A stretch of 32,000 nt of DNA from Candidatus Latescibacterota bacterium (lineage in GTDB: Bacteria > Latescibacterota > UBA2968 > UBA8231), in contig CBDCSU010000006.1 of assembly GCA_965221775.1 (NCBI GenBank), positions 1,223,342 to 1,255,341 of the forward strand. Reading direction: 5' to 3'. A program made the position numbers and the translations under genes. The notes beneath the pieces were generated by a model, which had not been told where the DNA came from, did not search any database, and worked only from the letters and a program-made list of their open reading frames with translations. Each line of letters opens with the position of its first letter. Within the stretch, counting starts at the first letter, position 1. This document shows, piece after piece, positions 1 through 32,000 of this stretch.

Positions 1-1
1 C

Positions 2-1015
2 GCCGGGACGTCGAAGGGCAGCCTCCAGGACCTGGCCAACGCCTTCCCCCAGGTGTCGGGCTTCATCATCGACGGCCCCGGCGAGAACCACTACGAGCTG
101 GCCTTCCACCACGGCGGCGAGCTGCTCGAGGTGCGCCCCGGAGAGGAGGGCCGCTTCAACGAGGTCGGCGCCGACCTCGACCGCGTGCACCGCGGCATCG
201 CCTCCATGCGCCAACGCCTGCACGAGCTGACGCCGGACCGGGTCCGCTACCTGGCGCCGGCGGGCACCCTCGCCGGCCTGACCCTCTTCGACATCGACGA
301 GGACACCCTCCACTGGCTGCGCGCCCGGCGCGAGTCGTCGCGCCTCTCCTGGGCCCAGGCGCGGGACAACATCGACGCCGTGGACCGCAAGGTCGAGCTG
401 GGCGGCATCCCCCGCACCGCCGCCTTCTCCTCCCTCACCGGCCAGGACTACCAGCAGATGGCCTCGTACTTCGACATCGTCTTCCCCAAGCACTACTACT
501 GGCACCGCGGCTTCGACGGCCTCTACGGCACCGTCGCCCGCTGGGTGCAGCGCCTGTGCCGCTGGAACCCCTCCCTCACCGAGTCCGACGCCTTCCTCGT
601 GGTGCGCTCCCTCTTCGGCATCGACCTGCCCCGGGTGGACAGCCTCCTCGACATGGAGCTGGGCTTCCCCCAGGAGTTCTTCGACGAGCTGGTCTTCGAC
701 GAGAGCGAGCGCGCCCTGGAGGCCGTGGGCGATCCCGACAAGGTGATCTTCTGGGTCTCCACCGGGCGCAGCCCCCACGCCGGCGACTCCATGGGGGCCC
801 GCGACCTGCACGGCATCCTCGCCGCCAGCGAGCGCGCCGGCGCCCGCCGTTTCCTGTTCCACCCGGACCCGGAGATGGGCGCCCCCGAGTGGCGGGTCAT
901 CTCCAACATGTGCGGCCGCCTGTGGCAGGAGGACCCGTCGAGCGTGTTCTGGCCGGGCGACTCGGCGCGGGGGGACGAGTACAGCGGCGGGCGCCAGCCG
1001 GCGGTGGAGGACTGA
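2..1015 (+). CDS. Hypothetical protein, probably 5'-truncated by the window edge
   Basis: The frame is open from nt 2, with no stop before the first in-frame start (GTG 53). Stop TGA at 1013-1015. GC-rich third positions match the neighbours. I recognise no catalytic motif or signal peptide. Confidence 0.55.
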   Translation, partial: AGTSKGSLQDLANAFPQVSGFIIDGPGENHYELAFHHGGELLEVRPGEEGRFNEVGADLDRVHRGIASMRQRLHELTPDRVRYLAPAGTLAGLTLFDIDEDTLHWLRARRESSRLSWAQARDNIDAVDRKVELGGIPRTAAFSSLTGQDYQQMASYFDIVFPKHYYWHRGFDGLYGTVARWVQRLCRWNPSLTESDAFLVVRSLFGIDLPRVDSLLDMELGFPQEFFDELVFDESERALEAVGDPDKVIFWVSTGRSPHAGDSMGARDLHGILAASERAGARRFLFHPDPEMGAPEWRVISNMCGRLWQEDPSSVFWPGDSARGDEYSGGRQPAVED

Positions 1016-1039
1016 AGGCTCTCCTAAGGAGACAAGCTC

Positions 1040-3082
1040 ATGACCAGGAGACTCGGCACCTTCCTGACTGTCACGCTCACGGCATCCAGTGCATGCCTCG
1101 CTCTCGGAGGCGCGAGCGAGCCGCAGGTGGCCACCGTCACCGGCGAGATCCGCAACCCGGTCTCGCGGGAACTCACCTTTACCTGCGAACTTCCGTCCGC
1201 CCTCGAAGAGTTCGACCAGCGCGTCGAGCTCGACAGTCTGGACCGCTTCGCCTTCGAGGTGCCTGTCGTCCACGGCACCGTGGTCAGCGGGCGCTACGTG
1301 GGCGGGGAGCCGAGGTGGAAGTGGGTCCAGTGGCTGGGGGGCTTCCTCTTCGGTCACGATCCCCTCGCCTTCTTCGTCGAACCCGGCGACAGTCTGCACG
1401 TGGTCATGGACGAGGGCTTCTTCAGTCCCTCCATCTCCTTCAGTGGCGCCAACGCGGACAACAGCCGCTTCATCGCCGAGTGGTACCCGGAGTTCTACTC
1501 CTTCCGCCTCGACTACGAGGAGCTGGAGGTGGAAGAGTTCAGGCACCTGACAGACCAGCGGCGGCAGGACCAGTTCGAGTTCTGGTCCGAGAGGGAAGAC
1601 CAGTACGCCCTCTCTCCGGGTTTCGTCGACTATGCGACAGCCTACGTCAACTACGAGTGGGCCGAGGAGATGATCTCCTACCCGGAGAGATACCGGGCCG
1701 TCAACGGACGCTGGAACGAGGACATTCCCCCGGACTACTTCGACTTTCTCAAGGAGATCCCCCTGGTCGACGAGAAGGCCATGGGAATACGCGACTATCG
1801 CTGGTTCCTCGATCGCACGCTGTACTGGGAAACGAACGAGGGCTTCAAACACAAATACCCCAGGCTGTCCGATCTCTACGATCTGTCTCCACTGGGCCTT
1901 TCGGACTCGGTTCAGACCCGACTCGACTCCTTGTACAAGAGGGACGGGCTGCGACCTGCCCTGTCGAAGATGGTCGATCTCTCGGCCCTGGGTCTTCCCG
2001 ATCCGGCCCGGGCCCGACTCGATTCCCTATACGACAGGGAAGGCCGGTACCTGGAGCTCTCCGAGCAATTCGATCTGGTGAGCCTGGGGGTGTCGGCTGC
2101 AGATCAGGCGCACCTCGATTCCCTCTTCAAGAAGGGTGGATTCTCCTTTTCCTCTTCAAGTGAGGCAGAGGCACCGAGAGTGGACACGACGGGAGGAGAG
2201 ATCATGTTCCACCTGCCTCTCGAAGTGCCGATCGACTCCCTGCGGAAAGAGCCGCCCAGGCTGTCCGAGAAGATCGATCTCTCGGCCCTGGGGCTGTCAG
2301 GAGTCGCCCAGACCGAACTCGATTCCCTGTACGAGCATCGCGGACGAGTCCCGCTGTCAGAGAAGGTCGATCTGTCAGGCCTGGGGTTGTCGGCGGCAAC
2401 CCGGACCCGACTCGACTCGCTCTATGCCGATACGGAATCGCAGACCTGGATGCAGCCCTGGAGGCAATACGATCTGGCCAAGGAGAGACTGGAAGGGAGA
2501 GTGCTCTACTGGTATCTGGCCCACCAGTTGATCGACGGGTTCGAGCGCGGCGAGAACTTTGCGATCGCTCAGAGAAGATGGGGAGAGTACCAGGCGGCCA
2601 ATCCCTACCCGGAATATGCAGAGGCCGTCCAGGCGGCCCTGGAAAAGGCCCTGAAGCTGCAACCCGGACAGCAAGCCCCCGAATTCACCCTCCACGACCT
2701 CGACGGCCAACCGGTGTCGCTGAGCCAGTTCATGGGGCAGGTGGTTCTGCTCGACTTCTGGGCCAGCTGGTGCGGGCCGTGTATCGCCAACCTGCCCGAT
2801 CTCCGCAGACTCAAGAAGGAGACGGCCGAGCTGCCGGTCGTCTTCCTCAACCTGTCGCTGGACAGGGATGAGGCCGCGTGGCGAGAGGCGATTGACAAAC
2901 ACCAGATTAGAGGCGTCCACGTGCGCGCGGAAGGGGGCTGGGATGCGGACGTGGCCGACTCCTACCAGGTAAGGGCCATACCCTCGTATTACCTGGTGGA
3001 CTCACAAGGGGTGATCGTGGAGCGTCTGTCCGGGGTACGGGATACGGACGGAATCGTAGCGACGATCGAGAACAGCTTGTGA
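1040..3082 (+). CDS. TlpA/ResA-like thiol:disulfide oxidoreductase (C-terminal thioredoxin/redoxin fold) with a long N-terminal extension carrying five tandem repeats; probable lipoprotein
   Basis: ATG 1040 is preceded by AAGGAG (1026-1031). The N-terminus MTRRLGTFLTVTLTASSAC looks like a signal peptide ending in Cys. The C-terminal part, APEFTLHDLDGQPVSLSQFMGQVVLLDFWASWCGPC, carries a WCGPC active site in the typical redoxin/AhpC-TSA layout. Confidence 0.85.
   Translation: MTRRLGTFLTVTLTASSACLALGGASEPQVATVTGEIRNPVSRELTFTCELPSALEEFDQRVELDSLDRFAFEVPVVHGTVVSGRYVGGEPRWKWVQWLGGFLFGHDPLAFFVEPGDSLHVVMDEGFFSPSISFSGANADNSRFIAEWYPEFYSFRLDYEELEVEEFRHLTDQRRQDQFEFWSEREDQYALSPGFVDYATAYVNYEWAEEMISYPERYRAVNGRWNEDIPPDYFDFLKEIPLVDEKAMGIRDYRWFLDRTLYWETNEGFKHKYPRLSDLYDLSPLGLSDSVQTRLDSLYKRDGLRPALSKMVDLSALGLPDPARARLDSLYDREGRYLELSEQFDLVSLGVSAADQAHLDSLFKKGGFSFSSSSEAEAPRVDTTGGEIMFHLPLEVPIDSLRKEPPRLSEKIDLSALGLSGVAQTELDSLYEHRGRVPLSEKVDLSGLGLSAATRTRLDSLYADTESQTWMQPWRQYDLAKERLEGRVLYWYLAHQLIDGFERGENFAIAQRRWGEYQAANPYPEYAEAVQAALEKALKLQPGQQAPEFTLHDLDGQPVSLSQFMGQVVLLDFWASWCGPCIANLPDLRRLKKETAELPVVFLNLSLDRDEAAWREAIDKHQIRGVHVRAEGGWDADVADSYQVRAIPSYYLVDSQGVIVERLSGVRDTDGIVATIENSL
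1865..2440 (+). repeat. Five in-frame tandem repeats of about 30 aa, consensus LS(E/K)x(V/I)DLSxLGLSxxxxxxLDSLYxxxG, with a ~35 aa insertion between repeats 3 and 4
   Basis: Peptides: LSDLYDLSPLGLSDSVQTRLDSLYKRDG; LSKMVDLSALGLPDPARARLDSLYDREG; LSEQFDLVSLGVSAADQAHLDSLFKKGG; LSEKIDLSALGLSGVAQTELDSLYEHRG; LSEKVDLSGLGLSAATRTRLDSLYADTE. The repeat is also visible in DNA: gatctctcggccctggg occurs near 1975 and again near 2275. Confidence 0.85.
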
Positions 3083-4104
3083 GCATGTTCCGCGAGGTCG
3101 AGCTGTTCACCTCGGGCTCCGGCGGATACCACACCTACCGCATCCCGGCCCTGGTCTCCACCGCCTCGGGCACGCTCCTCGCCTTCTGCGAAGGCCGCCG
3201 CGACGACCCCGACGACTTCGGCAAGATCGACATCCTCCTCCGGCGCAGCGCCGACGCCGGCGCCACCTGGGACGAGCAACGCCTCGTCCACGGCGAGGGC
3301 GAGGAGACGATCGGCAACCCCTCTCCCGTCGTCGACTCCGAGACCGGCGCCGTATGGCTGGCCTTCTGCCGCAACCAGGACCGCGTCTTCCTCACCCGGA
3401 GCGGCGACGACGGCCTCACCTGGTCCTGCCCGGAAGAGATCACCACCCGGGGCGCCAAGGCTCCCCACTGGCACTGGTACGCCACCGGGCCGGGCCACGG
3501 GATCCAGCTGACCACCGGCCGCCTGCTCATACCCTGCGACCACCGCGTCGCCCCGCGCCCACAGGCCCCGTACTCCTGCTCCCACGCCCTCTACAGCGAC
3601 GACCACGGCCGCACCTGGCGCCACGGCGAGGACCTCGGTTACGGCAGCAACGAATGCCAGGCCGTCGAGACCCGGGACGGCCGGGTCTGCATGACCACCC
3701 GCAACCCCGTGGCCGGCGGCCGCACCGAGGCCTGGAGCACCGACGGGGGCCACACTTGGTCCGACCTCGCCGTCCGCCGCGACCTGCCCGACCCCGTCTG
3801 CCAGGCCAGCATCCTCCGGCTCACCGACGCGGCCGGCGGCGGCCGCAACCGGATCCTGTTCTCCAACGCCGCCAGCGCCGCCCGGGACCACATGACCGTG
3901 CGGCTGAGCTACGACGAGTGCCGGACCTGGGAGGTCTCCCGATGCCTGTACCCGGGCCCCTCCGCCTACTCCGATCTCGCCGTCGCCGCGGACAAGACGA
4001 TCTGCTGCCTCTACGAGCGGGGCGTCGAGGAATACCGCGAGAGCATCCGCCTGGCCCGGTTCGATCTCGAATGGCTCACCGACGGCGCCGACTCGCTCGG
4101 CTGA
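3079..4104 (+). CDS. Exo-alpha-sialidase (GH33 neuraminidase, six-bladed beta-propeller)
   Basis: N-terminal YRIP (RIP) motif in GGYHTYRIPALV. Four Asp-boxes: SADAGATW, SGDDGLTW, SDDHGRTW, STDGGHTW. The GTG 3079 start overlaps the upstream stop (GTGA); an alternative ATG lies at 3085. No signal peptide is visible. Confidence 0.9.
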   Translation: MSMFREVELFTSGSGGYHTYRIPALVSTASGTLLAFCEGRRDDPDDFGKIDILLRRSADAGATWDEQRLVHGEGEETIGNPSPVVDSETGAVWLAFCRNQDRVFLTRSGDDGLTWSCPEEITTRGAKAPHWHWYATGPGHGIQLTTGRLLIPCDHRVAPRPQAPYSCSHALYSDDHGRTWRHGEDLGYGSNECQAVETRDGRVCMTTRNPVAGGRTEAWSTDGGHTWSDLAVRRDLPDPVCQASILRLTDAAGGGRNRILFSNAASAARDHMTVRLSYDECRTWEVSRCLYPGPSAYSDLAVAADKTICCLYERGVEEYRESIRLARFDLEWLTDGADSLG

Positions 4105-4148
4105 GGCGGTGGCCAGCGCCGTGACTCTCTCTCCAACAGGAGGAACCG

Positions 4149-4886
4149 ATGAACAGACGCAGTAACTCTCTCCGGGTGCTCGGCCCATTGCTGATCCCGG
4201 CGCTTGCGGCCTGTGACGTCAGTATCGGCTCGGAGGTGATCTCGGCCGAGACAGGGGACAGGACCATCCAGGTAACCGGGAGCGGTTCGGTTGCCGGCGA
4301 GCCCGATCTGGCAGCGCTCGATCTCGGTGTCTCTGTCGAGGGCGAGACCGTGGCGGAAGCCCGCGAAGCCGCTGCCGGAGCGATGACCGCGGTACTCAAC
4401 TCCCTGCGGGGGAACGATGTCGCCGAGGAGGACATGCAGACCGGGAATCTGGGCATCCATCCTCAATACGACTATGGCGAGGGGCAACGCACCCTCCGCG
4501 GGTACGTGGTGAACAACACCGTCCGCGTGAAGGTCCGGAGACTGGAGAGCCTCGGCGAGGTCATCGATGACGCCGCCGAGGCAGGAGGAAACAGCATCGT
4601 CATCAACTCGATTCGGTTCCTGATCGAGGACACCACGCCCCTGCAGACCCAGGCCCGCAGGCTGGCGGTGAAGGATGCCGAGGAGAAGGCGAGGACCTTG
4701 GCGGAAACCAGCGGCGCAAGCCTGGGGGAACCGCTCTCCATCACGGAGAGCACCTATCTGCAGGGACCGCCGAGCCCCTTCCAGGGCGAGGAAGCCTTCG
4801 CCGATGCAGCCCGCACGTCCACGCCCGTTCTCCCGGGGGAACTCACGGTCACCGTGGCCGTCACCGTGGTCTACCAGATCGAGTGA
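4149..4886 (+). CDS. SIMPL/DUF541 family periplasmic lipoprotein (BP26/Omp28-like)
   Basis: AGGAGG at 4138-4143 precedes ATG 4149. Lipobox-like LIPALAAC. IQVTGSGSVAGEPDLAALDLGVSVEG... and the C-terminal PGELTVTVAVTVVYQIE follow the SIMPL-domain pattern as I remember it. Confidence 0.8.
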   Translation: MNRRSNSLRVLGPLLIPALAACDVSIGSEVISAETGDRTIQVTGSGSVAGEPDLAALDLGVSVEGETVAEAREAAAGAMTAVLNSLRGNDVAEEDMQTGNLGIHPQYDYGEGQRTLRGYVVNNTVRVKVRRLESLGEVIDDAAEAGGNSIVINSIRFLIEDTTPLQTQARRLAVKDAEEKARTLAETSGASLGEPLSITESTYLQGPPSPFQGEEAFADAARTSTPVLPGELTVTVAVTVVYQIE

Positions 4887-4902
4887 GGCCCGGCGGCGAG
4901 CC

Positions 4903-7602
4903 ATGAACCGGACCCTGGCAGCGGCGGCGTTGTTGATGGCGGCACCCGCGTGGGCCCAGGAGAACGTGGCCCTCGGGGCGAGCTACACCCTCGACCCGCC
5001 GCCGAACTACGCGCACAGCACCGACGCCGGCGACGGTGTGCAACTGACGGACGGGGTCTACACGGAGGGTTACTTCTGGACGCAGTTGTCGACGGTGGGC
5101 TGGCAGGAGAAGAAGCCCGTGATCGTGACGATCGACCTGGGCGCGGTGAGGCCCATACGGGGGGTCTCCTTCAGCACGGCGGGGGGATCCGCGGACGTGA
5201 GGTGGCCGCTGGCGATCGGCATCTTCACGGCGGGAGAGGACCGGCTCTTCCACGAGATCGGGGACCTGGTGGAGTTGAGCGCGGAACACGGCTCCCCTTC
5301 CGCGTCGGAGTACGGGACCCATCGATACTGGACGGATGAGTTGCGCACCCACGGCCGTCATGTCGGTCTGGTCGTGTGGAACGAGCCCTTCACCTTCGTC
5401 GACGAGATCGAGGTCTACGCGGGCGAGGCGGAGTGGGTCGACGAGCCGCTGCCGGGGCCGGGGATCGCCGACCTGAAGGCGCACGCGGGCCGGCTCGCCA
5501 TCCAGGCGGGGATCCGGACCCGCATCTCGCGGGACATGCAGGCCCTGAGGCGGGCGGCGGAAGAAGAGGGTGTCCCGGCGCAGACGCGGGGCGAGGTGCT
5601 GGACGAGCTGGCCGCCGTGGAGGCGGAACTGGCCGAGGCGGGCGCCGCCTTCGGAGACGACTTTCGGGCGGTGCTGCCCCTGAATCCGTGGCACGAGCGC
5701 GTGCTGCGCGCGCAGGCTCGGCTGTGGCGCGCCCGGGGGCTGCAGCCGCTCACCTTCTGGCGCTCGAACCTGTGGGATCCGCTGCCCCTCATCGGAACGC
5801 CGGACACGGCCGCGGGACCGGCCCTCGAGGTCCACCTGATGCGCAAGGAGCACCGAGCGGCCGCATTCAATGTGAGCAACAGCGGCGACGAGCCGGTGCA
5901 GGTGGCCTTCCGCCTGAGCGGGTTTCCGGGGGGCGACAACCCGGGGTACGTGACCGTCCACGAGGTGGCCTGGACGGACACGCGCACCGGGGTGCCGGTG
6001 GCCGCGGCCCTGCCCGAGGTCGCTGCCGAGGACGGTCGGTACGCGGTCTCCGTGCCCTCGGGCATGACCCGGCAGGTGTGGCTCACCTTCCATCCCGTGG
6101 ACGCGGCGCCGGGGATCCACGAGGGCGAGGTGATCGTGGAGTCCGGCGGGGGCGCGCGGTTCCCGCTGCGAATGCACCTCTATCCCCTCGACTTCCCGGA
6201 AGAGCCGTCCCTGCACCTGGGCGGATGGGACTACACGGACCAGGTCGGCCATCACCGCCTGGTGACGGACCGGAACCGCCCGGCGCTGATCCGGCATCTC
6301 CGCGAGCACCTCGTCGACTCGCCGTGGGGTCTGCCGTGGGCGCTGCCGCGGGGCACGCACGATGCGCAGGGGGCTATGACGGCGCCGCCCGACACGGACC
6401 ACTTCGATGCCTGGCTCGAGCTGTGGCCGGGCGCGTCCCGGTACCTCGTCTTCGCGAAGGTGGGCACTCACTTCGAGTCGTGGGAGATGGGCACGCCGGA
6501 GTTCGCGACGGCGGTGAAGGCGTGGGTCACGTTCTGGGCGGGACAGATGGAGGCGAAGGGCCTGCAGCCGGAACAGCTGGCGCTGCTGCTGGTGGACGAG
6601 CCCCGCGAGCCGGCCCATGACGAGCGCATCCTGGCGTGGGCGAAGGCGATCCGCGAGGCGGGCACGGGGGTCCGCGTCTGGGAGAACCCGAACCACCGCG
6701 ACATGAGCCAGGCGAACCAGGAGATGATCGATGCGTGCCACGTCCTGTGCCCCCACCGACAGATCTTCCTGGAGGCGGGCCAGGACTACCGCGACTACTA
6801 CGTGGAGAAGCGCGAGCAGGGGATCGAGCTGGAGTTCTACTCGGCGTGGGCGACGCGTCTCTTCGATCCGTACGCCGGCCGGCTGACGGCGTGGACGAGC
6901 TGGCGCTACGGGGCGACGGGGATGCACTTCTGGTCGATGGGCGACACCGGCGGCGAGTCCTCGTGGAACGAGTACGCGGCCTCGAAGGACGGGTACGCGC
7001 CCCTGTTCCTCGACGAGCACTCGGTGACGGCCGGCAAGCAGCTCGAAGCGGTGCGCGAAGGGGTGGAGGACTACGAGTACTTCGCCATGCTGGACCGGGA
7101 GATCCGCAAGGCAGCGGAGCAGGGGGTGACGGGTCCGGAGGCGGAGGAGGCGCGCCGGCTGCTGGAGAGGCTGCCGGTGACCGTTCTGGAGGCGGCGGGC
7201 CGGGAGACCCACTGGCTGAGCGGGATCGACCGCACCCTGGCCGACGAGGCGCGGATCCAGGTGCTGGAGGCGTTGACCGAGCTGACGGCCCTCACCGCCG
7301 TGGCGCAGCCGGCCTCCCGGCCCCACGAGTTCCGGTTGGAGCAGAACCACCCCAACCCCTTCAATCCCGAGACGATGATCGGGTTCTCTGTCCGCGGGCG
7401 GGGCGACGTCGAGCTCGCGATCTACAACCTCGCCGGGCAGAGGGCCCGGACCCTGCTGAGCGCGGTCCTCGAGGCGGGGAAGCACTCGGCCCGGTGGGAC
7501 GGCCGCGACGACCACGGACGCAAGCTGGCCAGCGGCGTGTATGTCTACAGGCTGCGGGCAGGGGAGCAGGTCGATACGCGCAGGCTGCTGCTGCTCAAGT
7601 AG
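4903..7602 (+). CDS. Secreted multidomain protein: N-terminal discoidin (F5/8 type C)-like domain, central possible DUF4091/GH123-like glycoside hydrolase region, C-terminal FlgD-Ig/T9SS-type sorting domain
   Basis: The start is moved to ATG 4903 (MNRTLAAAALLMAAPAWAQE, a clear signal peptide). The track start at 4675 would overlap the whole 3' end of the previous gene. A LALLLVDEPREP motif sits in the central region; the GH assignment is only weak recall. The C-terminal domain is clear (see next feature). Confidence 0.8.
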   Translation: MNRTLAAAALLMAAPAWAQENVALGASYTLDPPPNYAHSTDAGDGVQLTDGVYTEGYFWTQLSTVGWQEKKPVIVTIDLGAVRPIRGVSFSTAGGSADVRWPLAIGIFTAGEDRLFHEIGDLVELSAEHGSPSASEYGTHRYWTDELRTHGRHVGLVVWNEPFTFVDEIEVYAGEAEWVDEPLPGPGIADLKAHAGRLAIQAGIRTRISRDMQALRRAAEEEGVPAQTRGEVLDELAAVEAELAEAGAAFGDDFRAVLPLNPWHERVLRAQARLWRARGLQPLTFWRSNLWDPLPLIGTPDTAAGPALEVHLMRKEHRAAAFNVSNSGDEPVQVAFRLSGFPGGDNPGYVTVHEVAWTDTRTGVPVAAALPEVAAEDGRYAVSVPSGMTRQVWLTFHPVDAAPGIHEGEVIVESGGGARFPLRMHLYPLDFPEEPSLHLGGWDYTDQVGHHRLVTDRNRPALIRHLREHLVDSPWGLPWALPRGTHDAQGAMTAPPDTDHFDAWLELWPGASRYLVFAKVGTHFESWEMGTPEFATAVKAWVTFWAGQMEAKGLQPEQLALLLVDEPREPAHDERILAWAKAIREAGTGVRVWENPNHRDMSQANQEMIDACHVLCPHRQIFLEAGQDYRDYYVEKREQGIELEFYSAWATRLFDPYAGRLTAWTSWRYGATGMHFWSMGDTGGESSWNEYAASKDGYAPLFLDEHSVTAGKQLEAVREGVEDYEYFAMLDREIRKAAEQGVTGPEAEEARRLLERLPVTVLEAAGRETHWLSGIDRTLADEARIQVLEALTELTALTAVAQPASRPHEFRLEQNHPNPFNPETMIGFSVRGRGDVELAIYNLAGQRARTLLSAVLEAGKHSARWDGRDDHGRKLASGVYVYRLRAGEQVDTRRLLLLK
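7336..7599 (+). other. C-terminal FlgD Ig-like / T9SS type A sorting-like domain of the 4903-7602 protein
   Basis: LEQNHPNPFNPETMIGFSVRGRGDVELAIYNLAGQRARTLL...GVYVYRLRAGEQVDTRRLLLLK. The NxPNPFNP start, the IYNxxGQ core and the GxYxYRL end are the hallmark pattern of this domain. Confidence 0.8.
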
Positions 7603-7622
7603 GACATCCGACAAGGAGATCC

Positions 7623-10454
7623 ATGCGCACCACGAGAGTGCTGACAGCCGTCGGCCTGGCGGCGCTGATCGCCGGCCCGGCCTTCGCGCAGCAGAGCCCC
7701 CCGGGGCTGGACTGGCGGCGGATCCGGACCGAGCGGTTCAACGTCATCTTCCCCGCCCGGATCACCGCCGATGCCCAACGCGTGGCCAACACGCTCGAGC
7801 ACATCTACGGCCCGGTCTCGAAGACGCTGAAAGGTCCGGAGAAGCCGGTGGATGTGGTGCTGATGAACCAGGTGGCCGAGGCCAACGGCTTCGTCGCCAT
7901 GGCGCCCCGCCGCACCGTGTGGTTCAGCACCCCGCCCCAGGGCACGGGGCTCAGCGGCGAGTGGTACCAGTTGCTGGCCGTCCACGAGATGCGCCACGTG
8001 GTCCAGAACGACCGCCTGCGCCGGGGCTTCATCCGCCTGGCGTGGCTCCTCTCCGGAGAGTTCGGCCAGAGCGCGATGAGCCACCTGCTGGTGCCGTCGT
8101 GGTTCTGGGAGGGCGATGCCGTGGGGATCGAGACGGCCCTGAGCACGACCGGGCGCGGGCGCATGCCGCGGTTCGATCTGGACATCCGGGCCCTGCTCCT
8201 CGACGGACGGCGCTACTCCTACTACAAGGCCCTCCACCGCTCGTACCGCGACTGGTATCCCAGTCACTACCCCTTGGGGTACTTCCTGACGACCTACGTC
8301 CGGCGCCACCACGGCGCCGGGACGTGGGACCGGGTTCTGGGACGCACCGCCTGGTGGGGGTTCCACCCCTTCTCCTTCAGCCGCGCCCTGAGGAAGCACA
8401 CCGGCGCCAGCGCCGCCGGCACCTACGAGCGCGCCATGGACGAGCTGACCGGCTTGTGGCAGGCGCAGCAGGAGGGCCTGGTGACGACGCCCCTGCGGGT
8501 GCTGCCCGGTCAGAGCCAGTCGGACATCTGGACCAACTACTCGTACCCGCACCCGCTGCCGGACGGCAGTGTCCTGGCGAGCAAGGTCGGACTCGCCGAC
8601 CCGCCGACCCTGGTGAGGCTCCACCCCGACGGCCGCCAGGAGCGCCTGCGCCAGTACAGTTCCCTCGGCGGCTTTCGCGTCGGCGGCGGCATCGCCGCCT
8701 GGAACCGCCGCACCCCGGACCCGCGCTGGGGCTTCCGCAGCTACTCGGACATCATGGTCCTGGAGATCGACAGCGGCCGCGCGCGCCAGCTCACCCGCAA
8801 GGCCCGGCTCTTCGCCCCGGCTCCCTCTCCCGATGGCGCCCGCATTGCCGCCGTCGAGTTCGGGCCGGACCGGCGCTGCCACCTCGTGCTGCTGGAGACC
8901 GCCACGGGCGCCGAGCAGGCCCGGTTCCCGGCCCCCGACGGGGTTTTCTGGCGCAGACCGGCGTGGTCGGAGGACGGCCGCCATATCGCCGTGGTGCGCC
9001 AGGACGAGGCCGGCAACACCCTCGAGCGCATCGACGCCGCCGACGGCCGGGGGGAGATCGTGCTGCCCCATACCCACGACGTCATCGGCTGGCCGGTCTT
9101 CCGGGGTCCCTACCTGCTCTTCGACTCCCCCCGGTCGGGGATCGACAACATCCACGCCGTCCACCTGGCGAGCGGGGCCCGCTACCGGGTGACCTCCCGC
9201 CCCCTGGCGGCGACCCGTGCGGCCGTCGCCGGAGACTCCCTCCTGTTCCAGGAGTACACCGTCGACGGCTACCGCATCGCGGCCATGGCCCTGGACCCCG
9301 CGGCCTGGACGCCGGCCGAGCAGGTCGAGGACCGCAAGGTGCGCTACTTCGAGCCGCTCATCGACCAGGAGCACGGCGGTCCCCTGTCGATGGACATCCC
9401 GCCGCGGTCCTGGCCGGTGAGCGACTATCGGCCCCTGGCGAATCTGCTCAAAGTCCACAGCTGGTCCTTCAGTACCCTGTCGCCGCTCCACTCCCTCACC
9501 CTCATTTCCCGCGATCTCCTCGATCTCAGCAGTATGAGCGGCGGCGTCGAGTACAACAGCAACGAGAGCGCCTTCAGTGCCCTGGGCGGCCTCCGCCTGG
9601 CGGCGTGGTATCCGGTGCTCAGCGTCGGCGGCCGCTGGGGCGAGCGCGCCTCGGAGTACGAGATCGACGGGGAGAAGACCAGCGACAAGTGGACCGAGAA
9701 GAGCCTGCTGCTCGGGGCCCAACTGCCCCTGGACTTCTCCCGCGGCCCCTGGAGGTCTTTCGTCCAGATGGGCGCAGGGGTGGAGTGGACGGATATCTCC
9801 GGCCAGGCGATCGAGCTGTATCCACCCGACGCGGACGGCCTGTGGGACGGGAACGGGAACGGACGCTTCGCGCCCCTGACGTACCGGCTAACCCTCGGGC
9901 GGTTGCGCCAGCCGGCGTCTCGCGACCTGGCCCCGCTCTGGGGTCAGAGACTGCAGCTGGCCCTGCGCCACACGCCCCTGGCCGGCGACTACGACGGCAC
10001 CCTGCTGTCGGGGCGGCTGGTATTTCGCTTCCCCGGTCTGGCCGCCCACCACAGCCTGCGCCTCGACGGCGGCTACGAGTGGCAGGACCCCTCCGCGGAC
10101 GACGCCCTTCCCTACCGCTTTGCCAGCGAGCTGCCCTTCGTCCGCGGCTACGGCTACCGCTTCCACCGCCGGTTCCTGCAAGGGGGCGCCAACTATGCCC
10201 TGCCGCTGCTCTACCCCGACTGGAACCTGGGCGCGCTGGTCTACGTCAAGCGCCTCAAGGTCAACCTCTTCTACGACTACGGCCGCGGCGAGGACGACTC
10301 CCTGCCTGCCAGGGTCTACCAGTCGGCCGGCGGCGAGCTGACGGCGGACTTCCATCCCTTCTCGCTGCCGATCCCGCTGGACATGGGCGTGCGCTGCGCC
10401 TACCGCTTCGAAGAGGGAGATTCGCGCTGTGAAGCAGTGGTCAATTTGCAATAG
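7623..10454 (+). CDS. Secreted/outer-membrane multidomain protein: N-terminal HExxH zincin-like domain, PD40 (TolB-like) beta-propeller repeats, C-terminal Omp85/surface-antigen-like beta-barrel region
   Basis: AAGGAG (7613-7618) precedes ATG 7623. Signal peptide MRTTRVLTAVGLAALIAGPAFAQQ. HEMRH at 7983-7997. PD40-like APSPDGARIAAVEF and PAWSEDGRHIAVV. C-terminal alternating beta-strand-like sequence with PFVRGYGYRF and LKVNLFYDYGRG, reminiscent of Omp85 barrels. The track start at 6636 is rejected because it overlaps the upstream gene. Confidence 0.8.
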   Translation: MRTTRVLTAVGLAALIAGPAFAQQSPPGLDWRRIRTERFNVIFPARITADAQRVANTLEHIYGPVSKTLKGPEKPVDVVLMNQVAEANGFVAMAPRRTVWFSTPPQGTGLSGEWYQLLAVHEMRHVVQNDRLRRGFIRLAWLLSGEFGQSAMSHLLVPSWFWEGDAVGIETALSTTGRGRMPRFDLDIRALLLDGRRYSYYKALHRSYRDWYPSHYPLGYFLTTYVRRHHGAGTWDRVLGRTAWWGFHPFSFSRALRKHTGASAAGTYERAMDELTGLWQAQQEGLVTTPLRVLPGQSQSDIWTNYSYPHPLPDGSVLASKVGLADPPTLVRLHPDGRQERLRQYSSLGGFRVGGGIAAWNRRTPDPRWGFRSYSDIMVLEIDSGRARQLTRKARLFAPAPSPDGARIAAVEFGPDRRCHLVLLETATGAEQARFPAPDGVFWRRPAWSEDGRHIAVVRQDEAGNTLERIDAADGRGEIVLPHTHDVIGWPVFRGPYLLFDSPRSGIDNIHAVHLASGARYRVTSRPLAATRAAVAGDSLLFQEYTVDGYRIAAMALDPAAWTPAEQVEDRKVRYFEPLIDQEHGGPLSMDIPPRSWPVSDYRPLANLLKVHSWSFSTLSPLHSLTLISRDLLDLSSMSGGVEYNSNESAFSALGGLRLAAWYPVLSVGGRWGERASEYEIDGEKTSDKWTEKSLLLGAQLPLDFSRGPWRSFVQMGAGVEWTDISGQAIELYPPDADGLWDGNGNGRFAPLTYRLTLGRLRQPASRDLAPLWGQRLQLALRHTPLAGDYDGTLLSGRLVFRFPGLAAHHSLRLDGGYEWQDPSADDALPYRFASELPFVRGYGYRFHRRFLQGGANYALPLLYPDWNLGALVYVKRLKVNLFYDYGRGEDDSLPARVYQSAGGELTADFHPFSLPIPLDMGVRCAYRFEEGDSRCEAVVNLQ
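9921..9987 (+). repeat. Copy A of an imperfect direct repeat (inside the 7623-10454 CDS; encodes RDLAPLWGQRLQLALRHTPLAG)
   Basis: My hand alignment to 11609-11674 gives 7 mismatches and 3 single-nt indels over about 67 nt. Confidence 0.75.
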
Positions 10455-10469
10455 CCTGGGGAATAACCC

Positions 10470-11606
10470 ATGAGACCATTCGCCTTTGTCGTGGCCATTG
10501 TCACCTTGCTCACAAGCTTCTCCGCCTGTGAGCGAGCGTCGCCAATGGCCGAGCCGGTCACAGACGAGAGCGGCGAGACTTCCATCGGCGTCGTTCTACC
10601 TCTGACTGGACGCCTGGCTGCCACGGGTCAACTCATGAAACAAGGCTTCGACCTCGCCCTCGATGAAGTCAACAGCGCACAGCTCAGTCGGAAAAAACTC
10701 AAGTTCATCATTGAAGATGATTCCAGCACCGCGGCGGGTGCGGTTGGTGCTTTCCATCAACTGATTCGCCAAGAGGGCGTCTCTGTCATTCTCGGGCCCG
10801 CGACCTCGAGCGCGACGCAGGCAGCGTTTCCGATTGCCCAGGACAATCAGGTCGTGGCCATCAGTCCCACATCGGGGGCCCGCGGTCTGAGTGCGATCGG
10901 CGATTTCGTCTTTCGCATCCCTCTCACCACAGGTGTGGTGATTCCCAAGGGCATCAAGGCGACGCAGGCGGTACTCGGCTATCAGCGGGTGGCGACGATG
11001 TATGACGAAACCGATCTGTTCTCCACGGATCGAGACGAGACCCTGCGGGAGACATTCGCTGCCAACGACATCGAGGTGCTGACGACGGAATCCTTCGAGA
11101 GCGGCGACACCGACTACTCTGCACAACTGACCCGGATCAAGGAGTTGGATCCCGATGCGATCTTCGTCTCGGCGTTGCCCCCCGAAAAGCCGGGAATCCT
11201 GATTCAAGGCCACCAACTTGGCATCACTGTTCCTTTCCTTGTCAGTTCATTGACCGACCTCGAGGTGCAAGCTGCGGGTGCCGCCGCCGAAGGCGCCATC
11301 ACTTTCATAGGGTGGCTCCCGACAGATGACGCCCCCGGAAACCAGGCCTTCGTCGAGAGTCACAGTGAGACTTTCGGCATGGAGCCGAACGCCTTCGCGG
11401 CCCTGTCGTACGCCTCTGTCCATATTCTGGCCGCGGCCATCGAGAAGGCCCCGGCAACCGATGCAATCTCCATTCGAGACGCACTCGCGGCTCTCAGAGA
11501 TCTCGACACCGTTCTGGGCAAGTTCTCCTTTGACCCCAACGGGGACGCGATCTATGAGCCGAAGGTGCTGATCGTGAAGGATGGCACACTGCAACCCTTC
11601 GAGTAG
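10470..11606 (+). CDS. ABC-transporter periplasmic substrate-binding lipoprotein, branched-chain amino acid (LivJ/Peripla_BP_6) family; orphan, with no permease or ATPase nearby
   Basis: IGVVLPLTGRLAATGQLMKQGFDLALDEVN...LKFIIEDDSSTAAGAVGAFHQLI...VSVILGPATSSATQAAFPIAQDNQVVAISPTS is the classic type I PBP/LivJ pattern. The N-terminal signal has Cys (LLTSFSAC). GC is noticeably lower than in the flanks. Confidence 0.85.
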   Translation: MRPFAFVVAIVTLLTSFSACERASPMAEPVTDESGETSIGVVLPLTGRLAATGQLMKQGFDLALDEVNSAQLSRKKLKFIIEDDSSTAAGAVGAFHQLIRQEGVSVILGPATSSATQAAFPIAQDNQVVAISPTSGARGLSAIGDFVFRIPLTTGVVIPKGIKATQAVLGYQRVATMYDETDLFSTDRDETLRETFAANDIEVLTTESFESGDTDYSAQLTRIKELDPDAIFVSALPPEKPGILIQGHQLGITVPFLVSSLTDLEVQAAGAAAEGAITFIGWLPTDDAPGNQAFVESHSETFGMEPNAFAALSYASVHILAAAIEKAPATDAISIRDALAALRDLDTVLGKFSFDPNGDAIYEPKVLIVKDGTLQPFE

Positions 11607-11608
11607 CG

Positions 11609-11674
11609 CGCGACCTGGAGCCACTCCGGGGTCAGAGTCTGCAGCTGGCCCTTTCGCCGCACGCCCTGGCGGCG
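11609..11674 (+). pseudogene. Copy B of the direct repeat: a decayed coding fragment homologous to 9921-9987 (reads RDLEPLRGQSLQLAL then loses frame similarity)
   Basis: It lies in the 85-nt gap between the binding-protein stop (11606) and the pip stop (11692). It is about 85% identical to an internal segment of the upstream barrel gene. It has no start codon and no ORF context. Confidence 0.6.
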
Positions 11675-11691
11675 TATCTCCGTGAGGCGCC

Positions 11692-12654
11692 CTACTCCCG
11701 GCCTGGCACAAAGCGCTCCACGGCGCGCATCAGCTCCCGGCTGATCCCGTCGCCGGCGTGTCCCGCGTCGTCCACGATCACCACCTCGGCGCGGGGCCAG
11801 ACCTTGCTCAGCTCCCAGGCGTTGGCGATCGGCGCCTGGAAGTCGTAGCGGCCGTTGACCAGGACTCCGGGGATGCCGGCCAGGGCTCCCGCGCCCGCCA
11901 GCAGGCAGCCGTCGTCCAGCCAGGCGTCGTGACGGACGTAGTGGGTCACCAGCCGCGCGAAGGCCAGCGCGTACGCGGGATCCTCGAACCGGGCCGCCAG
12001 CCCGGCCTTCGGCGGCCACTCGGGTGTGGCCGACTCCCACAGGCACCACTCGAAGGCGGCCCTCCGCCGCACCGCGGGATCGGGATCGAAGAGGAGCCGG
12101 TGGCAGGCGTCGACGACGTCGCGGTCGCCGGCGGCGAGGGGCGCGGCGCGCCGCAGCCGCTCCCACTGCTCTGGGAAGAAGGCGGCCACGCCGCCGCGGA
12201 AGAGCCAGTCGAACTCGGCGCGCCGGCCCGTGGTGACGCCGAAAAGGACCATCTCCGTGACCCGCTCCGGGAAGCGCTCGGCGTAGGTCAGGGCCAGGGT
12301 GCTGCCCCACGAGCCGCCGAGCACCATCCAGCGGTCGATGGTCAGGTGGCGGCGCAGGGCCTCCATGTCGTCAACGAGGTTCCAGGTGGTATTGCACGCC
12401 AGGTCGGCGCCGGGAGCGCTGGCGTGGGGCGCGCTGCGGCCGCAGCCCCTCTGGTCGAAGAGCACCACGCGCCAGGCGGCCGGGTCGAAGAGCCCCCGTT
12501 GCCAAGGCGTGCAGCCGGAGCCGGGCCCGCCGTGGACGACGACGGCCGGCTTGCCTTGCGGATGGCCGCAGCTCTCCCAGTAGACCTGGTGACCGTCACC
12601 GACGGCCAGCATCCCGTGCTCGTACGGTTCCACCACCGGCTTGCGGACCGTCAC
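11692..12654 (-). CDS. pip: Prolyl aminopeptidase (proline iminopeptidase, S33 alpha/beta hydrolase)
   Basis: YWESCGHPQGKPAVVVHGGPGSGC...VLFDQRGCGRSAPHAS...NTTWNLVDDMEALRRHL...GGSWGSTLALTYAERFPERV is near-textbook Pip sequence with the GxSxG nucleophile. The GTG start overlaps the upstream GNAT stop (GTGA). Confidence 0.9.
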   Translation of the reverse strand: MTVRKPVVEPYEHGMLAVGDGHQVYWESCGHPQGKPAVVVHGGPGSGCTPWQRGLFDPAAWRVVLFDQRGCGRSAPHASAPGADLACNTTWNLVDDMEALRRHLTIDRWMVLGGSWGSTLALTYAERFPERVTEMVLFGVTTGRRAEFDWLFRGGVAAFFPEQWERLRRAAPLAAGDRDVVDACHRLLFDPDPAVRRRAAFEWCLWESATPEWPPKAGLAARFEDPAYALAFARLVTHYVRHDAWLDDGCLLAGAGALAGIPGVLVNGRYDFQAPIANAWELSKVWPRAEVVIVDDAGHAGDGISRELMRAVERFVPGRE

Positions 12655-13058
12655 TTCTCCATGCGCAGGACGCCGACCCGGAACCCGTAGGCCCGGTAGA
12701 AGGCGAGGGCCTCCTCGTTGTGGGCGAGCACGTCGAGGCGGACCCGCTTGTCGGTCCAGATGCGGGCGTACATCCAGTCCATCATTGCCCTGGCGATGCC
12801 GCGCCGGCGATGGGTGCGCGCCACGAAGAGCTGGCGCAGGTAGTAGTGCTCGCCGTCGTCGCGGTAGAGGCAGTAGCCGACCGTCGTCCCCGCCTCCCGC
12901 GCGAGATAGCAGCTGTACCCCTCGCGCAGCCAGCCAGCCATGCGCTCGGCGAGCTGGGCGAGGTTCATGGGGTTGGGATGGCGCTCGTCCTCAATGAGCT
13001 GCCGGTTGAGCTCGGCCAGCTCTTCCACGTCGGCGGCGGTGGCCTTCTCGAAGGTCAT
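12651..13058 (-). CDS. GNAT family N-acetyltransferase
   Basis: 135 aa. Motif A LFVARTHRRRGIARAMMDWM (R/Q-x-x-G-x-A), followed by AHNEEALAFYRAYGF. Confidence 0.85.
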   Translation of the reverse strand: MTFEKATAADVEELAELNRQLIEDERHPNPMNLAQLAERMAGWLREGYSCYLAREAGTTVGYCLYRDDGEHYYLRQLFVARTHRRRGIARAMMDWMYARIWTDKRVRLDVLAHNEEALAFYRAYGFRVGVLRMEK

Positions 13059-13102
13059 GGCCCCAATATAGGTGCCTGCGCGAACCTTCTTACATTACTG
13101 TC
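13059..13102. promoter_or_regulatory. Short divergent intergenic region between GNAT-pip (-) and the Rieske oxygenase gene (+); presumed divergent promoters
   Basis: This is the only relatively AT-rich stretch locally (ccaatataggtgcc...cttacattactgtc). I cannot define confident -35/-10 elements. Confidence 0.3.
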
Positions 13103-14143
13103 ATGTCTTCGTATGGCGATCATGGGCTGCCGCCGTTCCCGGAGGGGTGGTATCTCCTCACGACCCGCGAGTCCCTTCTCCGGAAGGGACTGATCGAGAA
13201 GACCTTCCTCGGCCGGCAAGTCGTCGCCTGGTGCGACGACGAAGGCCGCGTCTGCGTGGCCGACTCCGTGTGTCCCCACCTTGGCTCGAGCCTCGGTCCG
13301 GACGTGGGCGGCCAGGTGTGCAACGGCCGACTCGTCTGTCCCTTCCACGGCTTCCAGTTCGATGCCACCGGCCAATGCGTCGCCACCCCCAACGCCCCGG
13401 CCCCCAAGGCCGCCAGACTGAGCGTCTACCCCACCCGGGAGATCCTCGGCCTCGTCTTCGCCTGGTTCGGCAGCGGCGGCCGGCCTCCGCCCTGGGACCT
13501 TCCCGCGGCCCCTCCCACCACCCCGGAGTGGAGCAAGCCGGGATTCCGGCACCTCCGCTTCCGGGGCCATCCCCAGGAGACGGGGGAGAACTCCGTGGAT
13601 CTTGGACACCTCCGCTACGTGCACGGCTACGACAATGTGCATCCCGTCGGTTCGGTCACGGTGGACGGCCCCTACCTCAAGAGTTGCTTCGACTTCAAGA
13701 GGGTCCGCAGGATCCTCGGGGTAAAGGACCTCGTGTACGAGGTCTCGGCCGTCACCCACATCCATGGACTCGGCTACTCCCTGGTAGAGATCCACGAGAA
13801 GACGATCGACATGCATGCGAGATTGTGGGTGCTCCCCACACCGGTGGATGGCACGCTCCTCGACCTCGTGCTCGTCAGCCAACTGCGCGAGATCCGCAAG
13901 CCCCGGCGGTTCATCACCGGCCTGGGTTTCCTGCCCGGCAAGCTGCGCCAGAAGTCGATGAACCAGATCCTCCTCTCCCAGCAGAAGCGGGACGTCATCC
14001 AGGATGTGGTGATCTGGGAAGGAAAGCGGTTTCGGACGCCGCCGCGGCTGTGCCGGGCCGACGGCCCCATCGGGACGTACCGCCGCTACTGCCGGCAGTT
14101 CTATCCGGAAGACCCGCCGTCGGTGGAAGACGCCGCCGAATAA
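13103..14143 (+). CDS. Rieske [2Fe-2S] non-heme-iron oxygenase, alpha-subunit type (KshA / SdmA / Neverland-PAO-like class)
   Basis: Rieske motif CPHLG...(17 aa)...CPFHGFQF, with the CPH codons at 13271-13279 and the CPFH codons at 13337-13348. Mononuclear iron motif ENSVDLGHLRYVH fits E/D-x3-D-x2-H-x4-H exactly. The N-terminal FPEGWYLL...GLIEKTFLGRQVVAW is typical of this class. Confidence 0.85.
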   Translation: MSSYGDHGLPPFPEGWYLLTTRESLLRKGLIEKTFLGRQVVAWCDDEGRVCVADSVCPHLGSSLGPDVGGQVCNGRLVCPFHGFQFDATGQCVATPNAPAPKAARLSVYPTREILGLVFAWFGSGGRPPPWDLPAAPPTTPEWSKPGFRHLRFRGHPQETGENSVDLGHLRYVHGYDNVHPVGSVTVDGPYLKSCFDFKRVRRILGVKDLVYEVSAVTHIHGLGYSLVEIHEKTIDMHARLWVLPTPVDGTLLDLVLVSQLREIRKPRRFITGLGFLPGKLRQKSMNQILLSQQKRDVIQDVVIWEGKRFRTPPRLCRADGPIGTYRRYCRQFYPEDPPSVEDAAE

Positions 14144-14255
14144 CCGGCCACACAGGTTCGCCTCCGGACCAGAGCGCGGGAAGCCACCGAGGGTACCATG
14201 CGGCGCATCGCCATGATGTACGGGTGGCGCTTCAGGAAGGCGGCGGACTGAACGG

Positions 14256-15329
14256 TTACGGCTTACGAGCCAGGAAACAGTACAGGGGCGTGAAGATACC
14301 CGCCTTGCCGCCCGAGACATAAGCCTCCGCGGTGCGGTCCAGGAGTCGGACCACTTCCGCGGAGCCCTTCGGAAAGCGCCGCAGTACTTCAGCCAGCTTC
14401 GATCCTGCGATGACCGCTTTGCGGCCCCACGGAAGCCTGCGCAAGGCCTTCCCCAACGTCCCGTGGCGGCTCTCCATGGGCTGATACCAGGGTATGGAGG
14501 GGCCTTCCTGGACGTCCAGGTCCATCCCTTCCATGACCTGGAATCCCGCGGCTTCGAGGGCGTGATTCACTTCCCCGAAGGTGGCTATGTGCTTCAGCGC
14601 AATGCCGCGCATGAGATCCCGCTTGATGGCCCGGTGCCGGTCGTCCTTCGGATTGAACTGGTCTGTCAGACACATCTCCTGACCCCAGAACAGGGCCCCG
14701 GGTTTCAGCACGCGGAATACCTCCTCGAAGGCACGTTGCTTGTCCGGCGCGTGGCACGTCGACTCGATGGCATAACCCCGATCGAAGGTGCCGTCCTCAA
14801 TGGCCCTCATGTCCATGAAGCTGCACGTCTCGAAATCGACCATGTGATCGAGCCCCGCCTCGGCGATCGACCCTCTCGCCTTTTCCAACTGCACCTCGCT
14901 GATGTTGATCCCCACGACCCTGACACCAGCCTCCCGGACGACGCGGAGCATGGGGGCGCCGACTCCACAACCAACGTCGACCACCGTCATACCCTTTTGC
15001 AGCTCCAACTTGGAGATCATCATCCGCTGATGCCGGACCTTGGATTCCTCCAGACTCTCATCAGGTGTGAGGGGCGCGAAGTGCAGGGATTCGCCCCAGC
15101 CCCATACCATGAACCCGCTGCAAAGGTCGTAATAGTCCTTCACTGTTTCAGTGTGTTCGTAGCCGCCTGCGCCACCGGGCTGCGGCGCCGCCCGGTCGAG
15201 CCAGCCGTCGAAGTGCTGCACTCGACGCGCGACGCCCGATCCCCGGTACGCATCTCTCAGATCTCTCGACAGCTTGCCCAGCCGCACCCGGTCTTTCTCC
15301 CTGGCTCCAGGAACGAGCCATGTCGTCAA
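14256..15329 (-). CDS. Sterol C-24 methyltransferase family protein (ERG6/SMT-type SAM-dependent methyltransferase with Sterol_MT_C-like tail)
   Basis: YYDLCSGFMVWGWGESLHFAP, the SAM motif VVDVGCGVGAP, YAIESTCHAPD, and the C-terminal GGKAGIFTPLYCFLARKP. These match my memory of yeast Erg6: YYNVVTDFYEYGWGSSFHF, LDVGCGVGGP, YAIEATCHAP, GGKSKLFTPMMLFVARKP. The track start is TTG 15329, 3 nt after the upstream stop; an in-frame GTG about 40 nt downstream is an alternative. Confidence 0.9.
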   Translation of the reverse strand: MTTWLVPGAREKDRVRLGKLSRDLRDAYRGSGVARRVQHFDGWLDRAAPQPGGAGGYEHTETVKDYYDLCSGFMVWGWGESLHFAPLTPDESLEESKVRHQRMMISKLELQKGMTVVDVGCGVGAPMLRVVREAGVRVVGINISEVQLEKARGSIAEAGLDHMVDFETCSFMDMRAIEDGTFDRGYAIESTCHAPDKQRAFEEVFRVLKPGALFWGQEMCLTDQFNPKDDRHRAIKRDLMRGIALKHIATFGEVNHALEAAGFQVMEGMDLDVQEGPSIPWYQPMESRHGTLGKALRRLPWGRKAVIAGSKLAEVLRRFPKGSAEVVRLLDRTAEAYVSGGKAGIFTPLYCFLARKP

Positions 15330-15332
15330 TCG

Positions 15333-17360
15333 TCAGGCGGACAGCTCCCGTCTCTGCTCGGCGATGCGGAACTTCAGCTTCTTGCTCGGTTTGAGCGACG
15401 GAAAGGGACTGAAACGGAGCTTGTACTTCGCTGGCGACACCTCGATCGTGAAGTAGTGCGCCAGCATCAGCAAGTTGGCCGCCAGGTGCAGCTCCATCCA
15501 CCGGGTGCCCAGACACTTGTGCGTACCCAGCCCGTACGGGGCGTACCCGGGGCTGCGATGCTCATGGCGCGGGGCCAGGTAGCGGTCGATGTCGAACTTC
15601 CAGGGATCCGGAAAGACCTCGCTCATGTAATGCGTGGCGGTCATGGCGATGTGGACCCGTTCGCCCACGCGCAGCTCGTAGTCCTCGACCACGCACGCAT
15701 TCATCACGTTCCGCATGGACATGGAGACGATGGGGTACATGCGCAGGCACTCCATGAGGAAGCGGTGCGTCACGTCGATCCTGTCGGGGGTGAAGTCCTC
15801 TCTCTCGGGGTCGCCCTTGGCGAACAGGGCATCCGCTTCGGTCTGGATTCTGGCGTAGAGGTCGGGCTGGGACGCCATGGCGTAGACTACGAGGCTGAAC
15901 GTATCGCCGAGGTAAACGCTGGCAATCAAGGCCGCGGAAAAGGCGAAGAGCAGGTTGGACTCCGGGAGAAACTGCGGGTCGCTGGCGTGCAGGCTGAGGT
16001 AATCGTCCACGAGGTCCCGCGGGAGGTCCGCCCGTTGGGCGGGGGTATGGATGCCCTGGATCCGCTGCATCAGGGTGTCCAGGGCTTTCGCCCGGCGTCT
16101 CATGCCCGGGGTGTTCAGCATGAATCGGGGCAGGAGCTTGGCGATGTGCACGCTGAGGGCCCGTTCCTTGTAGGCCATCAGGTCGTCCATGAGGTCCTGG
16201 GTGTCGACGCTGAGGAACAGGGGCGAGAGCTGGGCGTTCACCATCCCCCGGCACATGGACGTGGCGCGGTAGGAGTCCCCAACCGTCAAGCTCGCCATGT
16301 ACTTGCGCCCCTGATTGTAGAGCTGGTCCAGCTGCTCTCCCAGCCTCGCGCCGGAAAAGGCCGGGGACAAGGACTTGCGAAGCCGGAAGTGATCGGCGCC
16401 GTCCAGGGCGGGCAGGACGCCGGCCGCGCCGTAGACCTTCTCGAAGTCGCTGAAGTAGTCCCTGCATCTCAGGTACATGCGCCCGCGCTTGTGCACCCAG
16501 CGGTTTGTCTCGAGTCCGGCCAGGAAGATCATGGGCTCCGAGAAGGGAGGGCGGATCTGGAACACCGGACCGTACTCCTCCGCAAGGCTCCCGAAGAGCG
16601 CGTTCAGGTTGCCGTCTCGAACATGCGGGTTCATCATCAGCTTGGGCAGCGAAACCGCCGGGATCTTCCTGGTAAGGGGGGGACGTTGAAGGGCCGGGCC
16701 GGTGAGGTTCTGAGAGACCGCAGCGGCCAGGGAGCGGCCGATCAGGTCCATCTTGCAGATGAACTCGATGCGCTCTTCCGCCTCGTCGTCAAGTTCGAAT
16801 ATGAAGCGAAAGACGTCGCACGTATTGATGAGGCAGATAATGATGACATCTCTCGGATCGGGAATCTTGTCGGTGAAGATGACCCTGCTGATACGCGTCT
16901 TTATGAACTGGCCCGCAGTGCCCTCCTCCGACCTGCCGTACAGTTTCCCATGCCAAACAGTAGGAGCCAGCGTCCAGAAATCGCCGTCGTGGTATTCCAG
17001 GATCTTCAGGTCAACCAGGCGATCCAGAACCGAATCGATGATCGACTCCGCACGGGGAGCGAGCCGTTCAATCCAGTACTGGGCGTTCCGTTGAACAGAT
17101 TCGGCTGCAATTTCTTTCAGAATGGGGTCCAGGGCAGGGTTGCCTGTTTCCGACGCGTCCACGAGGAACAGGGATTCCATGTCCGTGTCGATGCGAGATC
17201 TGAGTGAAAGCTCCGCGAGCACGGCACCGACCAGGGCACAGTTCAGATGCCAGCCGGGTACCTGATGAAAGTAGCCGGTCTCCTCGTTGAGGAGCATCAG
17301 GATGAGCTCTTGAGTCAGAGTCAGCGGTTGGGGCGTCAAACCCTCCGTAGTGTCAGTCAT
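15333..17360 (-). CDS. Fusion protein: N-terminal GPP34/GOLPH3-like domain plus C-terminal cytochrome P450
   Basis: N-terminus LTLTQELILMLLNEETGYF...LNCALVGAVLAELSLRSRI...GNPALDPILKEI...PDPRDVIIICLINTC follows the bacterial GPP34 pattern. C-terminus has ExxR (ECLR), PDPWKFDIDRY, and the heme loop PYGLGTHKCLG with the Cys codon at 15513-15515. The ATG start shares a base with the RND stop (TGATG at 17358-17362). Confidence 0.85.
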   Translation of the reverse strand: MTDTTEGLTPQPLTLTQELILMLLNEETGYFHQVPGWHLNCALVGAVLAELSLRSRIDTDMESLFLVDASETGNPALDPILKEIAAESVQRNAQYWIERLAPRAESIIDSVLDRLVDLKILEYHDGDFWTLAPTVWHGKLYGRSEEGTAGQFIKTRISRVIFTDKIPDPRDVIIICLINTCDVFRFIFELDDEAEERIEFICKMDLIGRSLAAAVSQNLTGPALQRPPLTRKIPAVSLPKLMMNPHVRDGNLNALFGSLAEEYGPVFQIRPPFSEPMIFLAGLETNRWVHKRGRMYLRCRDYFSDFEKVYGAAGVLPALDGADHFRLRKSLSPAFSGARLGEQLDQLYNQGRKYMASLTVGDSYRATSMCRGMVNAQLSPLFLSVDTQDLMDDLMAYKERALSVHIAKLLPRFMLNTPGMRRRAKALDTLMQRIQGIHTPAQRADLPRDLVDDYLSLHASDPQFLPESNLLFAFSAALIASVYLGDTFSLVVYAMASQPDLYARIQTEADALFAKGDPEREDFTPDRIDVTHRFLMECLRMYPIVSMSMRNVMNACVVEDYELRVGERVHIAMTATHYMSEVFPDPWKFDIDRYLAPRHEHRSPGYAPYGLGTHKCLGTRWMELHLAANLLMLAHYFTIEVSPAKYKLRFSPFPSLKPSKKLKFRIAEQRRELSA
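15336..16655 (-). other. Cytochrome P450 domain (about residues 236-675 of the fusion)
   Basis: LPALDGADHFRLRK, I-helix-like AALIASVYLGDTFS, ExxR, and the heme-thiolate loop GLGTHKCLG. The CYP family is not assignable by eye. Confidence 0.8.
16716..17324 (-). other. GPP34/GOLPH3-like domain (about residues 13-215 of the fusion)
   Basis: See the parent CDS. The boundaries are my visual estimate. Four 60-nt samples taken between 16741 and 17100 hand-count at 47-58% GC, against 63% for a P450-domain sample. Confidence 0.7.
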
Positions 17361-20300
17361 CAGCCTTCACTCCCTGCGTCTGCACCGGGGACGCGCCGGG
17401 AGCCGGAAGGGCCGCTCGAGGCCGTCAGACGCGAGTGGATGGTGGAAAGAGCGGGAACGACCATCATCAGTACGGCGGTGACAATGAGAATGCCGCAACC
17501 GAGGGATGCGGCAAAGGGGATCAGGAACTGGGCCTGAATGGCGCGTTCCAGAATGAGGGGCGTGAAGCCGAGGAAGGTGGTCACGGAAGTGAGCATGATC
17601 GGACGAAAGCGGCCCTTGGCGCCCTCGATGATCGCTGTTCGCGCCGGGGCCCCGTCCCTGAGTTTCTGATCGATGAAATCGATCATGACCAGGGAATCGT
17701 TCACGACAACCCCGCTCAGGCCGAAGATACCCATGAAGGATACCGCGCTCAAGGCCACTCCCAGGACCCAGTGGCCCAGGATCACCCCGATGAACCCGAA
17801 GGGGATGACGGCCATGATGATGAGGGGCTTGGTATAGGAGCGAAGTGGAATGGCGAGGAGCGCGAAGATCATGATCAGGGCGATGGCGAACCCCCGGTAC
17901 AGGGCATCCAGGGACTCGAGTTGCTGTTGCTGCTCCCCTCCGAAGCTGTATGTCAGGTCAGGGTGCACGGCGGTCAGGCCCGGGAGGATCGAATTGGCCA
18001 GGATGTCGTTGGCTTCGTCACCGGAAATCACCGAAGCATCGACGTCCGCCGTGACCGTGACGACGCGCTGGCCGTCCTTCCGTCGGATGGCCGGCGGCGA
18101 CACGCCCGGGCTCAGGGAGGCCACACTCATGACCGGGACCTCGGCCCCGCCCGGGGTGCGGACCAGGTACCCTTCGACATCGGTGATGGAGTCACGCTCA
18201 TGGGCGGGGAGGCGCACGTAGACCCGGACCTCTTCCCGGCCGCGCTGCACCCGAACCGCCTCTGCGCCGAAGAACGCGGCGCGCGCCTGCCCGGCCAGCT
18301 CCTGGAGCGTGAGACCGAGGGTGCGCGCTTCCGGCCGGAGCTCCAGTTGCACCTCCGGGATGCCCGGCGTGTGATCCGAACGTATGTCGTAGACGCCTCC
18401 CACACTTCGGAGGCCTTCGACCACCGAGTCCGCGATCTCGGCGAGAAGCTCCGGGTCCGGATGCGACAGCACGGCCTCCACGGCGTTGCCCAAGGTGAAG
18501 ACCTCGGCGCTGAAGGTGATGCCGCGCACATGGGGCAGGACTCCCACCTCCTCCCGCCACGCCTGCACGACCTCTCCGGTGGAGATCTGTCTCTGCTGCG
18601 CGCCCAGGAGCTTGAACTCGATGGTGGCGATATTGGCTTGGGGATTGAGTGTGGGCTCCGGGTTGAGCCCGCCCTCGAGTCTCGACCCCTGTCCGACGGT
18701 CACCGTCACACCGGTCAGCAGCGGTGGCGCGTCCCCGGGCCGGCCGAGGGAGAGTCGTTCGATGACCCGGTGGCCTGCGGCCTCCAGTTCCCGCGCCACT
18801 TCGTACGTCCTCGGAGCGGTCGCCCCATCGGGCATCTCCAGGACGACCGTCGCGATATCCCCCTCCACCTCAGCGGCCAGCGTGGTAGGAACGATGCCCG
18901 CGGGCAACAGGGAGATGCTCAGCACGAGCATTCCCACGGCCCCCGCCATCGTCACCCCGGGCTGGTCCGTGGCGAACCTCAGGGCCCGGTCCAGAGGCCC
19001 TTGCAGGAACCTGTTCAGCAGCGCGTTCACGCGCCCCTGGAGCCGCGCGAAGAACCGGTCGAAGGCATTGGCCGGCTCCCACTCCGGGCCGTGCAAATGG
19101 GACAGGTGGTTGGGCAGCACCAGCAGCGATTCGACCAGGGAAACCAGCAGCATGGCGATGATGATGATCGGCAGGGCCCGCCAGACGTCACCGACGCCTC
19201 CCGGGATGAACAGCAAGGGGACGAAGGCCACCACCGAAGTGAGGACGGCGAAGGTCAAGGGCACCTTGATCCGCCGTACGCCTCGGATCGCGGCCGCGAC
19301 CCCGGGGGTCCCCCGCTTGCGTTCCGATTGAATGTGCTCGGCCACGACGATGGCATCGTCGACGATGATGCCGATGGCGAGGACGAAGGAGAACAGGCTG
19401 ATGGTGTTGATCGCCACGTCGAGTGCCATCATGATGGCGAGGGCGCCCATACCAGAAACGGCGAGGCCCACGGCGACCCAGAGGGCGAGCCGGATTTCGA
19501 GAAACAGGCTGAGTGCGATCAGCACCAGCACCAGCCCCAGGAGCCCGTTCTTGAGGAGGAGATCGGCGCGTTCCTCGTAGACTTGGGATTCGTCATTCCA
19601 CATGGTGACGCCCACACCGTCCGGCAGGGCCGGGATCACCTCGTCCGCCAGGTGCTCGCGGACGGTCCTGGCCACGTCCATCACCTGCTCGCCATCGGCC
19701 CGGTAGACCTCGACGAAGACGGCGGGGTGGTTCTGATGCCGCACGATCAGGTCCGCTTCCTGGAAACCGTCGCGGACCTCGGCGATATCTCCAAGGCGCA
19801 GGACCGTGCCGTCACGGCCGCTGAGGAGGACGACCTCCTCGAAGTCCTTCTGGTCGTAGTTCTGGCCGAGGGTGCGGACCCTCACCTGGGATTCCCGGGT
19901 ATCGATGCTGCCGGCGGACAGGTCCAGGGAACTCCGGCGAATCGTGTCGGCGATGTCGGTGAGCGTGAGTCCGAGGGCCCGCAGGCGGTGGAGGGGCACC
20001 TCGATGGAGATCTCGTAGCTCCGGACACCGCTGACCTCGACCTGGGAGACGGAGGGGAGCGTCGTGAGGTCGTCCTCGATCTGGTACGCCAGTTCCTTCA
20101 GCGCGCGCTCGGAGACGTCGCCGTGGACGATGAGCCGCATCATGCTCAGGCGGTTGTCCATCTCCCGGAACAGGGGACGTTCGGCGCCGGCCGGGAAGGA
20201 CTGTATTCGATTGACCGCGGACTCGATATCGTCCAAGGCCCGGGCCATGTCCGTATCGAAAGCCATTTGAACCCGCACCGAGGCCATACCCGGGGCGGCT

Positions 20301-20581
20301 ACGGACTTGACCGCCTTCACGTCATCCAGCCCGCTGACCTGGTCCTCGATCCTGACGACGATCGACTCCTCGATCTCCTCCGGTGTGGCGCCGGGATAGG
20401 CCATCGAGACTTCGATATGGTAGAATGGGGTCGTGGGCCAGGCTTCCCGCTCGATACCGGTCAGCGCCACCACCCCGGCGGCGACGATGGCCCACATCAA
20501 CAGGTTGGCGGCCACACCGTTGCCGGCCATGTAGGCGATCGGGCCGGGCCGTTCCTCGTGATTGCCGTTGCCGGGACTCAT
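17360..20581 (-). CDS. RND efflux transporter permease subunit (AcrB/HAE-type, 12-TM, about 1073 aa)
   Basis: Length and layout fit: an N-terminal TM, then the large periplasmic loop PGATPEEIEESIVVRIEDQVSGLDDVK, two TM bundles with GIIVDDAIVV and VVVNDSLVMIDF motifs. The start shares ATGA with the adaptor stop (20578-20581). Confidence 0.92.
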   Translation of the reverse strand: MSPGNGNHEERPGPIAYMAGNGVAANLLMWAIVAAGVVALTGIEREAWPTTPFYHIEVSMAYPGATPEEIEESIVVRIEDQVSGLDDVKAVKSVAAPGMASVRVQMAFDTDMARALDDIESAVNRIQSFPAGAERPLFREMDNRLSMMRLIVHGDVSERALKELAYQIEDDLTTLPSVSQVEVSGVRSYEISIEVPLHRLRALGLTLTDIADTIRRSSLDLSAGSIDTRESQVRVRTLGQNYDQKDFEEVVLLSGRDGTVLRLGDIAEVRDGFQEADLIVRHQNHPAVFVEVYRADGEQVMDVARTVREHLADEVIPALPDGVGVTMWNDESQVYEERADLLLKNGLLGLVLVLIALSLFLEIRLALWVAVGLAVSGMGALAIMMALDVAINTISLFSFVLAIGIIVDDAIVVAEHIQSERKRGTPGVAAAIRGVRRIKVPLTFAVLTSVVAFVPLLFIPGGVGDVWRALPIIIIAMLLVSLVESLLVLPNHLSHLHGPEWEPANAFDRFFARLQGRVNALLNRFLQGPLDRALRFATDQPGVTMAGAVGMLVLSISLLPAGIVPTTLAAEVEGDIATVVLEMPDGATAPRTYEVARELEAAGHRVIERLSLGRPGDAPPLLTGVTVTVGQGSRLEGGLNPEPTLNPQANIATIEFKLLGAQQRQISTGEVVQAWREEVGVLPHVRGITFSAEVFTLGNAVEAVLSHPDPELLAEIADSVVEGLRSVGGVYDIRSDHTPGIPEVQLELRPEARTLGLTLQELAGQARAAFFGAEAVRVQRGREEVRVYVRLPAHERDSITDVEGYLVRTPGGAEVPVMSVASLSPGVSPPAIRRKDGQRVVTVTADVDASVISGDEANDILANSILPGLTAVHPDLTYSFGGEQQQQLESLDALYRGFAIALIMIFALLAIPLRSYTKPLIIMAVIPFGFIGVILGHWVLGVALSAVSFMGIFGLSGVVVNDSLVMIDFIDQKLRDGAPARTAIIEGAKGRFRPIMLTSVTTFLGFTPLILERAIQAQFLIPFAASLGCGILIVTAVLMMVVPALSTIHSRLTASSGPSGSRRVPGADAGSEG

Positions 20582-21756
20582 GGCGCGGGGTCGGCCTCCG
20601 TGAGGACGCGCATGCCCTCGGTGGCGAACCGGATTCCGCCGGTGACTACCGTGCCGCCGCCTTCCAGGCCGCCGGTGACGAATACCCGGTCGTCGGCGCG
20701 CTGAAGCACGCGCACCGGAACGATGCTCACCACCCCGTCCTTCACCGTCCAGACCTCGTCGCCCGGCTGGAGGGCTGCTCTCGGCACCTTGAAGTAATCA
20801 TCCGGCGCCAGGCCCTCGATCTCCACCTCCACGAAGGCACCCACGAGCAACGGATGCACGCCCGCCGGGAACGGGTCCGTCACGCGCACGATCACGTCGA
20901 TGGTGCGCGTTCGCGCGTCGAGGGCCGCCTCGCCCCGATCGACGTAGCCCTCCCAGGCATGACTCCCGCCGCGCGACGGGGCGACCACCCGGGCCGCCAC
21001 CCGCCGGTCCCCATCCCCCGGCGCGAGTTCCCACAGCCCCGGGATCAGGGCCGCGTCGGCATCGGAGACGGGCACCACCACCTCCACCGCATCCGCGGCG
21101 AAGAGGCGCCCCACGCTCTGTCCGGGCGCGAGAATCTGTCCCACGTCGACGGACTCGTCGCGCACGAAGCCGTCGAAGGGCGCGGTCACCCGTGTCCTGG
21201 AAAGGGAGAGCTCCGCGTCGGCCAGCCGTGCCTGGTCGCGCTCGAGGGCGGCACGGGCCGCCTCCAGTTGCGGCTCCCTCAGGGTGAGGGGACTGGCGGC
21301 CGGCGCCGAAGATGCACTCCCCTGCCGCTCGGAGTAGAGCCGGTACTGGTCGCGGGCGATGGCGGCCCGTTCCTCTTCCTCGAGCAGGGCCACGCGGCGG
21401 GCGGCGAGATTGGCCTCGGCTTCCTGCACCCGGTGGAGGTAGTCCGCCTCTTCGATGCGGAACAGCGCCTGGCCCGCCTTCACCCGGCCCCCGCTCTGGA
21501 ATCCCGGGTCCACCCACACGACTCGCCCGCCCACCTGCGGCGCCACGTCGATCTCCGCGCTCGGCCTCACGGTGCCGGCCCCGTACACGGGTATGGCGCC
21601 GGACCCGGCCGTTACCCGGCCCGTCTGGGCGAAGGGGATCTGCGGCGGCGGCTCGGTGCGGGCCGGCTCGGGGGCCATGGAGACCAGGAGGGCCGCCAGG
21701 CCCACGGCAACGACGAGGATGGCGGCGGCGGCGACGAGGCTGCGGATGCGGGACAT
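20578..21756 (-). CDS. RND efflux periplasmic adaptor (membrane fusion protein, HlyD/AcrA family)
   Basis: The start is moved to ATG 21756 (MSRIRSLVAAAAILVVAVGLAALLV, a membrane anchor). Also present: barrel-sandwich and coiled-coil regions (EADYLHRVQEAEANLAARR...QLEAARAALERDQARLADAELSLSRTRVTAPFDGFV). The track start at 21891 would overlap the OMF gene. Confidence 0.85.
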   Translation of the reverse strand: MSRIRSLVAAAAILVVAVGLAALLVSMAPEPARTEPPPQIPFAQTGRVTAGSGAIPVYGAGTVRPSAEIDVAPQVGGRVVWVDPGFQSGGRVKAGQALFRIEEADYLHRVQEAEANLAARRVALLEEEERAAIARDQYRLYSERQGSASSAPAASPLTLREPQLEAARAALERDQARLADAELSLSRTRVTAPFDGFVRDESVDVGQILAPGQSVGRLFAADAVEVVVPVSDADAALIPGLWELAPGDGDRRVAARVVAPSRGGSHAWEGYVDRGEAALDARTRTIDVIVRVTDPFPAGVHPLLVGAFVEVEIEGLAPDDYFKVPRAALQPGDEVWTVKDGVVSIVPVRVLQRADDRVFVTGGLEGGGTVVTGGIRFATEGMRVLTEADPAP

Positions 21757-21763
21757 GGGCGAC

Positions 21764-23308
21764 TTACTCCGTGGAGGTCGGCGGCGGGGTAGCGGCAGCC
21801 GCGCTGCTCTGCCGGATGGCTTCCCGGTTGTCGGCGGTCCACGCGCCGCCCAGCGCGCGGTGCAGCGCGAGGCGGGCGTAGCCGAGGTCACGTTCGGCGG
21901 CCGCCTGCGCGGCCTGCGCGCCGAGGAGAGTCTGCGATGCGGCCAGGAAAGCCTCGTACCCGCCGACCCCGGAGAGGTACCGCCGCTCCTGCAACCCCGC
22001 TTCGGCCCCGGCCTCCTCTGCCAGCGAGACCAGCAGCGAGTGGCGGCGGCGGCTGGCCTCCAGACCGGCGAGAGCGGCCTCGACCTCGTTGACCGCGGTC
22101 ACCACGGCCCGCCCGTAGGCGGCGGCCGCCTCATCCAGCCGGGCCTCGGCGAGAGCGACATTGCCGCGAAGGCGTGAACCCTGGAAAACCGGGCCGAGCA
22201 GGTTCAGGCTGAGATTCCGGAACCACTGATCCGGGTCGAACCACTCGTCCGCCTCGGTGCTCTGCACTCCGATGGAGCCGTGCAGGGACAGTCGCGGCAG
22301 CAGGTCCGCGCGGCGGGCGCCGACGGTGTACCGGGCCGCTTCCGCCCGCTGCCTGGCGGCGCCGACGTCGGGCCGCTGCGCCAGGAGGCCGGCGGGAATG
22401 CCGGCCGGGACCGGCTCCAGCGCCGCGGCAGGGGTCAGCGGGCCGGGCAGCCTGTCCGCGAGGTCGGCGCGGTAACCTCCCAGGAGCACCCACAGCCGCC
22501 CCTCCGCATCGGCCAGCAGGGCCTCGATCTGCGGCAGCCCGGCCTGCGTGTTGCGCAGATGGCGCCGCGCCGCATGGAGGCCGCCCGCATCGCTCAGGCC
22601 GCGGCCATAGCGGGACTCGGCAAGGGACTCCTGGTGCCGCAGGATCTCCACGATCTCGCCGGTCAGCCTCCGCTGCCGGCGCAGGTTGGCGATCTCGAGG
22701 TAGGTCCGCACGGTCTCGGCCAGCACCCCCATGCGGGCTGTGAGGTAGTCGGACTCCGAGGCCAGCCGCGCGGCCCCGGCGGCGAGGGCGTCGTTTCGGT
22801 TCCGGCCCCAGAAGTCGAGCTCGTAGGCGACTTCCGCGGCGGCGGTATAGGTGGTCAGTCCGAGACGGTCGGGGAGAACGAGTCCGGATGCACCCAGACC
22901 GGACTCCAGGCCCAGTTCGTCGAATTGGGCGCCGATGCCCGCATTGGTGGGTGTGTCGGAGTCGCTGACGCCGACCGAGGGCTGAAGGAGCGGAAAGACC
23001 GGGGCCCTGGCGATGCGGGCCCGGGCCCTGGCCTGATCGACCCGGGCCACCGCCGCGGCCAGGTCGAAGTTCGAGGCGAGCACCTCCGCGATCACCCGGT
23101 CGAGCATCGGGTCGGAAAAGCTCTTCCACCACTCCCGCGGCTCGTAGGGACCGGCCGCTTCCCCGCCGGCGAACCCGGCCGGCAGCTCCTCCACCGACTC
23201 GAGGACCGGGGGGGTCTGCTTCGGTGCAAGGGAGCAGGCGGAGATGAGACAGCCGACGATGGCCGGCCTCAGCAATCCGGAAACCTGGTTCCTCCCATAG
23301 CAGGCCAT
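21764..23308 (-). CDS. RND efflux outer-membrane factor lipoprotein (NodT/TolC family)
   Basis: Lipobox GCLISAC. WWKSFSDPMLDRVIAEVLASNFDLAAAVARVDQARA and the repeated alpha-helical/beta-barrel halves are typical of NodT-family OMFs. Stop TAA at 21764-21766. Confidence 0.88.
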   Translation of the reverse strand: MACYGRNQVSGLLRPAIVGCLISACSLAPKQTPPVLESVEELPAGFAGGEAAGPYEPREWWKSFSDPMLDRVIAEVLASNFDLAAAVARVDQARARARIARAPVFPLLQPSVGVSDSDTPTNAGIGAQFDELGLESGLGASGLVLPDRLGLTTYTAAAEVAYELDFWGRNRNDALAAGAARLASESDYLTARMGVLAETVRTYLEIANLRRQRRLTGEIVEILRHQESLAESRYGRGLSDAGGLHAARRHLRNTQAGLPQIEALLADAEGRLWVLLGGYRADLADRLPGPLTPAAALEPVPAGIPAGLLAQRPDVGAARQRAEAARYTVGARRADLLPRLSLHGSIGVQSTEADEWFDPDQWFRNLSLNLLGPVFQGSRLRGNVALAEARLDEAAAAYGRAVVTAVNEVEAALAGLEASRRRHSLLVSLAEEAGAEAGLQERRYLSGVGGYEAFLAASQTLLGAQAAQAAAERDLGYARLALHRALGGAWTADNREAIRQSSAAAATPPPTSTE

Positions 23309-23416
23309 CTCCCTACCCTCTCGCGGCGACGGCAGCGGGGCACACCAAAGCCTCTGTCATCTTGCCGTGACCTTCCGAAGTGTACGCAATCAAGGGAAAT
23401 CCGGCATGGTTGCGGG
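23309..23416 (-). promoter_or_regulatory. 108-nt region upstream of the efflux/P450/SMT operon; presumed promoter plus RBS (GGGAG just before ATG 23308)
   Basis: This is the only sizeable gap on the minus strand between 24964 and 14256. The minus-strand reading contains TTGATTGCGTACAC. I cannot define a confident -10 element. Confidence 0.3.
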
Positions 23417-24964
23417 TCAGGACCCCGGCGAGTCGACGAACTGGAAGGCGTACAACTTGCAGTCGCGCATGACGAAACGGATCCGGACGGGTGTCCCGGA
23501 CAACGGGCCGACATCCCCGCCCTTCTTCCAGCGGACGGGCATGCGCACCGAGTTGCCGCAGATCCAGGAGGCGTCGCGCTCCGTGTACCCGCCGAGGGGA
23601 CGTCCCTCCGCATCCTGAAGCTCGACGCGCACGGCGCCGCCGCCGCCGGTGTCGAGGTTCAGCTCCAGACGCCGGCCCTCGAAGCGGACGACGGGCGTGA
23701 CGATCTCGCCGCCGCCGTAGCCCGCATCCGCCGACACGAACCCGTCGAGCCGCAGGATGGCCCGGCCGATGCCGGAGAGGTGGCCCCCGCCCGCCGGGTC
23801 GACGAGGCCGTCGTGGTCGCGGTTGGTGCCGCTGTAGTAGATCCAGATCTCGTCACCCCTTCGCACCGGCTGCGGCATGGCCCAGACCATGCGCGAGGAG
23901 AAGCCGCCTTCGGGCCCCGGGCTCAGGAAGGGCCGCCGTCCGCCGCAGCGCAGGAAGTTCACTCCGTCGCGGCTCACCGACAGACGCGCGTCGAAGCGGC
24001 TGGGGCCGTAGATCTGCTGTGTCTCTGTGCGCGGGACGTCCATGTCGTCGCGGACCGTGGTCACCACCGGCTCGCGGTTGAACCAGTACCAGTTGGCGTT
24101 GGCCAGCATGACGTACACGCCGTGGGCGTCCGGGTACTTGAAGACGGTGGCGCCGTAGTAGTCCATCGGCGTCCTGCCGTACGGCTTCTCCGGCGCCGTG
24201 GGATCCAGCGGCGCCCCGGTCTCGTACGTCGCCAGGTCTTCCTCGTCCGGCCACATGACCGTCTTCTGGTTCTCCCAGTTGACCAGATCGTCGGATTCGA
24301 GACGCCGGACCGTCCGGTAGTTCTCGTTGCCGGTGGCGGTGGTGTGGCGTTTGGCGACCCAGCGGCGGGTGTAGAGGACGTAGCGCCCGATGGCGGGGTC
24401 CCGGAAGATGATGCTCTGCGTATCCCAGCCGCCGCGGTGCGGAAGCTGCATGCGGCGAAGGAACTTCCAGTGGATTCCGTCGGGCGAGCCGTGCATGTGG
24501 AACTGCATCGCCACATCCGGATTGTAGACCTTCGACTGGTTCTTGTAGCGCTCCTCCGGCGGGGCCTTCGGGTCGATCCAGACCGAGCTGCCGCCGATCT
24601 TGCCCGGGATGACGACGTTGTTGGCCGTCGACCCGCCTTCGTCGATGAGGTTCAGCTCCGGCTTGTCGAAGTGGATGCCGTCCGTCGACTCGGCATAGCC
24701 GACGTAGGCCTGCTCCAGGCCGGGCCCGGACCCCGCCTTGCGCACGTGATACCACAGCCGGATACGGCCGTCCTCTTCCTGCAGCACGCTGCTGTAGATG
24801 CCGAAGCTGGTGGTGGACGGATCCTCCCACGGGGCGCCGGCGGTGACCACCGGCTCCGCCGCCTGGCCGGGTGGATTCATGGTGAGCTCGACGCCATGGC
24901 CGGCGGCGATCAAGCGATCGTCGACGAAGAGCTGCTTCCTCGATCCGATGTCCATCGGCTTCAT
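23417..24964 (-). CDS. Putative glycoside hydrolase-like beta-propeller protein with C-terminal beta-sandwich (GH32/43/117-like fold; family not assignable)
   Basis: The start is set at ATG 24964, preceded by GGGAGGG (complement of 24969-24975). The N-terminal KQLFVDDRLI opening and the C-terminal RLDGFVSA...PVRIRFVMRDCKLYAFQF are recurrent in uncharacterised GH-like propeller proteins. No signal peptide. The track ORF extends to 26275 only as an antisense shadow. Confidence 0.65.
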   Translation of the reverse strand: MKPMDIGSRKQLFVDDRLIAAGHGVELTMNPPGQAAEPVVTAGAPWEDPSTTSFGIYSSVLQEEDGRIRLWYHVRKAGSGPGLEQAYVGYAESTDGIHFDKPELNLIDEGGSTANNVVIPGKIGGSSVWIDPKAPPEERYKNQSKVYNPDVAMQFHMHGSPDGIHWKFLRRMQLPHRGGWDTQSIIFRDPAIGRYVLYTRRWVAKRHTTATGNENYRTVRRLESDDLVNWENQKTVMWPDEEDLATYETGAPLDPTAPEKPYGRTPMDYYGATVFKYPDAHGVYVMLANANWYWFNREPVVTTVRDDMDVPRTETQQIYGPSRFDARLSVSRDGVNFLRCGGRRPFLSPGPEGGFSSRMVWAMPQPVRRGDEIWIYYSGTNRDHDGLVDPAGGGHLSGIGRAILRLDGFVSADAGYGGGEIVTPVVRFEGRRLELNLDTGGGGAVRVELQDAEGRPLGGYTERDASWICGNSVRMPVRWKKGGDVGPLSGTPVRIRFVMRDCKLYAFQFVDSPGS

Positions 24965-25039
24965 GATGCCCTCCCTGCAAACCCTCGCTTCGTGCTCACC
25001 TTCGGTTTGTCTATCATTGCGCGCCCGCAGAGACGCCTT
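24965..25039. promoter_or_regulatory. Divergent intergenic region between the GH-like gene (-) and the BNR gene (+)
   Basis: Lower local GC (tttgtctatcattgc...gaaattgtac). The length depends on the uncertain start of the + gene. Confidence 0.3.
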
Positions 25040-26251
25040 GTGAATCACTCGAAATTGTACTGGGACGAGACCCGCTACTCCAGCTTCCCCACGGTGGTCG
25101 GGGGAGACCGCGGCGAGCTGTGGGTCGGCTTCGACTGGAACTCCCACACGCCGCTTTCCCGGGGGGTCCAGGGTGCGGCGCACTCCCACGCAGGTGGCCT
25201 GGCGGGAGGCGCCACCGGTCACGTGGAGTTGTTCTCCCCGGACGGGGGGGACAACTGGTTCGAGGAGGGGAAGGACGGGCGGTACCGCCAGTGCCCGGAG
25301 GCGCTGAGAAGCGCCGTGCTCAGCGACGGCACGCAGGTCCGGATCTCCCGTCCCGTCAACGCCTACCCACCCGGGCGCAGGCAGGAGTTCGAGGCCCGCG
25401 GCTTTGCGGTGGAGGAGTTCCCCGGGCGCATCCACGTGGAGCACAGCCTGCGGGTGTCGCGAAAGCGGCCGCGACAGGGCTCCTGGGAACACCTTCTGCT
25501 CCGGAGCGGCGAGGAGCTGCCGTTCTTCGCCCTCGTCCGCAACGGGTCCGACCTGAAGAGCTGTGTTCTGGCCGGCGATACGATTCTGCACCAGGTCTAC
25601 GGGAGCGCCCGGGCCGGCGATCCGTACCGGGCGTGGGTGCTGCGCTCGGAAGACGGCGGCGACACCTGGGAGATGGTGACGATGGCGTACGACGGCGGCG
25701 AGCATCCCTTCAACGAGAGCAGCCTGCTGGCGCTGCCGGGGGGCCGCATCGTGGCGATGGTGCGCACCTCGAGCGGCAGCAAGCGCATTCCACAGGAGGA
25801 GAAGCACCTCTTCCAGACACACTCGGACGACGGCGGCAAGACCTGGAGCCGGGTGAGAAAGACCGGGATGTGGGGATATCCTCCGCACCTGCTGCTGCTG
25901 AGCAGCGGCGATGTCCTGTGCAGCTACGGACACCGGCGGGCCCCCTTCGGGGTGCGGGCCTGCCTGTCCCGCGATGGCTGCGAGACCTGGGAGACCGACG
26001 ACGAGATCGTGCTCCGCGATGACGGTCTCACGACCGACGGGACCGTGGCCGGGAAGGGAACCCCCGACGACCTGGGTTACCCGCGGACGGTGGAGCTGCC
26101 CGACGGCTCGCTGTTCACCGTGTACTACATGACCCTCGGCGACAGCGTGACCCACGTCGCCGCTACCCGATGGACGCTGGGTCCGGCCCAGGCCTCCGCT
26201 TCGCGCCGGCCGCGTGCGCGCGGGACTGTGCCCGCCGCCCCCGGTCCCTGA
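25040..26251 (+). CDS. BNR/Asp-box repeat protein with sialidase-type beta-propeller fold (no RIP motif)
   Basis: Asp-boxes SEDGGDTW, SDDGGKTW, SRDGCETW, plus the degenerate SPDGGDNW. Only the last ~1.2 kb of the 22280-26251 track ORF is plausible. The start is uncertain: GTG 25040 is chosen, with GTG 24992 or TTG 25007 as alternatives. The C-terminal 24 aa are low-complexity. Confidence 0.7.
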   Translation: MNHSKLYWDETRYSSFPTVVGGDRGELWVGFDWNSHTPLSRGVQGAAHSHAGGLAGGATGHVELFSPDGGDNWFEEGKDGRYRQCPEALRSAVLSDGTQVRISRPVNAYPPGRRQEFEARGFAVEEFPGRIHVEHSLRVSRKRPRQGSWEHLLLRSGEELPFFALVRNGSDLKSCVLAGDTILHQVYGSARAGDPYRAWVLRSEDGGDTWEMVTMAYDGGEHPFNESSLLALPGGRIVAMVRTSSGSKRIPQEEKHLFQTHSDDGGKTWSRVRKTGMWGYPPHLLLLSSGDVLCSYGHRRAPFGVRACLSRDGCETWETDDEIVLRDDGLTTDGTVAGKGTPDDLGYPRTVELPDGSLFTVYYMTLGDSVTHVAATRWTLGPAQASASRRPRARGTVPAAPGP

Positions 26252-29166
26252 CGGGGGCCCCCGAACTCGAGGCACCCATCTCGAGCAGGTGCTTTTCCCG
26301 GGAGCCCGGGCTCGCGTCGGTTCTGTTCCGGCTGTTCCGCCGCCGCGACGCCAGGGCCGCCACCGTTGAGGACGCGGCCCTGAGACTGACCTGGGCCTCC
26401 GGTGCCAGGGAGATCCCCCTCGGCGCCATCGAATCCGCGCAACTCCAGACGGGGTGGCGCTGGGGCCGGGTGAGGGTTGGTCATGCCTCCGGGGCGGCCG
26501 CCGTGTCCGGGCTTGCGCGGGCCGACGCGGAGGCGCTTGCGGAGGCGCTGGAAGCGGCCCGGGCCGGTTGGTGGCGCCGGGAGTTCGCCGCCCGGAGCGA
26601 GGCGCTCCGCTCCATCCACGGGCGCTTGGCGCAGTTCGAGGACCCGCCGGGATACATGGGCCGCAGCCTCTGCGGTGATCTCGAGCGAGTCGCGGGTGAA
26701 GTCGCCGGCCACTTTCCCGGCCAGTGGCCGGACCCCCTTTCCGACGCTCCGGAAGCCGCGATGCTGGCGGCGGTACGGGGGTTCCTCAGCAGCCCCGAGG
26801 CGTTCAGGGCGAGGGCCAACGAGGCCTTCGCCGCCGGTGAGCTGAAGCGCTGCCGGGCGTTCTTCGACCGGGTGGAGGCGCGGCCCCTCACCGACGAGCA
26901 GCGCCGAGCGGTCGTGGTCGACGAAGACCGCAACCTCGTGGTCGCCGCCGCCGGCAGCGGCAAGACCTCGGTGATCGTCGCCAAGGCCGGCTGGCTCGTT
27001 CTGAGAGGTTCCCGGCGCCCGTCGGAACTGCTCCTGCTCGCCTTCGCAAGGGACGCCCGGGACGAGCTCGACGAACGCATCCGCGCCCGTCTTGGGGACG
27101 AGACGGCCGGCGGCGCCACGGTGCGGACGTTCCACGGCCTCGGCATGTCGATCATCGGCAAGGCCGAGGGCCGGCGCCCGTCACTGGCCCGGGCCGCAGA
27201 GGACAACAAGGCGCTCATCGACCTGCTGAAGGAGATCCTCGCCCGACGGCTCGCCGCCGGCGAGGTGCCGGATGCCCTGCTCAGGTGGTTCATGGGCTGC
27301 TTCGCGCCCTACCGGAGCCACCAGGAGTTCAGCAACTGGGGGCAGTACTGGGAGTACCTCCGCCGCTACGACATCCGCTCCCTGAAGGGGGAGAAGGTGA
27401 AGAGCATGGAGGAATGCGAGATCGCCAACTTCCTCTACCTGAACAGCGTGCCTTACGAGTACGAAGCCCCCTACGAACACGACACGGCGACCCCGGAGAA
27501 GCGTCAGTACCGGCCCGACTTCCATCTCCCGGAGGCGGGGATCTACATCGAGCACTTCGGCCTCGACGCCGAAGGCCGGACGGCGCCGTTCGTCGATGAG
27601 AAGAAGTACCTCCAGGACATGGAGTGGAAGCGCCGGCTTCACGCCGAGAAGGGCACCGTCCTCATCGAGACCTTCAGCCGGGAACGGGCCGCCGGCGCCT
27701 TGACCCGCAATCTGCGGAACAAGCTCGCCGCGCGCGGCGTCCCCCTGTCCCCGCTTCCCCAGGCCGAGGTCTTCACCGTCCTCCAGCGGCAGGGCCGCAT
27801 CGATCCGTTCCTGCGCCTGCTGGCAACCTTCCTTCACCACTTCAAGGGAGCCCAGCTCACCTTCGAGGAAGTCTCCCGCCGGGCGGCGGGCGCCGAAGAC
27901 CCGCGGCGGGCCGAGGCGTTCCTCGCCGTCTTCGGACCGGTCTTCGAGGCCTACCAGGAAACCCTCTCCCGTCTGGGAGAGATCGACTTTCACGACATGA
28001 TCGACAAGGCGACGGAACATGTGGAGGCGGGACGCTACCGCAGCCCCTTCGGCTACATCCTGGTCGATGAGTTCCAGGACATCTCCCCCGCGAGGGCGAG
28101 GCTGCTGAAGGCACTGCTCGACCAGTCCCCGGCGGCCCAGTTGTTCGCCGTCGGCGACGACTGGCAGGCGATATTCCGCTTCGCCGGATCCGACACCGCC
28201 ATCATGCGCGACTTCGGGAAGCGCTTTGGCGCCAGCGAGCGGATCGCCCTGGAGACGACCTTCCGATGTCCGCAGGCCATCGCCGAGGCCGCGACCCGGT
28301 TCGTTCTCGCCAACCCCACGCAGATACGCAAGAAGGTGCGTTCGACGCGCACGGTGGAGGGACCGTGCGTGCACGTAGGGCTCGCCGGGACCGAGGGCCT
28401 TTCCCTGTTGAGCGACGCCCTCGACAGGATCGCGGCGGACGCCGAGACGAGCCAGGAGGCGTCGAGCGTGCTGTTGCTGGGACGCTACCGGCACGCGCAA
28501 CCGCCCGACCTGTCCGGCCTGGCCAGCCGCTATCCCCGCCTGCGGCTGTCCTTCATGACCGTCCACGGCTCCAAGGGCCTCGAAGCCGACTATGCGGTGG
28601 TCCTCGGCCTGTGCTCGGGCAGACACGGGTTCCCGTCGGAGATCGCCGACGACCCCCTTCTCGATCTCGTTCTCTCGGCGCCGGACGAACATCCGAACGC
28701 CGAGGAGCGGCGCCTTCTCTACGTCGCCATGACCCGGGCCCGACGCCGGGTCTACCTTCTCGCCGACGGTGGCCCCCCTTCTCCCTTCGTTCAGGAGTTG
28801 ATCAAGGGGGGCGGCGACGTCGTCGTCTTCGGGCCTTCGCCGGAGAAGGAGGCGCCCTGTCCCCGGTGCGTCGAAGGACACCTGGTACCCCGCGAGAACA
28901 GCCGCGACCGGAGCGTGTTCTACGGCTGCTCGAACTGGCCGTACTGCAGACACAGGCAGCCGCCCTGCCCGGCCTGCGGCAAAGGACTGCCGGTGGCGGA
29001 GAACGGGGGGTTCCGCTGCCGGGATTGCCGCCAGCCGATCGAGGCCTGCCCCGACTGCGGCGGCTGGCTGCAGACCCGGATCGGCCGGCACGGCCGCTTC
29101 GTCGGGTGCTCGAACTGGCCTGAATGCGGCTATACCCGCCAGCCTTCGCCGGGCCATCGGGGCTGA
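26170..29166 (+). CDS. helD: DNA helicase IV (HelD)-like SF1/UvrD-family helicase with C-terminal zinc ribbons
   Basis: FFDRVEARPLTDEQRRAVVVDEDRNLVVAAAGSGKTSVIVAKAGWLV closely parallels E. coli HelD around Walker A (GSGKT at 26953-26967). A HelD-type insertion is present: CEIANFLYLNSVPYEYEAPY...YRPDFHLPEAGIYIEHFG. Also LVDEFQDISP (motif II) and LYVAMTRARRRVYLL (motif VI). The ATG 26170 start overlaps the upstream gene by 82 nt, and there is no other canonical in-frame start before about 26470. Confidence 0.88.
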   Translation: MDAGSGPGLRFAPAACARDCARRPRSLTGAPELEAPISSRCFSREPGLASVLFRLFRRRDARAATVEDAALRLTWASGAREIPLGAIESAQLQTGWRWGRVRVGHASGAAAVSGLARADAEALAEALEAARAGWWRREFAARSEALRSIHGRLAQFEDPPGYMGRSLCGDLERVAGEVAGHFPGQWPDPLSDAPEAAMLAAVRGFLSSPEAFRARANEAFAAGELKRCRAFFDRVEARPLTDEQRRAVVVDEDRNLVVAAAGSGKTSVIVAKAGWLVLRGSRRPSELLLLAFARDARDELDERIRARLGDETAGGATVRTFHGLGMSIIGKAEGRRPSLARAAEDNKALIDLLKEILARRLAAGEVPDALLRWFMGCFAPYRSHQEFSNWGQYWEYLRRYDIRSLKGEKVKSMEECEIANFLYLNSVPYEYEAPYEHDTATPEKRQYRPDFHLPEAGIYIEHFGLDAEGRTAPFVDEKKYLQDMEWKRRLHAEKGTVLIETFSRERAAGALTRNLRNKLAARGVPLSPLPQAEVFTVLQRQGRIDPFLRLLATFLHHFKGAQLTFEEVSRRAAGAEDPRRAEAFLAVFGPVFEAYQETLSRLGEIDFHDMIDKATEHVEAGRYRSPFGYILVDEFQDISPARARLLKALLDQSPAAQLFAVGDDWQAIFRFAGSDTAIMRDFGKRFGASERIALETTFRCPQAIAEAATRFVLANPTQIRKKVRSTRTVEGPCVHVGLAGTEGLSLLSDALDRIAADAETSQEASSVLLLGRYRHAQPPDLSGLASRYPRLRLSFMTVHGSKGLEADYAVVLGLCSGRHGFPSEIADDPLLDLVLSAPDEHPNAEERRLLYVAMTRARRRVYLLADGGPPSPFVQELIKGGGDVVVFGPSPEKEAPCPRCVEGHLVPRENSRDRSVFYGCSNWPYCRHRQPPCPACGKGLPVAENGGFRCRDCRQPIEACPDCGGWLQTRIGRHGRFVGCSNWPECGYTRQPSPGHRG
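28858..29127 (+). other. Three C-terminal Cys4 zinc-ribbon modules; two are of topoisomerase type (zf-C4_Topoisom-like)
   Basis: CPRCVEGHLV...FYGCSNWPYC; CPACGKGL...FRCRDC; CPDCGGWLQ...FVGCSNWPEC. Confidence 0.8.
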
Positions 29167-29342
29167 CGGGGCGACTCTTCCCCCGATCGCCTGGACCTTT
29201 CCAGGACCGGCCCAAGTCCCGTTAATCCTGCCATGTCCCGCACTCCCCAGACAACCGCTGCACCGATCCGCGGGATGCCCGTACGGCGGGGCCCGGAGAC
29301 CGGGATTGTCGGAAGGCCCCCAATCGACTACGGAGAGCGGCC

Positions 29343-30077
29343 GTGACCCGGGCCTTGGGCGCCATACTGCGGCGGATCGTCGATGCCCTGCGCGACCTGG
29401 CGCCGATCATCCTCGTCATCGCCTTCTTCCAGATCGTGGTGCTGCAGCAGCCGTTCCCGGATCTCGGGCGCGTCACCCTCGGCCTGGTCTGCGTGATCGC
29501 CGGCCTGACGCTCTTCATCCAGGGGCTTGAGAGCGGCCTCTTCCCCCTGGGCGAGGCGATCGCCCAGGCCTTTGCCCGCAAGGGCAGCGCCACGGCCCTG
29601 CTGGCCTTCGCCTTCTGCCTCGGCTTCGGCACCACCGTCGCGGAACCGGCCCTGATCGCCGTGGCCGCGGAGGCGGCCGAGGTCGCCGCCGAAGCCGGCG
29701 CCATCGCCGACCACGACGGGGCGCGCGGCTCGTATGCCTTCAACCTGCGCATGGTGGTGGCCGTCTCCGTCGGCGCCGCGATCCTGCTCGGCGTGCTGCG
29801 CATCCTCAAGGGCTGGCCCCTCCACCGGCTGATCATCGGCGGCTACGTGGTGGTCACCGCCATGACCGCCTTCGCGCCCCCGGAGATCATCGGCGTGGCC
29901 TACGACTCCGGCGGCGTCACCACCAGCACGATCACGGTGCCCCTGGTCACCGCCCTCGGTGTGGGGCTCGCCACGTCGATCCGGGGGCGCAACCCGATGG
30001 TCGACGGCTTCGGGCTCATCGCCTTCGCCAGTCTGACGCCGATGATCTTCGTCCTCGCCTACGGCATGGTGGTCTGA
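29343..30077 (+). CDS. DUF1538 family integral membrane protein (copy 1)
   Basis: Multi-TM protein with the [17 protein letters not shown] loop, [14 protein letters not shown] and [25 protein letters not shown]...[15 protein letters not shown], which are family hallmarks as I recall them. GTG start. Confidence 0.78.
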
Positions 30078-30078
30078 G

Positions 30079-30864
30079 GTGGAGTTCCTGCGCACCATTG
30101 TCGTCACCGCGGGTACCACCGCCCTCGACGTGGCGCCCATCGTCGGCATCCTCGTCCTCTTCCAGGTGGCGGTGCTGCGCCGCAGCCTGCCCAATCTCCG
30201 GCGGATCGCGGCCGGCTTCGGCCTCGTCCTGCTGGGTCTCACCCTGTTCCTCATCGGCCTGGAGGAAGCCCTCTTCCCCATCGGCGAGACCATGGCCCGC
30301 CAGCTCACCGCCCCCGAGACCATCGGGACGGCGAGTCTGGCCGACGGCGTCGACTGGCACGACTACCTGCTGGTCTACGTCTTTGCCGCGGCCATCGGCT
30401 TTGCCACCACCGTGGCCGAGCCCTCCCTCATCGCGGTGGCCCTCAAGGCCGAGGAGATCTCGGGCGGCGCCATCCACGCCTGGGGCCTGCGGATCGCGGT
30501 GGCCGCCGGGGTGGCGGCGGGAGTGGCCCTCGGGTGCTTCCGCATCGTCACCGGCACCCCCCTGCCGTGGTACATCATCGCCGCGTATGTGGTGGTCATC
30601 GCCCAGACCTTCCGGTCGAGCCGGACCATCGTGCCCCTCGCCTACGACAGCGGCGGCGTCACCACCTCGACCGTCACCGTGCCGGTGGTCGCCGCCCTGG
30701 GCCTGGGGCTCGCGGCCACCGTTCCCGGGCGCAGCCCGCTCATCGACGGATTCGGACTCATCGCCTTCGCCAGCGTCTTCCCCATCATGTCCGTGCTCGG
30801 CTATGCCATGGCCGTGTCCTGGGTGGGCCGGCGCCGGGAAGCCAACCATTCCAAGGAGACCTGA
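30079..30864 (+). CDS. DUF1538 family integral membrane protein (copy 2, paralogue of 29343-30077)
   Basis: It has the same motif set: [71 protein letters not shown]. The GTG start is 1 nt after the upstream stop. Confidence 0.78.
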   Translation: MEFLRTIVVTAGTTALDVAPIVGILVLFQVAVLRRSLPNLRRIAAGFGLVLLGLTLFLIGLEEALFPIGETMARQLTAPETIGTASLADGVDWHDYLLVYVFAAAIGFATTVAEPSLIAVALKAEEISGGAIHAWGLRIAVAAGVAAGVALGCFRIVTGTPLPWYIIAAYVVVIAQTFRSSRTIVPLAYDSGGVTTSTVTVPVVAALGLGLAATVPGRSPLIDGFGLIAFASVFPIMSVLGYAMAVSWVGRRREANHSKET

Positions 30865-30866
30865 CC

Positions 30867-31217
30867 ATGAGACTGAAACTGATCGTCGCCCTGGTGAGCG
30901 ACGACAAGACCGATACCGTGGTCGATGCGGCGCGCGCCGGCGGCGCCACCGGCGCGACGATCTTCACCGGCGTGCGCGGCGAAGGGCTGAAGCCCCAGAA
31001 GACCTTCTTCGGTCTCGACCTGGCGGCCCGGCGCGACGTCGTCCTCTTCCTGGTGGTCGAGCCACGGGCGCGCGACATTCTGGAACGGATCCGGGATGCC
31101 GGGCACTTCGAGGACGAGCCCGGCGCCGGCATCGCCTTCCAGGTTCCCATCGAGGACGCCGTCGGTCTCACCACCCAACTCCCCACCATCCTCGAAGAAG
31201 TGGATGACGAGATATGA
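30867..31217 (+). CDS. P-II-like signal-transduction protein (GlnB-fold, non-canonical T-loop)
   Basis: AAGGAG (30853-30858) precedes ATG 30867. 116 aa. MRLKLIVALVSDDKTDTVVDAARAGGATGATIFTGVRGEG...VVLFLVVEPRARDILERIRDAG...GIAFQVPIEDAVG follows the beta-alpha-beta P-II pattern. Confidence 0.78.
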   Translation: MRLKLIVALVSDDKTDTVVDAARAGGATGATIFTGVRGEGLKPQKTFFGLDLAARRDVVLFLVVEPRARDILERIRDAGHFEDEPGAGIAFQVPIEDAVGLTTQLPTILEEVDDEI

Positions 31218-31615
31218 ACGAGAAACGCATCATCCGCGTTGGAGACCTCATGGGCTCCAAGCTCTACACGATCGACCGGCTCGCCACCGTGGCCGAGGCG
31301 ATGGCCCTCATGAAGCACCACGATGTCAGCTCGCTGGCCGTCGACCGGCGCGACGACGACGACGAGTTCGGCCTGCTGGTGGTGGCGGACATCGCCCGCG
31401 AGGTGATCGCGAGGAACCGGGCCCCCGAGCGCGTCAACGTGTACGAGATCATGTCGAAGCCGGTGCTGACCCTGCCGTCGGCGATGCTCGCCCGCTACGC
31501 GGTGCGCCTCCTCGTGCGCTTCGAGCTCTCCCGCGCGGTAGTCGTCGACTACGAGCGCACCCCCCTCGGCATGGTGACCCTGCGCGATCTCGTGCTGAGC
31601 CACGTGGAGGAGTGA
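31214..31615 (+). CDS. CBS-pair (Bateman) domain protein
   Basis: 133 aa with two CBS-like units: VGDLMGSKLYTIDRLATVAEAMALMKHHDVSSLAV and VYEIMSKPVLTLPSAMLARYAVRLLVRFELSRAVVV. The start overlaps the P-II-like stop (ATGA). Confidence 0.85.
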   Translation: MNEKRIIRVGDLMGSKLYTIDRLATVAEAMALMKHHDVSSLAVDRRDDDDEFGLLVVADIAREVIARNRAPERVNVYEIMSKPVLTLPSAMLARYAVRLLVRFELSRAVVVDYERTPLGMVTLRDLVLSHVEE

Positions 31616-31634
31616 CGCGCTCCGGGCGCCACGT

Positions 31635-32000
31635 TCACAAGTCGTACTCGCCGCGCGCGTTCCAGCCCGGGTACTGGTCTTCGAGGCGGGCCAGCGTCTC
31701 CCGGGTGTAGTACTCGTGGCCGGGGGGCGGAAAGCGGAAGAGGGCCCGCTCGCGCGCCGACAGCCGGCCGATGAAACCCCGGAAGTGCTCGTTCATCCCC
31801 TGGTTGGTAAAGCTGCTCACGCCCTCCCAGTAGTGGTCGGCGCGGCCGTAGATCCGCGTGGCGGAATAGCGCTGCCCCTCGCTGCCCTTGAACACCGTCG
31901 CCGAGTGCCAGAGATGGGTGTGGAAGACCATGATCGTGTTCGCCGGCACGGTCAGCAGGACCTGCTTGCTCAGGTCTTTCCCATGGGGCCTGGGCACGAT
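31635..32000 (-). CDS. Phytanoyl-CoA dioxygenase (PhyH) family Fe(II)/2-oxoglutarate oxygenase, 5'-truncated by the window end
   Basis: The frame is open to nt 32000. VPANTIMVFHTHLWHSATVFKGSEGQRYSATRIY resembles the C-terminal His/Arg region of PhyH-family proteins. Confidence 0.6.
   Translation of the reverse strand: MVPRPHGKDLSKQVLLTVPANTIMVFHTHLWHSATVFKGSEGQRYSATRIYGRADHYWEGVSSFTNQGMNEHFRGFIGRLSARERALFRFPPPGHEYYTRETLARLEDQYPGWNARGEYDL

What the first reader, a model, noticed from the sequence alone, without database searches (positions are those of the whole stretch)
14256..23308. Tripartite RND efflux pump translationally coupled to a GPP34-P450 fusion and an ERG6-type sterol methyltransferase: candidate sterol-like lipid tailoring and export operon
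Seen: five minus-strand genes have essentially no intergenic space. The OMF stop at 21764 and the adaptor ATG at 21756 are 7 nt apart. The adaptor stop and RND start share ATGA at 20578-20581. The RND stop and P450-fusion start share TGATG at 17358-17362. The P450 stop at 15333 and the SMT TTG start at 15329 are 3 nt apart. Established: RND-family proteins move hopanoids (HpnN) and sterols (BstA of Methylococcus) towards the outer membrane. As far as I know, those are not classic OMF-adaptor-RND pumps encoded in one operon with the tailoring enzymes. Inference: the pump exports, or inserts into the outer membrane, the product of the P450 and methyltransferase, and perhaps of the convergent Rieske oxygenase at 13103-14143. 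I know of no described system with this gene order.
Basis: partly seen in the sequence, partly recalled or inferred. Interest (0 to 1): 0.85.

Follow-up and report, generated by a model that had tools for sequence, protein, structure and literature searches.

The report
Sponge-symbiont sterol tailoring and export operon
This operon joins an outer-membrane efflux pump to three lipid-modifying enzymes, and the same enzyme set travels with a lipid exporter in sponge and coral symbionts labelled as about ten different phyla, often beside sterol synthesis genes, so these bacteria probably modify a sterol-like lipid and export it.

Summary
The five minus-strand genes are real: OMF, adaptor, AcrB-type RND, GPP34-P450 fusion and sterol methyltransferase (SMT). 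Three junctions are as described. The SMT most likely starts at GTG 15287, 45 nt after the P450 stop, not at TTG 15329.

The gene set is not unique to this contig. In 80 species-representative genomes the fusion has a 60-88%-identical SMT within 10 kb in 61 loci and the KshA-like Rieske oxygenase in 61. An RND-superfamily transporter is present in 64: AcrB-type in 22 loci, none labelled Chloroflexota, and an MMPL/sterol-sensing-domain type in 42, mostly Chloroflexota. In Binatia, Opitutales, Nitrospirales and Aplysina contigs the module touches squalene epoxidase-OSC, CYP51-like, ERG24 and SdmA/B genes.

The fusion is the published "GPP34_L", proposed to be a secreted PI4P-binding effector. 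Its four PI4P pocket residues are not conserved and it has no signal peptide.

The SMT belongs to a divergent clade (M81, L89, I249). One member was tested by Brown et al. and, by deduction, did not methylate the standard substrates.

Best reading: a horizontally mobile module that tailors and exports a sterol or triterpenoid. The substrate, the product, the direction of transport and a sterol source in this genome are unproven.

The parts
21764..23308 (-). Outer-membrane factor (NodT-type lipoprotein, 514 aa). First gene of the operon.
   Evidence: Pfam OEP 2.5e-39. TIGR01845 outer_NodT 264.7 bits, above its 210 cutoff. Lipobox LISAC near the N-terminus. Orthologues 56-76% identical sit next to the module in 11 GTDB loci.
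20578..21756 (-). Periplasmic adaptor (membrane fusion protein, 392 aa). Its ATG lies 7 nt after the OMF stop.
   Evidence: HlyD_3 and HlyD_D23. TIGR01730 RND_mfp 177.7 bits, above its 94.9 cutoff. N-terminal membrane anchor. Junction read. Public gene calls give 392 aa.
17360..20581 (-). RND inner-membrane permease (1073 aa, about 12 TM, AcrB/MdtB class). Its start overlaps the adaptor stop (ATGA).
   Evidence: ACR_tran 1.3e-156. Nearest solved structures are AcrB-class efflux permeases and MdtB (best E 4e-71). The only NCBIfam hit in the HpnN/BstA branch was the broad HAE3 model at 37.8 bits, far below its 351.9 cutoff, with no HpnN or BstA hit. Orthologues are 71-93% identical in loci labelled Longimicrobiales, Latescibacterota, Vicinamibacteria, Opitutales, Binatia and Thermodesulfobacteriota.
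15333..17360 (-). GPP34-cytochrome P450 fusion (675 aa), the 'GPP34_L' of the literature. Its ATG overlaps the RND stop by 1 nt.
   Evidence: Pfam GPP34 plus p450. The identical protein is on 5 public contigs. AF2 model pLDDT 89.5, pTM 0.86. Heme Cys616, ExxR E537/R540 and G610/H614 are invariant. There is no signal peptide or N-terminal TM segment.
16713..17318 (-). GPP34 (GOLPH3/Vps74-like) domain of the fusion, aa 15-216.
   Evidence: Pfam hit. A profile of the domain matches Vps74 and GOLPH3 at E 3e-11 to 3e-10. The PI4P pocket positions W88/R97/K178/R181 align to P35/V44/E105/I108. This domain is as conserved as the P450 domain (72% against 73%).
15375..16646 (-). Cytochrome P450 domain of the fusion, aa 239-662.
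   Evidence: Pfam p450 1e-31. Foldseek finds P450 BM3, M. capsulatus CYP51 (TM 0.84, 20% identity) and CYP120. No NCBIfam equivalog reaches its cutoff. In the I-helix D486 is conserved, and the following 'alcohol' position is Ala in 52 of 83 orthologues.
15288..15332 (-). 45-nt spacer between the P450 stop and the probable SMT start. It holds an SD-like GGGAGAAAGA.
   Evidence: Sequence and orthologue comparison. Public gene calls give a 343-aa SMT.
14256..15287 (-). Divergent sterol-methyltransferase-family enzyme (343 aa, 'module-type' SMT). Last gene of the operon.
   Evidence: CMAS/Methyltransf plus Sterol_MT_C. It is 33% identical to ERG6 and 42-44% to the canonical bacterial SMT paralogues, but 79% to the tested Nitrospira '2 of 2' SMT. 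Clade signature S/N78, M81, L89, I249. It lies within 300 bp of the fusion in 54 of 80 GTDB loci.
13103..14143 (+). Convergent KshA-like Rieske non-heme-iron oxygenase (346 aa). A conserved member of the module.
   Evidence: Rieske plus KshA_C. Best solved relatives are KshA (E 3e-23). The SdmA model scores only 32 bits against a 600 cutoff. CPH...CPFH and E-x3-D-x2-H-x4-H motifs are present. It lies within 10 kb of the fusion in 61 of 80 GTDB loci.

Best explanation
The OMF-adaptor-RND-(GPP34-P450)-SMT operon and the convergent KshA-like Rieske oxygenase are one functional unit. They are the double-membrane (diderm) version of a horizontally mobile module found in sponge and coral symbionts.

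Proposed mechanism, all of it inferred:
1. A sterol, or a closely related squalene-derived triterpenoid, sits in the cytoplasmic membrane. It is made by the symbiont's own epoxidase-cyclase pathway where that pathway is present, or it comes from the host.
2. The P450 oxidises it. The N-terminal GPP34 domain acts as a peripheral membrane- or lipid-docking module. It takes the place of the TM anchor of eukaryotic sterol P450s and does not use a PI4P pocket.
3. The Rieske oxygenase adds a second oxidation. In many genomes an amine-oxidase-type flavoprotein also acts.
4. The divergent SMT adds a C-methyl group. Its remodelled sterol-binding Region I (M81, L89) and I249 suit a substrate other than desmosterol or 24-methylenecholesterol.
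5. The product is taken from the inner membrane or periplasm by the AcrB-type pump and expelled through the OMF to the outer membrane or the surroundings. Chloroflexota use an MMPL/sterol-sensing-domain transporter for this step, often with an LprG-like lipoprotein and an MFS protein.

Shown here: gene content, overlapping junctions, recurrent linkage, sterol-cluster context, restriction to sponge and coral metagenomes and MAGs, loss of the PI4P pocket, and the SMT clade signature. Inferred: substrate, order of reactions, product and direction of transport.
For: 1. Operon structure. Junctions of 7 nt, a 4-nt overlap and a 1-nt overlap, then a 45-nt spacer with an SD-like motif. The scan found no promoter-like site in 12900-25200, and terminator-like sites were at shuffle level.

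2. Recurrence. A GTDB scan found 548 fusion loci. In the best 80 species representatives the module SMT is within 10 kb in 61 (54 within 300 bp), the KshA-like Rieske in 61 and the FAD oxidoreductase in 41. An RND-superfamily transporter is present in 64, or 57 of the 66 loci with full flanks.

3. Transporter type follows lineage and probably envelope type. AcrB-type pumps (71-93% identical) occur in 22 loci, none labelled Chloroflexota, in several orientations. An 827-aa MMPL protein occurs in 40 of 45 Chloroflexota loci plus Acidimicrobiia. It has Patched and sterol-sensing-domain Pfam hits, and HAE3, HpnN and BstA NCBIfam hits that are all below their curated cutoffs.

4. Sterol context. 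L027, L028, L029, L078, L122 and L147 place the fusion beside ERG24, a CYP51-like P450, a squalene epoxidase-OSC fusion, canonical SMTs, and SdmA-like and SdmB-like genes. L028 holds all of these plus the tripartite pump within 22 kb. Contig lengths show that the OSC and the fusion share a chromosome in two Nitrospirales.

5. More divergent fusion relatives (42-64% identical) keep the same neighbours.

6. Horizontal spread. The fusion is 68-90% identical across about ten phylum- or class-level labels. Flank GC ranges 0.51-0.71 against 0.55-0.64 for the fusion gene. In the window the fusion and SMT have GC 0.615 and 0.626 against 0.686 elsewhere.

7. Habitat. Every full-length or near-identical partial hit among 241 million JGI metagenome records lies on a contig whose accession prefix belongs to sponge assemblies where I could check it. 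The literature reports the fusion only in sponge symbionts and shows it is expressed in Aplysina (PMC11706023).

8. The SMT clade signature departs from residues conserved in all functional SMTs. The SAM motif and E195 are kept.

9. GPP34 is also found fused to a Rieske domain or to an ABC ATPase. That fits an accessory role for lipid enzymes and transporters.
Against: - No biochemical data exist for any component.
- The window's RND permease is AcrB/MdtB-like by sequence, the class known for drug and solvent efflux, not HpnN/BstA-like.
- A cyclase or any other sterol gene was not found in the 32-kb window. I could not test for one elsewhere in this genome.
- About 20% of fusion loci show no transporter within 10 kb, and about 24% show no module SMT.
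- The tested orthologous SMT appears inactive on standard sterols. That fits a different sterol substrate, but it equally fits a non-sterol substrate or a dead enzyme.
- No ferredoxin or reductase partner is linked.
- Taxon labels of MAGs come from the records and may be partly wrong. The nearest relatives are labelled both Gemmatimonadota and Latescibacterota.
Confidence: 0.65

Rival explanations
1. GPP34_L is a secreted effector, as proposed in PMC11706023. The GPP34 domain binds host PI4P and blocks phagosome maturation. The neighbouring genes are incidental or serve secretion.
For: - The family is restricted to host-associated bacteria and is expressed in the sponge.
- Eukaryotic GOLPH3 and Vps74 bind PI4P.
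- An export system is encoded next to it.
Against: - The four PI4P pocket residues align to P35, V/I/A44, E/D105 and I/V108 in 83 orthologues.
- The protein has no signal peptide or N-terminal TM segment.
- The fused domain is an intact heme P450, which needs cytoplasmic redox partners.
- From established knowledge of the family, tripartite RND pumps move small molecules, not 75-kDa proteins.
- The gene sits inside sterol biosynthesis clusters and next to an SMT in most genomes.
Confidence: 0.07
2. This is an ordinary multidrug or solvent efflux pump that happens to lie next to unrelated lipid enzymes.
For: - The RND subunit matches generic multidrug RND models and AcrB/MexB/MdtB structures.
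- RND operons are common and often lie next to unrelated genes.
Against: - The same RND orthologue (71-93% identical) stays with the fusion in 22 species-representative loci with about seven different lineage labels. Some have inverted or displaced arrangements.
- Sponge metagenome contigs with more divergent fusion relatives show the same pairing.
- In Chloroflexota another RND-superfamily lipid transporter takes its place.
- The RND stop and the fusion start overlap.
Confidence: 0.05
3. The module detoxifies or partly degrades host steroids. The P450 and the KshA-like oxygenase oxidise sponge sterols or steroidal defence compounds that enter the bacterial membrane, and the pump expels them.
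For: - KshA is a steroid-catabolic enzyme, and it is the closest solved relative of the Rieske protein.
- No cyclase was found in the window.
- The AcrB-type pump fits expulsion.
- The module is restricted to sterol-rich hosts.
Against: - A SAM-dependent C-methyltransferase is an anabolic tailoring enzyme.
- The conserved neighbours I identified are the SMT, the Rieske oxygenase, the flavoprotein and the transporters. I did not search specifically for KstD, Hsa, beta-oxidation or Mce genes.
- In several lineages the module is contiguous with de novo sterol synthesis genes.
Confidence: 0.12
4. The substrate is not a sterol but another isoprenoid lipid, such as squalene, an acyclic or alternatively cyclised triterpenoid, or a carotenoid-like molecule. 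The SMT-like enzyme then acts like the triterpene methyltransferases of Botryococcus (recalled from memory).
For: - The SMT clade has lost Y/F81 and F89 of sterol-binding Region I.
- The linked flavoprotein belongs to the amine-oxidase and phytoene-desaturase type superfamily (Pfam Amino_oxidase over aa 20-274). Its NCBIfam matches to HpnE and protoporphyrinogen oxidase cover only the N-terminal FAD-binding fold.
Against: - The Sterol_MT_C domain and most SMT-conserved residues are kept.
- The neighbours in several genomes are enzymes that act after cyclisation: CYP51-like, ERG24 and SdmA/B.
- The Chloroflexota transporter carries a sterol-sensing-domain signature.
Confidence: 0.12

Closest known systems
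GPP34_L (GPP34 + cytochrome P450 proteins of sponge symbionts; Microbiome 2025, PMC11706023)
   Same: The domain architecture, length and habitat are identical. The window protein is a member.
   Different: The paper proposes a secreted PI4P-binding anti-phagocytosis effector. Its main text has no occurrence of sterol, methyltransferase, RND or efflux. It analysed flanking genes only for short GPP34 in Actinobacteriota. Here the PI4P pocket is not conserved, and the gene is tied to an SMT, a Rieske oxygenase and lipid transporters.
Bacterial sterol biosynthesis gene clusters with SMTs in sponge and coral symbionts (Brown et al. 2023, PMC10070321; Kelly et al. 2022, PMC9531527)
   Same: The same organisms and, in part, the same contigs. 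L036 is the 70,077-bp 'Nitrospira sp., coral reef' contig. L147 has the same gene order as the Aplysina cluster JGIcombinedJ30088_10000835. The SMT family is the same.
   Different: Those papers annotate only erg and sdm homologues. P450, RND, Rieske and GPP34 are absent from the main text and from the held supplementary files. The window carries the divergent SMT paralogue, not the canonical 24-methylating or propylating type. The window shows no cyclase.
BstA/BstB/BstC sterol transport system of Methylococcus capsulatus and the hopanoid transporter HpnN
   Same: An RND-superfamily transporter is genetically linked to cyclic triterpenoid metabolism and proposed to move the lipid outward. The Chloroflexota MMPL partner gives weak HpnN and BstA hits and matches HpnN structures.
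   Different: The window's pump is a classic three-component OMF-adaptor-AcrB-type system. The only NCBIfam hit in that branch was the broad HAE3 model at 37.8 bits against a 351.9 cutoff, with no HpnN or BstA hit. It is in one operon with tailoring enzymes. No BstB or BstC homologues were identified.
AcrAB-TolC / MexAB-OprM / MdtABC tripartite efflux pumps (HAE1-type RND)
   Same: Three components in operon order, domain content, about 12 TM and a lipoprotein OMF.
   Different: The permease is only distantly related: best PDB E 4e-71, and 418 bits against the 1250-bit NCBIfam cutoff. It is co-inherited with lipid-tailoring enzymes across phyla. No TetR-type or other regulator was identified among the window's annotated genes.
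KshA (3-ketosteroid 9-alpha-hydroxylase) and SdmA (bacterial sterol C-4 demethylase oxygenase)
   Same: A Rieske [2Fe-2S] domain plus a KshA-type catalytic domain with the iron-binding motif. The genetic context is steroid-related.
   Different: It is not an SdmA equivalog (32 bits against 600). A separate SdmA-like gene (407 bits, below the 600 cutoff) coexists in the same clusters. No KshB, KstD or catabolic genes were identified among the conserved neighbours.

Membership tests
Tripartite RND efflux system (AcrB/HAE1-like) | RND permease of about 1000-1100 aa with the ACR_tran fold and about 12 TM segments | tested here: met
   ACR_tran 1.3e-156 over aa 23-1045. Twelve hydrophobic segments. 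Matches AcrB, MexB and MdtB structures.
Tripartite RND efflux system (AcrB/HAE1-like) | A cognate periplasmic adaptor and an outer-membrane factor encoded with the permease | tested here: met
   TIGR01730 177.7 bits (cutoff 94.9) and TIGR01845 264.7 bits (cutoff 210). Junctions of 7 nt and a 4-nt overlap.
Tripartite RND efflux system (AcrB/HAE1-like) | Reaches the curated score of the multidrug RND permease models | tested here: not met
   RND_permease_2 scores 418 bits against a 1250 cutoff. TIGR00915 scores 303 against 940. The permease is a divergent member.
HpnN/BstA-type hopanoid/sterol RND transporters | Sequence membership (TIGR03480, NF052374, NF045600; HAE3/MMPL architecture of about 850-900 aa) | tested here: not met
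   The window permease gives no HpnN or BstA hit. Its only hit in this branch is the broad HAE3 model at 37.8 bits against a 351.9 cutoff. The Chloroflexota partner protein hits HAE3 (206 bits), HpnN (91 bits) and BstA (30 bits), all below their cutoffs.
Sterol C-24 methyltransferase (ERG6/SMT) | Class I methyltransferase domain plus the Sterol_MT_C domain | tested here: met
   CMAS/Methyltransf_11 and PF08498 at 52.9 bits (cutoff 21.7).
Sterol C-24 methyltransferase (ERG6/SMT) | The 25 residues conserved in all functional SMTs, including Region I GWGxxFHF, T78 and G132 (Brown & Welander 2025) | tested here: not met
   The window has S78, L89 and A132. The whole clade has S/N78 and L89, plus M81 and I249 at the specificity positions. 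D125, G127, G129, P133, E195, G217, W286, G333, G352, F357 and P359 are kept.
Sterol C-24 methyltransferase (ERG6/SMT) | Methylates desmosterol or 24-methylenecholesterol in vitro | not testable with these tools
   The orthologue in L036 is gene 2682229270, 'Nitrospira sp., coral reef 2 of 2' (35.63% to ERG6). It was assayed by Brown et al. Because it carries L89, S78, N189 and M341, it cannot be among the 'functional' set as defined. This is a deduction. The result itself is given only in figures.
GPP34/GOLPH3/Vps74 | GPP34 domain fold and sequence | tested here: met
   PF05719 at 102 bits. A profile of the domain matches Vps74 and GOLPH3 at E 3e-11 to 3e-10.
GPP34/GOLPH3/Vps74 | PI4P-binding pocket (GOLPH3 W81, R90, R171, R174; Vps74 W88, R97, K178, R181; PMC2806290) | tested here: not met
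   The aligned residues are P35, V44, E105 and I108. In 83 orthologues they are P, V/I/A, E/D and I/V. This rests on sequence alignment only. W37, two residues away, is invariant.
Cytochrome P450 | Heme-thiolate Cys loop (FxxGxHxCxG) and the ExxR motif | tested here: met
   G610, H614, C616, E537 and R540 are invariant in 36 diverse family members.
CYP51 (sterol 14-alpha-demethylase) | Orthology to CYP51 | tested here: not met
   Best PDB matches to CYP51 reach only E 1e-16 over the C-terminal half, with 20% identity in the structural alignment. A separate CYP51-like P450 coexists in the same clusters.
GPP34_L of sponge symbionts (PMC11706023) | GPP34 plus P450 in one polypeptide, found in sponge-associated bacteria | tested here: met
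   Architecture. Homologues are named Gemmatimonadota and Ca. Palauibacter. Contigs carry sponge-assembly accession prefixes where checkable.
KshA-type Rieske oxygenase | Rieske CxH...CxxH cluster, mononuclear-iron motif and KshA_C domain | tested here: met
   PF00355 plus PF19298. CPH...CPFH and E-x3-D-x2-H-x4-H motifs. Matches KshA structures at E 3e-23.
SdmA (4-beta-methylsterol monooxygenase) | NCBIfam equivalog NF052579 | tested here: not met
   32 bits against a 600 cutoff. The separate SdmA-like gene of L019 scores 407 bits, also below the cutoff.

The most novel reading that the evidence does not exclude
The module makes and exports a modified sterol that acts as a symbiosis factor or feeds the host's lipid pool. 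Candidates are an unconventional side-chain methylation or an oxidised nucleus. On this reading bacteria from many phyla, not the sponge, would be the source of some 'sponge-specific' sterols used as animal biomarkers. GPP34_L would be a lipid-enzyme docking domain rather than a phagosome effector.
Probability: 0.2. Interest if true: 0.9.

Novelty: new variant of a known kind. Interest (0 to 1): 0.75.

Why it matters
- **Unifies two literatures.** Bacterial sterol methyltransferases in sponge symbionts matter for the 24-isopropylcholestane and 26-methylstigmastane biomarker debate. The 'GPP34_L' symbiosis marker has so far been read as a PI4P effector. This finding puts both into one genetic unit.
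- **Gives an orphan SMT a context.** The divergent SMT paralogue apparently failed in vitro on standard sterols. It now has candidate partner enzymes (P450, Rieske oxygenase, flavoprotein), so its real substrate can be tested directly.
- **Points to sterol export.** It offers the first candidate case of a classic three-component RND pump, or an SSD-bearing MMPL in Chloroflexota, dedicated to a bacterial sterol-like product. That would mean symbionts send the product out of the cell, possibly to the host.
- **Marks a selected trait.** The module's spread across about ten lineage labels at 68-90% identity marks it as a strongly selected, horizontally shared symbiosis trait.

Tried and rejected
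- **Walking beyond the window to look for a cyclase.** Exact-protein look-ups of three window-edge genes found nothing. The 934-kb public contig could only be read to 10 kb either side of the fusion.
- **Testing for OSC in the same genome by contig length.** I searched with a sponge-symbiont OSC and compared 'longest contig' values. Two Nitrospirales chromosomes matched, but no relative labelled Gemmatimonadota or Latescibacterota appeared in the top 120. The question stays open for the window's lineage.
- **A 36-sequence fusion alignment** was too diverse for the locus scan. A 10-sequence alignment worked.
- **Signal scans.** Promoter and terminator scans, tRNA search and Rfam gave nothing informative.
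- **Fold search of the AF2 model** returned generic P450s (BM3, CYP51, CYP120) and gave no clue to the substrate.
- **The published in-vitro result for the orthologous SMT** is given only in figures. I could only deduce it.
- **CYP51 identity for the fusion and SdmA identity for the Rieske protein** were both considered and rejected.
- **The longer GTG 21891 start for the adaptor** was not adopted. It would overlap the OMF gene, and public gene calls use ATG 21756.

Full report
**1. Observation**

The window is high-GC DNA, about 0.68.
- a NodT-type outer-membrane factor, 21764-23308;
- an RND adaptor, 20578-21756;
- an AcrB-family permease, 17360-20581 (ACR_tran 1e-156);
- a 675-aa protein with an N-terminal GPP34 domain and a C-terminal cytochrome P450 domain, 15333-17360;
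- a methyltransferase with the sterol-methyltransferase C-terminal domain, 14256-15329.

A Rieske/KshA_C oxygenase converges on the operon at 13103-14143.

I read the junctions directly. The OMF stop is followed by 7 nt and then the adaptor ATG. The adaptor and RND genes share ATGA. The RND stop and the fusion start overlap by one base (TGATG). TGA-CGA-TTG is present at the P450/SMT junction.

That TTG is probably not the SMT start. Public gene calls give 343 aa. Fourteen of 16 same-strand orthologues begin M-R/A/K/G-x-G/A/V-K/E-L at the position of the window's GTG 15287, 11 of them with MRLG(K/E)L, and that GTG follows GGGAGAAAGA. The last spacer is therefore 45 nt.

The scan found no promoter-like site in 12900-25200, and terminator-like sites were at shuffle level. 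The identical fusion protein, with the same gene order, lies on five independent public contigs, one of them 934 kb long. A chimeric join is therefore unlikely.

**2. Organism and habitat**

Close homologues of the fusion (73-92% identical) are named Gemmatimonadota or Candidatus Palauibacter by their sources. The closest GTDB representatives are labelled Latescibacterota, so the phylum label is uncertain.

In the JGI collection, every full-length or near-identical partial fusion hit lies on a contig with prefix LXNJ, LXNI, MKWU, Ga02090xx, Ga0209544, Ga0209754 or JGI2479x. Brown et al.'s supplement assigns LXNJ to Petrosia, LXNI to Sarcotragus and Ga0209021 to Aplysina. MKWU as Aplysina is from memory. 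The only hits under other prefixes are distant matches (26-29% identical) confined to the P450 region.

**3. The fusion is already described**

A 2025 paper (PMC11706023) calls this architecture GPP34_L. It reports the architecture only in sponge symbionts, where GPP34 genes occur in 16 of the 20 phyla analysed. It shows expression in Aplysina and proposes that GPP34 is a secreted PI4P-binding effector that blocks phagosome maturation. Its main text has no occurrence of sterol, methyltransferase, RND or efflux. It examined flanking genes only for the short form in Actinobacteriota.

**4. The linkage recurs**

A scan of one genome per GTDB species found 548 fusion loci, and the best 80 were kept. 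They are 68-90% identical to the window protein. Their labels include Longimicrobiales/Gemmatimonadota, Latescibacterota, Vicinamibacteria, Nitrospirales, Opitutales, Binatia, Thermodesulfobacteriota, Chloroflexota/Dehalococcoidia, Acidimicrobiia, and Alpha- and Gammaproteobacteria.

I annotated the 10 kb on each side by tblastn and by de novo ORF clustering. Counts out of 80 loci:

| Neighbour of the fusion | Loci |
|---|---|
| Module SMT (60-88% identical) within 10 kb | 61 |
| Module SMT within 300 bp | 54 |
| KshA-like Rieske oxygenase | 61 |
| 462-aa amine-oxidase-type flavoprotein | 41 |
| Any RND-superfamily transporter | 64 (57 of 66 loci with full flanks) |

The AcrB-type pump (permease 71-93% identical) occurs in 22 loci, none labelled Chloroflexota. 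Its arrangement varies: upstream on the same strand, downstream on the same strand, or downstream and inverted.

Forty of 45 Chloroflexota loci, plus an Acidimicrobiia locus, carry a different transporter. It is an 827-aa MMPL protein with Patched and sterol-sensing-domain Pfam hits. Its nearest solved relatives are Patched-1, MmpL4/5, HpnN, MmpL3 and NPC1. It gives HAE3, HpnN and BstA NCBIfam hits, all below their cutoffs. Twelve of these loci add an LprG-like lipoprotein and an MFS transporter.

More divergent fusion relatives (42-64% identical) from sponge metagenomes keep the same partners.

**5. Sterol context**

- In L027 (Binatia) the order is OMF-adaptor-RND, DUF7802, a fatty-acid-hydroxylase-family protein, a KshA-like Rieske, the fusion, ERG24, a CYP51-like P450, a squalene epoxidase-OSC fusion, two canonical SMTs and an SdmA-like Rieske.
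- L028 (Opitutales) holds SdmB-like, SMT, OSC, SE, CYP51-like, ERG24, SdmA-like, the fusion, the Rieske, the module SMT and the whole tripartite pump within 22 kb.
- L029, L078, L122 and L147 are similar.
- The OSC and the fusion share a chromosome in two Nitrospirales, shown by matching contig lengths of 2,258,192 and 2,529,447 bp.
- L036 is the 70,077-bp 'Nitrospira sp., coral reef' contig of Brown et al. 2023. Its gene order matches IMG genes 2682229270-277. Its module SMT is 35.632% identical to ERG6, and the paper gives 35.63.
- L147 (Aplysina) has the gene order of the published cluster JGIcombinedJ30088_10000835. The fusion lies directly next to the SMT that is about 35% identical to ERG6.

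Neither the main text of Brown et al. nor its held supplementary files mention these extra genes.

**6. The SMT is a distinct clade**

I aligned it to ERG6. I recalled the ERG6 sequence from memory and checked it against the numbered motifs and against the 35.63% match above. All module SMTs carry S/N78, M81, L89 and I249. The canonical paralogues in the same clusters carry T78, Y/F/G81 and F89.

Brown and Welander (2025 preprint) state that T78, F89, G132, D189 and L341 are among 25 residues conserved in all functional SMTs. They also state that residues 81, 83 and 249 line the sterol side-chain pocket. The tested Nitrospira '2 of 2' enzyme has S78, L89, N189 and M341. [quoted passage not shown] This is my deduction, because the result is shown only in figures.

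The SAM motif and E195 are intact. A different substrate is more likely than a dead enzyme, given the strong conservation across phyla.

**7. The GPP34 domain**

Wood et al. (PMC2806290) define the PI4P pocket as GOLPH3 W81, R90, R171 and R174, equivalent to Vps74 W88, R97, K178 and R181. Pairwise and profile alignments place P35, V44, E105 and I108 at these positions. Across 83 orthologues the residues are P, V/I/A, E/D and I/V.

The protein has no signal peptide or N-terminal TM segment. The AF2 model is confident (pLDDT 89.5, pTM 0.86). The GPP34 and P450 halves are equally conserved (72% and 73%).

The literature also reports GPP34 fused to a Rieske domain and to an ABC ATPase. I infer that GPP34 serves here as a membrane- or lipid-docking accessory for lipid enzymes, not as a PI4P reader.

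**8. The P450 and the Rieske oxygenase**

The heme-Cys loop and ExxR motif are invariant. In the window's clade the I-helix keeps D486, but the next position is Ala in 52 of 83 sequences. Distant family members have the canonical AGxDT.

The nearest structures are P450 BM3, M. capsulatus CYP51 and CYP120, at 15-21% identity. The fusion is not CYP51, because a separate CYP51-like gene coexists in the same clusters.

The Rieske protein has complete cluster and iron motifs. It is KshA-like and is not SdmA.

**9. Horizontal mobility**

Cross-phylum identity is 68-90% for the fusion, 60-88% for the SMT and 71-93% for the RND permease. Flank GC ranges 0.51-0.71 across loci, against 0.55-0.64 for the fusion gene. 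In the window, the fusion and SMT have GC 0.615 and 0.626, against 0.686 for the rest.

Even the closest relatives (L006-L008) have different flanking genes. MAG taxon labels are taken as given and may be partly wrong.

**10. Conclusion**

That idea is a lipid-tailoring set genetically wired to an exporter, acting on a sterol-like molecule.

Several things remain unproven:
- the substrate, which could be a sterol or another triterpenoid;
- the reactions and their order;
- whether export goes to the outer membrane or to the host;
- whether this genome makes its own sterol.

The individual pieces were already known. What is new, as far as the searchable literature shows, is their union. That union also challenges the published effector model for GPP34_L.

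Noticed in passing
L027:14554-17943 (+); homologues P0272-P0390: Squalene epoxidase and oxidosqualene cyclase are fused in one polypeptide of about 1129 aa. The fusion is widespread in sponge-symbiont genomes: most of the top 120 hits are about 1090-1170 aa and 77-93% identical. Brown et al.'s supplement implicitly shows the same thing, because one gene ID serves for both ERG1 and ERG7.
   Followed up: partly
L024, L041, L043, L047, L050, L052, L054, L056, L060, L062, L066, L069 (e.g. L060:4973-7236): An LppX/LprAFG-like lipoprotein gene next to an MFS transporter gene, close to the fusion module in 12 Chloroflexota loci. From memory, this resembles the mycobacterial LprG-Rv1410c lipid-export pair.
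   Followed up: partly
L019:14286-15200, L036 ~14459, L135 ~3647: In Nitrospirales-type loci with no RND or MMPL gene nearby, an outer-membrane beta-barrel gene (OMP_b-brl) sits between the Rieske and flavoprotein genes of the module.
   Followed up: no
L103, L104, L130, L131: Two fusion paralogues occur in the same locus (63%/60% and 43%/42% identical to the window protein). In L130 and L131 they flank the flavoprotein gene and sit beside an RND pump.
   Followed up: no
L001:13218-14263 (ERZ25068503 contig_13): On the 934-kb contig the Rieske gene is called as two fragments (99 aa and 247 aa), and several neighbouring genes are also broken. This could be indel errors in the assembly or real pseudogenes. 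The other four contigs have the gene intact.
   Followed up: no
window 23417-24964 (-): A 515-aa ORF directly upstream of the OMF gene, on the same strand with a 108-nt gap. It has no Pfam or NCBIfam hit and no TM segment. It is conserved only in the five near-identical contigs, not in other module loci.
   Followed up: partly
window 4675-10432 (+): Two very large ORFs (about 900-975 aa) with almost no family matches. One has only a C-terminal FlgD_ig domain. They are followed by a Peripla_BP_6 binding protein at 10470-11606.
   Followed up: no
window 29343-31615 (+): Two tandem DUF1538 membrane-protein genes, then a small ORF that looks P-II-like by eye (not tested), then a CBS-domain protein.
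   Followed up: no
window 3079-4104 (+) and ~25580-26114 (+): Two BNR_2 (sialidase-like beta-propeller) genes in the window.
   Followed up: no
window 26170-29166 (+): A UvrD-type helicase with a helicase-IV-like N-terminus and two C-terminal topoisomerase-type zinc ribbons.
   Followed up: no
window 14256-18000: GC dips locally to 0.60-0.64 over the SMT, the fusion and the 3' end of the RND gene. The adaptor and OMF genes have GC 0.73, and the rest of the window 0.69.
   Followed up: yes

What the first reader, a model, noticed from the sequence alone, without database searches (positions are those of the whole stretch)
14256..15329. Full-length eukaryote-type sterol C-24 methyltransferase (ERG6/SMT) homologue in a bacterial context
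Seen: all the blocks I associate with Erg6/SMT1 are present in order. These are YYDLCSGFMVWGWGESLHFAP, VDVGCGVGAP, YAIESTCHAPD and the C-terminal GGKAGIFTPLYCFLARKP, which is the Sterol_MT_C region absent from generic class I methyltransferases. Established: SMTs are a hallmark of eukaryotic sterol side-chain alkylation. Bacterial homologues have only recently been reported, mainly from uncultured bacteria, and they matter for interpreting 24-alkyl sterane biomarkers. Inference: this enzyme methylates a sterol or related triterpenoid side chain. The bacterial genomic context here (efflux pump, P450, Rieske) is informative and unusual.
Basis: partly seen in the sequence, partly recalled or inferred. 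Interest (0 to 1): 0.78.

Follow-up and report, generated by a model that had tools for sequence, protein, structure and literature searches.

The report
Sponge-symbiont variant sterol methyltransferase cassette
The gene is a real bacterial relative of sterol side-chain methyltransferases, but it belongs to a distinct sponge-symbiont subfamily whose one tested member was inactive on standard sterols and which travels between bacterial phyla in a 10-kb cassette with two oxygenases and an efflux pump.

Summary
The ORF is real (14256-15329, minus strand; likely start GTG at 15287, 343 aa). It passes Pfam Sterol_MT_C (52.9 bits; cut-off 21.7) and is 33% identical to yeast ERG6 over its full length. 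It is not a canonical SMT. It sits in a well-supported subfamily (96% bootstrap) with an invariant pocket signature (ERG6 numbering): Y81M, F89L, T219L, Y223Q, Ile249. The catalytic and SAM-binding residues H90, D125, G129, P133 and E195 are kept. It has 22 of the 25 residues conserved in all functional SMTs. Its 79%-identical orthologue, "Nitrospira sp., coral reef 2 of 2", appears in the "No activity" group of Brown & Welander's alignment (substrates: desmosterol and 24-methylenecholesterol). The gene is part of a discrete ~10.1-kb block: KshA-type Rieske oxygenase, SMT, GPP34-P450 fusion, and an RND/MFP/OEP pump. This block recurs at 77-86% nucleotide identity in at least ten phyla, in sponge or coral symbiont assemblies wherever provenance could be checked (median dS ~0.55, dN/dS ~0.21). 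The most likely role is an active methyltransferase with a different sterol-type substrate or regiochemistry. The substrate is unknown.

The parts
14256..15287 (-). SMT-B: a variant sterol-methyltransferase-family protein of 343 aa from a GTG start (the maximal ORF from TTG at 15329 gives 357 aa)
   Evidence: ORF and motifs. Pfam Sterol_MT_C 52.9 bits plus a class I methyltransferase domain. 33% identity to ERG6. Start codon supported by homologue lengths and an upstream GGGAG. 22 of 25 functional-SMT residues, with signature M81/L89/L219/Q223/I249.
15333..17360 (-). GPP34-cytochrome P450 fusion ('GPP34_L'), 675 aa, located 45 bp upstream of the SMT
   Evidence: Pfam GPP34 (residues 15-216) and p450 (239-662). 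Heme loop YGLGTHKCLG and ExxR motif are intact. Weak best PDB matches are CYP51 enzymes. The orthologue is directly adjacent to SMT-B in 59 of 80 genome loci. The family is reported as exclusive to sponge symbionts in PMC11706023.
13103..14143 (+). KshA-type Rieske non-heme-iron oxygenase, 346 aa, convergent with the SMT across a 112-bp gap
   Evidence: Pfam Rieske plus KshA_C. The best PDB match is 3-ketosteroid 9alpha-hydroxylase KshA, E=3e-23. CPH..CPFH and ENSVDLGHLRYVH motifs are intact. An orthologue is present in 66 of 80 loci.
17360..20581 (-). RND inner-membrane transporter (AcrB/MexB type); its stop overlaps the P450 start by 1 bp
   Evidence: Pfam ACR_tran 523 bits. PDB best hits are MexB, AcrB and MdtB-type pumps. 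Overlaps with neighbouring genes. 85-93% identical across phyla and present in 37 of 80 loci.
20578..21891 (-). Membrane-fusion (periplasmic adaptor) protein of the pump; the start codon is uncertain
   Evidence: Pfam HlyD_3 and HlyD_D23. Called as 336 aa on the near-identical contig L001.
21764..23308 (-). Outer-membrane efflux protein (TolC-like), the first gene of the string
   Evidence: Pfam OEP, two repeats. Conserved in the same position in L001 and 13 other loci.
13125..23270 (.). The mobile cassette: a ~10.1-kb block shared at DNA level with other lineages
   Evidence: In blastn of the window against all loci, 11 loci from Latescibacterota, Gemmatimonadota, Opitutales and unclassified MAGs match only window ~13,125-23,270, at 77-86% nucleotide identity. 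No terminal repeats above chance. No tRNA in the window.

Best explanation
The gene encodes a catalytically competent SAM-dependent C-methyltransferase of the sterol-methyltransferase family, in a distinct subfamily I call SMT-B. The SAM-binding and catalytic residues are retained. The residues lining the sterol side-chain pocket are changed in a fixed way (Y81M, F89L, T219L, Y223Q, Ile at position 249). I therefore infer that it methylates an olefin in a sterol-type lipid other than the delta-24(25) or delta-24(28) bonds of desmosterol and 24-methylenecholesterol. That means a different sterol nucleus, a different side-chain double bond, or an oxidised intermediate. It works as part of a co-inherited module. 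The adjacent GPP34-P450 and the KshA-type Rieske oxygenase would oxidise the same scaffold. The translationally coupled AcrB-type tripartite pump would export the product, or protect the cell from it. Shown here: family membership, the signature residues, the gene linkage, the sharp cassette boundaries, horizontal spread with purifying selection, and the link to sponge and coral assemblies. Taken from the literature: the orthologue's inactivity in vitro. Inferred: the substrate class, cooperation among the cassette enzymes, and export. It is unresolved whether the sterol is made by the bacterium or taken from the host.
For: Family membership: Sterol_MT_C above cut-off, and 33% identity to ERG6 over the full length, E=3e-63. 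Nearest library neighbours are all SMT-like, and verified rice SMT1, grass SMT2 and fungal ERG6 representatives lie outside the clade. Subfamily: 96% bootstrap. The signature is invariant in 82 of 82 genome copies and persists down to ~60% identity in sponge metagenomes. Likely active: H90, D125, G129, P133 and E195 are kept; median dN/dS is 0.21. Substrate differs: the orthologue L028:10001-11035 is IMG 2682229270, 'Nitrospira sp. coral reef 2 of 2', and it is listed under 'No activity'. The neighbouring canonical SMT-A ('1 of 2') made (epi)codisterol. Sterol link: in Nitrospirales the trio lies beside ERG24, SdmA, SdmB, SMT-A, CYP51 and an SQMO-OSC fusion. The Rieske protein's best PDB match is KshA and the P450's best matches are CYP51 enzymes. 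Linkage: GPP34-P450 is adjacent in 59 of 80 loci, the Rieske gene is present in 66 of 80, and the RND pump in 37 of 80. Genes in the string overlap by 1-4 bp. Mobility: the cassette-only DNA match, proteins 74-89% identical across at least 10 phyla, and median dS of 0.55.
Against: No member of the subfamily has a demonstrated product. The in vitro negative could reflect poor expression in E. coli lysate. In most hosts the cassette is not next to sterol-synthesis genes (5-7 of 80 loci). I could not show that the window's host has an oxidosqualene cyclase. The KshA and CYP51 similarities are weak (E 1e-16 to 1e-23, partial length). AcrB-type pumps are generic, and this one is absent from about half of the loci. 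No ferredoxin or reductase partner is present in the window. The structure model was too poor (pLDDT 44) to show that the signature residues line the pocket.
Confidence: 0.55

Rival explanations
1. It is an ordinary C-24 sterol methyltransferase. On this view the orthologue's inactivity is an assay artefact, or reflects a requirement for a different sterol nucleus such as zymosterol, lanosterol, cycloartenol or a 4-methyl sterol.
For: It has the SMT architecture and all five residues shown to be essential in yeast. SMTs are known to be selective for the sterol nucleus (established knowledge). [quoted passage not shown] In Nitrospirales it lies in a sterol-synthesis cluster.
Against: F89 is conserved in every functional SMT tested, yet it is Leu in all 82 clade members. 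Y81, T219, Y223 and position 249, which govern side-chain handling, are all replaced in a fixed way. Nitrospirales already carry a canonical, active SMT-A in the same cluster. The subfamily is tightly linked to two oxygenases that canonical SMTs do not need.
Confidence: 0.2
2. It methylates a non-sterol olefin, for example an unsaturated fatty acyl chain, squalene or another acyclic isoprenoid, or a hopanoid. On this view the cassette makes a symbiont lipid unrelated to sterols.
For: SMTs and cyclopropane or branched-chain fatty-acid methyltransferases share the same olefin-methylation chemistry, and Pfam CMAS hits at 75 bits. SMT-like enzymes of Botryococcus methylate squalene and botryococcene (established knowledge). 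Most cassette copies are not near sterol genes. A recurrent LkcE-like flavoprotein (37 of 80 loci) weakly resembles a fatty-acid double-bond isomerase.
Against: The Sterol_MT_C domain and the E195 region are retained. All NCBIfam fatty-acid methyltransferase models score far below their cut-offs. The cassette lies beside a sterol cluster in every Nitrospirales locus. Sterol core clusters are reported in most of the same symbiont classes (PMC9531527).
Confidence: 0.17
3. It is a degenerate, non-catalytic paralogue retained for a structural or regulatory role. One such role would be as a partner of the GPP34 protein in the phagocytosis-evasion function proposed for that family.
For: The tested orthologue showed no activity. 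The protein has 3 deviations from the 25 'functional' residues. A host-interaction role has been proposed for GPP34 proteins (PMC11706023).
Against: The SAM-binding motif and catalytic His and Glu are invariant across 82 copies. dN/dS is 0.21. Only the most divergent branch (L144, L148, L149) has H90Q.
Confidence: 0.05

Closest known systems
'Nitrospira sp., coral reef 2 of 2' SMT homologue (IMG 2682229270; Brown et al. 2023, Brown & Welander 2025)
   Same: It is in the same subfamily, 79% identical and of the same length. It has the same signature residues and the same neighbours, a KshA-type Rieske gene and a GPP34-P450 gene.
   Different: That copy sits beside a full sterol-synthesis cluster in a Nitrospirales genome and lacks the RND pump. 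The window copy is in a Latescibacterota- or Gemmatimonadota-like host, fused into an efflux operon, with no sterol genes within 32 kb. The published work recorded it only as inactive and did not describe the subfamily or its context.
Canonical sterol C-24 methyltransferases (yeast ERG6, plant SMT1 and SMT2, and bacterial 'SMT-A' such as Nitrospira '1 of 2')
   Same: The fold family is the same: a class I methyltransferase domain plus Sterol_MT_C, with Regions I-IV recognisable. H90, D125, G129, P133 and E195 are conserved. Identity is 33% to ERG6 and 42% to SMT-A.
   Different: Pocket residues differ: Y81M, F89L, T219L, Y223Q, Ile249. It forms a separate clade with 96% support. The orthologue is inactive on desmosterol and 24-methylenecholesterol. 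It is obligately linked to oxygenases.
GPP34_L (GPP34 + cytochrome P450) proteins of sponge symbionts (PMC11706023, Microbiome 2025)
   Same: The window's neighbouring gene has exactly this architecture. The family is described as monophyletic and restricted to sponge symbionts.
   Different: That paper proposes phagosome manipulation through PI4P binding and never mentions sterols or methyltransferases (0 occurrences each). Here the fusion is shown to be adjacent to an SMT-family gene in 59 of 80 loci, and to lie next to sterol-synthesis genes in Nitrospirales. That points to a role in lipid tailoring.
Clusters of steroid-biosynthesis genes (ERG24-CYP51-LSS) in sponge symbionts (PMC9531527)
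   Same: They occupy the same habitat. They show the same pattern of cross-phylum horizontal transfer under purifying selection, and they occur in overlapping host classes.
   Different: They are a different gene set. The SMT-B cassette is a separate block, usually at another locus.
SMT-family enzymes with non-C-24 chemistry: C. elegans STRM-1 (sterol C-4 methylase acting on 3-ketosterols) and Botryococcus triterpene methyltransferases
   Same: They are precedents, from established knowledge and not tested here, that the SMT fold can be re-targeted to another position or to an acyclic triterpene.
   Different: No sequence comparison was made here. Their hosts are eukaryotes, and no cassette context is known for them.

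Membership tests
Sterol methyltransferase family (SMT/ERG6) | C-terminal Sterol_MT_C domain (PF08498) above Pfam's gathering score | tested here: met
   52.9 bits against a cut-off of 21.7, residues 296-357. The canonical neighbour SMT-A scores 80.4 bits.
Sterol methyltransferase family (SMT/ERG6) | Full-length homology to a characterised SMT, stronger than to non-sterol methyltransferases | tested here: met
   ERG6: 194 bits, 33% identity over 339 aa. The best non-SMT PDB hit is 3bus at 92.6 bits, covering the methyltransferase core only. All NCBIfam non-sterol models are far below their cut-offs.
Sterol methyltransferase family (SMT/ERG6) | Residues essential in yeast ERG6 (H90, D125, G129, P133, E195) | tested here: met
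   All five are present in the window protein and in 82 of 82 clade members. The ERG6 numbering was validated against 29 residues quoted in the preprint.
Functional C-24 SMTs as defined by Brown & Welander 2025 | Region I motif GWGxxFHF | tested here: not met
   The window has GWGESLHF. Leu at position 89 is invariant in the clade.
Functional C-24 SMTs as defined by Brown & Welander 2025 | [quoted passage not shown] | tested here: not met
   22 of 25 are present. The deviations are T78S, F89L and G132A (residue list).
Functional C-24 SMTs as defined by Brown & Welander 2025 | Methylation of a delta-24 sterol in vitro | not testable with these tools
   Literature only. The 79%-identical orthologue is in the 'No activity' group for desmosterol and 24-methylenecholesterol. 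Other sterols have not been tested.
Eukaryotic SMT1, SMT2 and ERG6 clades | Phylogenetic placement inside a eukaryotic SMT clade | tested here: not met
   In a neighbour-joining tree (126 sequences, 316 columns, 200 bootstraps), the window falls in a bacterial-only clade with 96% support that excludes rice SMT1, grass SMT2 and fungal ERG6 representatives. Deeper branching is unresolved.
Sponge-symbiont SMT-B cassette (defined here) | Signature M81/L89/L219/Q223/I249, plus an adjacent GPP34-P450 and a KshA-type Rieske gene | tested here: met
   The window has all five signature residues and both neighbours. The same block is found in other phyla.
Cyclopropane or mycolic-acid synthases (CMAS) and sarcosine/dimethylglycine N-methyltransferases | Score above the curated family cut-off | tested here: not met
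   NCBIfam scores against cut-offs: sarcosine/dimethylglycine methyltransferase 73 vs 550, CfaB 58 vs 650, mycolic-acid methyltransferase 49 vs 390. The Pfam CMAS hit covers only the shared core.

The most novel reading that the evidence does not exclude
SMT-B is the missing sponge-type side-chain methyltransferase. One candidate activity is C-26 methylation of delta-25 sterols such as (epi)codisterol, which is the product of the neighbouring canonical SMT-A. On this reading, sponge-diagnostic sterols (aplysterol-type 26-methyl sterols, precursors of the 26-methylstigmastane biomarker) are made or finished by bacterial symbionts carrying this mobile cassette.
Probability: 0.12. Interest if true: 0.9.

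Novelty: new variant of a known kind. Interest (0 to 1): 0.66.

Why it matters
Side-chain-alkylated steranes (24-isopropylcholestane, 26-methylstigmastane) are used as the oldest chemical evidence for animals. It is still an open question whether sponges or their bacteria make the precursor sterols (PMC10070321; PMC12541326, 2025). Enzymes for the C-26 methylation have not been found. This analysis defines a sponge-symbiont SMT subfamily with a re-modelled substrate pocket that does not accept the two standard substrates. That gives a concrete candidate enzyme and a short list of substrates to test. It also connects two separate literatures. The 'GPP34-P450' protein was proposed as a phagocytosis-evasion factor of sponge symbionts, and bacterial sterol alkylation was studied independently. 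The GPP34-P450 gene turns out to be physically and evolutionarily coupled to an SMT-family gene and a steroid-type Rieske oxygenase, which argues for a lipid-tailoring role. Finally, a 10-kb block shared at about 80% DNA identity across at least ten phyla is a clear example of habitat-specific horizontal transfer.

Tried and rejected
1. Structure route. I therefore ran no fold search and could not map the signature residues onto a pocket.
2. OSC in the window's host. I searched with the OSC domain from L046 and looked up cluster names. Both lists are truncated, so this is inconclusive. The triterpenoid-cyclase survey (PMC12414744) mentions none of the relevant phyla.
3. Other tested 'No activity' SMTs. 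I tried to learn whether they also belong to SMT-B. The OCR of the Region I block of the preprint's alignment was unreadable. None of the tested contigs appeared among the 80 metagenome loci.
4. PI4P-binding residues. The GPP34 domain gave no PDB hit at E<=0.01, so they could not be checked.
5. Operon signals. The promoter and terminator scan found nothing above the shuffle expectation.
6. Mobile-element signatures. There are no tRNA genes in the window, and only chance-level repeats at the cassette edges. No integrase or transposase domain appeared in the Pfam scans.
7. Rejected assignments. Tocopherol, cyclopropane fatty-acid and glycine/sarcosine methyltransferase assignments all score far below their curated cut-offs.
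8. Base composition as transfer evidence. The cassette core is only modestly GC-poorer than the rest of the window (0.632 vs 0.686), and other window segments are similar. This is weak on its own.

Full report
OBSERVATION. The ORF reported at 14256-15329 (minus strand) exists. It is 357 aa from a TTG start and contains all four quoted sequence blocks in order. Third-codon-position GC of 0.78 supports it as a real gene in this ~68% GC window. Pfam finds a class I methyltransferase core and the SMT-specific Sterol_MT_C domain at 52.9 bits, against a cut-off of 21.7. BLASTP against yeast ERG6 gives 33% identity over 339 residues, E=3e-63, running through the C-terminal domain. Homologues are 343-344 aa, and a GTG at 15287 has a GGGAG upstream. 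The CDS is therefore probably 14256-15287.

NOT A GENERIC METHYLTRANSFERASE. The best solved-structure relatives are RebM-like and MitM-like enzymes and cyclopropane synthases. They match only the methyltransferase core, at no more than 93 bits. Every NCBIfam model for sarcosine/dimethylglycine, cyclopropane fatty-acid, mycolic-acid, UbiE or tocopherol-type enzymes scores far below its cut-off.

A DISTINCT SUBFAMILY. An exhaustive search of 1.84 billion cluster representatives shows a compact SMT family of 235 clusters at E<=1e-30. In a bootstrapped distance tree (126 sequences, 316 columns, 200 replicates), the window protein falls in a clade with 96% support. That clade excludes representatives I verified as rice SMT1, grass SMT2 and Cladosporium ERG6. 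Deeper branching is unresolved, as Brown et al. also found. The 2025 preprint lists 25 residues conserved in all functional SMTs. The window protein keeps 22 of them, including the five shown to be essential in yeast (H90, D125, G129, P133, E195). It deviates at T78S, F89L and G132A. F89L is invariant in 82 of 82 clade members. So are substitutions at positions known to steer side-chain handling: Y81M, T219L, Y223Q and Ile at 249. The signature persists down to ~60% identity in an independent set of sponge-metagenome copies. Canonical bacterial SMTs in the same loci ('SMT-A') keep the standard residues.

THE ORTHOLOGUE HAS BEEN ASSAYED. Locus L028 is a 70,077-bp Nitrospirales contig from the coral Porites lutea. 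It matches the contig length given by Brown et al. 2023 for 'Nitrospira sp., coral reef 1 and 2'. Gene-by-gene counting across L028 reproduces the paper's gene numbering: SMT-B, Rieske, OMP, flavoprotein, SMT-A, SdmB, SdmA, ERG24. The window's 79%-identical orthologue is therefore IMG 2682229270, '2 of 2'. In Supplementary Figure 1 of the 2025 preprint this protein sits in the 'No activity' block. [quoted passage not shown] The neighbouring SMT-A ('1 of 2') made (epi)codisterol from desmosterol.

PROBABLY STILL AN ENZYME. The SAM-binding and catalytic residues are invariant. Pairwise dN/dS against 81 orthologues has a median of 0.21.

CONTEXT: A MOBILE CASSETTE. On the minus strand the window carries OEP (21764-23308), a membrane-fusion protein, an AcrB-type RND pump (17360-20581), a GPP34-P450 fusion (15333-17360) and the SMT. 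A KshA-type Rieske oxygenase (13103-14143) converges on the SMT from the plus strand. The P450, RND and MFP genes overlap by 1-4 bp. Both oxygenases have intact cofactor motifs. Their best solved relatives are KshA (E=3e-23) and, weakly, CYP51 enzymes (E~1e-16). Among 80 species-representative genomes carrying SMT-B, the GPP34-P450 orthologue is present in 63 and directly adjacent in 59. The Rieske gene is present in 66, the RND pump in 37, and an LkcE-like flavoprotein in 37. Core sterol-synthesis genes are present in only 5-7, all Nitrospirales. At the DNA level, eleven loci match the window only over ~13,125-23,270, at 77-86% identity. They are labelled Latescibacterota, Gemmatimonadota, Opitutales or unclassified. 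The matched span runs exactly from the Rieske gene to the OEP gene. I found no terminal repeats, tRNA genes or integrase.

HORIZONTAL SPREAD AND HABITAT. SMT-B proteins are 74-89% identical across Latescibacterota, Gemmatimonadota, Chloroflexota, Nitrospirota, Nitrospinota, Acidobacteriota, Actinomycetota, Bacteroidota (Rhodothermales), Verrucomicrobiota, Binatota and Thermodesulfobacteriota. Median synonymous divergence is only ~0.55, which does not fit vertical descent between phyla. Many isolate names indicate sponge or coral MAGs. The sponge origin of the UUID-named MAGs is my inference. A scan of 241 million JGI metagenome records found 91 relatives. Of the 80 loci kept, 74 carry contig prefixes that I could tie to Petrosia, Sarcotragus or Aplysina sponge metagenomes. 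The other six carry neighbouring IMG series numbers that I did not verify. The window's host is probably related to L051 and L057, which share synteny over 14-19 kb at ~87% identity. Their public labels disagree (Latescibacterota versus Gemmatimonadaceae).

LINKS TO THE LITERATURE. PMC11706023 reports the GPP34+P450 architecture as monophyletic and exclusive to sponge symbionts. It proposes a PI4P-based phagocytosis-evasion role and never mentions sterols or methyltransferases. Brown et al. never mention GPP34, P450, Rieske or efflux. PMC9531527 shows that ERG24-CYP51-OSC clusters are horizontally spread among sponge symbionts of 10 phyla. Most of those phyla overlap the SMT-B hosts, but Latescibacterota is not listed. 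The SQMO-OSC fusion in the Nitrospirales loci is likewise 77-92% conserved across taxa. The linkage of SMT-B to GPP34-P450 and the Rieske gene appears undescribed in the searchable library.

INTERPRETATION. The best-supported reading (confidence 0.55) is an active SMT-family methyltransferase whose altered pocket directs it to a sterol-type substrate or position other than those tested. It would work with the two adjacent oxygenases, and its product would be handled by the co-transferred pump. Three rivals remain. It could be a canonical C-24 SMT with an untested nucleus preference or an assay artefact (0.20). It could be a non-sterol olefin methyltransferase (0.17). It could be a non-catalytic relic (0.05). 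The most novel reading not excluded is a C-26-type methyltransferase acting on the codisterol made by SMT-A (0.12). That would bear directly on the sponge-biomarker debate, where such an enzyme is explicitly still sought.

LIMITS. No product is known for any member of the subfamily. The in vitro negative covers one orthologue and two substrates. The tree is distance-based. The structure model failed. Whether the window's host makes sterols is undetermined.

Noticed in passing
L046:4360-8022 (also L034, L037, L039, L043, L087, L088): Nitrospirales sponge and coral symbionts encode a single 1,220-aa squalene epoxidase-oxidosqualene cyclase fusion next to a CYP51-like P450. Homologues are 77-92% identical across Nitrospira, Acidimicrobiia, Alphaproteobacteria and Gammaproteobacteria MAGs, so the core sterol pathway also appears to spread horizontally.
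   Followed up: partly
L028:5582-7432 and 36 other loci; absent from the window: A 616-aa amine-oxidase-family flavoprotein recurs beside SMT-B in 37 of 80 loci. Its best PDB relatives are LkcE and a fatty-acid double-bond isomerase-like protein. It could be a reductase or isomerase for the methylated product, but its role is unknown.
   Followed up: partly
L027:1443 and 2521; L018:3425; L031:3896; L075:15114: Some loci carry one or two further SMT-like genes, 46-53% identical to SMT-A, within 10 kb of SMT-B. In L027 they form a tandem pair. Multi-SMT clusters therefore exist outside Nitrospirales.
   Followed up: no
L144, L148, L149 (sponge metagenome contigs, 59-60% identical): The most divergent SMT-B branch has Gln in place of the catalytic His90 and Ala at position 132. 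These copies may really be inactive or may use different chemistry.
   Followed up: no
window 23417-26275 (-), 4675-7602 (+), 7541-10432 (+): Three large ORFs (952, 975 and 963 aa) have no Pfam match, or only an FlgD Ig-like match. The 952-aa ORF lies immediately upstream of the cassette and is 89-98% conserved in L051 and L001, but it is not part of the block shared with other lineages.
   Followed up: partly
window 26170-29166 (+): A UvrD/REP-type helicase carries two C-terminal topoisomerase-type C4 zinc ribbons, an unusual domain combination.
   Followed up: no
window 29343-31615 (+): Two tandem DUF1538 membrane proteins are followed by a CBS-domain protein. This looks like a conserved trio of unknown function.
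   Followed up: no
L051 (OZ220089.1) versus L057 (JAPOZM010000066.1): Both loci share 14-19 kb of synteny with the window at ~87% nucleotide identity. One is labelled Candidatus Latescibacterota and the other Gemmatimonadaceae, so one of the public taxonomic labels, or a bin assignment, is probably wrong.
   Followed up: no
window 13103-17360: The cassette core (Rieske, SMT, P450) has lower GC (0.632) than the rest of the window (0.686). This fits foreign origin but is not distinctive, because other window segments are similar.
   Followed up: yes

Follow-up and report, generated by a model that had tools for sequence, protein, structure and literature searches.

The window, by which we mean the whole 32-kb stretch of DNA that was analysed, carries an operon in which a GPP34–cytochrome P450 fusion gene is the fourth gene, following genes for an outer-membrane factor, an adaptor and an RND transporter and preceding a sterol methyltransferase (SMT) gene. 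Next to the SMT end of the operon, a Rieske oxygenase gene is read divergently. The features are as follows.

21764..23308, minus strand: outer-membrane efflux factor, NodT/TolC family (TIGR01845 outer_NodT, E 1.5e-78, above cut-off; Pfam OEP)
20578..21891, minus strand: RND periplasmic adaptor, or membrane-fusion protein (TIGR01730 RND_mfp, E 4e-52, above cut-off; HlyD_3)
17360..20581, minus strand: RND inner-membrane transporter, 1073 aa (ACR_tran, E 1e-156)
15333..17360, minus strand: GPP34–cytochrome P450 fusion gene, 675 aa, GPP34_L member (uninterrupted ATG-started ORF with two significant Pfam domains)
16713..17318, minus strand: GPP34 (GOLPH3/Vps74-fold) domain of the fusion, residues 15–216 (PF05719)
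16647..16712, minus strand: Pro-rich linker/hinge of the fusion, residues 217–238, QNLTGPALQRPPLTRKIPAVSL, running into the P450 N-terminal Pro motif
15375..16646, minus strand: complete cytochrome P450 domain of the fusion, residues 239–662 (PF00067)
14256..15329, minus strand: sterol C-24 methyltransferase-like gene, SMT (Sterol_MT_C, E 4e-14; CMAS; Methyltransf_11)
13103..14143, plus strand: KshA-like Rieske non-heme oxygenase (Rieske and KshA_C domains)

The adaptor gene overlaps the start of the RND gene by 4 nt, the RND stop codon and the fusion start codon share 1 nt (TGATG), and the SMT ORF begins 3 nt after the fusion stop, although the true SMT start is likely near 15287 (343 aa), in line with 343-aa gene calls on identical contigs. 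By NCBIfam models, the RND transporter is nearest to multidrug pumps of the HAE type and not to HpnN/BstA. The best PDB match of the Rieske protein is the 3-ketosteroid 9α-hydroxylase KshA (E 2.7e-23). An assignment of this protein as an SdmA orthologue was rejected, since it scored 32 bits where the cut-off is 600. Domain searches of the 32-kb window found no oxidosqualene cyclase (OSC), CYP51, SdmA/B or ERG24.

The initial annotation described a single ORF joining a GPP34 domain to a P450, and the fusion is genuine. The GPP34 domain is matched at E 4.7e-29 and 102 bits (Pfam cut-off 29.1) and the P450 domain at E 1e-31 and 111 bits (cut-off 22.8), and the codon-position GC of the ORF (0.61/0.41/0.83) is typical of the real genes of the window. 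The two Pfam domains occur together in 120 of the 120 best database homologues (73–100% identity). Could a sequencing error have joined two adjacent genes? Many GPP34-only proteins of 230–400 aa are 60–90% identical to the N-domain of the fusion, and in a minority of long-read assemblies a frameshift splits the gene into separately called parts, such as the 296 aa and 383 aa of locus L081. These parts overlap, however, in the way usual for a gene broken by one frameshift in a long-read contig, whereas 5 contigs, drawn from 3 or more independent samples, carry the identical 675-aa ORF, intact fusions are present in 218 species genomes and hundreds of protein clusters, and length and layout are common to ~45 divergent subfamilies. 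The artefact is effectively refuted and its probability negligible. An AF2 model of the full-length protein (pLDDT 89, pTM 0.86) suggests by its pTM that the inter-domain arrangement is fixed. The linker has the lowest identity of the three segments among orthologues (50–82%), and its residues 222–226 fall below pLDDT 50; the family consensus IPxVxGxPLLGN includes P234 as an invariant residue.

The fusion had been called unusual and bacterial GPP34 proteins uncharacterised, and neither statement is supported, since this architecture was described in 2025 as GPP34_L, with 656 examples from sponge symbionts belonging to many phyla (Ferreira et al., Microbiome 2025, PMC11706023). Judged by its domains, our gene is an ordinary GPP34_L member with an architecture already known. 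Orthologues were found in 218 species genomes, and the best 80 are 68–92% identical and come from about nine phyla, with taxa taken from genome record titles: Latescibacterota, Gemmatimonadota, Opitutales, Nitrospirales, Binatia, Thermodesulfobacteriota, Dehalococcoidia, Alpha- and Gammaproteobacteria, and Rhodothermaceae. The record titles of homologues carry Aplysina, Ircinia, Rhopaloeides and Porites MAG names, indicating sponge and coral symbionts. Several of the phyla carrying orthologues are also among the 10 in which ERG24–CYP51–OSC sterol clusters, spread by HGT, have been described in sponge-symbiont MAGs (Kelly et al. 2022, PMC9531527).

The GPP34 part of our gene is indeed lower in GC than the P450 part, as had been noted from hand counts (57.3%, GC3 0.71, against 63.8%, GC3 0.89). 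The composite origin read from this difference is not supported, because the two-domain layout is kept in every paralogous subfamily, down to 24% identity, the domains are conserved almost equally (N-domain 75%, P450 73.5%), and the dip affects third codon positions alone and only the closest clade. The two parts do not differ in GC at codon positions 1 and 2, and the mean difference over the 82 fusion-gene copies in the fetched loci is 1.6 points.

When the modelled N-domain is compared with the PDB, GOLPH3/Vps74 is its only match (TM 0.71, E 4.5e-9), and the domain profile finds GOLPH3 at E 6e-15. Ferreira et al. (2025) proposed that GPP34 proteins, including GPP34–P450 fusions, are secreted effectors that bind host phosphatidylinositol-4-phosphate (PI4P) and block phagosome maturation. 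Homology to the eukaryotic PI4P-binding GOLPH3 favours this proposal, as does the reported occurrence of the family in sponge and coral symbionts only and not in free-living relatives; the genes are also reported to be expressed (PMC11706023). However, the basic ligands are not kept. GOLPH3 residues W81, R90, R171 and R174 align to Pro35, V/I/A44, E/D105 and I/V108 in each of the 80 orthologues as well as in the family consensus (P35, V44, E105 and I108 in our protein), the net charge of the domain is about −17 (mean −14 over 60 fusions), and the fusion protein has neither a signal peptide nor an N-terminal hydrophobic anchor. Further, the fused heme enzyme needs cytoplasmic redox partners, and the gene is translationally coupled into a transport and sterol-methylation operon whose surroundings are kept from phylum to phylum. 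The analysis in PMC11706023 covers neither the ligand residues nor the regions flanking the long form, and sterols, SMT and RND go unmentioned there. We consider a PI4P effector role highly improbable for this protein.

The same residues bear on the suggestion of the initial annotation that the domain is a headgroup-specific, phosphoinositide-like tether that anchors the P450 or delivers a lipid substrate to it. The domain is strongly conserved and is placed where eukaryotic P450s carry a membrane anchor, before the invariant Pro hinge. It also contains a beta-hairpin followed by a flexible aromatic/basic loop (TVWHGKLYGR here, VSRSRRYP in most paralogues), which resembles the GOLPH3 hairpin implicated in membrane insertion. 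Yet the phosphoinositide pocket of GOLPH3 is not conserved, and the strongly negative charge also makes it less likely that the domain binds anionic bacterial membranes by simple electrostatics. Other architectures (GPP34–GPP34, GPP34–GPP34–P450 and GPP34–Rieske-ferredoxin) point to a modular, self-associating accessory domain, and the tandem and Rieske-ferredoxin forms fit a protein scaffold at least equally well. A phosphoinositide-type tether is thus improbable. Because the family consensus of the GPP34 domain has no conserved Cys/His and no cofactor motif, the domain is, on these motifs, not a redox partner. It is probably a non-catalytic targeting or scaffold module, for which membrane targeting or substrate delivery is a possible role.

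The P450 carries the ExxR motif (E537/R540) and the heme loop (G610-L-G-T-H614-K-C616-L-G) that had been recognized before, and E537, R540 and C616 are invariant in 60 diverse fusions and the 80 orthologues. Its top sequence matches are CYP51, CYP102 and CYP120. In the PDB, the best sequence matches are bacterial CYP51s (E 1e-16, partial) and the best Foldseek match is Methylococcus capsulatus CYP51 (6mcw; 20% identity, E 7e-16, TMt 0.82), although the domain is ~20% identical to any solved P450 and the fatty-acid enzymes BM3 and CYP184 score nearly as high as CYP51 by fold. We do not class the domain as a CYP51; identity is ~20%, the sequence match is confined to the C-terminal half and the CYP51 I-helix is replaced. 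The non-canonical I-helix motif, A480-S-V-Y483-L-G-D486, is invariant in 80/80 orthologues, and because it lacks the usual acid/Thr pair it suggests non-standard chemistry, such as desaturation, C–C chemistry or substrate-assisted O2 activation. No gene for a ferredoxin or reductase partner lies near the fusion.

Genes within 10 kb of the fusion were counted at the 80 orthologous loci. An SMT is present in 57–60 of these, in many phyla and at a median distance of 41 bp, and a Rieske gene in 60–61, such that 72/80 loci have one or both. An RND gene is found near the fusion in 43 loci and a transporter of the MMPL/sterol-sensing type in 26, with one or the other in 69. All four are missing from only 3/80 loci, one of which is a 2.9-kb contig. 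In 35 loci the orthologous RND gene is immediately upstream, with a median gap of 0 bp, and its product is 74–93% identical across phyla. The Chloroflexota loci have, in place of this pump, an MMPL protein matching the Sterol-sensing and Patched SSD models. An FAD amine-oxidase-like gene is sometimes part of the recurring set, and gene order and orientation vary between phyla. The proposed connection to the adjacent methyltransferase, which has the Sterol_MT_C domain, held: since an SMT recurs near orthologues in many phyla, the link is, judged by gene neighbourhood, no coincidence.

The surroundings of paralogous fusions were read as well. At one locus (L085), two tandem fusions are followed by genes for an SMT, SdmB (E 5e-90), SdmA (E 8e-124), ERG4_ERG24 and a further P450; at another (L089), ERG4_ERG24 (E 8e-40) directly follows the fusion and an SMT lies 9 kb off; at a third (L084), an RND set and a KshA-like Rieske gene are beside the fusion. 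Some of these paralogues, by their gene content, are part of genuine sterol clusters. Among the seven paralogue contexts on sufficiently long contigs, sterol-related genes are absent from three (L088, L093 and L094) and a fourth (L095) has only a generic kinase; several paralogues adjoin sulfotransferase, kinase or PhyH genes and not sterol genes.

On balance, we lean towards a cytoplasmic GPP34_L enzyme belonging to a horizontally spread module of sponge and coral symbionts, which would tailor sterols and hand them to an envelope exporter, the sterol assignment being based on gene neighbourhood. The P450 would oxidize a sterol that the adjacent SMT has probably alkylated, and the product would leave through the RND pump. 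The non-catalytic GPP34 domain would hold the P450 close to the membrane or to the transporter, or scaffold it with partner proteins, acting through the region of the beta-hairpin and basic-aromatic loop and possibly through GPP34–GPP34 association.

The same enzymes could instead begin the degradation of host or dietary sterols, by a logic like that of CYP125 and KshA, with the pump expelling toxic intermediates. The Rieske protein has as its closest solved relative KshA, a steroid ring-opening hydroxylase, P450s (CYP125/CYP142) initiate bacterial sterol side-chain degradation, genes for a MaoC-type hydratase or CoA-transferase lie near two paralogues (L088 and L089), and the window has no genes for de novo sterol synthesis. 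However, the tightest partner is the SMT, an anabolic, alkylating enzyme, and paralogues adjoin the biosynthetic SdmA, SdmB and ERG24 genes. KstD, KshB, Hsa, FadD and thiolase genes do not recur in the 80 loci, and the P450, with the best matches given above, is not CYP125-like. We regard catabolism or detoxification as rather unlikely.

A substrate other than a sterol, either another lipid or a xenobiotic (candidates being a hopanoid or other triterpenoid, a fatty acid, a polyketide or a secondary metabolite of sponges), would make the ‘SMT’ its methylating enzyme and the RND pump a general efflux system. The near-equal fold scores of BM3 and CYP184A1, the nearness of the RND transporter to multidrug pumps and the sulfotransferase, kinase and PhyH neighbours of paralogues would fit this explanation. 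Against it, SdmA, SdmB and ERG4/24, found beside distant paralogues, are sterol-specific families, and the Chloroflexota replacement of the pump matches sterol-sensing models. Moreover, sponge-symbiont proteins with the Sterol_MT_C domain methylate sterols in vitro (Brown et al. 2023, PMC10070321). A non-sterol substrate is in our judgement unlikely.

Compared with GOLPH3/Vps74, the N-domain has the same fold (TM 0.71 to 9qpq_B and 3kn1), shared core motifs, among them PTGDxLLD and a conserved Trp in helix 5, and the beta-hairpin. It differs in its lost PI4P ligands and overall acidity, in having no N-terminal Arg-rich coatomer-binding tail (the sequence starts MTDTTEGLTPQP), and in being bacterial, predicted to be cytoplasmic and covalently attached to an enzyme. 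Eukaryotic microsomal P450s likewise have an extra N-terminal module before a Pro motif/hinge, but theirs is a transmembrane helix and that of the fusion a soluble helical domain of 200 residues. P450 BM3 is also a single polypeptide combining a P450 with an accessory domain, although the GPP34 module, unlike that of BM3, is predicted not to be a redox partner.

Bacterial CYP51s (the 6mcw CYP51–ferredoxin fusion and Mycobacterium CYP51B1) are the nearest neighbours of the P450 in sequence and fold. They share the heme-loop pattern G-x-H-(K/R)-C-(L/I/V)-G, with His at C−2 and Lys/Arg at C−1, and the FPDPxxFDxDRY region, whereas the CYP51 I-helix AG(H/Q)HTS is A-S-V-Y-L-G in the fusion. The M. 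capsulatus enzyme is a bacterial sterol-pathway P450 that also has an extra domain fused to it, but the partner domain of our fusion is N-terminal and non-redox.

For the transport side, Methylococcus has an RND-superfamily sterol transporter, BstA, whose gene accompanies sdmAB (Zhai et al., eLife 2024, PMC10942540). As with BstABC/HpnN, which are encoded beside genes for sterol or hopanoid biosynthesis, an RND-superfamily pump here shares an operon with predicted sterol-modifying enzymes, and the pump of the Chloroflexota module is, like HpnN/BstA, of the MMPL/SSD type. The pump in the window, by contrast, is AcrB-like and of the HAE type, and belongs to a tripartite system together with the adaptor and the outer-membrane factor. 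BstB and BstC have no conserved counterparts; the window has a Peripla_BP_6 gene (10470..11606), with a counterpart near only 2/80 loci.

With the symbiont sterol clusters (PMC9531527) and their SMT/sdmAB genes (PMC10070321), the module has in common host phyla, SMT family, evidence of HGT and purifying selection, and a paralogous fusion pair is found directly inside such a cluster (L085). The main texts of both papers leave GPP34 unmentioned; that of PMC10070321 describes no P450 or Rieske neighbours, and its supplements do not contain the terms GPP34, P450 or Rieske. The module in the window lacks OSC, CYP51, ERG24 and SdmAB and instead consists of the SMT, the GPP34–P450 fusion, the KshA-like Rieske oxygenase and the efflux system. 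Finally, the gene does not differ structurally from published GPP34_L, as the architecture (PF05719 N-terminal, then PF00067), size and phyla all match. It is the functional reading that differs, a PI4P-binding secreted effector there and sterol tailoring here, and the conserved set of putative sterol-modifying and export genes would imply a job other than the published effector role.

The GPP34–P450 fusion is a single ATG-initiated ORF of 675 aa (15333..17360, minus strand, in the ORF listing), and its codon-position GC (0.61/0.41/0.83) is like that of the other real genes of this 68%-GC window. Both domains are matched significantly by Pfam. GPP34 (PF05719) covers residues 15–216 with E = 4.7e-29, scores 102 bits where the gathering threshold is 29.1, and spans profile positions 1–199 of 201. 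The p450 domain (PF00067) covers residues 239–662 with E = 1e-31 and spans profile positions 8–458 of 462. The ExxR residues E537 and R540, together with G610 and the heme ligand C616 (GLGTHKCLG), are invariant in a set of 60 diverse fusions and in the 80 best orthologues. Thus the initial annotation was right to read a GPP34 domain and a complete P450 in one frame. The full-length AlphaFold model has a pLDDT of 89 and a pTM of 0.86, and its only low-confidence stretches are residues 1–10, 136–147 and the linker 222–226.

Split calls of the fusion do occur. At locus L081 (6001–8033) it was called as overlapping GPP34 (296 aa) and p450 (383 aa) genes with the operon kept, and such calls in some long-read assemblies are almost certainly frameshifts. 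Frameshift-split fusions thus account for many of the 'GPP34-only' entries (230–400 aa, 60–90% identical to the N-domain), and could inflate the published counts of short GPP34 proteins. Five contigs, drawn from no fewer than three samples and including ENA metagenome contigs such as NGUY21 and PANK22, carry the identical 675-aa protein, and an orthologue is encoded in 218 species genomes. Therefore the fusion itself is not an assembly error, and we give an artefact practically no weight.

The GPP34–P450 architecture is already published and nothing in it is new; it is the context that matters. Ferreira et al. (Microbiome 2025, PMC11706023) described these proteins as GPP34_L, with 656 of 663 long GPP34 proteins being GPP34 plus P450, so that the earlier description of the fusion as unusual has to be dropped. 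The present protein fits the GPP34_L definition, with both domains in one polypeptide of ∼650–690 aa. In that study GPP34_L was restricted to sponge symbionts; it occurred in the majority of the 16 phyla with GPP34 and, among Gemmatimonadota and Latescibacterota symbionts, in 92.6% of the examined genomes. Flanking genes were analysed there for the short form only, P450 genes being reported close to short GPP34 genes, and the paper has no mention of sterols, sterol methyltransferases (SMT) or other methyltransferases, or efflux. In our literature search, no paper brought GPP34 into a relevant connection with both sterol and sponge.

The best 120 database clusters are all GPP34 plus P450 and 73–100% identical to the fusion; their source-named members are Gemmatimonadota or Candidatus Palauibacter. 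The names of the MAGs carrying orthologues are of sponge or coral type (APA_bin, SB06xx_bin, RHO_bin, Plut). An exhaustive search of 1.84 billion representatives gave ∼45 full-length fusion clusters (640–720 aa, 24–58% identity), and it follows that the fusion is old and diversified. Two paralogues, those of the L094 and L095 contexts, originate from TARA samples, and the family may not be strictly sponge-only.

The fusion is the fourth gene of a tightly packed minus-strand run, and the genes concerned are as follows.

Genes of the operon and the divergent oxygenase gene in the window
21764..23308, minus strand: outer-membrane factor (outer_NodT, E = 1.5e-78, above cut-off)
20578..21891, minus strand: periplasmic adaptor (RND_mfp, E = 4e-52, above cut-off)
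17360..20581, minus strand: RND inner-membrane permease (ACR_tran, E = 1e-156)
15333..17360, minus strand: GPP34–P450 fusion (PF05719 and PF00067)
14256..15329, minus strand: SMT-like gene (Sterol_MT_C, E = 4e-14; Methyltransf_11, E = 1.6e-17; both above cut-offs)
13103..14143, plus strand, divergent: KshA-type Rieske oxygenase (Rieske, E = 3e-15; KshA_C, E = 1e-21)

The tripartite RND efflux system (permease, adaptor and outer-membrane factor) is complete in one operon, with overlapping gene ends. The stop of the RND permease and the start of the fusion share one base (TGATG), and the SMT reading frame starts 3 bases past the fusion stop. By its domain content, a SAM-methyltransferase core plus Sterol_MT_C, gene 14256..15329 is predicted to be a sterol C-24 methyltransferase; it carries the motif WGWGESLHF at the position of sterol-binding region I of Erg6 (YEYGWGSSFHF). 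The Rieske protein has as its best PDB match the steroid 9α-hydroxylase KshA (E = 2.7e-23, N-terminal half only). It was rejected as an orthologue of the sterol-biosynthesis enzyme SdmA, scoring 32 bits against a model cut-off of 600. With a KshA-type oxygenase and an efflux system in one place, sterol catabolism or detoxification is a possible use of these genes, which we consider unlikely in view of the contexts of the paralogues described below. No OSC, CYP51, ERG24 or SdmA/SdmB domain is present among the genes of the 32-kb window.

The RND, fusion, SMT and Rieske genes have 61–66% GC and the flanking genes 70–73%. The operon (17360–23308) has a mosaic make-up. Compared with the closest relatives (L001–L011, among the fetched database loci), the genes for RND, fusion, SMT and Rieske reach 78–93% identity, and the adaptor and outer-membrane factor, at a host-like 73% GC, only 59–77%. 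A tRNA and integration-site search found none, and in a promoter and terminator scan of 12900–23800 the matches were not above chance.

Several other features of the window were noted. A Peripla_BP_6 gene in a 59.5%-GC patch (10470..11606, plus strand) superficially recalls the sterol carrier BstB, and was rejected as a BstB-like carrier since it lies near only 2 of the 80 loci and is 29% identical. A 680-aa protein with a C-terminal Redoxin/AhpC-TSA domain is encoded in a 62%-GC patch (1040–3082, plus strand); three tandem 570-aa proteins of this type lie just upstream of paralogous fusions (L085:1–5478 and L086:40–3749), and they may be a recurrent partner of the fusion or a coincidence. Three very large ORFs of ∼900–950 aa each (4675–10454, plus strand; 23417–26275, minus strand) have no Pfam or NCBIfam match except a C-terminal FlgD_ig in one, and the 952-aa ORF is conserved in L031 only. 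A UvrD-type helicase (26170–29166, plus strand) has a helicase-IV N-domain and C-terminal topoisomerase-type zinc ribbons; two membrane proteins with DUF1538 and one with a CBS domain come next (29343–31615, plus strand), and all of these appear unrelated to the fusion.

Conservation of the neighbourhood was assessed in the 10 kb around the orthologue at the best 80 loci, by tblastn of the window neighbours and by an independent all-against-all ORF clustering. These loci, many of them on complete chromosomes, encode orthologues with 68–92% protein identity and, going by their record titles, belong to Latescibacterota, Gemmatimonadota, Opitutales, Nitrospirales, Binatia, Thermodesulfobacteriota, Dehalococcoidia/SAR202, Alpha- and Gammaproteobacteria and Rhodothermaceae. 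Such identity across about nine phyla implies horizontal spread.

Neighbours within 10 kb of the orthologue, out of 80 loci
SMT: 57–60
KshA-like Rieske: 60–61
RND permease: 43
MMPL-type transporter (827 aa): 26
FAD amine-oxidase-like gene: 32
RND or MMPL: 69
SMT or Rieske: 72

Only three loci, one of them a 2.9-kb contig, have none of the four main neighbours. The SMT lies a median of 41 bp from the fusion and the RND permease a median of 0 bp, and the order and orientation of the module genes vary from phylum to phylum. Gene content is thus kept while order is shuffled, the signature of a functional module. The remaining window genes show no conservation around the orthologues, except in the syntenic L031. 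The sterol methyltransferase noticed beside the fusion in the initial annotation is therefore a real neighbour and a general one.

In the 26 loci with the MMPL transporter, which lie within L039–L076 and are mostly Dehalococcoidia (e.g. L063:13144–15627), this protein, which has matches to the Sterol-sensing and Patched SSD models as well, takes the place of the tripartite RND system. The FAD amine-oxidase-like gene (∼460 aa), seen between SMT and Rieske at L031:13106–14476, does not occur in the window; only 112 bp (14144–14255) separate SMT and Rieske there.

Eight contexts of paralogous fusions were examined (P-numbers are homologous protein clusters, with identity to the fusion).

Contexts of paralogous fusions
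P0134, 34% identity, L085: two tandem fusions, then SMT, hydrolase, SdmB (E = 5e-90), SdmA (E = 8e-124), ERG4_ERG24 and another P450
P0258, 24% identity, L089: ERG4_ERG24 (E = 8e-40) directly downstream, SMT 9 kb off
P0125, 40% identity, L084: RND set and KshA-like Rieske
P0138, 38% identity, L093: sulfotransferase and acyltransferase
P0170, 30% identity, L095: EcKL-type kinase
P0183, 28% identity, L088: without a sterol gene
P0149, 33% identity, L094: without a sterol gene
P0161, 31% identity, L087: contig too short to judge

The L085 context is a bona fide sterol cluster, of the type reported from sponge symbionts. The L088 and L094 contexts bear on a different possibility, that the P450 acts on a non-sterol substrate; given the sterol genes at L085 and L089 and the SMT at most orthologue loci, we regard this as a little less probable even than catabolism. 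The sulfotransferase and acyltransferase (L093:10345–12439) and the EcKL-type kinase (L095:4045–5205) come after the fusion, and PhyH-family dioxygenases recur near fusions (L088, L093 and L094); these neighbours would fit hydroxylation followed by conjugation.

The P450 domain resembles CYP51 in part. Its best PDB sequence matches are bacterial CYP51s (E = 1e-16), over residues 197–416 of the domain, the C-terminal half, only. The top Foldseek match is Methylococcus capsulatus CYP51 (6mcw) at 20% identity, with P450 BM3, CYP184A1 and CYP3A4 scoring nearly equally. The heme-loop H-(K/R)-C pattern and the FPDPxxFDxDRY region are CYP51-like, whereas the CYP51 I-helix signature AG(Q/H)H(T/S)S is absent. 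Membership of CYP51 was therefore rejected, the best match being partial, at ∼20% identity and without this signature. In typical monooxygenases, the acid–alcohol pair of the I-helix (A/G)Gx(D/E)T motif serves O2 activation. This canonical pair is absent in all 80 orthologues aligned; the segment A480-S-V-(gap)-Y483-L-G-D486 is invariant in all 80, position 487 is mostly Ala, and AG(L/I)(D/E)T is kept in most paralogous subfamilies. The partial match, the missing signature and the altered I-helix together assign the protein to a new CYP family, one lying towards CYP51 in P450 space. Its oxygen-activation site is non-standard, a hint that the chemistry may be atypical.

The N-terminal domain has the GOLPH3 fold. 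A profile built from 20 diverse N-domains found human GOLPH3 (E = 6e-15) and yeast Vps74 (E = 3e-11) in the PDB, and the AF2 model of the domain (pLDDT 88) matched GOLPH3/Vps74 only (TM 0.71/0.67, E = 4.5e-9). The helical bundle is accompanied by the expected β-hairpin (residues 121–131, strands 121–124 and 128–131), after which comes a flexible aromatic/basic loop, TVWHGKLYGR in the fusion and VSRSRRYP in most paralogues. The PI4P-binding pocket of human GOLPH3 (W81, R90, R171 and R174) was compared by profile alignment to full-length GOLPH3 (9qpq_A) in native numbering, with W81 and R90 at their expected indices. The corresponding residues are P35, V44, E105 and I108 in the fusion and P, V/I/A, E/D and I/V over the 80 orthologues; thus the pocket residues are not conserved in either. 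A conserved tryptophan, W37, lies two residues past the W81 position. The N-terminus, MTDTTEGLTPQP, has no basic cluster such as forms the coatomer-binding tail of the Golgi/COPI adaptor. The GPP34 domain carries a net charge of −17 (mean −14 over the 60 fusions), and the P450 domains average +7.

Eukaryotic microsomal P450s have a transmembrane anchor at the position occupied here by the GPP34 domain, which ends shortly before the invariant P234 of the P450 Pro motif (consensus IPxVxGxPLLGN). No signal peptide or N-terminal hydrophobic anchor is present in the fusion; the sole hydrophobic 19-mer of the N-domain (172–190) is a charged, high-confidence core helix and was rejected as a transmembrane or signal segment. 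Bacteria are not known to have a Golgi or COPI. The domain was also rejected as a redox partner, since it lacks both a cofactor motif and conserved Cys or His residues, and it is as well conserved among orthologues as the P450 (75% vs 73.5%). Ferreira et al. (PMC11706023), in whose study the ligand residues were not looked at, proposed a role for GPP34 proteins as secreted effectors, binding PI4P and blocking the maturation of phagosomes. With the pocket replaced and no signal peptide, we consider this very unlikely for the fusion. A tether specific for a lipid headgroup would agree with the anchor-like position of the domain and is, with the GOLPH3 ligands gone, still improbable, if slightly less so than the effector. 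Both a PI4P sensor and a redox partner are disfavoured by the evidence, which fits a non-catalytic positioning or scaffolding module that may bind the membrane, the exporter, other GPP34 domains or the sterol itself. Of the lipid-directed role suggested in the initial annotation, the SMT link stands and the phosphoinositide-style tether is not supported.

Other architectures, namely GPP34–GPP34 (P0195, 444 aa), GPP34–GPP34–P450 (P0136, 872 aa) and GPP34–Rieske ferredoxin-like (P0374, 318 aa), suggest that GPP34 is a modular, possibly self-associating accessory domain. Genuine short GPP34 proteins (216 aa, 40% identical to the N-domain) occur at L082:7660–9556 and L083:7660–9549, flanked by a STAS-domain gene and a family-25 glycosyltransferase. 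The latter neighbour recalls eukaryotic GOLPH3, whose clients are glycosyltransferases.

The GPP34 part of the gene had been seen to be lower in GC, and the direction is right: 57.3% for the N-domain vs 63.8% for the P450 part, the difference lying entirely at codon position 3 (0.71 vs 0.89). Its use as a hint of composite origin was rejected, because the fusion is common to, and predates, all the divergent paralogous subfamilies, and the dip is confined to the closest clade, being seen elsewhere only in the closest relatives L001 and L007; over the 82 fusion copies in the fetched loci the mean difference is only 1.6 points. In some clades the N-domain and P450 identities are discordant, compatible with mosaicism. 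The dip reflects at most local recombination or amelioration within a horizontally acquired cassette.

The explanation we favour, with moderate confidence, is that the fusion acts as a P450 that tailors sterols and is positioned or scaffolded by its GPP34 domain, in a mobile SMT–Rieske–exporter module of sponge symbionts. In assigning this role we infer the substrate, reaction, redox partners and localisation of the fusion. The orthologue is tied to an SMT, a steroid-type Rieske protein and an RND or MMPL exporter across about nine phyla, and paralogues lie inside true sterol clusters. A broader proposal, which we put forward only tentatively, is that a system for sterol modification and export is shared horizontally and near-universally among sponge symbionts, and that GPP34–P450 proteins may be its missing tailoring oxygenases, with GPP34 as the scaffold and the sterols passed to the host. 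Such a system would comprise SMT, fusion, Rieske oxygenase and an RND or MMPL pump. GPP34 would gather P450s, Rieske-type electron carriers and short GPP34 proteins at the membrane beside the exporter, and the symbiont-modified sterols reaching the host could have a share in the unconventional sponge sterols used as animal biomarkers.

Were the P450 to act on sterols, the most specific trait reported for sponge symbionts would concern sterol chemistry and not phagosome evasion. Bacterial sterol metabolism would then acquire a new CYP family whose I-helix is non-canonical, and the debate on the origin of unusual sponge sterols (24-isopropyl and 26-methyl steranes, which serve as the oldest animal biomarkers) would gain an expressible enzyme set. 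Brown et al. (2023, PMC10070321) showed in vitro that SMTs of sponge symbionts methylate desmosterol and 24-methylenecholesterol. Among 537 Ircinia symbiont MAGs, Kelly et al. (2022, PMC9531527) found ERG24–CYP51–OSC clusters in 115, spread over ten phyla, under purifying selection and with horizontal gene transfer. In Methylococcus, the gene for BstA, a sterol transporter of the RND superfamily, accompanies sdmAB (Zhai et al. 2024, PMC10942540). None of these three papers mentions GPP34. On the proposal made here, GPP34 would be an ancient enzyme-scaffolding or membrane-positioning module and not a phosphoinositide sensor. Its role for bacterial lipid oxygenases would then resemble that of GOLPH3 for Golgi enzymes and, should the P450 indeed act on sterols, bacterial GPP34 would give a hint that GOLPH3/Vps74 was ancestrally an adaptor for positioning enzymes.
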